A DNA stretch of 64,000 nucleotides from Kudoa neothunni. Its lineage: Eukaryota; Animalia; Cnidaria. This document shows positions 1 through 64,000 of the stretch, piece by piece. Position numbers and translations under genes: made by a program. Under the pieces are notes generated by a model. The model made no database searches. It was given only the letters and a program-made list of their open reading frames with translations, and was not told the DNA's origin. The first letter of the stretch is position 1, and the number at the start of each line of letters is the position of its first letter. The stretch lies in contig OZ199838.1 of the NCBI GenBank assembly GCA_964304625.1, forward strand, positions 14,262,261 through 14,326,260. The letters run 5' to 3'.

Positions 1-1338
1 TACCGTGAATCTAATAGTTTGTAAGTTGCATCAATTAAAAGTAGCTCTGGGGAAAAAGAAAAACCCTTCTTCATTTCTTCATTCAGTAATAATATTGCGT
101 TAACTTGATTGTTATCGCCAGCAAATATTCTCACATCATAAATATAATCAACGTTGAGCAATTGATAAATATAGTTGATATTTATTTTATTCGACAAATT
201 TATTTCGGAATTGTATCTTGACTTCAATGTAATTTTTTCTAGGTCTCTTGTTGGATTTAAGATTGCAACAAGTTTTTGTTGGCTCCCTAAGAAATTAACT
301 ATGATATTATATCATTATTCTTATCCAATTTGAGCTGTGGTGGTAAATAACTGAAAAAATTTCCATCTCTCTCGTGATTATGATCCAAATTGAAGGATTT
401 CATTTCAAGTGTTTGTCCATCGGGACTAACACTCAAGGATACATGAACCGGGCAGTTTCCTTTTAAAGTCTGACATTGTCTTATACCTTTTGATCGGTAT
501 CGATACTGATTGCTAAAATAGCATACATATTTTATTGAATAATAGATTAAATCCTCATTGAACGCTTTAATGAGAATTCGCTTGATAATGCTAATTTTTT
601 TGGAATCTCGCGTCATTAAGTTGCTTTAAGTCTTCTGTTCATATAATTGAATAGAATCTATAAGATGCCTAAATGGGGTAAACTTTTTGCCCACTTCAAA
701 ATATCGGTTCCTATGTTATCCTCCATCGCATTAGATTGCACAGGAGTTATCTGTGTAAAACCGAAATATTTCTTTTCAGCTAAGTAATTTACATAAATTC
801 ATAACAAAAACCATAATACATGCTATCCTTGAACTAATTATTCACATTTGACTTGATATTTAATGAATTATATTTGAAAAAATTAACCTTATAAGGTGTC
901 ATGCGTTGTTAGATACGACTTTATAAACATTAAACAGAATAAATTATTTAATATATAAACGACATTAAATATTGGGTTATATGTTTGTATTACTAATTAA
1001 TTTGGCGGACATCAGTGATTTTAAGCCACGAGGTCTTAATGACTTAACACTGCCAATCTTTCCATTATGATAATAACCAACCTTGAAAATTTAAAGTAAA
1101 TTCCATGTTCAAGCATTATAACTTCTATAGTTAACATTATCTAACTTTATATAGGCTTTAACGGTCCAATATTCATCGACAATGTCAATATTTACATGTG
1201 GAAAATTCAACGATGAATATTTAACAAGAAATTTAACAACCATTTAGGAAAAATTACGACTAAAAAGTTAATGAACAGTGGAGATTCAAATAATTTAAGA
1301 ATTCGGAGAAATTCATCAGCGTCTCAATAGCCAGTCCC
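1..1338 (-). mobile_element. MULE (Mutator-like, ZSWIM-type) DNA transposon, degenerate; runs off the window edge
   Basis: The minus strand gives broken transposase: FEVGKKF...RDSK, ORF 299-616 (CPVHVSL...HNHE), and FSPELLLIDATYKLLDSR at 1-65 with the first catalytic D motif. The terminus GGGACTGGCTATTGAGACGCTGATGAATTTCTCC at 1338 resembles the termini at 5450 and 11979. Confidence 0.7.
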
Positions 1339-2600
1339 TTTTTTTATTACTTGTATCAACAATATAAAAATAGTGTAAACCCTAAAAATACATATTTATT
1401 ATTTAGGTTTTGAATATAAAGTGAAATATTAAGACATATTTTACAATCTACTTCAATATTTTTTCGTGATTTAATGTTTCAAGCGTTTTAACCTAATATA
1501 ATTAATTTACTGAGATGTATTATCTATCAAAATGTTTGTAAAAATTAGTAACAACCGCAAACCGTTGGAATAATGAAACCCCTATCTAAATCCTTAATAA
1601 TCCTCACTTCAACACATAATCACCCTCGTTTTTTAAAAAATTTTCATCGACCCTCTATCTTTTAAAGGTCTAACTATCGTTAATCTATAGCGACAATCTT
1701 CTAAGATTTTTGTCGTTATTTCCATACACGTAATGTTTAGACGAAATATATTTTTTAATACTTCACTAGAATTAATATTTATAAAATAAATAATTGAGGT
1801 TACAAACATTTATAATTGCATGCAATAAAAATATTTTGTTTCATTTTCAAGTTAAAAAAAATTGAGAAAAACAATTTTCTTCTCCATATGTAGGTTTACG
1901 TGTTTTATAAGTATTCTAAAAATTATAACATCAACGGAAGCCGATTATTAGAGTTATGATAAAAAAGACGTATCTTGGGATCTCGGTAGACCCCACTTGG
2001 AACCGTAAGGGTTAATAATATATACTTGAGTGTAAAATTCATTAAATTTATAGGATTTTAAGTTGAAATATGTTTAACCCCGGCAGCCAAAATTTCAATT
2101 ATTATCGAGCTACTCTAAGGGTTTAATAGTTCTATAATTATTATAAACTGTTAGATATATACATAATGAAAATTCAGTTATTTTAGTTGAAGTATGCTAA
2201 GGAGAATGGGTTTATTAGGTTAGTGACTAAAAATCCTGTTCTTTTCCATTAAACTAAAATGTTTTATAAATTAAGTTTAATGTATTTACCTACCTATTCA
2301 ATAAACTATAAGATATGAATACATTGGCTATTCTATAAATATCTTGAATAGATTCATTTGTTCTTAATCCGCCTATATATCCATGAAGAATATAAATTTA
2401 TTTTTTGTACTACAACAAAGCCTTGGTCTTTAAAAAATAAATATTTTACTTTTGATTATTATTATTATTAAATGAATTTTTAGGTGTGATAAAGAGCTTG
2501 CATACTAACTCTTTAAGATTTTATCATCGTACATTGAAGATTTATTTTTATTGTGTTTAATTATTCCGAAAAAAGATTAATAGCGAAGAATTAATAAAAC

Positions 2601-4313
2601 ATGAGGTTATCGATTTTGTTTTTATTTTCAACAATTCTCACAACGAGTAATATATTGCTTATTAACATTATTTAATTCCATTATGCATATTAAGTATGTT
2701 GTCACAAGTATTTCATCCGACAAATGGTACGTCCAATAGTAGTAGTTGAAGAAGTAATAACAAGATCAGAAAGTGATTCTCATTCAAAAATTTTAACACC
2801 AAATAGTCAGTTGGTTTTGATGAGATCCGAAGATGATGTTAATCTAAGTACTGGTGGTGCCGTTGCTGGTGAGGCCGGTGATGGAATTAGCCAACCCGAA
2901 ACTGAAACTGGCGCTGTTGGTGAAGCTGAACCTGGTGTTGTTAATGGAGCCGAAACTGACGCTGATGGAGATGATGATGATGAGAGTAGTAGTGACTCTT
3001 CGGCTGATCCTACTTTAGCAACTGAGAATACAGAATCTACAACCACTGCCGCCCCTATTGAAACCACAATAAACCCTGAAGATATACCTATAGTTGATCA
3101 AGAAATTTCCAAATACATGGATGAAATCACAATTCATTTAAAGGGAGATGAAAAAGAGGATTGCAAAATAGAACATTTGTTTAGAAATGGAGTAAAAGCA
3201 AAATTTAATGAGACTATGTGCCAGATAGCTGATGTGGCCACTGAAGTTGTATGCGAAGCCAAATGTAATCAGAAAGTTGTGATTAAAGTCAATAGTGGAA
3301 GATTGGTACATTATTTCAGAATTACTGAAGGTACAAACCTCAATATATTAGCAGTTCCAGCCGGTAAATAAGAATGGTTAGTTGTTAAGCTTATTCTTTA
3401 ACAGATATGCCCAGACGCCCTGAAACTAATGTAACTCTAAGTGAAGAAGAAGCCCGTTTCGGAGTTAATAATTTCTGCACGGACAATTACAGATGCCGAG
3501 TTAAAAGCACCCAGGGTGATAAAACTTTAGCTAAAGTAGAAAATAACAGCTGTGATCTGTACAATATGACTATACCGATTCGTTACTCAACATCAAGTGC
3601 CTATTACTCCTACTGTGGAGCTAACCAAGCTAAAGTCATGTTTTATGCCAACAAGTCCTTTTACAATAAAGATAACAAATACAAATATGTTCCCTTCACT
3701 GTTACTCAATCAGCAAATCGACATAATAATTTCCCACTAGAAGTGAAAAATCCCTATATGAACAATGAAATCTGCAATTTCCAAATAAAAGGAAGTTCCA
3801 ATGCCTACGTAGATAAATGTAGCCAAGCTGGAAGTAGTGAGGGTGACAAATGCTATAAATATTGTGGCGGAGCTACCACTTTAGAAACGACAAGTGAATC
3901 TCAGGAACTCGAAAGCTATACAGTCAAAATCTCCACTAAATATGGAAATCAAGAATACAAAATTAAAGGTATATGCCGAATGAATTTATAAAATTTATCG
4001 TTATATAGCAAAAAAAAATACAGTGGAGGTATCCGATATCACAGCAACTTCAGCTGCTTATCAAGTTTCTAGCCCTGAAGGGTCTCTCAGTTGTTTCCCA
4101 TCCTTGGTACACGCGAAACTTCCTGGTATACCAATGACTGCAATATGCGGGGATGACAGAAATGTAATTTGCCCTACAACGTGCACCACAAATACACCAT
4201 TAAAACTTTTAACCCCCAACACAGCATATATACTTGAGATGATAATTGGCACTGCGAAAGATAATGAAGGCAAATACGTTGTTAACACATTTTTCGCCAC
4301 AGGTATTCATATA

Positions 4314-4344
<31 letters not shown>

Positions 4345-5271
4345 TTATTTATTTAATATGATTAGAAAAAATAAAATTCGATAACACAAAGGCATCGTTT
4401 TTCAATGACACAATGATTTTGACTCCAGGAGTAGAGAGTAATTATGAGCCATATCTCCCAAAAATGAAATGTTACGTGAGATACTCTCGATTTCAAAGAC
4501 CAAGAAAGATAGTAGCAATCTGTTCTGATGGAAAACCATGTTGGGGTTTATGCTCCCAAAGATTTGAAGTGGTGAATTTGCCAGTAAACGTCACATTAAA
4601 TATTGAGTTGGTTCACGCTGGTCATATTGATTATCCAGTTTATCAAGTGTCGCAATTATTAAGTGAATAAATATTAATGTGGTAACATTAAACTACGACC
4701 TTTTAGGATCAAATAATAATAAAGCTAAATCAGAAATAACTTTCAATTATGACGAAAAGAAATTAACAATCATACCAGACGAAAATCAACCAGGGAATTT
4801 ATGTAATGTGGTTATTTACGCAGTCAATCCTAAAGATTCCAATGATAAATTCTTATTTGAGAAAATAGGAAAACCAACTGATCAAGATATTGATTGTGCA
4901 AGCTCCGTTGTATTTGACAATATAGATATAAATTACAGTTATCAGTTATTGTCTGGTGATGGACAGTCTGCAGAACTTATTGAAGAAATTGAAGTTGGAA
5001 GTAAATTATCATGTTATTTTTTTATTGTTATATAATTTTGTATAGAACAAGGATCTGGGTAACAATAATAATTATATTAATTTTGAATTTTTACTATTTA
5101 TTTTTTATTTATATAGTGGTTGGATGAAGAAGAACTGGTGGATGTAATTTTCATATGAAAATACATTACAAAATTTCATAATTCTTTTTATTTAGTATCT
5201 TCGCAGTATTAGGTGCTTTGGGTGTGGTTATTGGTGCAGTGGCCTATGTGGCGAATAAATCTAGTGATTGA
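2601..5271 (+). CDS. Orphan type I membrane surface protein, copy A (9 exons, 759 aa): signal peptide, acidic/Thr-rich region, repeated Cys-containing FN3-like modules, C-terminal TM helix and 5-aa tail
   Basis: Exons spliced by hand, all GT-AG and in frame: 2601-2646, 2695-3363, 3405-3968, 4009-4302, 4366-4662, 4707-5000, 5046-5058, 5117-5143, 5196-5271. The N-terminus reads MRLSILFLFSTILTTICC; the C-terminus reads WWIIFAVLGALGVVIGAVAYVANKSSD*. Exon 4 has FN3-like VSDITATSA and LTPNTAY. Confidence 0.85.
4321..4342. repeat. (TA)n microsatellite in intron 4 of the surface protein gene
   Basis: TA run; one unit shorter in copy B (~15462-15485), as the offset changes from 11141 to 11139. Confidence 0.9.
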
Positions 5272-7390
5272 ACCTCCCTCTTCTTTCTACTAGGAAAAGC
5301 ATAAGTTTACTTTTTATGAAATCATAGATATTATTAACCTTTTTACAAAAATATTTATTTTGTCGATAAATGGTGTCTACCAATTTTCGGAAAATTAGAA
5401 TTAAATTATGACAGTGACTATTACAACGCTAGCGTATAATCCCTCGTCAGGGCTGTCTATTGCCGCGACAGCGAATTTCTTTGAATCCTAAGAATGCTTA
5501 GAGTTATGATTTCCTTTAATACTTAAACATATTTTTATCTATTAAATTTTAAATTTTCGCGTTAAAATTTACTGTATAGATTTATGATAAAAATCAGTGA
5601 CTTAAAAATCTAAAATATCAGTTTATTTATATACACAAAGTGACCGTTGAACTAATTTTTGATTTTATATTATCACAATCGAGTATTTCTAGACTGCTTT
5701 AAGCCCTAATTCGATGATCCATCCTCAAATCGACCTAACTAAATCAAATCTATTATAAGTACACAATCTGTATGTGAAAATATATAAAGGTTTTTTTGTT
5801 CGTTAAATGATATTTTACCTGATCTTTTAGGGTATATAAAATGGATAACTCTGAAAAAGAGTATTAAAGTGTTATTTAAATATACTTACAAAATTTGTAA
5901 TACCTATAATTTTGAATTATGTTCATATTTAATACTAATAATTATAAATAATAAATAATTTTTCCTCATTAATGTGAATTTTGTAAGATATTTCGAATAC
6001 GCGAGAATAAGAGATAATATAAGGCAATGTTGAACGTATCTTTTAAGTAAAGAGAAGATTTATCTAGTTTCATCAGCTAAAATATTCTTTAGTTATACGA
6101 AAGAAAAATCATTATGTTACTTAATAGATAGAGATTTAAAGGATTAATTATGTCAAACGTGTTCTCTTCCAAAAAATTTAATGGGGAATTAAAATACTGT
6201 TATACTTAGTACATTTTTTATTTTGGCAATCATTGTTGTAACAGACCGAAGTGTGTAAGAGAGGCTTAAACTTTGTTAGACACCTGCCAGACTCATATTA
6301 AGGTAGGAGTCAGCTCCGATGGAAAAAAAATAAAGTAAAATTTTTACACCTAACACATAACCACAGCAGAAGTCAGGTTTTCTTCATGTGTACTGACACA
6401 ACGTAAATTAGACCGAAATAGTAAATTAATATCAAAATTAATTTCTATTTTTGTCAATGAAAAAATGCTGCAGTCTAAAATACAGTAAGAAACGGATGTA
6501 ATAATTACACTCAATTCCATATATTATTTGAAAAAAGCATTTTTCTAACGTAATAAAATCAACTATTTCTATAAGATTTTAACTCTGGATCATAAGGGTG
6601 ATGTTAGAATTCTCACTGAGTATGCGAATCGGCTTCGTGCAATAATATTTATAGAAGATGAGACGAAGAAGGTTTTATCCTTTTATCTAAAACTACTTTG
6701 TGTAGATGCAACCTAAAAATTACTTGGATCACGATAAAAACTCATTATTCATAATTCATTCATTTTTAAACTCTCAATTACATTAAACTCTCTTCAATGT
6801 TCCCCAATACCTAACAGTTAACGATTTTCCCTGGAACGAGTCATATAAGTAACGCACGTATTATTAATAAAAAAAGTTATTTTAAACTATTATATTCATG
6901 AATTAATGTCTATTCTGTCATTGATGAAGGAGAAGGTATTTTCTGTAATCACCAGCAAGGATTTAAAACTCTCGAAAATCTTGGAAAACAATTATCTGAA
7001 CGTTAAATTAATTTATGTAAATTTAACGTTTTTCAGGTTTTTGAGTGGTAGATATTGCTTTAAATATCCAATATCACGCGTGAATTAAAAGATTCAATGC
7101 TAGAAATTCTTCAAAAAATAATCTTCGTTAGAAATTAAGCTGATTATCAGAAAATGTACACTGAGCTTAACAGCTAAACGTTGAGGATCTTAATTTGTAG
7201 TTGAAAAAGAATTGGTATCTAATTAGATCACAGTGAATTAATTTATGAGACAATATAAAATCAACCAAATCGATTGGAATTCTGAAGTTTTAGTTTTAAT
7301 GTGTCTTCCTACATTTTTTTCAGATTTTACACTTCCTATACGCCTAAAGCAGTATGAAGGTTAAGGGATTTTAGAATGACTGCAATCGGG

Positions 7391-7486
7391 TGTAATATGT
7401 ATTTTGCGCTAATAAAAACCCCTTTTATCAAAGCACAAATAATCCGATCATCAACCGGCTGCTGCCGGTTAAGTTGGTACGCTACA
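7391..7486 (-). repeat. 3' LTR (96 bp)
   Basis: Identical to 11452-11547; preceded on the minus strand by the polypurine tract GGAGGGGAGGAA (7487-7498). Confidence 0.95.
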
Positions 7487-10400
7487 TTCCTCCCCTCCAT
7501 AAATTTGAAAACCATCATATTTTGACGGTAATAATATTGCTCTACCACTTGAGGTTATTGTAGTTGGATTCTTTATTGGATGGTTTGAATAGCCGGAGGA
7601 TTTAGGAGGTGGCATAATCTTATTAAATGGTTTCGAGGTTCTAATAGTATCATTGAAGTGTACGTTTAGCAATTTATCATCAGAATCTTGAACAGTGTAT
7701 ACCAATCCATTTCTTTTGATAATTCTGTAAGGTCCTTCATATTTCGGTGATAATGATGTTACTTTTCTTTTTTTGATTAAAACATAATCTCCAATCGGGT
7801 GTGACTTTAGGCGGCAGTTCCGATTGTAATATTTGCACTGTCTCAGTTGTGATTGCTTAATGTTTGATAAGGCTGATTTTGATAATACTCTTAATCTTTT
7901 CTCTAACTCTTTAGCATAAGTATGAATATCGGAATTCGATGTTTTCTCTGAAACAAAAACATTTTGGCTTGGGGTTCGTAACTCTCTACCGTAAATTAAT
8001 GAAGCTGGCGTGTAACCAGTAGTCGATGAGATAGTTGTTCTGATGGCAAAAAGAGCATAATCAAGGATTTCATCCCAGTCTCTCGTGCCTTGTTCATAAA
8101 GAATAGATTTGAGTTTTGTTTTCAAATTGCGAACTTGTCTTTCTGCCAATCCATTCCCTTCAGGATGATAAGCTGTTGAATGGCTGTGGTTTATTTGTAG
8201 TGATTTGCACACATCATTAAATAAGCGAGATTCAAATTGACTACCTTGATCAGTATGGATGCGTTTAGGAACTCCATGGCGCGATACAATTAGGCTCACT
8301 AAAGCATCCGCCGTTGATTTGGCGTCGATAACTTGAAGTGGGCAAGCTTCAACCCATTTACTGAATTGATCAACAAATAGAAGAATATATCTATTTCCCA
8401 ACTTAGTTCGCTCCAGAGGACCAATGAAGTCGGCATGCCACATGAAAGCTTGGGATGTAACAGGTATCGGCATTAAGGGCGCTTTAGGCTTAGAGTTTTC
8501 CCCTTTGATTTTGTAGCAAGTTTCACATTTAGACACAAAGTTAGCAACATCAACGTCCATATTGGTCCAATAACAAGTTTTTCGAATTTTGTTAAGTGTT
8601 TTATTCACACCGCAATGTGCCGTTTCCTGGTGGATACAGTTGATCATATGAGTTTGAAGTTTCTTAGGGACTATTGGAAGGTTACCGTTTCTAGATTGAT
8701 GATAAAGGATTCCATTTTCAATATTGAGATTTCGTTTTCTTTGCCAGAGTTGCCACGCAGATTTGCTTTTCAATTTCCTGACGTTTCCACTTTCTATAGC
8801 TTCTTTAACTTGGACAATCATGGGATCGGTTTTTTGTTCAGACATCAATGTACTAATATCAATATTGGGTGTTATCATAGCAATACTTCGAGAGAGAGCA
8901 TCGGCGCATTGGTTGTTTTTCCCTTGAATATATTTAATTTCAAAATCGAACTCCTCCAATTCCAAAATCCATCGAGCTCTGCGACCACGCGGATCTTTAG
9001 AATTTTTTAGATATACAAGTGGGTTGTGGTCTGTATAGATAATAAAACGGCAACCGAGTAAATAAGGTCTGAACTTTCTTATTGCATGGATGATCGCCAA
9101 TGCTTCCTTGTCTATAGTTGAATACTTTTGTTCGGTTTTGTTTAATTTGTGACTAGTATAAGCAACAATGCATCTTTTTGTTTCTTGAAACAGGACGGCC
9201 CCTGTGGCCACGTTGGAAGCATCAGTTTCAATTGAGAAGGTTTTTGAAAGGTCTGGAAAACACAGTTCAGGAGATTGTTTAACTAGCTCTTTGATCTTCA
9301 AGAAGTGGTTTTGGCATTGATCATTCCAACAGAAAGGATGCGATCGTTCTAGCAATTGTGTCAGAGGAGCGGAAACGTCAGCCAAATTTTCAAGATGTTT
9401 ATGTAAAAAGTTTACTGTGCCCAAAAAACTTCTGAGATCGTCCCTGTTAGATGGAGTTTTCCACTTCAAGATAGAGTCGATTTTCTCTGGATCGCATTTG
9501 ATGCCATTTTTCGAAATAATAAAGCCAAGATACTTAAGTTCATTTTGGTAAAACTTACTCTTCGAAAGATTAACACGAAGATTCTCTCGAAGCAATATCC
9601 TCAGGACTGTTTTAACATGCTTGGTATGATCGGTTACATTTCGAGAGAAAATTATTATATCATCTAGATACGCCATGGCATTAGGAACATTTTTCAGTAT
9701 AGCATCCATTCCTCGTTGGAATGTTGCCGGAGCATTCGACAAGCCAAATGGCATCTTGATAAATTCAAAAAGACCAAGACCATTCCCAGGAGAAAACGCG
9801 GTTTTGGGAATATCTTCTTCCGCGACGGGTATCTGCCAATATCCACACTGAAGGTCAAGTGTGGTGAAGATAGTTGATCCAGAGAGCACGTCTAATGTAT
9901 CTTCCAGTCTGGGGAGTGGATATTCATCTCGCTGAGTAATATTGTTGAGTTTGCGATAATCCACGCACATCCTAGTCTTACCATCTTTTTTTGGAACCAA
10001 AACTACAGAAGAGCACCAGGGACTACTTGATGGGCGGATTATATTATTGCGGAGGGCATCCTCTACCTGCTTGGTGATTTCATCTTTATAATGTAAAGGC
10101 AGTCTGTATGGCTTGGTTACGACTGGTTTTGAATAGCCAGTATCGATGGTATGGTAAATGGATTTTGCAGTAAGTAGATCATTGACACTTGTTGCGAATA
10201 CAGTTTTGAATTCATCTAATACATCATTTGCCAACTTATTCAGACTGGTATTAGCATTGTTATCCGAAAAATTCACATTAGCAGTTATTGCATCGGTAGC
10301 ACCATCATGGAATACATTTGCACCAGTAGACTTAAGAAAATCTCGACCAATAATAGCATCATAAACCAGGGTTGGGGTAACAAGGGCATCAAAGGGCGAA

Positions 10401-10723
10401 AATTTATTATCCCATTGTACATTTACGGGTACTAAAGATATGACTTTTATAGGAGACCCAGAGGCCGTATACAAGTTCAAATGTGTTGGTTGATAGGGGC
10501 AATTTTTTGGTATAATTGAAGACTTTATAATTGTATACGCAGAACCGGTGTCAATGATGGCTTTGAAAGTTTTAGAAGAATAAGGAAATGAAATTAAAGT
10601 AGTCCAAGGTTGCGTTGGAACATCCGGGCTCTGTGTTGTAAGGCAAGTAAGATCTAGTGTTGTCGGGGGAACCGTTTTTGACCTCCAGTTCCCCCTCTTA
10701 AGTTTCCCAAATAGCTTCGGCAT
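7469..10723 (-). CDS. pol: Gypsy Pol polyprotein (protease, RT, RNase H, integrase)
   Basis: 1084-aa ORF with AIIDTGS protease, YLDD RT, ETDASN RNase H, HHCC zinc finger, DDE integrase (WHADF, TDQG, LAER) and GPY/F motif (YEGPY). Probably expressed by -1 frameshift from gag. Confidence 0.97.
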   Translation of the reverse strand: MPKLFGKLKRGNWRSKTVPPTTLDLTCLTTQSPDVPTQPWTTLISFPYSSKTFKAIIDTGSAYTIIKSSIIPKNCPYQPTHLNLYTASGSPIKVISLVPVNVQWDNKFSPFDALVTPTLVYDAIIGRDFLKSTGANVFHDGATDAITANVNFSDNNANTSLNKLANDVLDEFKTVFATSVNDLLTAKSIYHTIDTGYSKPVVTKPYRLPLHYKDEITKQVEDALRNNIIRPSSSPWCSSVVLVPKKDGKTRMCVDYRKLNNITQRDEYPLPRLEDTLDVLSGSTIFTTLDLQCGYWQIPVAEEDIPKTAFSPGNGLGLFEFIKMPFGLSNAPATFQRGMDAILKNVPNAMAYLDDIIIFSRNVTDHTKHVKTVLRILLRENLRVNLSKSKFYQNELKYLGFIISKNGIKCDPEKIDSILKWKTPSNRDDLRSFLGTVNFLHKHLENLADVSAPLTQLLERSHPFCWNDQCQNHFLKIKELVKQSPELCFPDLSKTFSIETDASNVATGAVLFQETKRCIVAYTSHKLNKTEQKYSTIDKEALAIIHAIRKFRPYLLGCRFIIYTDHNPLVYLKNSKDPRGRRARWILELEEFDFEIKYIQGKNNQCADALSRSIAMITPNIDISTLMSEQKTDPMIVQVKEAIESGNVRKLKSKSAWQLWQRKRNLNIENGILYHQSRNGNLPIVPKKLQTHMINCIHQETAHCGVNKTLNKIRKTCYWTNMDVDVANFVSKCETCYKIKGENSKPKAPLMPIPVTSQAFMWHADFIGPLERTKLGNRYILLFVDQFSKWVEACPLQVIDAKSTADALVSLIVSRHGVPKRIHTDQGSQFESRLFNDVCKSLQINHSHSTAYHPEGNGLAERQVRNLKTKLKSILYEQGTRDWDEILDYALFAIRTTISSTTGYTPASLIYGRELRTPSQNVFVSEKTSNSDIHTYAKELEKRLRVLSKSALSNIKQSQLRQCKYYNRNCRLKSHPIGDYVLIKKRKVTSLSPKYEGPYRIIKRNGLVYTVQDSDDKLLNVHFNDTIRTSKPFNKIMPPPKSSGYSNHPIKNPTTITSSGRAILLPSKYDGFQIYGGEECSVPT

Positions 10724-11430
10724 ATTCTTCTAAGGTGACCCTGTTTTCCACAGTATGAACAGATTGCGTCGCGTCTACAAACCGATGTTTTGTGATTGAA
10801 GCTTCCACATTGTGAACATTCGTTCGTTTGAGTTCTATGGGCTTTGTTATCATTCTTATATCCATATTTTTGATGAATTGCAGAGACATTAGAAGTTTCG
10901 GGTTCATTTCCAATACAGCAGACGTCATTTCTCTTTTCTAACTTGGAGTACAACTCCACTTTTTCGATGATCTCTTCGAGACTCAACTTATTTTCAGCCT
11001 TCAAAACAAGTTTCAATGTATCATTTGGAACACATTCGATGACTTTCGGTCTCAAAAGAAAGTTTATATCATCTTGACTCATGTTTGGTCTCGCTATTCT
11101 CATATATTCAAGAAGACGTTTGACATATGAGTCGATGTTTTCGCCTGGTCTTATGGAGCTACAAAGCAATTTATTCCACGAATCCAGAGGGCATTGCTTG
11201 TTTTGAGCATAGGCAAACAATGTTTCTACGGAGTGCATTGAATTTACCCAATTCTGATACTCCTATCTCATTCGGAAAGCAGAGAGATTCGATCCTCAGC
11301 AGGTATGGCTAGGGCAGCAAAAGCATAGAGCTGATCTTCATTCCATTGGTTAGCAACCGCCATTAGCTCGAGGGTTTTCAGCTGATCGCATATTGGTTTT
11401 GCAAAGTCAAATTCAAATGTAAAACTTCAT
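10654..11430 (-). CDS. gag: Gypsy Gag (5' part frameshifted in this assembly)
   Basis: ORF 10654-11238 has two CCHC knuckles (CSQCGSFNHKTSVC, CSYCGKQGHLRRIC). Gag-like LELMAVANQWNEDQ lies upstream in another frame. Confidence 0.8.
10665..10708 (-). promoter_or_regulatory. -1 ribosomal frameshift signal (gag-pol)
   Basis: Slippery heptamer G GGA AAC in the gag frame (10702-10708), 6-nt spacer, then a 10-bp stem GGGGGAACTG/CGGTTCCCCC. The -1 frame is the pol ORF. Confidence 0.8.
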
Positions 11431-11436
11431 GTTAAA

Positions 11437-11450
11437 CACGTTCGGCGCCA
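11437..11450 (-). promoter_or_regulatory. Primer binding site, tRNA-Lys-like
   Basis: TGGCGCCGAACGTG lies 1 nt after the 5' LTR; it is close to the tRNA-Lys1,2 PBS TGGCGCCCAACGTG. Confidence 0.75.
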
Positions 11451-11451
11451 A

Positions 11452-11547
11452 TGTAATATGTATTTTGCGCTAATAAAAACCCCTTTTATCAAAGCACAAA
11501 TAATCCGATCATCAACCGGCTGCTGCCGGTTAAGTTGGTACGCTACA
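11452..11547 (-). repeat. 5' LTR (96 bp)
   Basis: Identical to 7391-7486 and followed by the PBS. Confidence 0.95.
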
Positions 11548-13738
11548 TCGGGAAGAAAAGAAAAAATAGTAAACTACGTAATTTAATTATAAATTCATGA
11601 ATGTAATTAAGTTTGTTGGTGTGTTGTCAATCATTGTTGTGTAATGTTTTCTATTTATCATAGAATTCAAAGATACTCGAAGTTCAATCCATGATTATAT
11701 GATCCTTATTTACGACTTACGAATTCGATGTTGTGTCTAAGATATCTATTAGTTATTTTTTCAACTTTGTAAGTAAATAATTTTATCATAAAACATTTAA
11801 TAATAACTAAGAAACTATCACAACAAGTGTGAAAAATACGCGGTTATATGTTAAAAATGTCAAAAATTAGGTGAATGAATTTTTATGGTAAAAAAGTTCT
11901 CAATAAAAATACGTAAACAGAAATATATAATATTGTGTGGTTATGGAGAAATTTGTTTTCGTGGCAATAGCTACTATCCTAAATTATTTTCTTCTTTATG
12001 CTATCTTATGAACGTTTTATAAAAGATGTTTTAAACATACTAAACAAATGCTAAAACTCAGGTTTACTTGCTCATATTTTTGATCTAGTATATCTGAAGT
12101 ATTTTCAACTATGATTTTAGAAAATTGCTCATAAAATAATATATTTAGAAAATTTTAATTAATTTATATATTTGTTTGTGTTTTTTATTTGATATTCTTT
12201 AATAAGACATCATTATTGGCAAAATATTTCTCTTACATAAATTAAGGTATAGCTCATTTACGCAATGTATCATTAATACAAAAAATAAATAAATAATCTT
12301 TAAACTTTGATGTAGATGCTTACTATTTTGTAGGTGGCATGAACAGTTCTTAGGTATAGTTGGAACGTTGTTTTTTACATTAGGTTTTATCTTTGTGGCT
12401 TGACGTTTTTGTGTCGTGAATCAAATCACGAGATCGAGTTACACATAGGGCATTAGCCAAAACATTCTGTTATAACTTGAGAGAACGAATTTTTATTGCG
12501 CACTTGAATTAAGAGGAATAAATGCGAAAACAATTTTTTGTTTAGATCCGTACAACAAATTTTCGTATAGGGATAGGAAAAAGGGAAAATGTATAGTTTG
12601 GTCCTATTTGGATTATTTCGAATTCGAAATTAGCCGAGTTTTAATTAAAAAATTTAAAATCATGTTACAAAATAGAACTAGAAGAAAATATTTACAATTG
12701 GATTTAACATTTTTGGCTTCAAGAGTATAACTCACTCAGTCGTCGCGATAAAATTTAGGTAGTGGCTATATCTCATGTACTTGATAATTCGGTTGCGCCT
12801 AGCCTATATCTCGGAGAATGAATACCTCTAAAACTATTGTGTATATTTTATTCATATTTTATATATTATCTAATATTTATTTAAATTAATTTTTCGTGAT
12901 TTATAGAAAAATTTGAAGAAGAATTAATTTTCAGTAATGCAACCATCTTGAGCCCATCAATATTCAAGTGAAATTATCATAATTTTTTTAAAAATTGGAA
13001 TAAAAAATCAATTCACAATTTATGAGTTATAAAAATTATTTAAAAATAACATTTATTCAAGAAAAAACTGTAAAAATATGAATAAAAAATAATTGTTTTA
13101 AATTTTTTAAATATTATGTATATCCTAGTTAATAGTACAAATTTACATAATTCATTATATAATCTTAAGTATAAAATTTGTTAAATACACAGGATTTCAA
13201 AATGAAATATTTTCAACCCGGTCACCAAAACTGCAGTTAGTTTAGAGCTGCTCTTAGGATTAAATAGTTCTATAATTGCTTAATATTGGTAGATATATAA
13301 AACGTGTAAATTTAGTCGTTGTAATTAAGTCCAACAAGGAGAAAGTACGCTATTGTGTTGGTGATTCGAAATCCTGTTCTTTTCCATTAAACTAAAATGT
13401 TTTATAAATTAAGTTTAATGTATTTACCTACCTATTCAATAAACTATAAGATATGAATACATTGGCTATTCTATAAATATCTTGAATAGATTCATTTGTT
13501 CTTAATCCGCCTATATATCCATGAAGAATATAAATTTATTTTTTGTACTACAACAAAGCCTTGGTCTTTAAAAAATAAATATTTTACTTTTGATTATTAT
13601 TATTATTAAATGAATTTTTAGGTGTGATAAAGAGCTTGCATACTAACTCTTTAAGATTTTATCATCGTACATTGAAGATTTATTTTTATTGTGTTTAATT
13701 ATTCCGAAAAAAGATTAATAGCGAAGAATTAATAAAAC

Positions 13739-15454
13739 ATGAGGTTATCGATTTTGTTTTTATTTTCAACAATTCTCACAACGAGTAATATATTGCTTAT
13801 TAACATTATTTAATTCCATTATGCATATTAAGTATGTTGTCACAAGTATTTCATCCGACAAATGGTACGTCCAATAGTAGTAGTTGAAGAAGTAATAACA
13901 AGATCAGAAAGTGATTCTCATTCAAAAATTTTAACACCAAATAGTCAGTTGGTTTTGATGAGATCCGAAGATGATGTTAATCTAAGTACTGGTGGTGCCG
14001 TTGCTGGTGAGGCCGGTGATGGAATTAGCCAACCCGAAACTGAAACTGGCGCTGTTGGTGAAGCTGAACCTGGTGTTGTTAATGGAGCCGAAACTGACGC
14101 TGATGGAGATGATGATGATGAGAGTAGTAGTGACTCTTCGGCTGATCCTACTTTAGCAACTGAGAATACAGAATCTACAACCACTGCCGCCCCTATTGAA
14201 ACCACAATAAACCCTGAAGATATACCTATAGTTGATCAAGAAATTTCCAAATACATGGATGAAATCACAATTCATTTAAAGGGAGATGAAAAAGAGGATT
14301 GCAAAATAGAACATTTGTTTAGAAATGGAGTAAAAGCAAAATTTAATGAGACTATGTGCCAGATAGCTGATGTGGCCACTGAAGTTGTATGCGAAGCCAA
14401 ATGTAATCAGAAAGTTGTGATTAAAGTCAATAGTGGAAGATTGGTACATTATTTCAGAATTACTGAAGGTACAAACCTCAATATATTAGCAGTTCCAGCC
14501 GGTAAATAAGAATGGTTAGTTGTTAAGCTTATTCTTTAACAGATATGCCCAGACGCCCTGAAACTAATGTAACTCTAAGTGAAGAAGAAGCCCGTTTCGG
14601 AGTTAATAATTTCTGCACGGACAATTACAGATGCCGAGTTAAAAGCACCCAGGGTGATAAAACTTTAGCTAAAGTAGAAAATAACAGCTGTGATCTGTAC
14701 AATATGACTATACCGATTCGTTACTCAACATCAAGTGCCTATTACTCCTACTGTGGAGCTAACCAAGCTAAAGTCATGTTTTATGCCAACAAGTCCTTTT
14801 ACAATAAAGATAACAAATACAAATATGTTCCCTTCACTGTTACTCAGTCAACTACGGCACAAACCAACTTCCCTCTAGAAGTGAAAAATCCCTACATGAA
14901 CAATGAAATCTGCAATTTCCAAATTAAAGGAGATTCCGGTGGCTACGCAGATAAATGTAGCCAAACTGGGAATAGCCAGGATGACAAATGCTACAAATAT
15001 TGTGGCGGAGCTACTACTTTAATAAAGTCAGGTGCATCCAGTCCTCTCAATGAATATACTGTCAAAATCACCACTAGACAAGGACATGAAGAATACAAAA
15101 TTAAAGGTACACGCTTAATGAATCTATGGTTCACAATTTTTAATAGATAAGAAAAATAAAGTTATGGTATCTGATATCACAACAACCTCAGCTAATTATA
15201 TAGTTAATGATCTGGAACCTAACAGCCATCTATGTTTCCCATCATTGGTACACGCGAAACTTCCTGGTATACCAATGACTGCAATATGCGGGGATGACAG
15301 AAATGTAATTTGCCCTACAACATGCACCACAAATACACCATTAAAACTTTTAACCCCCAACACAGCATATATACTTGAGATGATAATTGGCACTGCGAAA
15401 GATAATGAAGGCAAATACGTTGTTAACACATTTTTCGCCACAGGTATTCATATA

Positions 15455-15491
<37 letters not shown>

Positions 15492-16410
15492 TTAATATGA
15501 TTAGAAAAAATAAAATTCGATAACACAAAGGCATCGTTTTTCAATGACACAATGATTTTGACTCCAGGAGTAGAGAGTAATTATGAGCCATATCTCCCAA
15601 AAATGAAATGTTACGTGAGATACTCTCGATTTCAAAGACCAAGAAAGATAGTAGCAATCTGTTCTGATGGAAAACCATGTTGGGGTTTATGCTCCCAAAG
15701 ATTTGAAGTGGTGAATTTGCCAGTAAACGTCACATTAAATATTGAGTTGGTTCACGCTGGTCATATTGATTATCCAGTTTATCAAGTGTCGCAATTATTA
15801 AGTGAATAAATATTAATGTGGTAACATTAAACTACGACCTTTTAGGACCAAATAATAATAAAGCTAAATCAGAAATAACTTTCAATTATGACGAAAAGAA
15901 ATTAACAATCATACCAGACGAAAATCAACCAGGGAATTTATGTAATGTGGTTATTTACGCAGTCAATCCTAAAGATTCCAATGATAAATTCTTATTTGAG
16001 AAAATAGGAAAACCAACTGATCAAGATATTGATTGTGCAAGCTCCGTTGTATTTGACAATATAGATATAAATTACAGTTATCAGTTATTGTCTGGTGATG
16101 GACAGTCTGCAGAACTTATTGAAGAAATTGAAGTTGGAAGTAAATTATCATGTTATTTTTTTATTGTTATATAATTTTGTATAGAACAAGGATCTGGGTA
16201 ACAATAATAATTATATTAATTTTGAATTTTTACTATTTATTTTTTATTTATATAGTGGTTGGATGAAGAAGAACTGGTGGATGTAATTTTCATATGAAAA
16301 TACATTACAAAATTTCATAATTCTTTTTATTTAGTATCTTCGCAGTATTAGGTGCTTTGGGTGTGGTTATTGGTGCAGTGGCCTATGTGGCGAATAAATC
16401 TAGTGATTGA
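13739..16410 (+). CDS. Orphan type I membrane surface protein, copy B (9 exons, ~760 aa)
   Basis: Same exon structure as copy A; identical protein except for the patch encoded at ~14847-15245 and one S>P change at 15848. Confidence 0.85.
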
Positions 16411-17561
16411 ACCTCCCTCTTCTTTCTACTAGGAAAAACATGATTTTATTTTTTATGAAACGACAGATATTATTAGCCTTTTTATAAAAAAATTTATTTT
16501 GTCGATAAGTGGTGTCTACCAATTTTTTGAAAATTAGAATTAAATTAGTTTCTTCTTTATGTTATTTTTTGAGTATATTATAAAAGATGTTTGAAAACAT
16601 AATAAAGCAATGCTAAAACTCAGGTTTACTCGTTACTGTTTTTTGATTTAATTTATTTGAAGGATTTCCTATTAATATTTTAGAAAACATATCATAAAAT
16701 TATATGTTTGGATAAATTTAATTAATTTATACCTTTATTCGCGTTCCTTATATAATATCATTTAATAAGACATCCTTATTGGAAAAATGAGTCTCATACA
16801 AATTAAGGTATAGCTCATTTACGCAATGTATCATTAATACAAAAAATAAATAAATAATGTTTAAACTTTGATGTAGATGCTTACTATTTTGTAGGTGGCA
16901 TGAACAGTTCTTAGGTATAGTTGGAACGTTGTTTTTACATTAGGTTTTATCTTTGTGGCTTGACGTACTTATTACAAAAACAATTTTTTATTTAGCTACG
17001 TACAAAAAGATTTTCGTATAGGGAGAAGGGAAATTGCATAGTTTGATCCCATGTTGGTTGCTTTGTATTCGATATTATAAAACTTTTAATTATAAAATTT
17101 AAAATCTAGTTATAAAATAGAACCAGAATAAAATAATTACAACCAGATTTAACATGTTAGACTTGAAGAATATCACCCTCTGGTTGCGATCAAATTTAAA
17201 CAAGAAATAAACACCAAAATCAGATTTTGACGAACGTTGGATATCATTATAAGATGCATCATATTTTTTTAAGTAAGATAAATTTTCATAATGTAACTGA
17301 TGGAATAAAATGAATTGATACCGAAGAACGAATGGCAATATTTATCGTATGCAAGAAAAATACGATTGGAGATATGTTTATAACATTGATTAATCTGCAT
17401 TGTTTTAGCAGAAAAAGATTGAACATATTTTTAGTTTCAATTTTATGATTATTAAATGGCAAGTATGCCACGTTTAGGGTATTCAGATTTAGATTTAAAT
17501 CGTCGAATTTATCAGGATGGTTGGACGTTTTTTTCGAATTATTTCGGAATGGGCGCCTTAA

Positions 17562-18372
17562 CCCTTAATAGGCGACCTTGGTCTTCACGAGCCCATCTAA
17601 GTAGTAAATTGAGCATAATACATTCAAAAAATGTGGTTTTAATTTTTTTCATGTAAATTGTTAAAATTTTATTCTATATCTAGTTGTAAATTTTCAATGA
17701 ATTCGAAATTTTTTATTTTAAGCGGATGTTCACCAAAAAAGGATTATGACAATAGCAATATGCTTTATTATCTTTAAAGGTTAATCCCACAATTTCGCAA
17801 CAAGTGTATCAGTGTCATGTTTGAATTTCCCAAATCAATTATCTACAGACAAATTATTGACATGGCTGTGTTTAATTCATTTATAGTGTTTTCAAGGAAT
17901 GTTGGAACATTTAAAAGACAAAACTAATCGACGACAATAATTTTTAATGGATTTATTCGTTTCTTTGATTGTAAGACACCTGAAATGAAGATCTGAAGAC
18001 CAAAAAATTGGACGTCAACCAGCATATAAGCGTTCTCTTAGGGCAGTTGGATTTAAATTCAATGAGAATAATTCGTCATTTACGGAAAATAACAATATAA
18101 ATGATCGGAAACGATGTAGTTTGTGTCCTGCAGTTATCATAAAGCGGGACCAACATGTATGCAATTGGTGTAACAAAAGTATATGTAACGAGTATTAAGT
18201 AAAAATTTGTTACCTGTTTGAGTGTCCACCAAAATAAATTATTTATTGTATATCACATTTTTTATCACGCAGTAACGTATTAAAGTAAGCAAATACAGCT
18301 TAAAATATAATCCAATAAATGATAGGAAGTAATCCGGGTGGGCTCGTCGAGCCCGAGGTCACCTATTAAGGG
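17562..18372 (+). mobile_element. piggyBac internal-deletion derivative (811 bp)
   Basis: TTAA on both sides. TIRs CCCTTAATAGGCGACCTTGG and CCCTTAATAGGTGACCTCGG (revcomp). Retains a relic C-terminal Cys-rich domain RKRCSLCP...CNWCNKSICNEY at ~18106-18195. Confidence 0.85.
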
Positions 18373-18991
18373 TTAAGCATGTTATATTTTGTGCATATTT
18401 GTCAGAATTTCATCTACATGAAAAAAGCATTATCTACCGACCGACATAATAAAATTAGTTGAGGGGTTCGCGAAATTACACAAAATATAATATACCAGGT
18501 TTTACAACAAAATAATAGAAAGATGGACGCGTGAATCCAATGATTGGCCGTTAAGGATTAATTGTTATAACTATAAAATTCAACGCACATGTCTAATAAA
18601 GCGAACCATCGACTAAGGATTAAACACACGTACCATTTCCACCCCAAAGGAAATTATATACGAAATGGTTCATTACTCCAACTTAAACTAATTATCAGGC
18701 AAAGAGTAACGAAGTGTTGAAACCCTCAGATTGATTTCTATATTTTCATAAATAGTAATACAGTACAACCTTGGAGGTCGACCAAAAATTTTGAGTCAGA
18801 AACACGCTTGAATTCGAACACATATAGAAAGGATATTCGTAACAAAAATTTAGTTAGAGCGAAAACAGAGAAGAAAAGTAATTCTAATAGAAGAATCGCT
18901 CAATTAAATTGTGCGATTCTCATCGAGAGATGAACTTTTATAATTTTTCGTATGTCAACCAAAAAATATTAACCTATATTTCATTTTTATA

Positions 18992-19532
18992 CAGTCGAAC
19001 CTCGGTCGGTAACCGGAAACCGGAAGAACTATTTGGTCATATTTCCGGATAAAAGTAGCACCCATCATCGTACGGCATATATAATGTAGCATCATATATA
19101 TCAATGCACTATTTAATACAAAAATATTTTTAGGTTATTTATCAATAAATTTTTCGTTTAAAACTGAAGTTAAGCATCCAGTTCTTATATAAATTTGTGC
19201 TATATCTGAACGTATGCCTTTGTGTATATTAAAAATACATTAATTACAGATTATTAAAAAAAGCAGATTACTCCTCTGCAGACATGAAAAAACAGCCATA
19301 TTATGTCCTGTTTTTCCTTTGTCTTCATATTCTTAGTTAATAGATATGTCAATATTTTTAATTTAAGCGACAGAATTTAAAATATTTTACTTAATAAATA
19401 TTAAAAATTGCGTATTAATCAAGTAAACAATCCTTTAAATATTAATTTTAAAATAACGCGCGCACACAAGACGTTGTTTAAATTCGATTAACCTGGACTT
19501 CGCTATCCGGAAGGACAATCGAGATTTAACTG
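18992..19532. mobile_element. pogo/Tigger-like MITE
   Basis: TA|CAGTCGAACCTCG ... CGAGATTTAACTG|TA imperfect TIRs with TA flanks. Confidence 0.5.
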
Positions 19533-19898
19533 TATTTAGTATGTAGTTGTCACATTTTATAAAAACAAGATATGAAAGTTTCTTCAAAAATGAGAATAAA
19601 AACGGTCCTTCATTCGATGCGCGTTAACGGACTAAACCAATTTGCGTCATTTTCCACAAGAAAAATTATTTGTAGTTCGAACGCATTTCTGGAACTGGTT
19701 ATGGTCGAAGTCCGAGGTTGCACTAAATTAGATGAGAGAGGATTCTCGCAATTTCTAATTAGCAAGCTTTGATGTATAAATAGACTCAAACAAGCGCAGA
19801 AAAACAAATTTAAGCTCACAATTTAAACAAATGATTGCGCATACAAAAAACACCACATAAATGCTACTATAATAGAATTTAAACAAAATCAAACGTTT

Positions 19899-20593
19899 CT
19901 ACTTAGCCTAAATACAATGTGTGATAAAAACCAAGTCATCAACAATTAATTATATACTGGGCACACCAATTCACCTTCATTGATTTGCTTAATAATTTCT
20001 CTTGGAGTGGAGCCTTCTACACTACATCCAATAGATTGGCAGGTACCTAGGATCTCTTTGACAGTTCCTTTCAGCTCTTTAGCCATAGATCTGGTTGACA
20101 TCTTTCTGGCGATTTCAACAACCTAAAATAATGTTCACATTACGTATGATATTCAATCAAATGGATAAATTTCAAACTTGGTTGAAAGTGAGATTTCCAG
20201 TGTGTTGTACATTCTTTTGCTTCTTTCTGTCTCTGACTGGAGTTTTCAAAGCACGCAAAATCAAATATGAAGAGGTTTCAATGAGAGTGACTGTAGCTTG
20301 TCTGTTTTGGATTTTCAGTTGTACAGTGACTTTGGAACCTTTGGCTGCTTTGGTTTGGTTTGCGATTTCTTCAGCGACCTTTTTTGGTGGCTAAATTAAA
20401 CCTTAGTGTATAGTTCTTATAACACGGGAAAGCATACCACACCAAAAGCACCCAACTTAGGACCAAGACTGGAAGCGACTGAAGGCTCTCCGCCAACACA
20501 TTTCAGTGTAACTAAAATCCATTTTTAAACCCCCATTCAGGTGGATTTTATCTCACTATAGTCAACTCTATTTGGATCTAACTTTGGAGGCAT
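19899..20593 (-). CDS. RPL12: 60S ribosomal protein L12 (uL11), spliced
   Basis: Minus-strand translation: MPPKLDPN..LKCVGGEPSVASSLGPKLG..PPKKVAEEIAK..VTVQLKIQNRQA..RDRKKQKNVQHTGNLTFNQ..RSMAKELKGTVKEILGTCQSIGC..CP. The last exon is probably AK* (19899-19907); the alternative unspliced stop is at 19946. Confidence 0.95.
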
Positions 20594-21752
20594 CACGTAA
20601 CCACGGTAGAAAGCACGTTTGTCTGTCGAGTTTTGGCGAAGATATCCGACCCGAGTGTTAGATGTTTTAATAATTATTGGTGACTTGGATAGATTTTTAA
20701 AACATATTAATCCAATTATTAAAAATAATTATCCAAGATATGTCAATAATTTCATATTTTTGTTGTCTGTCTAATCGATGGATCTTTGTAGGAATTAATG
20801 CTTATAGTGTTTCAGCTCTTTAATATTTCTATCGTTGATCCACTTTTTGATTTCTTGGACAATTTATTAAATGTCGTTCTACAATATTTTAGTTCTTAAA
20901 AGTGCTATAAAATGAAGTCTACTCGAACTGCTATCAGACCTATCTGATCCCACCAGTTTTTGCCTGAACGCTTTCGTCAAGTATTCAAATCATTTAAAAA
21001 CTCAATAAGAAACTATGGTCTAATACATACATGCCCAGGCACGAATTCACAACTTGAATCAAACGTTTTATCTCATTGCGTAGGCCAACAGCATAAACAA
21101 AATAAATTTTACCAAAATGTAACATTAAAATAAGGAAATAATCTTCCAAATAAACTAAATAAAAAGTGCATTTACTTATGAATTGATTTCTTCAGATAAT
21201 TTACGCTGTTCTTTACACGAAAAACAAATTGTAATACAAACAAATCCTTTAGTATTATTTATTACAGATTAAAGATATAATTTTATCTATTTTTAATTGT
21301 TCGCATGAAGTAAATCTACAACAACAAACTTCCACAGACTAAACACATGAGAGATTTTGTCTAAAGAATTACGCCATGGGACTACGAATGGATTTCAGCT
21401 TAACCGATTGTGTACGAATTATTTCGTTTCCTAAAAAATTTCATAAATAACCTTGAACCAACACATAACACTAAACATTGTTTAAATACATTTATATCAC
21501 TAAGCACATAATTAGAATGGATTCATATTGTGAAAAATTCAGCATAATATCTAAGGATTCGTATTCGTAATATGAAGCAATTTGAAGCTCCTTTAGATTA
21601 CTACTGAATGATTAAATTAAAAAATGCTATTGTGCTATGAGTATTAATTGAAAAATTTATTACTGAAACCTATCAGAAAATGAAGTCAAACTGTGATTTA
21701 GCAGGAATGAAGTTCGCGTGACTTCGTATAGCCGAAGGTATACTGTGGCATA

Positions 21753-23470
21753 ATGGCATCGAAGATAGGGCATGGCGTCATTCCAGAAGAACTTGACTAC
21801 GATGAGGCAGGAATTTCTACCGAAATCAACGAAACTTCCAAGGCAGATGATGCAACCCAACTCAAAGGGTCCTATTCCAGCATCCACAGTTGTGGTTTTA
21901 AAGACTTTTTGTTAAAGCCCGAACTGTTACGTGCTATTATGGACTGTGGTTTCGAGCATCCCTCAGAAGGTGTATAATTTTGCTTTGAATTATCCATTTC
22001 CATCTTGGAATTTACTACTGAGAACTTCTTCTAATGCTATTCTATGTATACAACAGTGCAACATCAGTGTATTCCACAAGCGGTACTCGGAGTGGATATC
22101 ATCTCACAAGCAAAGAGTGGTATGGGAAAGACTGCTGTGTTTGTTTTGGCAACTCTACAACAGTTGGAACCCGTTGATGGTCAAGTTAGTGTGTTGGTGC
22201 TGTGTCATGTTCGCGAGTTGGCATTTCAAATTCAAAAAGAATATGAACGATTTTCACGCCACTTTGTCAATATACGTTCGGCTGTGTTCTTTGGAGGAGT
22301 TTCCATCAAACAAGATGAAAAAACTTTAAAGACCAACCCACCTCACATAGTTGTTGGAACACCCGGTCGTATACTTGCTTTGGTGCGGTCGAAAGCGCTC
22401 AACCTGAAAAATGTGAAACATTTCATTATTGATGAGTGCGACAAAGTTTTGGAGAAAGCTGGTATTTGTCGCCGAACTGCTGTTGGCTGGTTGGCGACCC
22501 TTGTGTAATGGCTGATTTGTAGATATGCGAGAAGATGTTCAAGAGATATTCAAGGCTACTCCCCGTCAAAAGCAAGTGATGATGTTTAGCGCCACTCTAA
22601 ATGATGAGATCCGACCCACTTGCAAACTATTTATGCATAATGTAAGTGTCCATTTTTGCAATCAACAATATTATTCAATGTGCCCTCTGTGATAATGTGG
22701 ACGATTGTTGATGTTGTACCTGAAATGCTCTCAATAAGTTAATGTAATGATAGCCGGTGGAATTGTACATCGATGATCAAACCAAACTGACCCTTCATGG
22801 ATTACGCCAACACTACGTTAAGGTGAGAGATAACGAAAAGAATAGAAAACTTATTGATATCTTGGATTCTTTGGAGTACAACCAAGTAATCATTTTTGTC
22901 AAATCCGTTCCTCGTTGTGTTGCGCTTGCTGATCTACTGAATGAGCAATCTTTCCCCTGTATTGCTATTCATTCGTCAATGCCACAAGAAGATAGGTAAC
23001 TCTTTTGTGACTTTGTTCGACTATTTTATTATTGATATTGATTCGTTGCTTATTGGTAGATTGGAGAAGTACGCCGAGTTCAAAAATTTCAAAGCACGAA
23101 TTCTTGTCTCAACCAATCTTTTTGGTCGTGGAATCGACATTGAACGGGTCAATATCGTCATCAATTACGATATTCCTGAAAGCACTGACACCTACCTTCA
23201 CAGAGTAGATAAACTTTATTGGAAATGATTTAATTGTTGTAGGTTGCTCGTGCAGGTCGTTTTGGAACCAAGGGTCTTGCTGTCTCGTTCGTTACTGACA
23301 AAGAAGATGCTAAACTGATGAATTCCATCCAAGATCGTTTCGATGTGTCTATTACTGCGCTACCTGATGACATCGACCCCAATCTTTACAGTATGATTGC
23401 TATTTTATTTTTTCAGTTCTTTACTGATTTATTTTTTTTATTTCTAGTCGAACACGATGATAAGAATTGA
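21753..23470 (+). CDS. DDX39B: DECD-box RNA helicase UAP56/DDX39, spliced
   Basis: [50 protein letters not shown] and [13 protein letters not shown] motifs. Introns include 21970-22056, 22462-22522 and 22642-22753. Ends ...IEHDDKN*. Confidence 0.97.
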
Positions 23471-23638
23471 ATGAGCTCGTTTTACACTGTATCCCCCCTT
23501 TCAAATCACCAGACTAGCATAAAACATGAATTAATCTTGAATTTATTATTTAGTCCTAGTCTTCTGTTCATATTTAACGCGTGTTTGATTGTTTTATTAC
23601 GAAGTCCTTTTTTTTCGAAATCATTAACTTTGTTGTGA

Positions 23639-24480
23639 CTAGTGAGTTATGGTTGTTTGTGTGTAACATTTTTCCCGTCGAGAGTGACTGATTTTTTTTA
23701 CATTTTTCGGCCAACTAACGTTCTTTGTCTTCCTCGTTAACTTGAGGGTTATTGCAGATGTCCACAAAGCCTGGTACGCTATTAACAATTTCTGTTCCGT
23801 TACGAACGCTAAAATAAGTGCCAAATTTCTGTTTTTCTAAATAAATAAATTCCTCAAAAATTTTAATGTATAGGTTATAAATTAAAACTGTTTTTTAGTT
23901 ACCGGTATTTGTGTCGGAATCAACGTTGCAAACCGAGCTGAGGACAGTTCGCCCAGTGGTGCGGTGACAGGATTCAATACCTGGAGGTACTCGCTTCGAT
24001 TCCCGCTACTGATCAGTCCACTGTTTCCATACGATTGGGTCCCTATCCTGTATTGGGAGATGTTGTTAGAATGTGATTGTACCATAAGTGTGATTTCGCC
24101 TGCAATTAAGGTTCGATCTAGCCGAGGAGGTTGAATTAGACATTTGAATCGTCGGGAATGAACTAATATGCTTGAAATCTCTGTAGAGCCAAAGTCTTTA
24201 TGGATAGGGTTTGGGGTAGTGGTTGCCCTGAAACGAGAATGTTTAGTGAGTTAAAATATCACACCACCGCAGAAGGATAAGGGCCGGGGTTAGATGTTAC
24301 TAACCCGGAGGTGCCTACAGCGTTAGTAGAGATGGTCTAACCAACCATAACTCCACAACCTAATAAATTACAACAAGAGATTTACCTTGTAAAAAACCTT
24401 GCTAACCGTTTCAGATATGGGACAAATAAGACTATTTTGTGCAGGTCTGTCAGATTTTTACAATCTTTCTTCAAACAATT
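23639..24480 (-). other. Possible spliced gene or transcript of unknown function
   Basis: GC-richer blocks separated by short AT-rich GT..AG segments. The 3' blocks join in frame (ORFs 23882-24085 and 23639-23824), but the upstream blocks contain stops. No recognisable homology. Confidence 0.3.
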
Positions 24481-26896
24481 GAATAATAACAACAAAATGT
24501 TTCAAAGTAAGAAGTTATCGCAAATTCACAAAAAAGGGAATTAATCGTTGTTGATTTCGTTACAGAGAATCATCGAATAAATAATTTTATACGTGACGCA
24601 ATGCTTTATTTCAAAATAAATATCTGCAGTAAAAGTTTACCAAAGCCGAGTTGCAATTAAGCATTTTAATAAGTCTTTAAGTCCACCTACTACAAAAATT
24701 GAGAATAAAAAGGTGTCAAAAATTTATGAAAATAAACACATTTTAAAATGTTACTCTCCAGTTGAGAACAACGGTTTGAACGTTTTTATCGTTATTAGCG
24801 ATAAGACACTATTTTATCACGACCATAGACTATTTTGGAATTATCGCGTAGTGTGTATTACGTGTTGGTGGGATTCTGAATGCTTAGATTAAAAAAGACT
24901 CTGATGGCGAAGATATCCAATGCTAAGCTGTCATTACAAGTATTTGTTATAAATGTACAAAAAATTTTAATTTATAGCTAAATAAAATAAAATTAAACTA
25001 ATTACCTATTTGACTAATCTTTCTTAAGTTTAATGAATTAATGGCTATACATAAAAATACAACCTCATCTAAGTTTAATTGTTTTACTTCGTTCCTACAT
25101 CGAATCTATGTTTGTAACACGATTACTCGAAATTAAAAAGATAGAAAAGCAAGATTAAAAAATAAGTGTTGATAAATTGAATGATCAATAATTACGCATT
25201 TTGGCTGAAATATAATTTATTTTAATATAGTTCTAATGGAGTTGCTATTACGCCAGGAAACATAAAAATGTTTTGACTCCAATATTGATCAGAACCTTGA
25301 TCTTACTCGATTAATTTTTATGCACCATTCGCTTGACAAGGTTGCTAAAGCAGCGTTGTCTACTTTTCCCCATTTTATGCTTGATGTTATAGAAGAAATT
25401 ATAAATCGATCCATACAAAGAAATAAGAAGAAATGAGATTACTAAAAACCTTTTAAAACTTTTATTGAGAAAAAAATTAATGATCTATAATTTGTGAATC
25501 TTATCATCATGTAAAAGAATAGGACTATATAACGCAAAGATAATATTATTAGGATTTTACCGCATATTTTACAATTATTTAAAAAAAATGAAAAATTACT
25601 ATAGATTTAAACCGAACTTACATTTTATTTTTAAAAACTTATACAAATTATATGACTTTTATTTTTTGTTGTAAAACTCATTGAGACGAAGAAGCCTTTC
25701 TAAATAGAATTAAGCGATTAATTTATTTCAGCAGAGAACATAAATCTCAAAATGGAATCTTTCAGTTTTGGATAATATTAAAATTTATATTTATCTAAGT
25801 GATCCGATGATAAGAACTCAGATTATAAAGTAATCCAATTAATACGTCAATTGTACAAATAAAATTAGAGCTGGGAGTGTCTAGGAAAATTGTCGACTAG
25901 ATTGAAAGTTACATTTATAAATTTGTATGGATTAATAAAAAGCTTATTTTTTAAACCGAGTCGTATATTTTATTCTAATATGAAACCATAATTTTTTATT
26001 CTATATGTTGCCAAAGAATTCATTTCAAATTGAAAGTGTTGAACAAAAATATTGTTTATATAATAAAGTTGAACAAATTAAGTATCCAAGATGTAATGAC
26101 ATCACAAGATTAGATTAGGTTGAATTATGGAGTCTTGTTTATCAACAAAATAATTTTCATTCCATCAGAAAATATTGTACATCTCTACCTTAACTAACTC
26201 AGAGTAACGTTTTTCCTGAATGGATTATTTATCCTGCTGGGGCCGTTCAAACGATCACATGAAATAAAACGTTGTATTTTACATTAAATAGTCTAAATCG
26301 AATTTCTCAACATATCGACAGTTTGTTGTAATAACGCTGATGTTTCTGAGTCAATTATGAGTTTACATAACATATAAGTATATAATTAAATATTAGATTA
26401 GTTTTTATAAAACATTTAGCCCCATGTTCGATTTAGATTTGCAAAGCTGGACAGAATTTTAATACAATATAATTCAAATTTGAATCAACGAGAGTTCATA
26501 CGATGTATAGATGAAGCACGCGCCTAATCCGATTTAATTATTGAATCCATTTATGATAATATTATTATTCTATTGAAATTATCTCCGTTAAAAATTATAC
26601 AAGTTACATTCAATTTTTGGTTATTGAAGAGAATTTGGCAAGAAATATCTGATTATTTTACCCTCATATGACTCTACTTAGTTTTTCGAGATAGTTGGAA
26701 TTAAAAACAATGGTCAATCAATCAATTAATTATTCATCCAATGTCAGTTGGATATTTTGATACTAATAATGAATAAAAATCATAATTTATTGTGATAATT
26801 TTCATCAAGGAATTCGATTTACATTATCATTGTGGGACTTCACGAAAAAATTTTCTAATTGATTTTTTACATTCCGACCGATCCAGATACCAGATA

Positions 26897-28157
26897 TTAC
26901 CGGGTTTTGAATCAAAATCCGGACATTATCGCAATTAACCTCGTTTGTTGCTCCACGCTGTTTGAATATTGTTGAAGCTATGTCTGGCAGAACTGAACAT
27001 ACTAACGAGAGACGAGAGATGGTAATTGACGCTATGATTTTTAACGGTAAATCCCAGGCACAGGCTGCCAGATATCTAAATGTTCCTCGCTCAACGATTA
27101 GCGATATAATAAAAACCTACAATATTGAAGAAAGGGTTTTAAAAGCTCCCAAAAAGGGGTTCTAGAAATGTTACGTTGGCCGAGAATCTACAGAAAAGTC
27201 TATTAGACTTAATTAATGATGATTGTAACATAACATTGTAATTGATCATAGCAAAGTTAAATCTGAGAGTACACAGGTCAACTGTTTGAAGATGGCGAAA
27301 CACCCTAAATATATCTTATAAAACGACGCACCCGGTACCTAGAAGTAGAAATAGCGTAATAGCGTTGAAGTTAAATCAAGACGCAACATATATGTCAATT
27401 GGTATACGAGCCTGCCTCTTTATGTGCGCTATAAAAATGTGGTTTTTGTGGATGAGAGCCTGTTTTCGTTATATTTATTACGCTCTCATGGGCGTTCGCA
27501 TGTTAGAAGTTCCAACTTGGAACAACACCTAATCCGGTGGTGCAAAATAGCAGGGGGAGAAACGCCACCATGATACTCGCTGTTAACGCAATACACGTGG
27601 TAAGCTGGAAGGCTGTACTCGGCGGTGTCAACCACATAATTTTTTAAGAGTTCTGGAGTAAACTCAAGAATATTTTGGGGGAAGGTGAATTCATCGTTGT
27701 GACGGATAACATTAGGTTCCATCACACAAGATCCGAATTCTATGATGAAAATCCATACGAAATTCATTATCTCCCAAGCTATTTGCCCTTTTTAAACCCC
27801 TGCGAGGAGGTATTCTCACAAATAAAAAATAATGTGAGAAGAACTGGAACCAACGAATTACTGGAAAGAATGAAAATTTCCACAAGTAATGCAACGGAAT
27901 GAAATTTAAAAAATTATTTCCAACACGCCGAAACATTCTTACGAAGATGTCATACTTACCAAGGTATTGGTCGCGATTAAAATCAATATATTTATTTATT
28001 GTTCTATTTCTATTTTTGCATTTTAACTTTTGGTGACGCGTATTTTTTAGTTGATATAATTATCAAACCTTTTATACTTAATCATGCGTTAGAATTAACA
28101 TGTTAGATATCCAAAAACAAAAAAATAATGTCCCAACCTGGATGAAAAACCCGGTAA
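26897..28157 (+). mobile_element. Tc1/IS630-family DNA transposon, degenerate
   Basis: TA|TTACCGGGTTTT...AAAACCCGGTAA|TA with ~34-bp imperfect TIRs. Contains an HTH (QAQAARYLNVPRSTISDII), VVFVDES, VVTDNIRFH and YLPSYLPFLNPCEEVFSQIK, broken by stops and frameshifts. Confidence 0.9.
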
Positions 28158-28481
28158 TATTGAAAAAATTAAAATTAATTCATTTTTGAGCCGAAAACTG
28201 GCGACATACATTGTTTGGTCTTAAAATTTACCACAAATATCACGAATAGAAAACCAACGTTAGGACGATAAGAAAATAAAACAGCCTTATTATTGCAAAA
28301 CACGCCAAAGAATCAATAACTTAATCTCATATTTATTATCACTTCTCATTGTTTGCATCAAATCTCAAACGAAGAAGGAAATAAATGAAAACGTGGAAAT
28401 GGAGTAAAATATTAAAAATATTAGTCTCCGTAAAGTTGTAATGATTGACATTGTTATATCATTTGTGTGAATAGCAAAGTA

Positions 28482-29449
28482 TCACCACTTTTTCTTTTGT
28501 TCATCTAGGCTGACGTTGCCAGGGCCGGTGGAAACCAGCACAAGCATACCTCCAATTATTGACATATTTTGAAAGAATTCAAATCTGTAATAATCATGCA
28601 GATGACTATGAGAAGGGTAGCCCCAGAAACGATTAAGGAAAATGTTTAGTAGAAATAGATAGGTGGCGGCCAATGATCCAGCCAGCATAGTTTTATATCC
28701 GATAAGGAACAAAATCATCAAAACCGTAGAAATAATAATTCTAACAACAACCAGCATCGAAGTGAACTCCTCATTGAGCATAGAAACAACAAACATAAAA
28801 GTGAGAAGCACTCTTCCGCACAATTGAAGATAGGAGTCAGTTGTGTTGCCGTAATCATTGATGGGCGGCAACGATCCAAAAAGAACTTCGTTGGCCACTG
28901 CTGGTGGTCTGCATGTGACATACAACAGGATAAGACCTCCCAAAAGTGACATCACCCTAACAAATAACAAAAAATATGTTACGATTCGTATGTTGAAAAT
29001 ATCCAATATCACTACCTCAACATATAAATATAATCGGTGAATGTACGATAAGCAATAGCCTACAAACAAATAACAGATCAAACATTCGAATCTAATCCTT
29101 AAACCCAACCAATAACGATGAATACCTGAAAAACAACCGTCGATGCCAACATCGTAATACTACAAACTTCATACTTTTTAAAGATGATAAAGAAACACGG
29201 AATGATCTGACAGAAAAAATTTATCAACACAATTACTGATGCCACAGACCAATGGCATTTCCATAATTGCTCAAAAAACTCCTTTTGAGGTCTAAATTGG
29301 TAGTACATTCGAAACCCATCTTCAATGTAGGTTGACAACAAACATATCTTCGCAATCAATGGAATAAATTTTCTAAACCTTTTCCACTGTTCATGAGCCA
29401 CATACTCCGCTTCATCAATTTTGGTGGAATATTCACCAAATAAATCCAT
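28482..29449 (-). CDS. SURF4: Surfeit locus protein 4 / Erv29 ER cargo receptor, spliced
   Basis: IAKICLLSTYIEDGFRM, LQLCGRVLL, IGYKT, YYRFEFFQNMSIIGGML and GPGNVSLDEQKKKW* (dilysine ER-retrieval end). Two short introns join in frame. Confidence 0.95.
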
Positions 29450-31569
29450 TTTTCGGAATAAACGATACGACAACAACCGAAGAACGACTATGATGCTACT
29501 ATTGTTGGAACACACTTGATCACACGCCGATTAACGCTTATCTCACTTAAGATACCTAAGTTCATTTCCTTTAAATTATAATCCTCAAAGATCGCTCAAA
29601 AAATGCATAGATAGAGATATTAGTATTACGTGTGACACTACAATCGCGATATTATAAATATACCCTTACCGGTGAGATTTGCATTAGTTATTATAACGAT
29701 TGATTGAAAGCGATTATAGTTTTTAAAGTAATATTTTGTTGGGCTCAACCAACTAGTTCGAGTATGCATTGAATCGCTCATTGATATCATTGCTTTTCGA
29801 CAGATGACGAGGCATTTTTTTAACCCAGTTAATGTGCTCTGCAAATTTTGTGAATGCTACTTTAAATTTTATATTCTTAATGGATAGTTCTAACGTGGAA
29901 ATATGATTAATTCTTATGTGGGGCGCTAATTAGATACCTGAAGTTGCGTCATTATCCGCTGATTTTATCAATGTTATTTCTTCTATCCAACATGTCAATG
30001 TTAGAATCTTGTGTTAATTATGAGTAGTTTATCTGTTTATTTGAACGCATTAAATTGAGAAATAAATCTCCGGATTAATATTTGATTCGCATATCATAAG
30101 ATATAACTCAAAACTGAGATAATTTGATGCTTTCTTCAAAAGACAAAATAAATAAATGTTAGATAAAATCTATTTAGTTCGAAAATTTTTACCTCATAAT
30201 AAACTTATTCATAATAACTTCTTAAAACAAGGTTAAGGTGGCATTTTCGCCAGTAATCGGGTATTTTTGCTGAATAGTTAATTTCAAGAAAGATCATGCT
30301 TTTAATAACTTAAAGTCCTAATTTTATATTGATTTTTCTCGCTTTATTATTGTTCGCGAAAATTTCATTAATCGTTATTTAAAAAATTGCCTCTTTATAT
30401 ACAAAATATTTATGTTACCTTCCGAATTAAAATTAATTTTAAAGTTTATTTGATAATGAAATCCTCGGGTAATTCTGTCAGCTCCATAAACACTAAAGTT
30501 CACGCATTATAGGAATTCGAAACAATTTCTGCCATTATTTTTAGTTAATGTGAGACTCCAAGTCAGTTAGATTAGGATAAAGGTGGGGTTCATATTTCCA
30601 CTGGAGTCTGGTTATTATGAAGAAGGTATATTCGACCAAATAAATCGATAAAATATTATTATTAAAACCACATAATATTATGAATTAAATTAATTTTTGA
30701 TTAAAATTTAATAGAATTTTTAAATTATATTTTTTTTGAGTATTGGACACGTATCGTGGAAAATAAGAAAAATAAAATTTTTATCAACATCAATAATAAA
30801 GTATTTTTCAATCAAATGTATACTAAAACATTGCATTCATAATTTTGTGTTTATTTCGATTAACCCATTGTGGTCAAATTTGAACGTCACGATATTGGAT
30901 TACATGTATACTCAATTTTTGATTACCTGTGTAAATATTATAAAAGGTGTTTAAAATATAATAAAATTTATGAATCTATCTATACACGAAAAAACTTACA
31001 GATTAAAAGACTCATTGTTACATAGCTTATTTTAGACTTAATAAAGTAGATGATTTGTAGTGGTGTAATTTCATTTCCTAATGTAGAACCAACCAGTTTT
31101 TATAATGTGTTATTTTAACATAAATAATTAAAAAAGTTTCTTTTAACAATTTTTACGATTATTCAACTGGTTGAACGTGAAACAGCAACGCATATTTTCG
31201 TTAATTCTTATTATGCATCATTCGTCTAAATAAATCAAATTTTCTTCGCTGAATCAAATAGTGATTGTTATTTTAAATTAAACGCAAAATGTTATTAGAC
31301 TGGAATATTAAAAATTGCAGCTTAACGTATGCACGTTAATCATTAAATATCTTAGAAGGAATAAGAGGCGTAATCTATCAAAAATAATTCAATTTTAAAA
31401 GAAGCATGCTATTGGTTATCGGTGGCCATGTGATAAAAAATGGCGGGCTATATTACCCTATTTAACATCCAGTTTCAAAAAGCATCCATTCCATTTGAAA
31501 TTATCGATAAATTGATTTATAATCAGTCATATAGCTAGTTTACGTTTGCAAAAACATCCTAATAAAGTA

Positions 31570-33476
31570 CTCTGACTTATGGGTCGTGCGTAATCAAAAC
31601 CATTACGCACGACACTTAACGTAACTTTGCACATGAGCGATTAAATAAATTAAAAAATTAAGTTATATTTTGACCAACTAGAGTATTTAATTAGTTTAAT
31701 AATTGAATTAATTTGTAATGGAACACGACATGAATTTGAAGATTCACTAAAAATGCATTATGCGAAATGTTATATCTTTTTATTAAATCATAAACCAGGA
31801 CTTCCCCATTCATTTTAGTTCTCGGATCCCCTATCGCTTACGAGAACAACTCCACATCCCTTACCAAAAGAGAGATTTAAAATGGATTTATTTTTAGGAG
31901 TAAAATATTTGTATTAAAATAACATTAAAAGGAAAAACTCCGTCTATTTTAACAAGAAAACGAATGTGAATAAAATAAATAAAACTGATAATAAATTAAA
32001 TGTTTTGAATTTTTTTTCTTGGCTTTATTGGACAATAATTGGGCCAAATGGGACTCTCTACCAGATAAAGTTACGAATAAATCATAATTTGTAAAGGTAC
32101 AAGATATGCTAAAATTTTTGTGCAAAATATCAAATGTGAATAGTTGAGCTTACATGAAATTTTGGGTTTTGTAGTTTGATTATAAATCTAAAAATTTAAT
32201 AAGGAAATTCAATATGTTACCCAATCTCAAATTCATAATTTTATTTATAGAATTTTTTAGTGCGAATTGACTTTAATTAAAGTATAAAAATTTAAAATAA
32301 TTTAACGAACAAATCTAAATAACGTAACCTTGGCATTAATTAAAATTTAATTCTTACTTGCTATATAGATTAATTAAATATAATAAATAATATAATTTTT
32401 AATGATTCATCCATTTTAAAACCTTTTACATGTCGTTTACTTTCCCATAAAAAAGTAAATACTTCAAAATTTTTTTATGTTGTTCCATTTAAAATTTAAA
32501 CTCAATATTTTGTTTACGAATGAAAAAGGAATAAATTATCATTTTATTTCATATACTAGTAAATAGTAAATAATAGGTTGAAAGCATAAATTAATCCTCG
32601 GTAAAATTCATCAAATGTCTATTTATTTAACAGACTTATTTCAGCTTCGACTGCGTACAAATCACAAATGATATATTGTCGAGGGAGATTCTAAGTATTT
32701 GGAATCGATACATTTTGTAAAAAGCATGTTCAGCCGTACAATTTTTTCGTTGACTCCAGATGTGAGTCTCGGAACCCTAAAGGGTCCGGGAATTCCCCAA
32801 TCAGGAAGCCCTGTTATAAACCGACCAATAGCTACGGATGTTAATTTTGAGGCATCATAAGAAATTCATTAGCCTCATTAATGAAAGCATATTGAGAATC
32901 TTCTATCTATTTTGCTCTCATCAGTGCAATCCACTCTTCTACTTGTAGATCAAAATCCATATTTTACCCATTGAGAGTTTTTATTACTTTTGAGTAGAAC
33001 AATCGTTATAATATTAAAACAACCAGTTTAAATAGTTATAATAGTATCAAAGGCAGACCTTATTTTTACATCAAAGATCTTCATTGTTTCAGATTTAGCG
33101 TTTGATTTAATCGCTACTTTTTGATAATATTTTATAATTTTAACTTTTGGGACAGAGTTGAAACTTCATTACCATCTGTTGCCGCATAAGCCTTAATATT
33201 CTTAGTTATGAACAAGAAATCATTACATACGAGCCATAATTTTCGTCGTTTTGAAGAAAATTCATTACGCACGAGCCCTAAGTGTGTACGACACATAAAA
33301 AGCATAAAAACTATTGGTATTTTAATTTTCCTAAAGTACAATTGGAGGAATATATTACTTTTGTTATAAAGTTTGTAGAGTACAAATTAAATTTTCTGTA
33401 CATTCATTATTTTACGTTTTATTGCGATATTACGTACGTCCCATTATTGCGCATGAGCCAAACTCATAAGTCACTG
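31570..33476 (-). mobile_element. pogo/Tigger-family transposon relic
   Basis: TIRs similar to CAGTGACTTATG(G/A)G with TA flanks; CENP-B-type HTH relic DLQVEEWIALMRAK on the minus strand. An internally deleted relative lies at 50429-51234. Confidence 0.7.
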
Positions 33477-33692
33477 TACATAAACTTTTTCAAGATGTAA
33501 AATTCTTGTATACAATATATTTAATATTTTGTAGGTTGCATAAAAATGAATAATATTAATAATTAATTTAATATTTCGAAAAATGAGTTTTTATATTTAT
33601 TTTCGTGCGATTCTTTCAAACTAATTAGACAATTTTTAAGATTGGTTGTAAAATATTGTGAATGGACCATCGACTCAAATAATAACCTAGAT

Positions 33693-34271
33693 CAGTGGTT
33701 CTCAAACTTTGTATGCAATGGAACCCTTATCTAAATTAACCCATTAAGGTTTGCTGGACTAATTTTAACTGGTTAATATTTATTATAATAAAAAAATATT
33801 TTATTTGTAACGTATCAAAATTTGAATAGCAAACACATTATAATAGAGTAAGTTAACTTAAAACTCAATAAATTGGGCATATTCCGTGATTTTCGATTAA
33901 TGCTCGAGGATAAATCATTTGCAAATTAATCGTTAATCTATTTCGGTGTCTTATTTAGATGAAACTTTACTTATCTTTTCTAATCATCGATCCATTATTG
34001 AGCTTTAAATTATTTAAAATAATTTTTAAATAGGAAAAATTATTGCGTTAACAGCGAAGCAGTACAATCGTACTGCAGCTGCGTTGGTGTGTAGTTAAAC
34101 GGCAGAAGTCAGCTATCAACAATATTATCAACTTTAGCTATTAGTGAAAATTCATTGACATCATAAGATAAGATCTTTACCGATTTTTTGTTATGATTAA
34201 ATGCTGTTTTTCATTGTAGCTTTGTGGAACCCCCAGCCCTTGTTTCATGGAATCTACTTTGAGAACCACTG
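33693..34271. mobile_element. hAT (Charlie/Buster-type) MITE, 579 bp
   Basis: Perfect TIR CAGTGGTTCTCAAA; 8-bp TSD ACCTAGAT/ATCTAGAT (7/8 match) with the central TA typical of Buster elements. Confidence 0.9.
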
Positions 34272-34875
34272 ATCTAGATTAATCCTTGAATTCAAATTTA
34301 TATTAGATGTTAATGAATAAATCAAATAATCATTTTAATAAATGGACGTTCTGTCAGCGTGAGTTTAATCCTATTATCAATATCGCGCGTTTATTTACTC
34401 TATTTTATTTTAATTGCATGTCATTTAACGTAAATTTCATTAAATTAGTGCGTTCATTACATTAACTATCTCATATTTATTTATAGGATAGATTGAAAAT
34501 TGTTTTCTATCTATAAAAATCCGTGAAACGTTTATAAAATAAATAATAATTAACAAATATATTTTTAACTATCATATTTAGAGATTATGACGGATAAGGT
34601 ATCGACGTCGTACATGAAGTATTATTTAGGAGATATATTTGTTTCTGTTTTTGATTTAAACACTGGTGTTGACTAGAGTTTGGTGATTCAATTCCTAATC
34701 GCATCGACAGAATTGCTCGCAACTAACTACAACATTCTTGCTTTAATGTCGATAAAATTAGAGATAAATTAGCTTAATAACCCTGTTTAATCATTACTAA
34801 ATCCTATCAACAGTCGTCGATTAGATAAGTCTAAAATTAGATTTTGTTAATCCATTAATTTAAATATTCTTAAAA

Positions 34876-35370
34876 ATGACGTCTCACCCAATCAGCCGAT
34901 TACTTCTGATCTTAGTACCTATTGCTATAGCTGTTTTATTTATCATCGCATGGATCATTGCTATTATCATCATTTATTTGGCCATCAAAAGAATCGAAAA
35001 TAACAAAAAAGAAACTAGTAACATTTATGATGTTCTGATTTAAATATTCGAATTTTTAAATTAATATTTGGCATGTTTGGATAAAAACTCATCGTATTAT
35101 TGTTTATTAATGATCATTATAGGAAATGATGTTCCACTTGCCATTGTAAATGGGCCCCCATCCGACACTCATAATTACGCTCTCGGGGTGGATTGCACGT
35201 CTGGTACTACTCAGGTTCCCACTCAACCAATCCATACTACATATCAAGATCAACAAAACTCAGCACCTCACTATTCAAATGAATATAATAATAAGGAGCC
35301 ATACGCTGATATTAACGGGAACGATCATCTCCATTACGAAAAATGCCTACCACCTGGATATATGCAATGA
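34876..35370 (+). CDS. Small single-pass membrane protein with PPxY tail, paralog 1 (2 exons)
   Basis: Exons 34876-35017 and 35123-35370 joined by a phase-1 intron: MTSHPISRLLLILVPIAIAVLFIIAWIIAIIIIYLAIKR...NGNDHL...LPPGYMQ*. Confidence 0.75.
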
Positions 35371-38300
35371 AAAAATTCGAGCATATACTCAAATTTTTGA
35401 TATATCCCATCTTTTAAAATTGTTTTATTTTATTATTTGAAAGCTGTTTATTTTCTAATATAATATATCTATACTTTTAAATATCATTATTTTCCTTACG
35501 CTACATCTGTAAAAAAATGACCCACATAGTTCTTTTTAGGTTTTATGATTTTTTAAAAATATTTAATGTTTTAACATTAATGTATTTGATTTAAAAAGAA
35601 GATTAGATGTACATTGAATTGAAATTTTTTGAGAAAAACGACAAATTATTAAATATGAAGCTGGTCGCCTCAAGAAATCAAAATTAATGTTCCGATACAG
35701 TAAGAAATAAACATAAAGTTGTCGGAGAATTATAAAAAAACATATAAAGAAAAATTTGCAAACAGATGAATTTGAGATATTGAAATCGACTTTAAAATAA
35801 ACCTCGTTTTGTGACTAATTATTGTGTTCAAGAATTTGATTCACAATTAATTTGTAATAAAAAAAGAGAATTTCAAGAATATGTAACTATATTTAAAAAT
35901 ACTGTTTTTATATTTTATTTATGTTTTTCGAATTGTCACACTTGGTAAAATCATTATATTCGGAAGCTTTTGGAATGAAACACACTCCCGTTTTTTAATA
36001 ATGGGAATAACAGTTTATAATAATCGCTTAATAACTTTGACTAATTATCATAAAATTATTTCAATTTTAAGATATTTCAAAATAAAATTGAATGTGTAGT
36101 CTTACCCAGTCGTTCTACCATAAATAATATGTTTTTAGTAATTGATTTTTTGTATTTCGCCAATTATCGAGCTTACCATTTCCTTATTTATTTAATTTAA
36201 AAAATTGTATAATATTTATTTCAAAAAGAAAAAAATCAAATATTTTAATGGTGATTTAAGAATGAATAAAAATCTGCGATTAATTTTTTTCCATAGTTTG
36301 TTCAGGTGAAGAATTAAAAACGCAGAAATATCAATGTTAACGAAACATCTATACGTTTTACGAATTCATATTCAAAATTTAATACAAATTTCTGGTTTTA
36401 GTTATTTTAATATTATCAAAATATCAGAATTAGATGGTATTCTTAATTAAACAGGCCGTATTGGAGATATTATGAAAGTGGTTGTATTACAGTTTTAGAG
36501 AGAATTTAGAGTTTATTAGATAAATAACTCGACTACGAGATAAATGAGCGGATAGCATAGATTCTTTAAATTATAAGACATATTACCGCATTAATTATTT
36601 ATAAATGGAAATAGGTTGTATTATATGAACATTGTAAAGGTGAATTAACACATGAAAATTTCGAATGATCTAATTCAGAATTTTATTAAAAGAGGCAGAA
36701 CTATATGGAGTTTTTCGAGGAAAGCGAATAGGTAAAAAAATTAATTTCGCATTTATAAATAAAACCAAATAGATATTCATCTCATTTTGTGTTTAATATT
36801 GATGAGACCACCCTAGATAATCAAGAACAAAAAATTAGATTATAGTTTTCAGAAATATTTAGACATAAATGAAAATTATGATTAGACTCAATAAATTCCT
36901 CCTAATTCACGCACAATAATTAAAAGTATAACAAAATTATTTCCTTACTATATTTATAAATAACATAGACTTCCTACTTGTTTATTTAGTTTATTACACA
37001 TTTACATATGGAAGTGGCTAGTTATTGCAACGGATCTTAATATCCAAGTGAGTGTATTTTTGGCTGTAACTGATTATTTTTAATCCTTAAGAGAGGTAAT
37101 AATGGAGCAATAATACTTAGTTATAATATTTTTACGAAGTTAAGTCTGTAAACAGTTTGTGAGCAAAAATTGCAGGATTAAAATTTGTCGTCATGCATGC
37201 GCGATGACAAATTTATGATTTAGTTATAATACGAAAATAGCGTTTCTATAAAATAGAAAAACTTAATTTTAGGATAAGATTAAAATGAATTTTTCGAAGT
37301 TAAATGCATATTTCAGATACACATGTTTACCTATTAATTTCGCCGACAATTTAATATTTAATACTGGTTGGATTTATCTATAATTGATAGAATAATCAAT
37401 TGAAAATTAAATTTAAGATTTTGATCTCAAATATGAGAATTAAATATATTATAAAATTGTAAACTAGTTCATATTGAAAACAAGCGAGATTGGTTACAAC
37501 AGAAAAATCAACCAGGATGATTATTTTATTTTTGTGTAATTACTAGTTTTTTGTACAAAAATTTTAAGTTAATACTCAATTTGTTAGACATATTAGCCAT
37601 TATAATATTTTATCTCTTATACTCTCACAATCATTTTTACAGGCCATTAAAATCAACAAGTAAAACCTCTTTTATGTATCTTATAAGTTGATTGTGAAAA
37701 TCATGATTCTGATCGATTATCACAATCTCTTCCTAGCGATTGCCTATTATTAATTACATGAATCAAAAACAAGAATTTCATATTTCCTGCGATCCATATA
37801 CATTCAATTTTTGCAAATGTTTTATATTACTACCAAAAATAATTCATTGGGTAAATATATAGAAAATTCTAACATAAGATGTTCAATAAATATTACATTG
37901 TTATAAAAAATAAATGTAAAATTTATACTTAGGACGAACTGTTACCATTAATCGGTAAATATCGTTGTTATTCTGCAGGTTTACTATATTTTAAAATACC
38001 ATCTATTAAATCTCATTTTTTTGATTTCGATCAATTTCTGAAACAATTTTTTATATTGTAAACAGGTAACATATTATCGTGAAAATCCAAATTAGGATAT
38101 AATTAAAATATTATTTCACCAATGTGATTAATTCGAACACATAAAAAAATAATTTATAAGTTAGATGTATCATTTTTATAAATAGATGAGTTACATTAAA
38201 TAACAAAATACATCATTTGTTTGTTGAAAATTATTCCCGTAGGTATTGATGCTCATTTGTTAACCCTAATACTTGAATTTAATGAATATTGGTGCAATTA

Positions 38301-38687
38301 TAATTAAAGATAGTAATTAGTTTTTATTTTTAGAAAAGCTGAAGCAGTTAACAACAAGAAAAGGATTAAGAAAATTTTTAAATTCTAATTATCTTATTTA
38401 TTTGATTTTAAATAAAGTTGAGCGATAATATTAAAACTATTATTTATAAGATATATTAGAGATTTTCCTCATTAAAATTATATCACTTGTTAATTAGAAC
38501 TGATCGAGCAAAAATCTAACATTAGCTTTGAAATAGGTTGCTACTGTTTTAGAACAACGGCTCGGCAAATATCTTTTTAACCAGCATTAACTTATCTATA
38601 TCTCCCTTTGCGCTCCCTCTAATCCATCGAATGCCAACGACTACATAAAATCTCCCTTTTTATCATAATACTCTATTTTTTTGAACC

Positions 38688-39188
38688 ATGTTTGGATTTG
38701 AATCATTTGGATTCAATCCGTGGATTGTTATTGCAATTCCAGTTGTTGGAGGGGTGGTTTTCATTATCATCGTTATTGCTATAATTATTTTTGTTGTGCA
38801 GCGAATGAGACTCGAAAATAAAGTACAACGTAATTATTAATTTATATCAATTTAAATATTTCATATTCTATTTTTTTAATTGGCCAATTTAACATAATGT
38901 GAAAATAGATCTTTTATATGGTTGATGCCATTTGTTTTTATTTTAGGAGGTGAACTTCCACCGTCCGTGTTAAATGAGCCCCAAGTACATGTGCATCATT
39001 ACGATTACGAGACCGATCCGGCGTATGGGGTTGCTCAAAGCCGCGTTCATCCGCCTTACACAGCCTATTACCGTACACCCAACTCGAGATTTCATCACTC
39101 AAATCAACACGCTAATGGAGGGTTATATGTTGGTGTCCATGGGAATGATCATCTCCGTTTTGATACTTCACCACCAAGGTACATGTAA
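38688..39188 (+). CDS. Small single-pass membrane protein with PPxY tail, paralog 2 (2 exons)
   Basis: Exons 38688-38829 and 38947-39188: MFGFESFGFNPWIVIAIPVVGGVVFIIIVIAIIIFVVQR...ELPPSVL...HGNDHL...SPPRYM*. Confidence 0.78.
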
Positions 39189-39568
39189 GGAATGAGTGCA
39201 ACCGCTTGATAACAAAGTTGGGATCTTACCTGGACTTAAAGGTTATTCATAGTGATATACACATCTTCTGTTTGTTTGAATACATTTATTAATCGATTTT
39301 CTTTCTTATTTATTTTTATATTACTTGCCGCCATGGAGTTTGAAAGTTTTTTAATTGTGCTCTAGAGATTGCAGTGAATCCATTTTTGCTTTAACATTGT
39401 CAAGGAAGAATAGTTTTTTAGAGTTGGAATTAAAAAATTTCTTAATAGGTCACTTATCTAATAATTTATGGTTATTTATGAAAATGAATGGAGTACCCCA
39501 ATAAATCTATTTCCTTTCTAATAGACCCCCAGTATAGGATTAAGTGGAGGTCAATTCTAATATTTTAA

Positions 39569-41543
39569 CCCTTTGGCGTTTGGCGATCCAAAAAACATAA
39601 CCTCGAACATTTTTGGAGTGTATTACACCCCACTTTTTATTGCATGATAATACTTAAATAAATCGATTGATCATAATTTTAGAATCATACAAAATTCGAC
39701 GGTAGAGAACAGAGGAAAATAAGCGTTAGCTTTAAGCATCAAATCTTTTCGTAATGACATCGGTAAGTGTTCGTAAAATATCGTTGACATTATCAGTCAA
39801 CTTAATGTTTTTAAACAGATTTTTTTGTCAAAATAATTAATCGAAAAACGTATCAATGAAAATATAACAAAAATATTCTTATTTATTGCACCTGAAACAA
39901 CTACTTGATGAATGATTTACTCAACAATATCTGATCTGTATCTGTAGCACCTCTGGCACCATTTATTTGTTTTTTTATCTTCACTTGGTTCACAGTACTC
40001 ACATCTAGATTGTTTGGAACTCAGAGGTGGATTCTTTTTCGAAACGACGATTTTCTTAGATATTTTCTTGATGACTTTATTTTCGGACGAATTATTTATC
40101 AATAAGGGATTGTCAAATCCTTCGGCCATTTGTTTCAAAAAATTACGCCTGGTTGTCGTGCTATCATTAAAAATATCCTTAAATAATGCAAATTCGTTGA
40201 TTAGAGATAAATCCACCATGTTAAAAACACTATTAGAGGGCACCTTCCTGTGAATCTGCGTACTGAAACCGACGTTAACATCCCATCGATGTTATCGACT
40301 CCTCCTTTTGTTTCGTTATAATTTAGAATCACTAGAGGCTTACACTTAGCTGACTCATCGTTAGCAGAAGTACCGATTTCGACTTATTACAAACATAGGA
40401 CGTCAGCAGGAATTTTTCGTAAAACACGAAAGTACTACTGTAGAGGGTTCTTTTTCTTGAAGGAAGAAGACAAGGAGGTATCTCTTTTTTTGTTTTTCAG
40501 AACTGTTCCCAGGAAGGTAAGCTTTTTCTGCAATAGATTTTTCGCAAGGGAGAGTGATGAAAAAAAATTGTCTGCAACAACATTTCTACCTGAATGGAAT
40601 AGTGGTGTTGACAGTGCAAGGACAACACTTTCACTCAATCCGAATTGTCGAATGGTTTCATAGTTATTTTTCCCAAGATATAATACACTGATGTTACAGA
40701 CATAATTTGCCACTGGATCGACTAAGAGAAAAAACTTTAGGCCATATTTTGCCGGCTTCATCGGCATATACTGTTGGAATGGACATCTTTTCTTGAACGA
40801 AACAAGTTGCTCGTCTATGGTTACGTCTTGATTTGGTGAAAAACATCGGGGGTAATGGTAATAAATCAACCCATTGATTCCATACATCACGGATTGGGCA
40901 AAATTTATCTTTTTTTTCCTTCCAATCGTGTATTAAAATCATCGAAATGGAGTGCCCGAGTAATTTGAGTGAATCGACGGAGTGAAAAAAGCCTTCTGTA
41001 TACCTCCTTACCTTCTTTTACACCGAAGAGCTCGCATAAAGGCTCTTGTCGGTCTTTATGAGTAGCCACCAATACGAGAAGACCAAGGTAACCTTTAAAT
41101 TCCACAAGGTCTAATTCAATCCAGTCTTCTTTAAAATGTTGCATTCCAAACACGTTGGTAAACGAAATAATCTGATGGCATATATCATTGTTGGAAAACA
41201 GAAGGAAGAAATCTAGTAAGCATAGTATCTTTGACGTCGCATAAGCTGTAACTCTAGGTAAGGAATTCATAATGTTTTCTTGGCATGCTTTAGTTGTAGG
41301 TGGCTTGGATAAGCTCCATGTAATTCCGCATTTGCTTGTTAATATGTTGCTATGTGCTGCCGGAATTTCAGCTTAATCATCAGTAATTTCATCCTCTTCT
41401 ATAATGTGATCCTCGACTTCGCTGCCAGACGAACATAAATCGTCACTATACTCACTAAGGCCGCTTACTTCCACATTGTCAAATATACACGGCATGCGCA
41501 TTTATTATATCGGATAACTATTGTATTGCGCAGGCGAACTCAT
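39569..41543 (-). mobile_element. piggyBac transposon with disrupted PGBD4-like transposase
   Basis: ORF fragments with VTIDEQLVSF..RCPFQQYMPMKPAKYGLK, VVADNFFSS, FLGTV and a C-terminal Cys-rich RCEYC...WCQRC. A TTAA|CCCT end is at 39565-39572; the other TIR was not found. Confidence 0.9.
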
Positions 41544-42668
41544 GTAACTGCCTTACGAAACTCATGATTTCGGAACAACTATGGATTTCACGTCATTAAT
41601 ATTACGTATACGTAACAAATATATTTATTCCTATTATTTAAGCAAAAATAAATATAAAACAGCAATTGGTGTTGTATAATTTTAGCTTCGAATTGTGACG
41701 TTTTACTTTTGAAACTAAGTAATATTTTTACCTATTTTAACTCATTTAATTCTTTCAGTTTATTTTTTTAAAAGAATTTAGAATTTTATAGTATAAATAT
41801 TTGAGTTATTATCATAGAGATGATAATTAAATAAAATATTATATTTATTTTAAATAAGTCTAAATGATATTTTATATTCTAGAAAAATGTTTTTTATGTG
41901 AAAGTATTGTTAGATAATCGTTGATTAATTCATTAATATAACAAAATTAATGTTATAAATAATCTAAGTATGCCTATGAAGCATCTAACCAGTTAAAATG
42001 AAACAAGTTACCTAATTTAGCCGCTGTATTTGTTTAATGGGATCAAAAGAATATAAGAATATATATTCAGTCTTAAATGTTGATGTAAATACCATTTTTA
42101 TAAGAAAGAGTCAATTTATAATTGGTATTATAGGTTTATTCTGTTTAAGTATTTAGAGATAGTTTCATTAATTAATCCCAAATGAGTGGTTTTCATTGTA
42201 CAATTAAAAGTTGATTTATATTTGCATTACAATTTAATATCTATAATAACGAAAAATAGGAACTTTTTATTCATATTATTGTAATATAACGATATATATT
42301 TAAAAATTGAGTCATCTTGTCAAATATTACTGATATGCGTATTTTGAGAACAAATGACGAAATATTAAAATTTTTAACTATCATAATTGTGGGTAGCCTG
42401 TTACATTTGCGTCGCCAAAGTAAGAAGCATTGTTATAGAAGGTATTTGAATATTAGTTACTTAGTTTTAAATTAGTATTGCCTAAATTTAATTATAATCA
42501 TATCCAACTGAAGTATATTTCCCCAAAATTAATGATAATTTTTAGATTCATACCTATAAAAGTTTTGGAACATTCCTCCACTTGGCTAATTTCCATGATC
42601 TTCCAGGATCATTGACCCATTAAAATCAACCATACACGTTGCAGTACTTTCGTGATCAAAGATATAAA

Positions 42669-43128
42669 ATGATCTCCCCAAAATTATATCCAGTTGAAGT
42701 CTTCGTGATCCCAGCCGCTGTTGTTTTAGCGTTGATCATTATTTTTATTTTTATTATCATTATTATTTGTATCGTGAAGCGGGGAAAACATGGGGCAGAA
42801 GTTCAAAGTAAGTTACGTTTTTATAGACTCGTATATAATTATGATTTTTTATATAATTTTACAAGAAACATTTTCATAATTGATGATTATTTTAGAAGAC
42901 AAACTTCCTCCTTCCGTCCTGGATGCATCTACAGCCAATGTGGTTCATTTCGGGGCTGGGAAGATTCTCCCACCAGGTTACGCTCTAAGTCATATACATT
43001 CATCGCCAAATGTTCATCATTATCAACCTTACATACGATTCCATCCATCAGGGCAACAAAAAAATAGAGAAATGTACATTCACTCTCCCATTAGTGATCA
43101 TCTCCGTGACCCGACTTCATCAACGTAG
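42669..43128 (+). CDS. Small single-pass membrane protein with PPxY tail, paralog 3 (2 exons)
   Basis: Exons 42669-42807 and 42896-43128: MISPKLYPVEVFVIPAAVVLALIIIFIFIIIIICIVKR...KLPPSVL...LPPGY...SDHLR...*. Confidence 0.75.
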
Positions 43129-44630
43129 ATACATCTAATAACAGTCCAAAATGAAACGCAACTTAAACATTATTCTTTTATATCATTTTTGACTATTTAT
43201 ACTTAATTACTACTTACTCTGATTGTTGTAATACTATAAAAAGAACCAGTAACCATAGATATGACTTACTTGTGCATTATTAATTAAAAAATAAATATCG
43301 AGGAAATAGTTTATTTTATTTCAATTTAATAAGTATCAAAGTTATTTTTCCCACTAATTTTAGATTTGAGAAATCAAATAAAAAGAATATTTGTTTATGT
43401 ACACAATTAAATATCAACAGTGATGATATTTCTAAAAAAATATTAATAATGTTTAATTGAATTTTGGTAGTTAAATTTTTCAATATTTAAAAATTCAGAA
43501 TCTCTATGGTAATAAAGTATCGAAAAATAATTTAAACTTCTTTTATCTACAAAAGCTGAATCATTTATAAAAATGGCTGACTAAACTTTTATATTTATAT
43601 TATACAATGTTAGAATTTTTAATATTTGAATCATCTTTTTAAATCGCGATGATAAATAATTTTTTGATAATAATGGTGATACATAATATGGTAATAAAAT
43701 AATTTCAAACAATTTAATAAAATATTTCTTTAGCATAAAAATATTTCTCCTCGTGACTATATTTTGCAATGAATGGAAAGTCATTATTTTTTGAGAGTGA
43801 TTAATTCTAATATGCTTCGATTTGAAGGAAACACGGATTAAATCAATTTATGAATTTCACGTCAAATTACATGCCTTTAAAAATTATTTTGTCTTCATTG
43901 CAAATATACTTAGAAATTAATCTATTTAGTTTTAATACAACAATTTTGATTTAGATTCTACGATTTTTGAGCCACAATGCATGAAAAACATATTTAATAC
44001 TCTACTGATAAAATTTTCTCATAGAAATGTATAAATATAAAGAATTTTAATCCACTCTCAATGAACCAGGGAATGTAAAATATGTTATAAAACGTTTTAT
44101 CCCTAACATTATATTAATAGGAAAAAGGTAAATCTGTGATTCACGAAAATACTTCTATGATTAAACAAATAGTGATAAATTGATTTTTAATACTTTGCGA
44201 ACACAAATCAAATAATTTTGGTTTGTTTCCTTATAGTTAAAATTTAAATTATTGCATTTAAATAAATAGAATAAGGCCCGTCGAATTACACTTTATCATC
44301 TAAGGACATACCTTGTCAAAAATTATTGCTGACTGGCTGATTTCAAAATAAAGGCCGTTAATTTAAACATAGGTAAGTTGGTTCATAATTATTTTATTAA
44401 TTCATGGCATTTATGTGGCTAATGGGTTTTAATTATAAAAGAGTTTGAAAGGATTTATTATTTTGAATTAATATGTAGCTTTATTTCAAAATAGAAACAA
44501 ATAGGCGTTGTTTATATTTCAATAATAACCGATACATTTATTGTTTTGATAAACATCTTGTATTTTGTTGGAGTGTCTAATAAAATGAGGTAGTATTTTC
44601 CATGACTGGAAACAGTTAACACAAGTTAAA

Positions 44631-45108
44631 ATGCCCATATATCCAATTGCTTTGAAAATCCTAGTTGATCGTTGGGAAAAGAAAATGAAGGATTATTTTG
44701 AAAAGAAGGATTTTACTGGTAGTTAAAAAGATATACCAACACATTCAATCAATATTTTAGTCGATCCAATTGATATTATTTCGGTTGAAGTTGATATAAA
44801 CGATTTCCGAATATCGTTCACCACAAAAAACTACATTCCCATCAAATCAATCTATTTTAACAACTACATTCCTCTAAGTTGTTTTTACGGAGATGACAAC
44901 ACCGAACTAATGGTATTAGTCTATTTACGCTCCCAATATCCCCCACGGAAATTGTTTATGTGAGTTCGATAAAATAAATCTTTTTTTATATTTTTAAAAG
45001 TTTTGTTATGATATTTAGGTTTCTAGATTGGATAAAACGGGAACCTGAACTTCAAAACAAATGCTTTATATTTAGTAACTCTTCTTATTTCTTCTTGTGT
45101 CTCATATA
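44631..45108 (+). CDS. Putative small spliced gene of unknown function (possibly partial)
   Basis: Three blocks join in frame via short GT-AG introns: MPIYPIALKILVDRWEKK..FT / VDPIDIISVE..PPRKLF / MFLDWIKREPELQNK. Confidence 0.4.
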
Positions 45109-45257
45109 AATATATTAAAATATTTATATCACTAATTGGGTATATTTCGTTCCCGCGGTTTATAAATAATTAAGTTATCAATAAGCATTATCAATAAAGA
45201 ATTGCAGTAACAAAATCTACATACTTTTTCTGATTTTATGTTGTAATTCTAAACTGG

Positions 45258-46270
45258 GTAGCGACCTATATCTGTGTTCGCGCCTCACACTAAAGAAATT
45301 CGGCGCAATGATTAATTTATAATTTTGACGATATATTCATTTTCGAACACATTGAGGAGATTAATTTTATATATTATAGTTATGTTTGCAACGAGGTATC
45401 ATAATGTTTAAAAATATTCCCACTTTCACTGAGCTATTAGACACATACTCAAAATGTTCTTGTGGTAGATGTATGGCAATAATCCCGGGGAGTTAATTCA
45501 GTAATGGATACCGGAGTAAGTATTCCCAATACGAAAAACGTACATACATCAGAATTAGAATGGAAATCATTTTTGAGTCCTCATAACTTCTCCCATGGAA
45601 ACTTTTTCTATTTTTGGTCTCAAATGACAAAAAGTAATCTACCAATTTCATCATCATTATCCACTATTTATGAATAAAGAACAATAACAGGTTATTAGAC
45701 AACAGAAATTAGAAGAGAATTTAAAAAACGGAAGTTTTTGAAACGTTGTATAAATTGATGAAACTGTCATCATCAAAAGAAAATATAATTTTGGTCCTAT
45801 GCTAGAAAACCAGCAGTATTGGATCATTGGTAGGATCAGCGAAGACGGGGGATTTTTTTCTTTAAATATCCCAACGCAGGAACAGAAATGTTCCTTAATA
45901 ATTTATATATGAACATGTTGAAGAGGGAAAGACAATGTGGGTAGATAATGGGCGTGAATACAACCTTTTGTAATATTTAAACTTCATCAATAAAACCATA
46001 ATTCATAATCGCTTGTTTGTCCCAAACGAAAGTGTTCACATTAAAAAATTGAGGCTATGGGGTGACCTTCAAGATGAACCACAGAAATGCAACAAATAGA
46101 ACGTTTGGAGGACTCTCTGACGTCGTTTTTTATTTCATGATCAAGAGTAAATATAATGTAAAAGAACTGAGCACATTTTATAACTAATGATGGAGCTACA
46201 AATATTTAAATCTAGTTTTCGATCGTTTCTTTTCTCCAGTAGCGAACATCGGATTTTGAATTTTAACTAC
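45258..46270 (+). mobile_element. Merlin (IS1595/ISXO2-like) transposon relic
   Basis: Relics KCSCGRCM, IDETVIIKRKYNFG, QYWIIG, WVDNGREYN and HNRLFVPNESVH..RLWGDL follow the ISXO2-type motif order. The inverted termini GTAG...TGTTCGC are weak. Confidence 0.7.
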
Positions 46271-46414
46271 TGTAGCCGAAAATGTATGTAACAGATACAA
46301 AAATTTTAAAATAATAACTGAAATAAGTAAAAATATATAAATAAAATATGAATCATCAAAAAGTAAAGAAGACATAATTATGATTGATTCGAAATGTAAT
46401 TAAATATTATTTTT

Positions 46415-47585
46415 CTACATTTTTTCTTTTTTAAAAATGTTCGTTAACGTGCCTATCTCAGGTATATTTATTTCCACTTTGTCTCCATCCTAAAAACAAA
46501 ACTGTTAAACATACAGTTACGACGATACGCTGTATACTTTTAAAAATGCAGGAGGATGTAACGAAGAACCCGTTCCATCGGGGGTTCCAGTCAATATTAT
46601 ATCTCCAGGATACAAATAAAAATACCTACAGTTATCATAAATTTAATTAAAAATAATTCCTATAAATTTTCCACAAAAAGCTACTTTGATATTTGCTCAA
46701 TTATTTCCGGTATAGATATGATCAACTGAGAAACACAGCCTTCTTGTCTTTTATCTCCGTTGACAAATGTTGATATAGTAAATTTGGTAGGATCTAAACA
46801 ATTATGAACTCGCCTTCCAATCAACGTCTATGATAAGCTATCCTACCTAAATTGGCATCGGCGACAACCACACAAGGACCAATAGGTAGGTAGGATTCGA
46901 TAGATTTTCCAAACATTATTTGTTTGTTTGTGTCTTTGATGAATCCTTTTTCGGTGAGATCATTACAAATGGTATATCCACCAACATGTTTCATTGCTTC
47001 TTCCTTCTATATGTCAGAATTCATATATTTAATGTATAGCACTGTGGAAATCATAGTAAAATCACTTTGATGTATTTTCCCCCTTTGCCAATAATAACCG
47101 CAAGTTCTCCTTCATAATCGGTCATCTAATTCCGCATTAATAAATAATCAAACTTCTAGTGGAATAACCTGCGAATTTTGTGGCATAACTACAACCTTCT
47201 CGTGGCCAGTGATAGCGAGACTGGATTTTTCAAAATAAAACGGTGTTACTTTGGTCCCATCGGAAGCTGGATAGTTGGCTCCAAGACCTATAATTCGGTT
47301 TGAACCTTCCAATGGAGACAGTATTTCCACATCAGAGTGATTAATGTAATTAGATTCGATTTCACGAGCCCTAACAAATGTTAGTTGATTAATTGATTAG
47401 AGATGTTACCTGGCAATGATGTCTTTGTTGTGATCCCAATCTTCGAGCAGATTCACAATTTTGATTTGTGAACTACCTGGGCAGACAACATTAAAGTCAA
47501 CAATTTTTCCCTTTTCAGGCAAATAAACGCCTGCCCGAGTAAGATCATCTTTTCTAAATCGCACTAATTTGGTGCATGGAGTCAT
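46415..47585 (-). CDS. FAHD2: Fumarylacetoacetate hydrolase domain protein (FAHD2-like), spliced
   Basis: IIGLGANY, FEKSS, DYEGELAVIIGK, GGYTICNDLT, GKSIESYLPIGP, VNG..RQ and YPGDIILTGTPDG motifs; has the N-terminal extension typical of FAHD2. Confidence 0.88.
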
Positions 47586-48245
47586 GATAAGATGCCTATA
47601 GAATCGACCTAAAATCAATGAATACATTAGGATACTCGGCCTCGCGAAGAACAAAATATTCGTAAGTAACTGGCTTTATTGTTTTGCTTTTAGGAGTCGA
47701 ATACCAAAAAATGTCAAATATATTACAGTAACGCTGTGTGAGGTGGTTAGATTCGTAGCAAGTCGTTTTCAGCGTCCATCTGGAACACAATTGTTATTAA
47801 TGTGGGAAGCCTTAATAATCTCCCAATAAATCTCTCATTAATTCACTATATACTAGAAGTTATCGCACCCGAAATCCTCATCCTTAAGAATAGTCTGAAA
47901 TTATATATTTCTTTAATTCCCACGGTTTAGTATCACATTTACTACCAACTCAAAGTCAACATTCCATGTTCACCACATTTTTATTAAAAAAACTCTATTT
48001 AATTCAATTTATGGGGTTTTAATGGCACCCCACAGCAGAAAGCTTCAACAAATGAATTTTATTAATCTTATAAATAAATTAATTAATTTGTTAAATTAGA
48101 AAAGTTTCTGAACCTACGAACTTTATAAAATTAACTAAATTTATCTTCTACATATTAAATTATATTAATTAGTCTCATCCAACATAAAAATGTAATTTTT
48201 CACATATGTATATAAGGCATATTGGAAACCTCCCAGACCGTGTTG

Positions 48246-48331
48246 CCAGCCATAGCTCAGTGGTAGAGCGGGGGACTGTAGAGGCATCCATAGATATCCC
48301 TAGGCCGTTGGTTCAAATCCAGCTGGCTGGA
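48246..48331 (+). tRNA. tRNA-Tyr(GTA) with 14-nt intron
   Basis: Acceptor stem CCAGCCA/TGGCTGG+A; A box TAGCTCAGTGG; anticodon GTA at 48278-48280; intron 48282-48295; B box GGTTCAAATCC; downstream oligo-T. Confidence 0.93.
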
Positions 48332-49708
48332 CTTCCACTTTTTATTTTCTTGTTTTTCTTAGTAGGTTTAATTTCATTGCACTTACTTTATGGCATGATC
48401 TAATATTTTTGTTCAATCATATTAACATATCAGTAGGCTGCGGAACTCTAACTATGACTATCCGATTTTAATATGGCGCATGCGCGGATTAAAATAGATG
48501 ATTCATCTTTGAAAACAAACACTAATTACATATTTCGACTTACCTTGCATATAATTTTTTTGGAAACGAGAATTCCCTCGCTCGTATATAAGAACTAATG
48601 CTGTCAATTGTTTTGTATTAGTATAAGATTAATTCTATATTTATTGTTTTAGGCATTTTTCGAATTATAATAATGTAAAAGTGAATTTATATTCAAATGT
48701 ACACTTTATGCAGCCTAAATATGTTTGAGTGACTGATTTTTATAAAATGGTTAAGGTATACACAACAGTTTAAAGATGGGCTTCCCGATTGGGGGTCCGA
48801 AATATATTATACACGATTTAAAAAAAGCAATCGAAACTTATGAGTATGATGAACACAATCATTCGATAAATTTTATTACAATTTAATTTACGCTTTCAAC
48901 CTGCTTTTTCTATTAATTAGGGGCTGAAATAAAAATAACATTTAATTTTTTTTTATTAAACCATAAGACGAATAAGAATTATACTTTAACTACTGTCATA
49001 ATTAAGTATTTGTTGAATTATTTTAGACTTTTATACTACAAAACAGAATCAATTTGTATTAAAAAATTATATAAACTAATACTTTACATTTTAGATTTGG
49101 TAACATGTTCGTTTTTCCCATTTAATTTTTAAATTTGTATTAAAAACCAAAAACTACAAAACCTAACATCCCGCGCAGGCGTATTATTCGCTTTGATATT
49201 TTTCACTAAAATAATATGCCAATTCAATTATAAAATATGACCTATGTATATATTTATTTAATGAAAAAATCTGTATTTCGACTTAATTCTTTATTATCCA
49301 AAAAGACAGAAAAGAGTTAGTTTATTGTCAATTTTATTTACATTGTTTTCTTCTTAAATAGATGATTTTTTTTATTGTCCATGAAATTTCAATAGAGATA
49401 TTCTCTCCCTAAAAATAAACTCATTTATAAATCTCTTTTTTGAAAAGGGGCGCGGAACCATCCTCATGAGAGGTGATAGGATATGCGGAATCCAAAATGA
49501 ATCGGGATGCGCTGGATGGGAAAGAGAGAGGAAGGAACCCACAATAAAAATAACGATAAAAATAAGACACTCAGTAATATTTGAAATGTAACATAATTTG
49601 ATGGTCATCAGAGTAATGTAAAAAGATTAGAACAACGTGTTCAGGTGATTAATTGACCTTTGTGAATAACCAAGAAAAACAAAATCATTAAATATATGAT
49701 TGTAGAAA

Positions 49709-52700
49709 TTAATAGAAATTGGTATATGTATTATTGTCTTTTTGGGGCGTTGTTATCAAATGGATTAAAGGGTAGGATGTATTATTAGGATCGCCAAAAG
49801 GAGGGAAAAGATTAGAGTTTCTAGTGGTGTTTCCATATGAGAACGTTGCGGGGTCAGATGCAAATGGATTATTGTTCATAAAAGGATTTGGTTGAGCTTG
49901 CGAAAATTCCATGTACGGAGCGGGCTGATTGGGAATCCCTACAGAAGGTTTCCGAGAAACGTTTTGGGAAGGAATTTGGGAAGTGGAGCTAAAATTTGTA
50001 CTGATGAATTATTCTTTGCCATTTCGTTAAGTGTGAATTTTTTCTACAAAAACACAATTAGTAATTTATGCCAGCAGTTAACAAGAATTTAGATTGTTAA
50101 TACAGCTTATAGGTTACTGACACAGTAAATATTCCATTATATAATCGACTGAAAATGTTTCTGTTGTTTAAAATGAGATTTTATTTTTTAAATTAAAAAG
50201 AAACAAATACGGGTTGGTTAAAATTTGTCAAAATTACCGATATTTACAAAATAATCAGTACCACGAAAGACTTATGCACGTGGAGGAGTGTATTAATTTA
50301 GCTAAACGTTCAATCCAACACAATCGATATCAGATGGTTAATTTTGAATGAATACGAGTGAAAATTACGCCAGAATAATTACTAATACAAATAGTTATTC
50401 TTATGGATAATAATGATAATAATAATAATAGTGACTTATGGGTTTTGCGTAATCAAAATCATTAGCGCACACACAACTTTGCGCATGCAAAAATAAACAA
50501 AATTTAAATAATCAGGTTATATTTTGACCAATTAGCACATTTATTTAATTTAATATTAGAATTAATTTTTAATGCAACATGATTTATAATTTGAAGATTC
50601 ACCAAAATGTATTATGCGAAGTGTTAAATCTTTTTATACAACCACAAACCAATTAATAGATGTAGATACTGGTATGATTGCGAGACATCATAAGGAATTT
50701 ATTAGCTTGACTGATAAAAAATTAATGAGAATCTATCATTTTTGCTCTCATCAGTTCAATTCACTCATTCATTTGTAGATCAATATCCATATTTTCTCCT
50801 TTTAGAGTTTTAATTAATTTGTAACAGAACAATCGTTATAATGTTAAAACAACTAATCCGTACGTTTATAATAGTAATAATCAAGGCGGATCTTGCTTTT
50901 ACATCAAAGATCTTCATAGTTCCAAATTTGATGTATGATTTATTAACTAGTTTTTAATAGTATTTTAAAAATTCAATTTTTGGGACAGAGTTAGAATTTT
51001 TCCCGTGTTGACGCAAAGTCACAATCTTCTTTGTTATGAGAAAAAATCATTAAGCATGATCCATATTCCACACAACACATAAAATGCATAAAAACTATTG
51101 ATGATGTAATTTTTCAAGTCGAATAGGGGCAATATGTGCTTAATGTTATTAAGTTTTATAGAGCATATGTTAATTTCCTACACATTGATAATTTATGTTT
51201 TATTGCGATATTACGAACAACCCGTAAGTTACTGTATTCGGCTAATTCTAGCTGTATTTAATTAAGTCTGGCATATAGGGGATAATGGGTGAAAATAAAT
51301 AAATATAACAGTTGATAAAAAATTCACTGCACACATCAACTATAGATAGGAGTTGGCGGGATTAAAATCAGACAATGCGCAAGCGTAAAGGCCATTTTGG
51401 ATTAAAAAATATCCGTTGCTATAGTCATTGCCTAGCAACAGTCAATTATGAAGATAATTTATATATTCAATTTAAATACAACTCCAACACGGATAACAAT
51501 GAATTTAACTTAATTATTATTAGACTCTGAAGTACTTATTAATATTCTGATTTTCAGTCTACAAAAGAATTACAATCCCGCATAAACAATTACTCATGAA
51601 AATCTAATACCACGGTTGGAACAAAATTCTAATTTTTTAATTCTTATTAGCTAATTTAAACAAAAATTTTTATATTCCAATAAAAATAAGTTAACGCACT
51701 TGCGCTTTAGAAAAAAACTATTTACTTTCGCTGGCTGTTGATAAGGGACGGTCAGCCGACAAATTATTGAAATCCAAATCAACAAGGCCTGTATCATTAA
51801 CAAATCTGAAGGCATCACTTGAGATCAAAGGATTGTCTGTTTGTGAGGGAGCCGCTTCATTTAGATTGTTATCAACTGATTGAAAGGAGACGCAGATTTG
51901 ATAAATTCATCAAATTGGTCTCTATTTTGTTGCGCATTCCCGTTATTTCACCCGTGATTGCACTAGCTGGTGAAGGAGAAAAGACATTTTGGTTAGGATC
52001 GATCTGGCCGGGGTAAACATGAGATGGTTGGGCATTGTAAACTGGAGGGTTTGTTGTGGTTGATGAAAAGGAGAATGGCTGTTGTGGTTGAGTTGAAAAT
52101 TGGTTATAAAAGAAGACGATTGTGACGGTTGATTAGCGAAGAAACTATTCGAATTTATGTTAGTAGATGCAGCCGGGGTGCCAGAAGGGTGGCTTTGGGG
52201 ATCGGATTGGATCCATAATTTTGATCCGAAAAAATATCAATAAGTCTAAAGCCCAATTAGATTCATGGCACATCATGTAATGTATCGAATATTACTGTGA
52301 TTGGGTTGTAGGTCCGTTGTTGATATGGGTGGTGGAAGTAGATTTTGTTCGATTTTCGGCGAATGCATCAAATTTATCGCTATCCTAAACACACAAATAA
52401 TATATTTCAAAACTAATATCAACATACACTATCACATCCAGAGCCAGAATGATAACTTTGAGTTTGCATTTCTTGTGCTTCTTGTTTGCTAATAGCCAGA
52501 GCTAGTTGTAATTGAAGATCTTCTTCTTCGCGGTTTTTTGGTGCATAATCAGCTATACCAAATATTTCTTGTTAGTAAATATTTTATAGATATAGAAATG
52601 ATGAAATACGTGCCTGTCTGTGCGGCTTTACATCGCCGTCGTAGGTAAAAGTATTTTGTCTTAGAGAAGGATCTCCATGAACTCGTTGTTTCATCTATAA

Positions 52701-53186
52701 CAAAATTTTTCAATCACATGGATTAATGAAGGTGATTGGGGCTACTTTTAATGATTTCTCCTTTTCAACTTGGAAATATTGCGTATCTTCAATGTATCTC
52801 ACCATACGTTTGGCACGTTCACGTATATAGTTTCCTTTATCTTTGCCTTCTTGGTCCACAAACATGAACATAGTCAATGAGTTCATTACGGCTGATGTGG
52901 TTGTTAAAAGTTTGTACATGTCGGGATGCCCGTGAAAAACCAAAAATTCAAACACAATCAATGATTTGAGCACATGTCTCCAATTTTTTGGTTGATCATT
53001 CAGGCGTCTATACAGAATTTGGTAGATTTCGTGTTGAGATTTCGGATGGTAGGTATGCTGAGCCAACTCATCCAACTCTACCGTGCTTGGAAACCATGGA
53101 TCGTTGGAGGTAGCTTCTATACATTTGACTTCGGGTATTGTGCGATTTTTTACCACATTTTTCACCGATCGAATCACTCTTGACAT
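49709..53186 (-). CDS. EPN: Epsin (ENTH, UIM, clathrin boxes, NPF repeats), spliced; internal frameshifts in the assembly
   Basis: ENTH ORF 52710-53186 (EATSNDPW, KNWRHVLKSL, GKDKG..IRERAK). UIM EEEDLQLQLALAISKQEA at ~52475-52530, LVDLDF at ~51780, several NPF motifs at 49750-49900. The 3' end is approximate. Confidence 0.88.
50429..51234 (-). mobile_element. Internally deleted pogo-like element in an epsin intron
   Basis: Homologous to both ends of 31570-33476; TIR (T)AGTGACTTATGGG...CCCGTAAGTTACTG|TA. Confidence 0.75.
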
Positions 53187-54650
53187 TTTACACTAGATTC
53201 CTTTGAATTTTATTTCACGATGATTTGAACCAAAATATGAAAACAACAAATCGGATTAAGGGATTCTTAGATTGAGGATTAACACTTGTTCACTATGGAG
53301 TACCGGTGAAGCGATTTCGGTCGATTATTAATATTCGGTTACTAAGTACTGGGTGATTAGTTACGAAGCAGTGTTTTTCATATCGTTAAATTGCAATTTA
53401 TAGCTACCAATGTGTAATTATACGTTTGGAGTTGTTGGATAGGTAATATGGATACGATCTCATCCTTTGACCATCCGAATTAACAGTTCAACAAAATTTA
53501 TCGATTTTTTTATCGTTGAATATCTGCTCGTTTTTTCATATAAGATAATTTAAACTATTCTATTTATTTGTAGGGGATCTGTATTCAATTCAACATCACT
53601 GCAATAGCTAAATCTATTTACATGGATAAACTAATTCTTCCATTCGCACCTATCAAAATATCCTGACAACGCGACCTTAATTTATAATGGGTACAAACAG
53701 TTGGTGTTATGCTAATTTTTTAGAAAATTCCTGTAGCTATTGATGCGTGAAACAAATTATAACATTTATACACATAATAAATATATGGATTAATAGGTAT
53801 TGAATGTTATTAGGGGTGGTTGACGTGTTATCTATCATACACGGCATGTAGTTTAAGTGTCAGTTCGTTAGGAGGTGATTGACGCTGAATATGATTACAA
53901 TCGTTACAACTGTCTCATTAACCATCATACCATTAGCCATAATTTCATGGTCGTTAAAATTAGGAAATCACTATTATTTTCCGGTTAAGGTAAATATTAA
54001 GTTGAATATGGCAGAATCGTACCTATATATATATATATATATCTATATATATATACGTATATGTTTGATGGATAAATATTGAACTATTTTGACCTTTCCT
54101 GTTAATTCCCATTGTGAATTAATTATAATCACGTCGTTGATCTTGTTAACATAGGTGAGATATTATTCACATTATCGCAAATTGATTAACCTTAACAAAT
54201 CTCACAGATAACGCGCCAATTAAAAACTAACATTTTATAAAGGGAACTATTCTTCACAACCAATAGTTAAACCAGCTTGAGTAATCCACGAAGAATCTCT
54301 GAGATAAATCCTTGACCGAATACACTGGACTACAGGTAAAATATATTGAATGTATTACTAACTTTTTAAGAAAAAATAAATAATATGAGTTGGTTTAGTG
54401 ATTTGTAATTAAAGGTACTTTGGGGCGTTACATTTAATCTCCTATTTATTATAATTAAAAATATTTACAATTAACTAACATAATCCTTTAATCCTTAGAA
54501 TTGATTCTAAAATATTATTTTTAATCAATTATTTATTTAGCTATTTTTATTTAGTAAGAAGGCATTAAAAAGGAAAATAATGGTCAATAAAAGATGTAGT
54601 TAATAAATTAAATAAGATTTTTAACTTAAACCACTTATAAAGCCTGTATA

Positions 54651-56100
54651 CGGTCCAACAGGGATCGTACGTAATGAGTCGGGAATGGTGCCTCATTACG
54701 TAGAATAGCCGCATTACGTCAGAGATCTTCATGTGCATACGCACTGGCAGTTTCTCTTAGAATTTTTATTCTACGTTAGTCATTGCTTTATGCATGCTTA
54801 AATGAAATAAAATAAATTTGGACATTATTGCGTCTATTTTTATGTTTATTGAATCGTTTTCAAGCGAAAAAAATAGAGCGAATCGATCGATATTCGATTC
54901 GTGATCTAAAAAATTTCTAAAGGAATCATGAAATGAACGAAGAAGTAATTATGAAATGGCGAAAAATACAAATAAATTACAATAACTATTCTCGTGAGAT
55001 AAAAAAATATTATTATTGTTTCTCATTTGTTCGACTCTAAGTATCTCATTACAAATTCATGTTATCCAATTTACAAATAATTTTAAAAGATCAAATTTTT
55101 GTTGTCGTTCTTGAATCGTTTATAATATTTTGAACATCCTTTCCGACACAAAAAATGCCTTTAACTCTTAACTCGGCTGGATTTCTTTGCTTTAAAGAAC
55201 TTAAATAACTTTCTTAATATTCGAGTGCTTGATTAAATGAAATAGATGGATACACAATTTGTGATTTATCTTGATCGGATGAGTTTTTATCATCTGTCTC
55301 TTTTTATTTCGAATACTTAATTATTTATTTAAATATATGCTTAAAACATTCTCAGGAGACCACTTTTCAAGAACATTATTATGTTTATCATTCTATTCTG
55401 GAGCTGTTTCAGCAGGAAAGCATCCAGCCTCAACATGTAACGTAACATATTTTAGTTTAACGTGATCTTTAAATACTTTAAACCTTCTACAGTTTAAATT
55501 ATCGCTATTATTATTGCTATCCTTTGAAGCGAATCTTCTAGCCATTGCAATAGTAATATCAGTGTTAATTATACCACCATTCACTCGCGTTTAAAATATC
55601 CTTTTATAAACTTTGTTACCAACATGACGATTGAAGCCTTATTTAAAAATTTTCAAGAATTTTTTAAAAGTCCTAAAACCTCTTGATTTTAAAATTACAT
55701 CTCTTATTAAAATGCCATTAAATGTTGACGTTCTTTTCAGGCCATACTTATCCATAATCATTTTTTTTAAATTTCTTGACTCCTGTACTAAGATCATAAT
55801 ATTGAATTATTTTATATTTCTCAGAAAAGCTTTTGTAATTTCACGGTTCGTTAAATATTATTGTTTCCGCGATTACACACGAAGCATGAAAGGTATTTTT
55901 AGGTACAATCTCCATTACGTAGAATCGCTGCATTACGTACGAGCCATATTTTTGATTTATTTTTTTACAATAAATAGTATTTTTTTATTTTTATATATTT
56001 GATAGTTAAAAGTATTCTCTTTATTATATGTAAGAATCAGACAATTAGAATCTAGTTTTGTGTAAAAAAGTGGTGATTACGTACGAGCCCTGTTGCACTG
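54651..56100 (-). mobile_element. pogo/Tigger-family transposon relic (1450 bp)
   Basis: ~25-bp TIRs CGGTCCAACAGGGATCGTACGTAAT / CAGTGCAACAGGGCTCGTACGTAAT with TA flanks; subterminal CATTACGTA repeats; CENP-B HTH-like ORF 55393-55584. Confidence 0.8.
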
Positions 56101-56238
56101 TATTATTGAGTTAGGATTTTTAATTTTTGTCGAGAAAAATTTTGGTGCTTGCTTTGAAATAATAATTTACAGTTTCCATAAATTGGCCGCCTGATTAAAT
56201 GCTAAAATACGGGATTATCAACCTTGTTATAATATAAT

Positions 56239-56474
56239 GGAAGTGGCTGTTGACACGGATCATAATATCCAGGTGGATTTAGTTTTGTCTGCAGTTAACT
56301 ATTTTTCGCCCGTCGCTATTGCTCCTAGGGACCAAAAATAATTAAATATAGCAGATTCTGAAAAATAAACTTTATAGATAAACTATAAATTGGAGTTGAT
56401 GGGATTAAAATTGGGCAATGCTCAATCGTAGTTTCGAGGTTGGGTTAAAAACTTCCGTGTCAATAACCATTGCC
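56239..56474. mobile_element. MITE with MULE-like termini; relatives at ~37010-37260 and ~51280-51432
   Basis: TIR GGAAGTGGCTGTTGACACGGA / GGCAATGGTTATTGACACGGA; clear homology to the other two loci. Confidence 0.6.
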
Positions 56475-56983
56475 TACCTTTATATACATTACCAGCGAGG
56501 AATTATAATGTTAGAGCTCAGCCAAAATAGGAATTTTTTAATTTCCGTGCCAAATGTTTTTAATAAGAAATGATGGATATATTTAAAAGTTAACAAATTG
56601 TGTTAAAATAGCGAAACTGTAATTTCCCATTCACAAATATTAGCTTAAAATCAAATAGACACTGCAAAATTATTAGAAAGGAGTAGTATTTGACATTATT
56701 TCTTTCTAAAACGTCGTCGGAGTTTCTATTTATTTATTTTCTTATGGTTTATAGTCTAATACTCAAATTTAGAATTGAAACAATTTATTTCTCTCAACAC
56801 ATTTCACCAAAAATTAAATTAATTAGATTTAATTAATCCGTATATATCATTATATTATGTTATGCAACATTTTATAACATTGTGGTTTTAATCTTAGAAA
56901 AATTAAACAAATCGAACCAACATGAGTGAAAAATGATTTTATAATACAGAATTTGCATTATGTTTAGTATTTAATCCTATATA

Positions 56984-57739
56984 CAGTCAGTGACCGGTTT
57001 TACGTAATCCCCGCGTGACCAGGAAAAAAGTGTGTAAAATTAATCACTTCGTTTTAAGTACCTTTTCGCGCGCGCATTACAGAAAGTTATTCAATTATTT
57101 ATTAAATAACATAATTGAAATGCAAATATTTGTAAAAAACGTTAAATATTTTTTAAATGAAAACACAGTCGTTAACTCGGTTTGATTAATCCCTTTGGGA
57201 TCGCGGAAAAATGTGTGTGAAATTGGTAACGTCCAGTTTTACGCGTTTTTTAGCGCGTATATAATAATACACGTAACTATTTAATAAAATTGAATTGCAG
57301 AAATTTACGAAACAAATAATTTTTTTCATTTGGAAATAAAGTAATTAGATATTTTGGTCACCAAAAATTTGTCCAAATATTCGAAATATAGCTTTCATCG
57401 CCGCAAAAATGTTCGATCGATCCTCTTTGTCAAACGGATAATTTTTTAAACTCATTTTAATAAATACGCAAATGAAGACAATAATCGGATTGTGTTCAAT
57501 CATTTAAACAAATTTATTTTTATTTTTTAAGGTGTCTCGGGATTGGATATGAAGGATATGTCTGGTTCCTTATAGTAACAAACTTGGCTGCTTTGGAGAA
57601 ATATTGTGCCCGTATCTTATTATTTCATGCTTCGATTAATTTTTTTTTCATTTCGTTTAATTCTTTCGAACATTAAACAAAATTCATCCATTTGTTCAAA
57701 AACGTTCCGGAAAAAGTGCGTAAAACCGTTCACCGACTA
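56984..57739. mobile_element. pogo/Tigger-like MITE with an internally duplicated left end
   Basis: TIR CAGTCAGTGACCGGTTTTACG / TAGTCGGTGAACGGTTTTACG; the first ~180 bp recur in diverged form at ~57165. Confidence 0.65.
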
Positions 57740-57743
57740 TGTA

Positions 57744-58880
57744 CAGTCGATGACGTATGGTTCGTAACTTTCAAAAATATGTAAAAATTAGAAATTATAA
57801 AGAAAATTAATTATTAAATTTTAACTCAAAATACACATTAGAGTAAAAAAATCAGGTGGATAAAATATTAGATATCTAATAATTAAATTTTGGTAAGTTT
57901 CCCCTATTTTTATAGACTGATGTGTGGTTTGTAACTTTTTGGGTGAACAAGCATCTAGATTTTTTGTATAAACTATTGATTGAAGATAAAAATACAAAAT
58001 AATGTTAGATCTATTTCTGAAAAATAAAAGATAATGAATTATTTTGACAGTCAGTCAAGAGCAGAGGTAAAATCAAGAACTGCAAAACTTTGTAATACAT
58101 CATCCTTATCTACATTGTTTGGTTTTAAATAAAAAGGATGATATAATTGGCGCAGTTTGATCTTAAAAAAATACGGCATACTTAAAAAACAATAAAAAAA
58201 TGATTTTTTGTTTTTGGAAAAATCTAGTTGTCATGTAAAATTGGAATATTCAAATATTAAACTAATTTTTCTTCCCCAAAACACTCTGAGTGCTCTCCGA
58301 CCCCTACATGAGGGCATAATGTACTCGTTTAAATTCCACTATAAAGTATATACGATAAAACTCCACATTTCTCCACCAAACCTTTGATGGAACCTCTATT
58401 TCCTAATATTTTGAATGCATTTTTTAAAACAAATTCTCGGGATTCGATGACTAAATCAATTATTTTTAATTGTTTTGTTATGGCGAAATCTAATCGCAAA
58501 AAATATTTCTATTATTACTGATAATTTAGATAAAAACAACGATTAAAATTTAGAATACAAATTTTTTGATGAGATAAATGAATTGAACAATGATGAAATA
58601 ATATCGAACGTCGTGACTATCGGAAATGACAATTTTTCTGATGAACATGAAAGTATCATAAAAGTTAATGAATATCCAGGCGATGCCACTGAAATTGAAA
58701 TCAAAGAGGATATTTATTATTTCAAATATAAAAAAATAAAAGCATTAATTTCTAGAACTGTCCTATTTTATTTTGGCAAACTTAAGCAATATCTCATCGA
58801 GCATGGTTCGAAAAAATACGAATATACTTAAGGATATTGAAGACGAAATTAAATTAAATAGCAAAGCTGTTTAAAAAATA
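57744..58880 (+). mobile_element. Tigger/pogo transposase relic
   Basis: Starts TA|CAGTCG. FLPQNTLSALRPLHEGIMYSFKFHYK at ~58268-58345 matches the DDE_1 motif FLPPNTTS.LQP.DQG.I..FK..Y. The acidic C-terminal relic is ORF 58583-58831. Confidence 0.7.
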
Positions 58881-59772
58881 CAAAATATTTTCATCGTATT
58901 CTCTCATCATCTATCAAATCTGCTATTATAAAGCACGCTAATATATCATTCACATCCATCCTTCATGGCTCCTTACAAAAGGGATACCACAATTGTTAAA
59001 ATGTTTGAGCAACCACCAATAAACTTTAAAATAACCTTAGTCGTAATTTATTAAAGCAATTTTACGATTTTTACCATAAAAGATCGATCGATCGTGCTAG
59101 CGTCGCTAGATATATATATATATATATTTGAAATTATTTCGAAAATTTTATTCATAAATAATTAATTATTTTAAGTAAAAACAATAATCTTTTGTCCCAA
59201 CTTATGAAATCTAATCATATGGAATGGCAATGTACATTTATATACGCACGCGTCAATTAGCGGGTAAAAATGTACGCTCCCAATTTTATACACTTTTTTA
59301 CAATCTCGAGGAATCGCACAAAACCGGGTGCAAACCTAATGCATTAAATAAAATTAAGAATCCTTATTCATAAATTGAATAAAATTTAAAATGTCGAATT
59401 GTTTTTGTTAGTGAATCTCCTACTTTTGAATAATTTTGGGAAACTAAGGTCCATATGAATACCAGTTTGAACCAAAATGAAACCATCAATAAATTGACGG
59501 AATAGGGAAATTTTTATAAGCTATCTCTAAGTGAAAAAAGGTCACCATAAAATAAATATATATGTATATATATATATAACTGTAACTATGTTTTATTCAA
59601 TTATAAATATTGTTTGTCATAACATTTTAATCTTAGTATTGACAAAAACTTGTTGATAGCAACATATAATTGTTTAATACATCATAAATCAAGATATAAA
59701 TTGACACTATTATTAAGACAAAAAAGGTATTCTAGCGTTTTAGTAAAATAACAAAAAATTCCAAAAAGTGGG

Positions 59773-62700
59773 TCAACAAATTATGTTTGTTTGGCTGATA
59801 CATGTAGAGTGGTCAAAATATTTGGCACATATTGTTCCTAGAGGTTGTAAATCTCTAAGAAATACTCCGTAAATTACCTCCGGCGAAAATGCTGTCATAT
59901 CTTGAAAAAATTGCGGTATCTACAATTTATATAAAACGTATATTCAAAAATAATACAAGTCTGGCTTTATGTTTCCTCCACCGTATACACACACATCCCG
60001 CCAAGTATACCACCAAAAACAAAGCTATCCAAACTATACATACATAGGTTTTTGGATTATTGAAACCTAAAATTCAATTAGCTAACTTCAAAAATTCATC
60101 CAGAAGTTAGATACCAACACGATTTACAATAACGAATAGAAGATTTAAGTGGGTGAGGAACCCACTACAAAACTAATGTGTGAAACACCATGGTGGGAAC
60201 ATTGTTTTTGATGGAATGTCTCACCTTGAGGTTGTAAACATAAAGCATGTTATATTTCGTGACCAACCATCTAATACCGATTCCGATTGTAACTAGAATA
60301 TTGTTATATGTGTGTACGCTATAATTAGAATTAAGAAGCTCTTACCAACATAGAGCACAAAACTCGAGGTGACAAGGTAAGAAATTGCTATAGTTAATAG
60401 AAAACAAGTCCCAAGCGTATTGAGAGGCCCAGCAAGGCTCGACTTTGCATTTCTAAATCGAAAAATTGATATAAACAAATGTAACCACAAACAACAAATT
60501 CTAACAACCTTGTCGATATACATCTCTTCAGCTGGTTCTTTAGCCATTATTTTAAACAGGCACTTTTTTGTATAGTTCAAAACTTGGATAAAGTCCACAA
60601 TTTCACCCAATCAAGAAGGTTGTTATTAAAATTGTAATAAAATATGCTGATATTTGAGGAAATATGCCACATCTAATAAAAATATAATATGAAAGATTAT
60701 ACATTAGATATTGAGGAGGGTGATTATTGCTGAGAAAATACTTGATTTGATTTTTGATAGCGTTGTAAGGGTCTTTTTCAATGCTCAAAATATACACAGC
60801 TATACTGTAACAAATTAAACAACAAAATAAAATTTTATCTATAAATTTGACCTACCTAGAAAACCCCACGTAACCAATAACAAAAATTGTAACGGTGTAG
60901 TAAAAGTATTGGATAAGAAAGGTAGAATTTTCCAAATTACTCCTACATTTAACAAGACAATATTAACGAAAAAGATCAATAAAAATTCAAACCCACCATT
61001 TAATATAACGTCTTGCGTTGATGGAAATATTCACCAGAATTTCAGTTACAGTCGATATCAGATTAATAATTAGAGGAGGAATGAAATAATAAAAGACATT
61101 TTCAACAAAACTTAAGTTTCTATTCTCAACTAAAAAAAATTTTAATATTAAAAAATAAGCTATTTTATTAGCAATTTACTTTTGGAATTTATTTTGATTG
61201 GTAAATAATTTATTATCATAGAGGGAGTAGTAAAAAACAAAATAGTAACAAAAACCAACACGTTCAAACAGATAAACTTGATTATATATTTGGGGCTGGT
61301 TTTTAAATTTTTCCATATAATATCATCTACTGCAGGAGCCTTTTCAACAGAGATATCGGATTTGATTATAATTTCATCAGTGGTTTGGGCTGATTTGTTT
61401 GATCGGCTCAGTTTGATATCTTCATAAAACCTTTATAAAAATTATTGTAAAGTATTTGATCGTTGTTTCACGTGTTCATCATTTCGGCAGTCTTGAATGT
61501 TATAAATAATAATGGTAATGGATTCATCATAGTGGAATTAAGTTCTTTTTTCATGAGCTGGGTTGAGATATTCAAATTTTCCGAATAATATTGAAATGCA
61601 TCCGTTATAACGATACAATTGGATAATTTCGGACACACTCCCGCCAAACATATACATCCTATGGGGGCCATTCTTTACCGTTATCTTTACGTACGCGTGT
61701 AACAAATCCTATACATAACTCTACGAAAAAGTTACTATATTCTGATGGGGATCGCTTCTTCCGCGCTGACGATAATAGTTAAAACCCATTGTGGCTATTT
61801 CTTTTTCCTTCTTCAACTTTTTCAATCTCGAAACATCATAACAATTGTAAACAGACGTAATCTCGATGTTGTTTCCATAGTTGCTTCTACAATTATGATA
61901 TTCATTAAATATATACATATATACTAAAGTTTTCATTGGTAGACTGTAATACTCGAAAAAATCAGCTATTTCTCTCTTTCCAAATTTAGCAGCAATTCCC
62001 CGTACCATAAGTGTAGTACAGGATTCGTTCGCACGCCCAATGTAGCTATAGTATTTCCAATAACAAAGCCCCGATATCAAAATCAAATGGTAGCACATCG
62101 GCAAAAACACATAAAACCAACTGGTTTTATCATCAAAATTCACATTTTCTAACGCGAATGTACCAAACCAACTATTTTTTTCTGTACGGGATTTGTAGTT
62201 TAAAAACCAAAACAGAAATAGTAGTACCTTGGTATTTGGAAAACGTGATTGGTATTACAATAATTGTATTGATCAAACATTGTGCGAGTAAAACCACAAA
62301 TATCAATCGAATAAAACACAGATAATTCAAACCAGAAATACCCGAACGTGATTCTAACGAATCCAAATCTGTCCTCACGGCTTGCCACAATCGAACAAAC
62401 ACGTCCTTAAGTGATAGAAATATGTTAATCCTAAGAATGCATTATGATTCTGGTTTTCTACCTTGAGCTCATTCCCATATGAAATGTATGGTTCCATTGC
62501 AATCTCATTGCGACGAGTAGGTGATTTGGCTTGAAATGCCGAATGTCTCGTTTGTGGTTCTGTGTGGTCGTTACTGATGTTATTGGTAATTCCACTCGAA
62601 GTGTTATTCCCCGCCGAATCTTGATTTATTTTTTTTGAATAAATTTCGAATCGTTCGCGGCCTCGCGAATAAATATACTACAAATATCACCTATAATAAC

Positions 62701-62872
62701 ACAAAAAATTAATGGGATTGGTATGCGATCAATCTTCTACTGAAAACACTATCACGTTGTTCTGCAGACAAACCAGGAGACCACCATCGTTCACGTTAAA
62801 GTTCACATTGTGATAGGAGCCGAAACATATATCTCCATTTGGCTCCCCATTTCTTGAACTAGATGAGGACAT
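59773..62872 (-). CDS. TMEM63: TMEM63/OSCA (CSC1-like) mechanosensitive channel, multi-exon
   Basis: G..GLNYLCFIR, TLMVRGI, APAVDDIIWKNL, FFTTPSMI and RWLVTKYNMLYVY motifs plus many TM segments. Start MSSSSSRNGEP at 62872. One apparent 1-nt frameshift at ~60607. Confidence 0.88.
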
Positions 62873-64000
62873 AACACGCACCTTTATAATATTAAGGAGT
62901 TCCCAATTAGTATAAATTAAAATTATCGTTATCTACTTACGAAGTCATCACTAATAGGACTTAGTTAGGATTCTATGTATGAAACAAGGAATTTCAATGA
63001 TAATTGTTCGGATGATAAAATTAAAAATTCTTTGGTCAATAAATAATAAAAAAAATTTTTTTCCCATGTAACTCTATTCTTGTTTATCTTACAGAATTAG
63101 AATCACAAATATATTACTTTAATCATCATCAAATGAATTATTAAGTTATTAATGTATCCATTGTTTGTTTTGGTAATCTGTAAACATTTATTTACCATGA
63201 TATGAAAGGCTATTTTCATATATCAATAATTCCTCCCACGATGTAAAAATATAAGAATCTTACAAGCTACAAATTTAGTGATTATAAAGAAAAGAAAAAT
63301 TATTATTTTCCTAACAATGTTCATTGTAATAATTTAAATAGTCTGTGATCGAATGTTTACATGCGTTTTGCTAATTTTGTAGCCCTGGTTTAATTGAAAA
63401 TTATATTTTAATCAGATTAAATTAATTTTTACTCAAAATTAAATTTTCATAAGGTAAAATTTATGTTTTTATAAAAGAATTGAATGCGTTATTTAGATGA
63501 TTTTTTATCCGTTAACCCTCTAAGACTTAAAGTTTAAGATTACCCTTCAGGGCCATAATCCAACCGGTGGATTTTTCAATTCTTTAGGCATTAAAATAAG
63601 TTGAATCTGATCGTATGTACTGTTAAATTTATGAATTAAGTTTTTCTATATCTTCTTAAAATTTACCTGAAATTTATTCATCCTCTGGTTAATCTCGAAT
63701 GGCACTATTGGGGAAAATTTGAAGTTTATGACCGCCGATTATTATCGACAACTAATCCAACAAGACAATGCGTTGATACCTGACTGTTTGGTTAAAAACA
63801 CGAGTGAATCTACGTTAAATAGCAATATATAAATTACATGTATGGAATTGGAGCAATATTTTAATGATTAATTTGAAACAGATTGATTATTAATTCATTT
63901 GATGCTCAATTATAATCCGCCTAGATTATCGAATTTATCAAACTTATTGATCTAATAAGTAGACTAAAGTTTTGTTGTTGATGGTTTGATTTACAAACCA

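Follow-up and report, generated by a model that had tools for sequence, protein, structure and literature searches.

Concerted evolution in which one variable region escapes homogenisation is a textbook phenomenon, and conversion mosaics are known from arrays of immune receptors and of parasite surface antigens. Allorecognition receptors of the Ig/FN3 type with a hypervariable distal domain are represented by Alr1/Alr2 of Hydractinia and TgrB1/C1 of Dictyostelium. Herein, we describe a tandem gene pair, A and B, from a 64,000-nucleotide stretch of the genome of the myxozoan Kudoa neothunni (contig OZ199838.1, positions 14,262,261 to 14,326,260; referred to as the window). The A/B pair, the recurrence of one domain as the exception to homogenisation and the compound ancestry of the divergent patch are new, and neither a surface-protein family of Kudoa nor gene conversion in Myxozoa was described in the literature searched. 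VSP-like genes have been reported in another myxozoan, Sphaerospora molnari (bioRxiv 10.64898/2026.02.11.705288).

The locus resembles concerted-evolution arrays in that its identity tracts span introns and promoter, its flanks are diverged, the trees of its segments are incongruent and one exposed-looking domain retains old divergence; it differs from them in that the Kudoa family, its fold variant and its lineage (Myxozoa) are undescribed, and in that omega (dN/dS) never exceeds 1. Like the VSPs of Giardia and Spironucleus and the VSP-like genes of S. molnari, the family is a multi-copy set of parasite genes whose products are type I membrane proteins that contain cysteine and extend only a very short tail into the cytoplasm. 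Unlike Giardia VSPs, the translations lack CXXC and have C-x3-C motifs instead, contain ~4% cysteine as opposed to >10%, end in a different tail (ANKSSD), have no Pfam or sequence match and are predicted to form beta sandwiches. With Alr1/Alr2 and TgrB1/C1 the family shares a single-pass architecture, tandem beta-sandwich domains (predicted here), clustered paralogues and one domain that is far more variable than the rest. In contrast to those receptors, it shows no sequence relationship to them, its variable domain is the third of six (D3) rather than the most distal one, and it is known here from the genes of one sample alone.

The members are probably lineage-specific single-pass membrane proteins. 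A signal peptide and a TM helix can be read from the sequence, and the A and B proteins are presumably located at the surface. The ectodomain is a string of ~95-residue, four-cysteine modules, beta-sandwich by prediction. Sequence searches and fold predictions were run on single exons. When all large exons were compared with Pfam, no family was found at E <=0.01 and the FN3 and Ig models were unmatched. A profile search of 1.84 billion representative proteins returned three matches with an E-value <=0.001, none of them named or carrying a credible Pfam match, and a protein atlas searched by features gave no usable match. AF2 with 13 close paralogues yielded a pLDDT of 43, too poor for use; with 21 sequences the pLDDT was 62 (64-83 in D3) and the model was all-beta. 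The best Foldseek matches of this latter model were FN3/cytokine-receptor tandems (E ~1e-4, TM 0.3-0.44), and its VIA Z was <=7.7, inside the range of common arrangements.

The features of the locus are listed in Table 1. The exon models of A and B are putative, having been read from the DNA; no RNA run was found to contain the stretch, and parasite RNA reads are nearly absent for K. neothunni (PMC12239612). The last small exons were assigned from frame and paralogue conservation. Introns 2-6 of gene A are in phase 1 with GT..AG borders. A sequence-only reading of the window had described the two copies as essentially identical, introns included, from 370 bp upstream of the ATG to just past the stop, and BLAST and MAFFT alignments bear this out. 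Identity extends from 370 bp 5' of the ATG (2601) to 27 bp 3' of the stop (5269-5271), with 0 differences in 1478 bp of the left block and three in 1195 bp of the right block. These three are a synonymous G/A at 4181, a TT indel in intron 4 (4344-4345) and a T/C at 4709 that changes Ser to Pro, which is indeed the only residue beyond the patch to differ, as had been claimed. Introns 1, 2 and 5-8 are identical and intron 4 differs by the TT indel only. Positions in B exceed those in A by 11138 before the patch, by 11141 after 4104 and by 11139 after 4345. The flanks beyond the identical unit are clearly diverged, in agreement with the sequence-only reading, and outside 2012-5408 the adjoining flanks do not align. 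Because A's downstream flank resumes at 11980-12406 (equivalent to 16541-16966, 86% identity), the DNA at 5409-11979 is an insertion, which gives ~4.56 kb for the ancestral tandem period. The Ty3/gypsy element between the genes is bounded by identical 97-bp terminal repeats; its ORFs are pol (7469-10723, 1084 aa) and another upstream of it (10654-11238, 194 aa).

Table 1. Coordinates of the features at the A/B locus (window positions; E, exon; D, domain).
Feature	Copy A or window	Copy B	Strand	Content or basis
Copy Z	-4081 to -208			End of preceding contig, overlapping contig end
A's upstream flank	1-2230		+	~98% identical to preceding contig's end (copy Z)
Upstream diverged flank	2012-2230	13151-13368	+	~70% identity
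Homogenised unit	2231-5298	13369-16437	+	Patch excepted; BLAST, MAFFT
Left identical block	2231-3708	13369-14846	+	Promoter 370 bp, E1, E2, first half of E3
Gene A	2601-5271		+	ORFs, exon translations, sequence reading
E1	2601-2646		+	Inferred exon; signal peptide
E2	2695 (or 2740)-3363		+	Inferred exon; acidic low-complexity region and D1
E3	3405-3968		+	Inferred exon; first half D2
E4	4024-4302		+	Inferred exon
E5	4366-4662		+	Inferred exon
E6	4707-5000		+	Inferred exon
E6b	5046-5058		+	Inferred exon
E7	5117-5143		+	Inferred exon
E8	5196-5271		+	Inferred exon; TM helix IIFAVLGALGVVIGAVAYV, tail ANKSSD, stop
Divergent patch	3709-4103	14847-15244	+	D3, intron 3, start of D4
Patch part 1	3709-3879	14847-15017	+	D3 core
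Patch part 2	3880-4103	15018-15244	+	End of D3, intron 3, first 26 codons of E4 (first D4 strand)
Right identical block	4104-5298	15245-16437	+	Rest of D4, D5, D6, stalk, TM, stop and 27 bp
Downstream diverged flank	5299-5408	16438-16547	+	~88% identity
Ty3/gypsy LTR retrotransposon	7391-11548		-	Between A and B; pol ORF, terminal repeats
Gene B		13739-16410	+	Exon structure as in gene A

The alignment of A and B confirmed the extent of the divergent patch given by the earlier reading (3709 to ~4103 versus 14847 to ~15245). The patch has 104 differing alignment columns and indels of 5 nt and 2 nt that jointly add one codon. Some 39 substitutions and a one-codon indel in ~130 codons had been counted by hand; the indel stands, and the recount gives 37 substitutions in 113 aligned codons. 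Every cysteine and the frame are preserved in the translations, as had also been noticed. Identity is uneven, at ~82% in 3709-3898 and ~65% in 3899-4103, and intron 3 (3969-4023), which lies within the patch, is ~50% different between the copies, with its GT..AG splice sites retained in B. By pairwise counting, with silent sites partly saturated, dS of the patch is 0.43, dN 0.26 and omega 0.60, or 0.87 in predicted loops; intron 3 and silent sites have diverged as much as replacement sites. The patch had been called hypervariable, and this description did not hold. Point-mutational hypervariability is rejected as its source, because divergence is just as high at silent sites and in the intron; this divergence, together with the foreign ancestry of half of A's patch (described below), marks the patch as an old mosaic and not as a hot spot of mutation.

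The subfamily of A and B comprises 17 copies in four genomic clusters, and near-identical pairs in the three remaining clusters likewise diverge in the D3 region. On either side of the D3 region, the pairs A/B, L012/L013, L014/L015, L016/L021 and L020/L021 share 97-100% identity, as against 69-81% in windows of 100 bp at positions 3750 and 3844 of A. The pattern is therefore systematic and no chance feature of A/B. Mean within-cluster dS is 0.25 in D2, 0.54 in D3, 0.12 in D5 and 0.08 in D6; with the scaffold homogenised per cluster and D3 near between-cluster divergence, D3 systematically escapes concerted evolution. The earlier proposal that one ectodomain module is left unconverted thus extends to pairs beyond A/B. 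Distinct D3 variants besides those of A and B are found in copy Z, in the chromosome-2 fragment L023 and, as a separate D3, in every paralogue.

The patch is of compound ancestry. In part 1, A, B and Z are mutually closest, yet 17-24% apart, and form a clade with support 99/96. In part 2, A groups with L011/L012/L013 of subfamily III (cluster III; 96/96), B is sister to L023 (100/99), and an A+B clade is rejected (dlnL 31.6, AU p 0.0005, for a grouping chosen after seeing the identity matrix). In trees of D2 and of the 3' part, A and B fall together within cluster I (100/98-100). Segments of the gene have significantly different nearest relatives in these trees, the part 2 grouping being post hoc. 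No donor with at least 90% identity to A's or B's patch was found in the assembly, where the best matches reach 80-83%. Since no donor >80% exists there for A's foreign piece, retention of an ancient lineage and import from an unassembled copy are inseparable. A scaffold gap of 200 Ns, reaching up to window position 0, separates copy Z from the window. This copy may be either a paralogue or an allelic form of A that bears a third type of D3; the depth of public contigs (2.6-5.5, low and noisy) does not discriminate between the two. L023 was considered as the missing 3' half of Z and rejected, because the 60-nt overlap differs.

Collectively, the observed tract structure, silent-site and intron divergence, phylogenetic incongruence and recurrence in other pairs are consistent with the earlier proposal of gene conversion between old tandem paralogues, for which the identical promoter and introns, the flanks of 70-88% identity and the discordant segment trees argue. 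We consider it likely that non-allelic gene conversion homogenises the scaffold between A and B while D3 escapes. Both genes would be old tandem paralogues of a lineage-specific membrane-protein family, and a very recent non-allelic conversion would have overwritten one with the sequence of the other to the left of D3 (-370 to the middle of exon 3) and to its right (early exon 4 to +27), in two separate tracts or a single discontinuous one. The interval between would have stayed unconverted and would carry old DNA. Its part 1 would represent the D3 that is native to the cluster and has long been diverging; in A, part 2, intron 3 included, was probably imported from, or is common to, a different subfamily and would testify to an ectopic conversion at an earlier time. 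In the subfamily of 17 copies as a whole, the scaffold is homogenised per cluster and D3 retains near between-cluster divergence. The direction and number of conversion events and the cause of D3's escape are matters that we infer. Unequal crossing-over was rejected for the two-sided identity, as it would be expected to yield a chimera and a change in copy number.

It is highly unlikely that the identical blocks reflect collapse or over-correction of truly diverged copies in a 7x meta-assembly. The assembly is HiFi-only, built with hifiasm-meta and YaHS at ~7x parasite coverage, and has known residual haplotypic duplication (PMC12239612); the source sample was Thunnus albacares. The low coverage and this duplication would favour an artefact, as would the 200-N gap and overlapping contig end (Z) directly upstream and the single-base frameshifts in several paralogues, which may be homopolymer errors. 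However, the identical blocks (1.2-1.5 kb) fall well short of HiFi read length, unique flanks and the retrotransposon anchor the reads, and four other loci show the same pattern. Independent k-mer contigs are also exact matches to the junction and the patch of A, and their depth is that of its unique flanks. Among these public source-sample contigs, 3751-4127 has 0 differences to A's patch, and 1948-2260, likewise with 0 differences, ties A's own flank to the left block. The contig support covers A's patch and junction and, for B, the patch end only (one loose contig end); a further variant end, AAATGTTATCCG, occurs before 4101. At ~7x coverage, read correction could erase a few true A/B differences, so that "100%" may be slightly overstated. 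An alternative order of events also appears unlikely, in which one long conversion or recent duplication equalised 2231-5298 and the patch in one copy was later replaced from an unassembled copy. This order would need only one recent long tract, part 2 of the patch in A does not belong to cluster I, and both the assembly gaps inside family genes and the further variant end leave room for such a copy. The absence from the assembly of a donor of at least 90% for either patch speaks against this order, which for part 1 would require a second donor, of cluster I type, and the same two-step history for each other pair with an equally placed patch.

As to why D3 escapes, it is possible, if tentative, that D3 is a ligand- or antibody-exposed recognition module and that diversifying or balancing selection removes the conversions that would equalise it, as in families of variant antigens or allorecognition receptors. 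One domain escapes homogenisation in all four clusters, 22 of the 27 A/B changes in D3 fall outside predicted strands (P 5e-4), and loop lengths of D3 vary across the family while every cysteine is kept. Omega of the D3 loops, 0.47 when pooled and 0.87-0.90 for the pairs with least saturation, far exceeds that of D2 (0.03-0.08), and K. neothunni is a tissue parasite of fish. A break in D3, flanked by identical DNA, should be gap-repairable and hence converted, and its persistent difference hints at a filter. However, omega >1 was sought by pairwise counting in the patch, its loops and family windows and not found (no 15-codon family window exceeds 0.74), silent sites and intron 3 are just as old, and D3 is alike in some pairs (L015/L017, 93% identity). 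With a patch dS of 0.43, omega of 0.6, loops at no more than 0.90 and an equally diverged intron 3, the earlier claim that the module is kept different by selection is unsupported. The sequence-only reading had named dN/dS well below 1 and a lack of further variants as evidence against itself; omega is indeed below 1, but Z, L023 and other D3 variants exist. Also quite possible, though short of probable, is that D3, as the least constrained folded domain, diverged first, and that a 20-30% difference with indels now stops both heteroduplex formation and tract extension at its edges; the scaffold would still be homogenised and D3 would drift on without selection for diversity. Omega is <1 throughout and near-neutral in loops only, the low-constraint acidic N-terminal region (2735-2975) is likewise unhomogenised in most family pairs, and tract ends coincide with the onset of divergence, unlike exon or domain borders, and vary between pairs. 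On the other hand, this acidic region, even less constrained than D3, is 100% identical in A/B, and low constraint alone is therefore no block to conversion. D3 segments have also been swapped between clusters (L011 versus L014/L015, a run of 26 polymorphic sites in common, global P ~0.05), and D3 is thus not closed to conversion.

Myxozoans are economically important fish parasites whose persistence in immunocompetent hosts is unexplained, and K. neothunni is a parasite of tuna muscle. Given that the scaffold is uniform and D3 differs in each copy, D3 stands out as a candidate for the part of the surface that faces the host or recognises a partner, and it offers a precise target for population sequencing, antibody work and expression studies. 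A further and doubtful step would make D3 the antigenic or recognition surface of a system of variant surface proteins in myxozoans; conversion would unify scaffold, promoter and anchor and would move D3 segments from gene to gene and across chromosomes, with each D3 kept distinct by selection. If true, such a variant system would be a molecular basis for the antigenic variation suspected in Myxozoa or, alternatively, a cnidarian-type self/non-self recognition system kept in a parasite.

The A-type gene, as modelled from sequence reading, ORFs, and exon translations, is predicted to comprise nine exons. Introns are 35-60 nt long, with phase 1 for those separating the large exons. The predicted product starts with a hydrophobic signal and an acidic low-complexity stretch, continues through five predicted modules of ~95 residues each (D1-D5) and the smaller module D6, and ends with a short stalk, a single transmembrane helix, and a six-residue tail. 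The Cys spacing C-x15-19-C-x6-11-C-x3-C is common to D1, D3, D4, and D5; D2 has four Cys with a spacing unlike theirs.

Features of the predicted A gene, its surroundings, and its distant relatives (window coordinates unless a chromosome, C1-C3, is named)
Feature	Position	Strand	Remark
ATG of A	2601	+
Stop of A	5269-5271	+
D1	end of exon 2
D2 + D3	exon 3
D4	exon 4
D5	exon 5
D6	exon 6		two-Cys module
Scaffold gap, 200 N	C1:14262061-14262260		ends exactly at window position 0; loci L009/L025
Copy Z	-4081 to -208		end of the contig preceding the 200-N gap
Ty3/gypsy LTR retrotransposon	7391-11548	-	apparently intact; between A and B
DEAD-box helicase exon	22044-22505	+	housekeeping
SURF4 exon	28485-29108	-	housekeeping
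ENTH domain exon	52713-53186	-	housekeeping
Six distant relatives (L048-L053)	C2:8.10-8.12 Mb, C3:8.14-8.16 Mb, C1:2.78 Mb, C1:17.10 Mb

BLAST of the A region against that of the tandem copy B returned a single alignment (2012-5408 versus 13151-16547). In 50-column windows of a MAFFT alignment, A/B identity was 100% over 2231-3708, fell to 58-96% from 3686 to ~4130, was back at 96-100% up to 5298, and decayed to 40-50% beyond this tract. Base by base, A and B show no difference in 2231-3708, 104 differing columns in the patch (3709-4103), and only 4181 G/A, a TT indel at 4344-4345, and 4709 T/C in 4104-5298, the last giving the single residue change outside the patch (S/P). The patch begins at about the sixth residue of D3, takes in intron 3, and reaches 26 codons into exon 4. 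Its encoded sequences differ by 37 substitutions and a one-codon indel across 113 aligned codons, with every Cys retained; relative to A, B has 5 extra nt at one site and lacks 2 nt at another, a net one codon. The sequence-only reading, which had described a tandem pair uniform everywhere except in one ectodomain patch, was thus accurate in its coordinates and description.

That the identical A/B blocks are an assembly artefact is very improbable, since HiFi reads far exceed them in length and the assembly, as far as its description goes (PMC12239612), is HiFi-only. The description gives HiFi reads of a yellowfin tuna assembled with hifiasm-meta and YaHS, a 40.2-Mb K. neothunni assembly with a scaffold N50 of 12.0 Mb, a parasite k-mer coverage of ~7, residual haplotypic duplication, and hardly any parasite RNA reads. 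Over-correction at 7x could conceal a few true A/B differences. The stretch was found in four runs of one sample, none of them an RNA run, and short k-mer contigs from these runs were placed on window 1-6000. The contig at 3751-4127 (depth 2.6) had no differences to the A patch; that at 1948-2260 (depth 3.3), also without differences, joined A's own flank to sequence of the A=B type where copy Z differs. The unique 3' flank of A was present at depth 2.7, and loose contig ends before 4092 and 4101 corresponded to the end of the B patch and to an additional variant, respectively. These contigs cannot tie the patch to the far flanks and, coming from the same sample as the assembled genome, are not independent of the assembly.

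Copy Z has an overall identity of 95.5% with window 1-3890. Z matches A at ~98% along the 2.2 kb of upstream flank and at 97-99% in the conserved exon parts; far lower values apply to the acidic region and intron 2, and to the patch, inside which Z ends. Z carries three +1 insertions, two of them in homopolymers. It could be a true third gene of the tandem or A's other haplotype left uncollapsed; the dovetail geometry at the gap suits both readings, and the noisy contig depths favour neither. Assembly breaks are concentrated in the family genes, as 200-N gaps lie within or border three copies: Z; the chromosome-2 fragment L023, which begins at 7280407, inside the patch region (A coordinate ~3838), after the gap C2:7280207-7280406; and L017, with a gap at 3225-3424. 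Single-base frameshifts or stops within otherwise conserved exons were found in L011, L017, L020, and L021 (C2, C1, C3), which are either pseudogenes or products of homopolymer errors of the 7x assembly.

Nei-Gojobori counting over the A/B patch gave a dS of 0.43, a dN of 0.26, and an omega of 0.60 (dS 0.27 and dN 0.06 for D3 strands alone), and about half of the intron 3 positions differ. This divergence, which resembles that of distinct paralogues and adjoins blocks with dS 0, marks the patch as old sequence rather than the product of fresh mutation. The patch is also compound, its two parts having different nearest relatives. Genome searches with each half, together with identity matrices, found no donor of at least 90% for either half in the assembly. 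Over 3709-3898, identities were 82% for A/B, 83% for A/Z, and 76% for B/Z, and the three copies form one clade over 3709-3879 (support 99/96). Over 3880-4103, A has its best matches in L011 (chromosome 2; 80%) and L012/L013 (chromosome 1, 11.02 Mb; 75%), with B ranking behind them, and B has its best match in L023 (82%). The maximum-likelihood tree of 3880-4103 grouped A with L011/L012/L013 (96/96) and B with L023 (100/99); a forced A+B clade cost 31.6 log-likelihood units (AU p 0.0005, a post hoc value since this grouping was picked after the identities were seen). By the same method, the D2 and 4104-5000 trees placed A=B inside cluster I, their own genomic cluster, with 100% support. Since the A/L011 match continues through intron 3, exchange at the DNA level is indicated.

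The homologous flanks of A and B (~70% identity upstream, 2012-2230; 88% downstream, 5299-5408) are old. The downstream flank of A resumes at 11980-12406, matching B 16541-16966 at 86%, which indicates that 5409-11979 is inserted DNA, the retrotransposon included; the ancestral tandem period was ~4.56 kb. The retrotransposon carries an intact 1084-aa pol ORF with protease, RT, RNase H, and integrase domains and a 194-aa ORF upstream of it; a recent insertion is suggested by the 100% identity between its 97-bp terminal repeats. In the upstream flank of A, public contigs were stacked over 1400-1800 at a depth of 140-210 versus ~3-5 for unique DNA, and at 1553 and 1634-1638 many of them continue into dissimilar sequence, which suggests a high-copy repeat.

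The 17 copies or fragments of the subfamily fall into four genomic clusters. Its D2+D3 exon layout recurs in six distant relatives (22-25% identity), so the family extends past this subfamily. Sliding identities of all pairs revealed five (L012/L013, L014/L015, L016/L021, L020/L021, and L014/L017) that are 97-100% identical on either side of D3 and drop to 69-81% in two 100-bp windows (A coordinates 3750 and 3844); L015/L017, with a 93% identical D3, is an exception. Within clusters, mean dS was 0.25 for D2, 0.54 for D3, 0.12 for D5, and 0.08 for D6. Between clusters, dS was ~1 for D2-D4, and in clusters II and III the cluster structure is nearly gone in D3. A permutation test on runs of shared polymorphic sites yielded an inter-cluster run within D3, L011 with L014/L015 (26 sites, global P ~0.05).

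All searches and folds were run on single exons. Pfam gave no match for any exon. Among 1.84 billion representatives, the exon 3 profile hit three proteins at an E-value of 0.001 or lower, all without a name: homologues 67% identical on a 920-nt metagenome scaffold (ENA ERZ28624939) and 37% identical on a 2349-nt contig (Logan SRR33849685), and a 1861-residue multi-repeat protein. The two homologues, presumably from other kudoid parasites, are each one ORF, and they too combine a conserved D2 with a variable D3. For exon 3, AF2 with 21 sequences predicted two all-beta domains (pLDDT 62; D3 64-83). Foldseek placed FN3 or cytokine-receptor tandems on top (E ~1e-4, TM 0.3-0.44), and VIA-align Z scores were at most 7.7, in the common-arrangement range by the tool's own grading. 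These structural results make an Ig/FN3-like beta sandwich likely but do not extend to membership of FN3.

D3 was split into loops and strands by predicted secondary structure. Omega was 0.47 in loops and 0.23 in strands when pooled within clusters, 0.87 and 0.24 for A/B, and 0.90 and 0.16 for L014/L015; these values come from pairwise counting, with silent sites partly saturated and recombination ignored. D3 loops thus evolve close to neutrally, and 22 of the 27 A/B substitutions in D3 fall outside predicted strands (Fisher P 5e-4). Omega was 0.03-0.06 in D2, indicating strong constraint, 0.07-0.66 in D3, and at most 0.74 in every family-wide 15-codon window. Pairwise omega, in whole-family windows and loop/strand partitions, demonstrated no positive selection in D3. 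The sequence-only reading had proposed that an exposed module is kept different between the copies; the difference stands, but dN/dS in the patch is below 1 (0.60, and 0.87 at most in the A/B loops).

The history that we consider most likely for A and B would begin with an old tandem duplication, evidenced by the flanks. An old ectopic exchange would then have given A a subfamily III-like D3 end and D4 start, and recent conversion would have run across 2231-3708 and across 4104-5298, either separately or as one discontinuous tract. If Z is A's allele, B overwrote A in one haplotype only. As to why D3 escapes, a neutral barrier raised by divergence, D3 being the domain under least constraint, is plausible, if somewhat short of probable: a pure barrier sits poorly with the acidic region, which is still less constrained and identical between A and B, and with D3 pieces that do travel between clusters. 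Selection against a homogenised D3 is slightly less plausible; omega below 1 speaks against it.

The literature searched mentions neither a Kudoa family like this one nor gene conversion in Myxozoa. The VSP-like genes of Sphaerospora molnari belong to a separate, CXXC-rich kind. What the A/B locus contributes is an especially clean pair, the repeated escape of the same domain, and a patch of compound ancestry.
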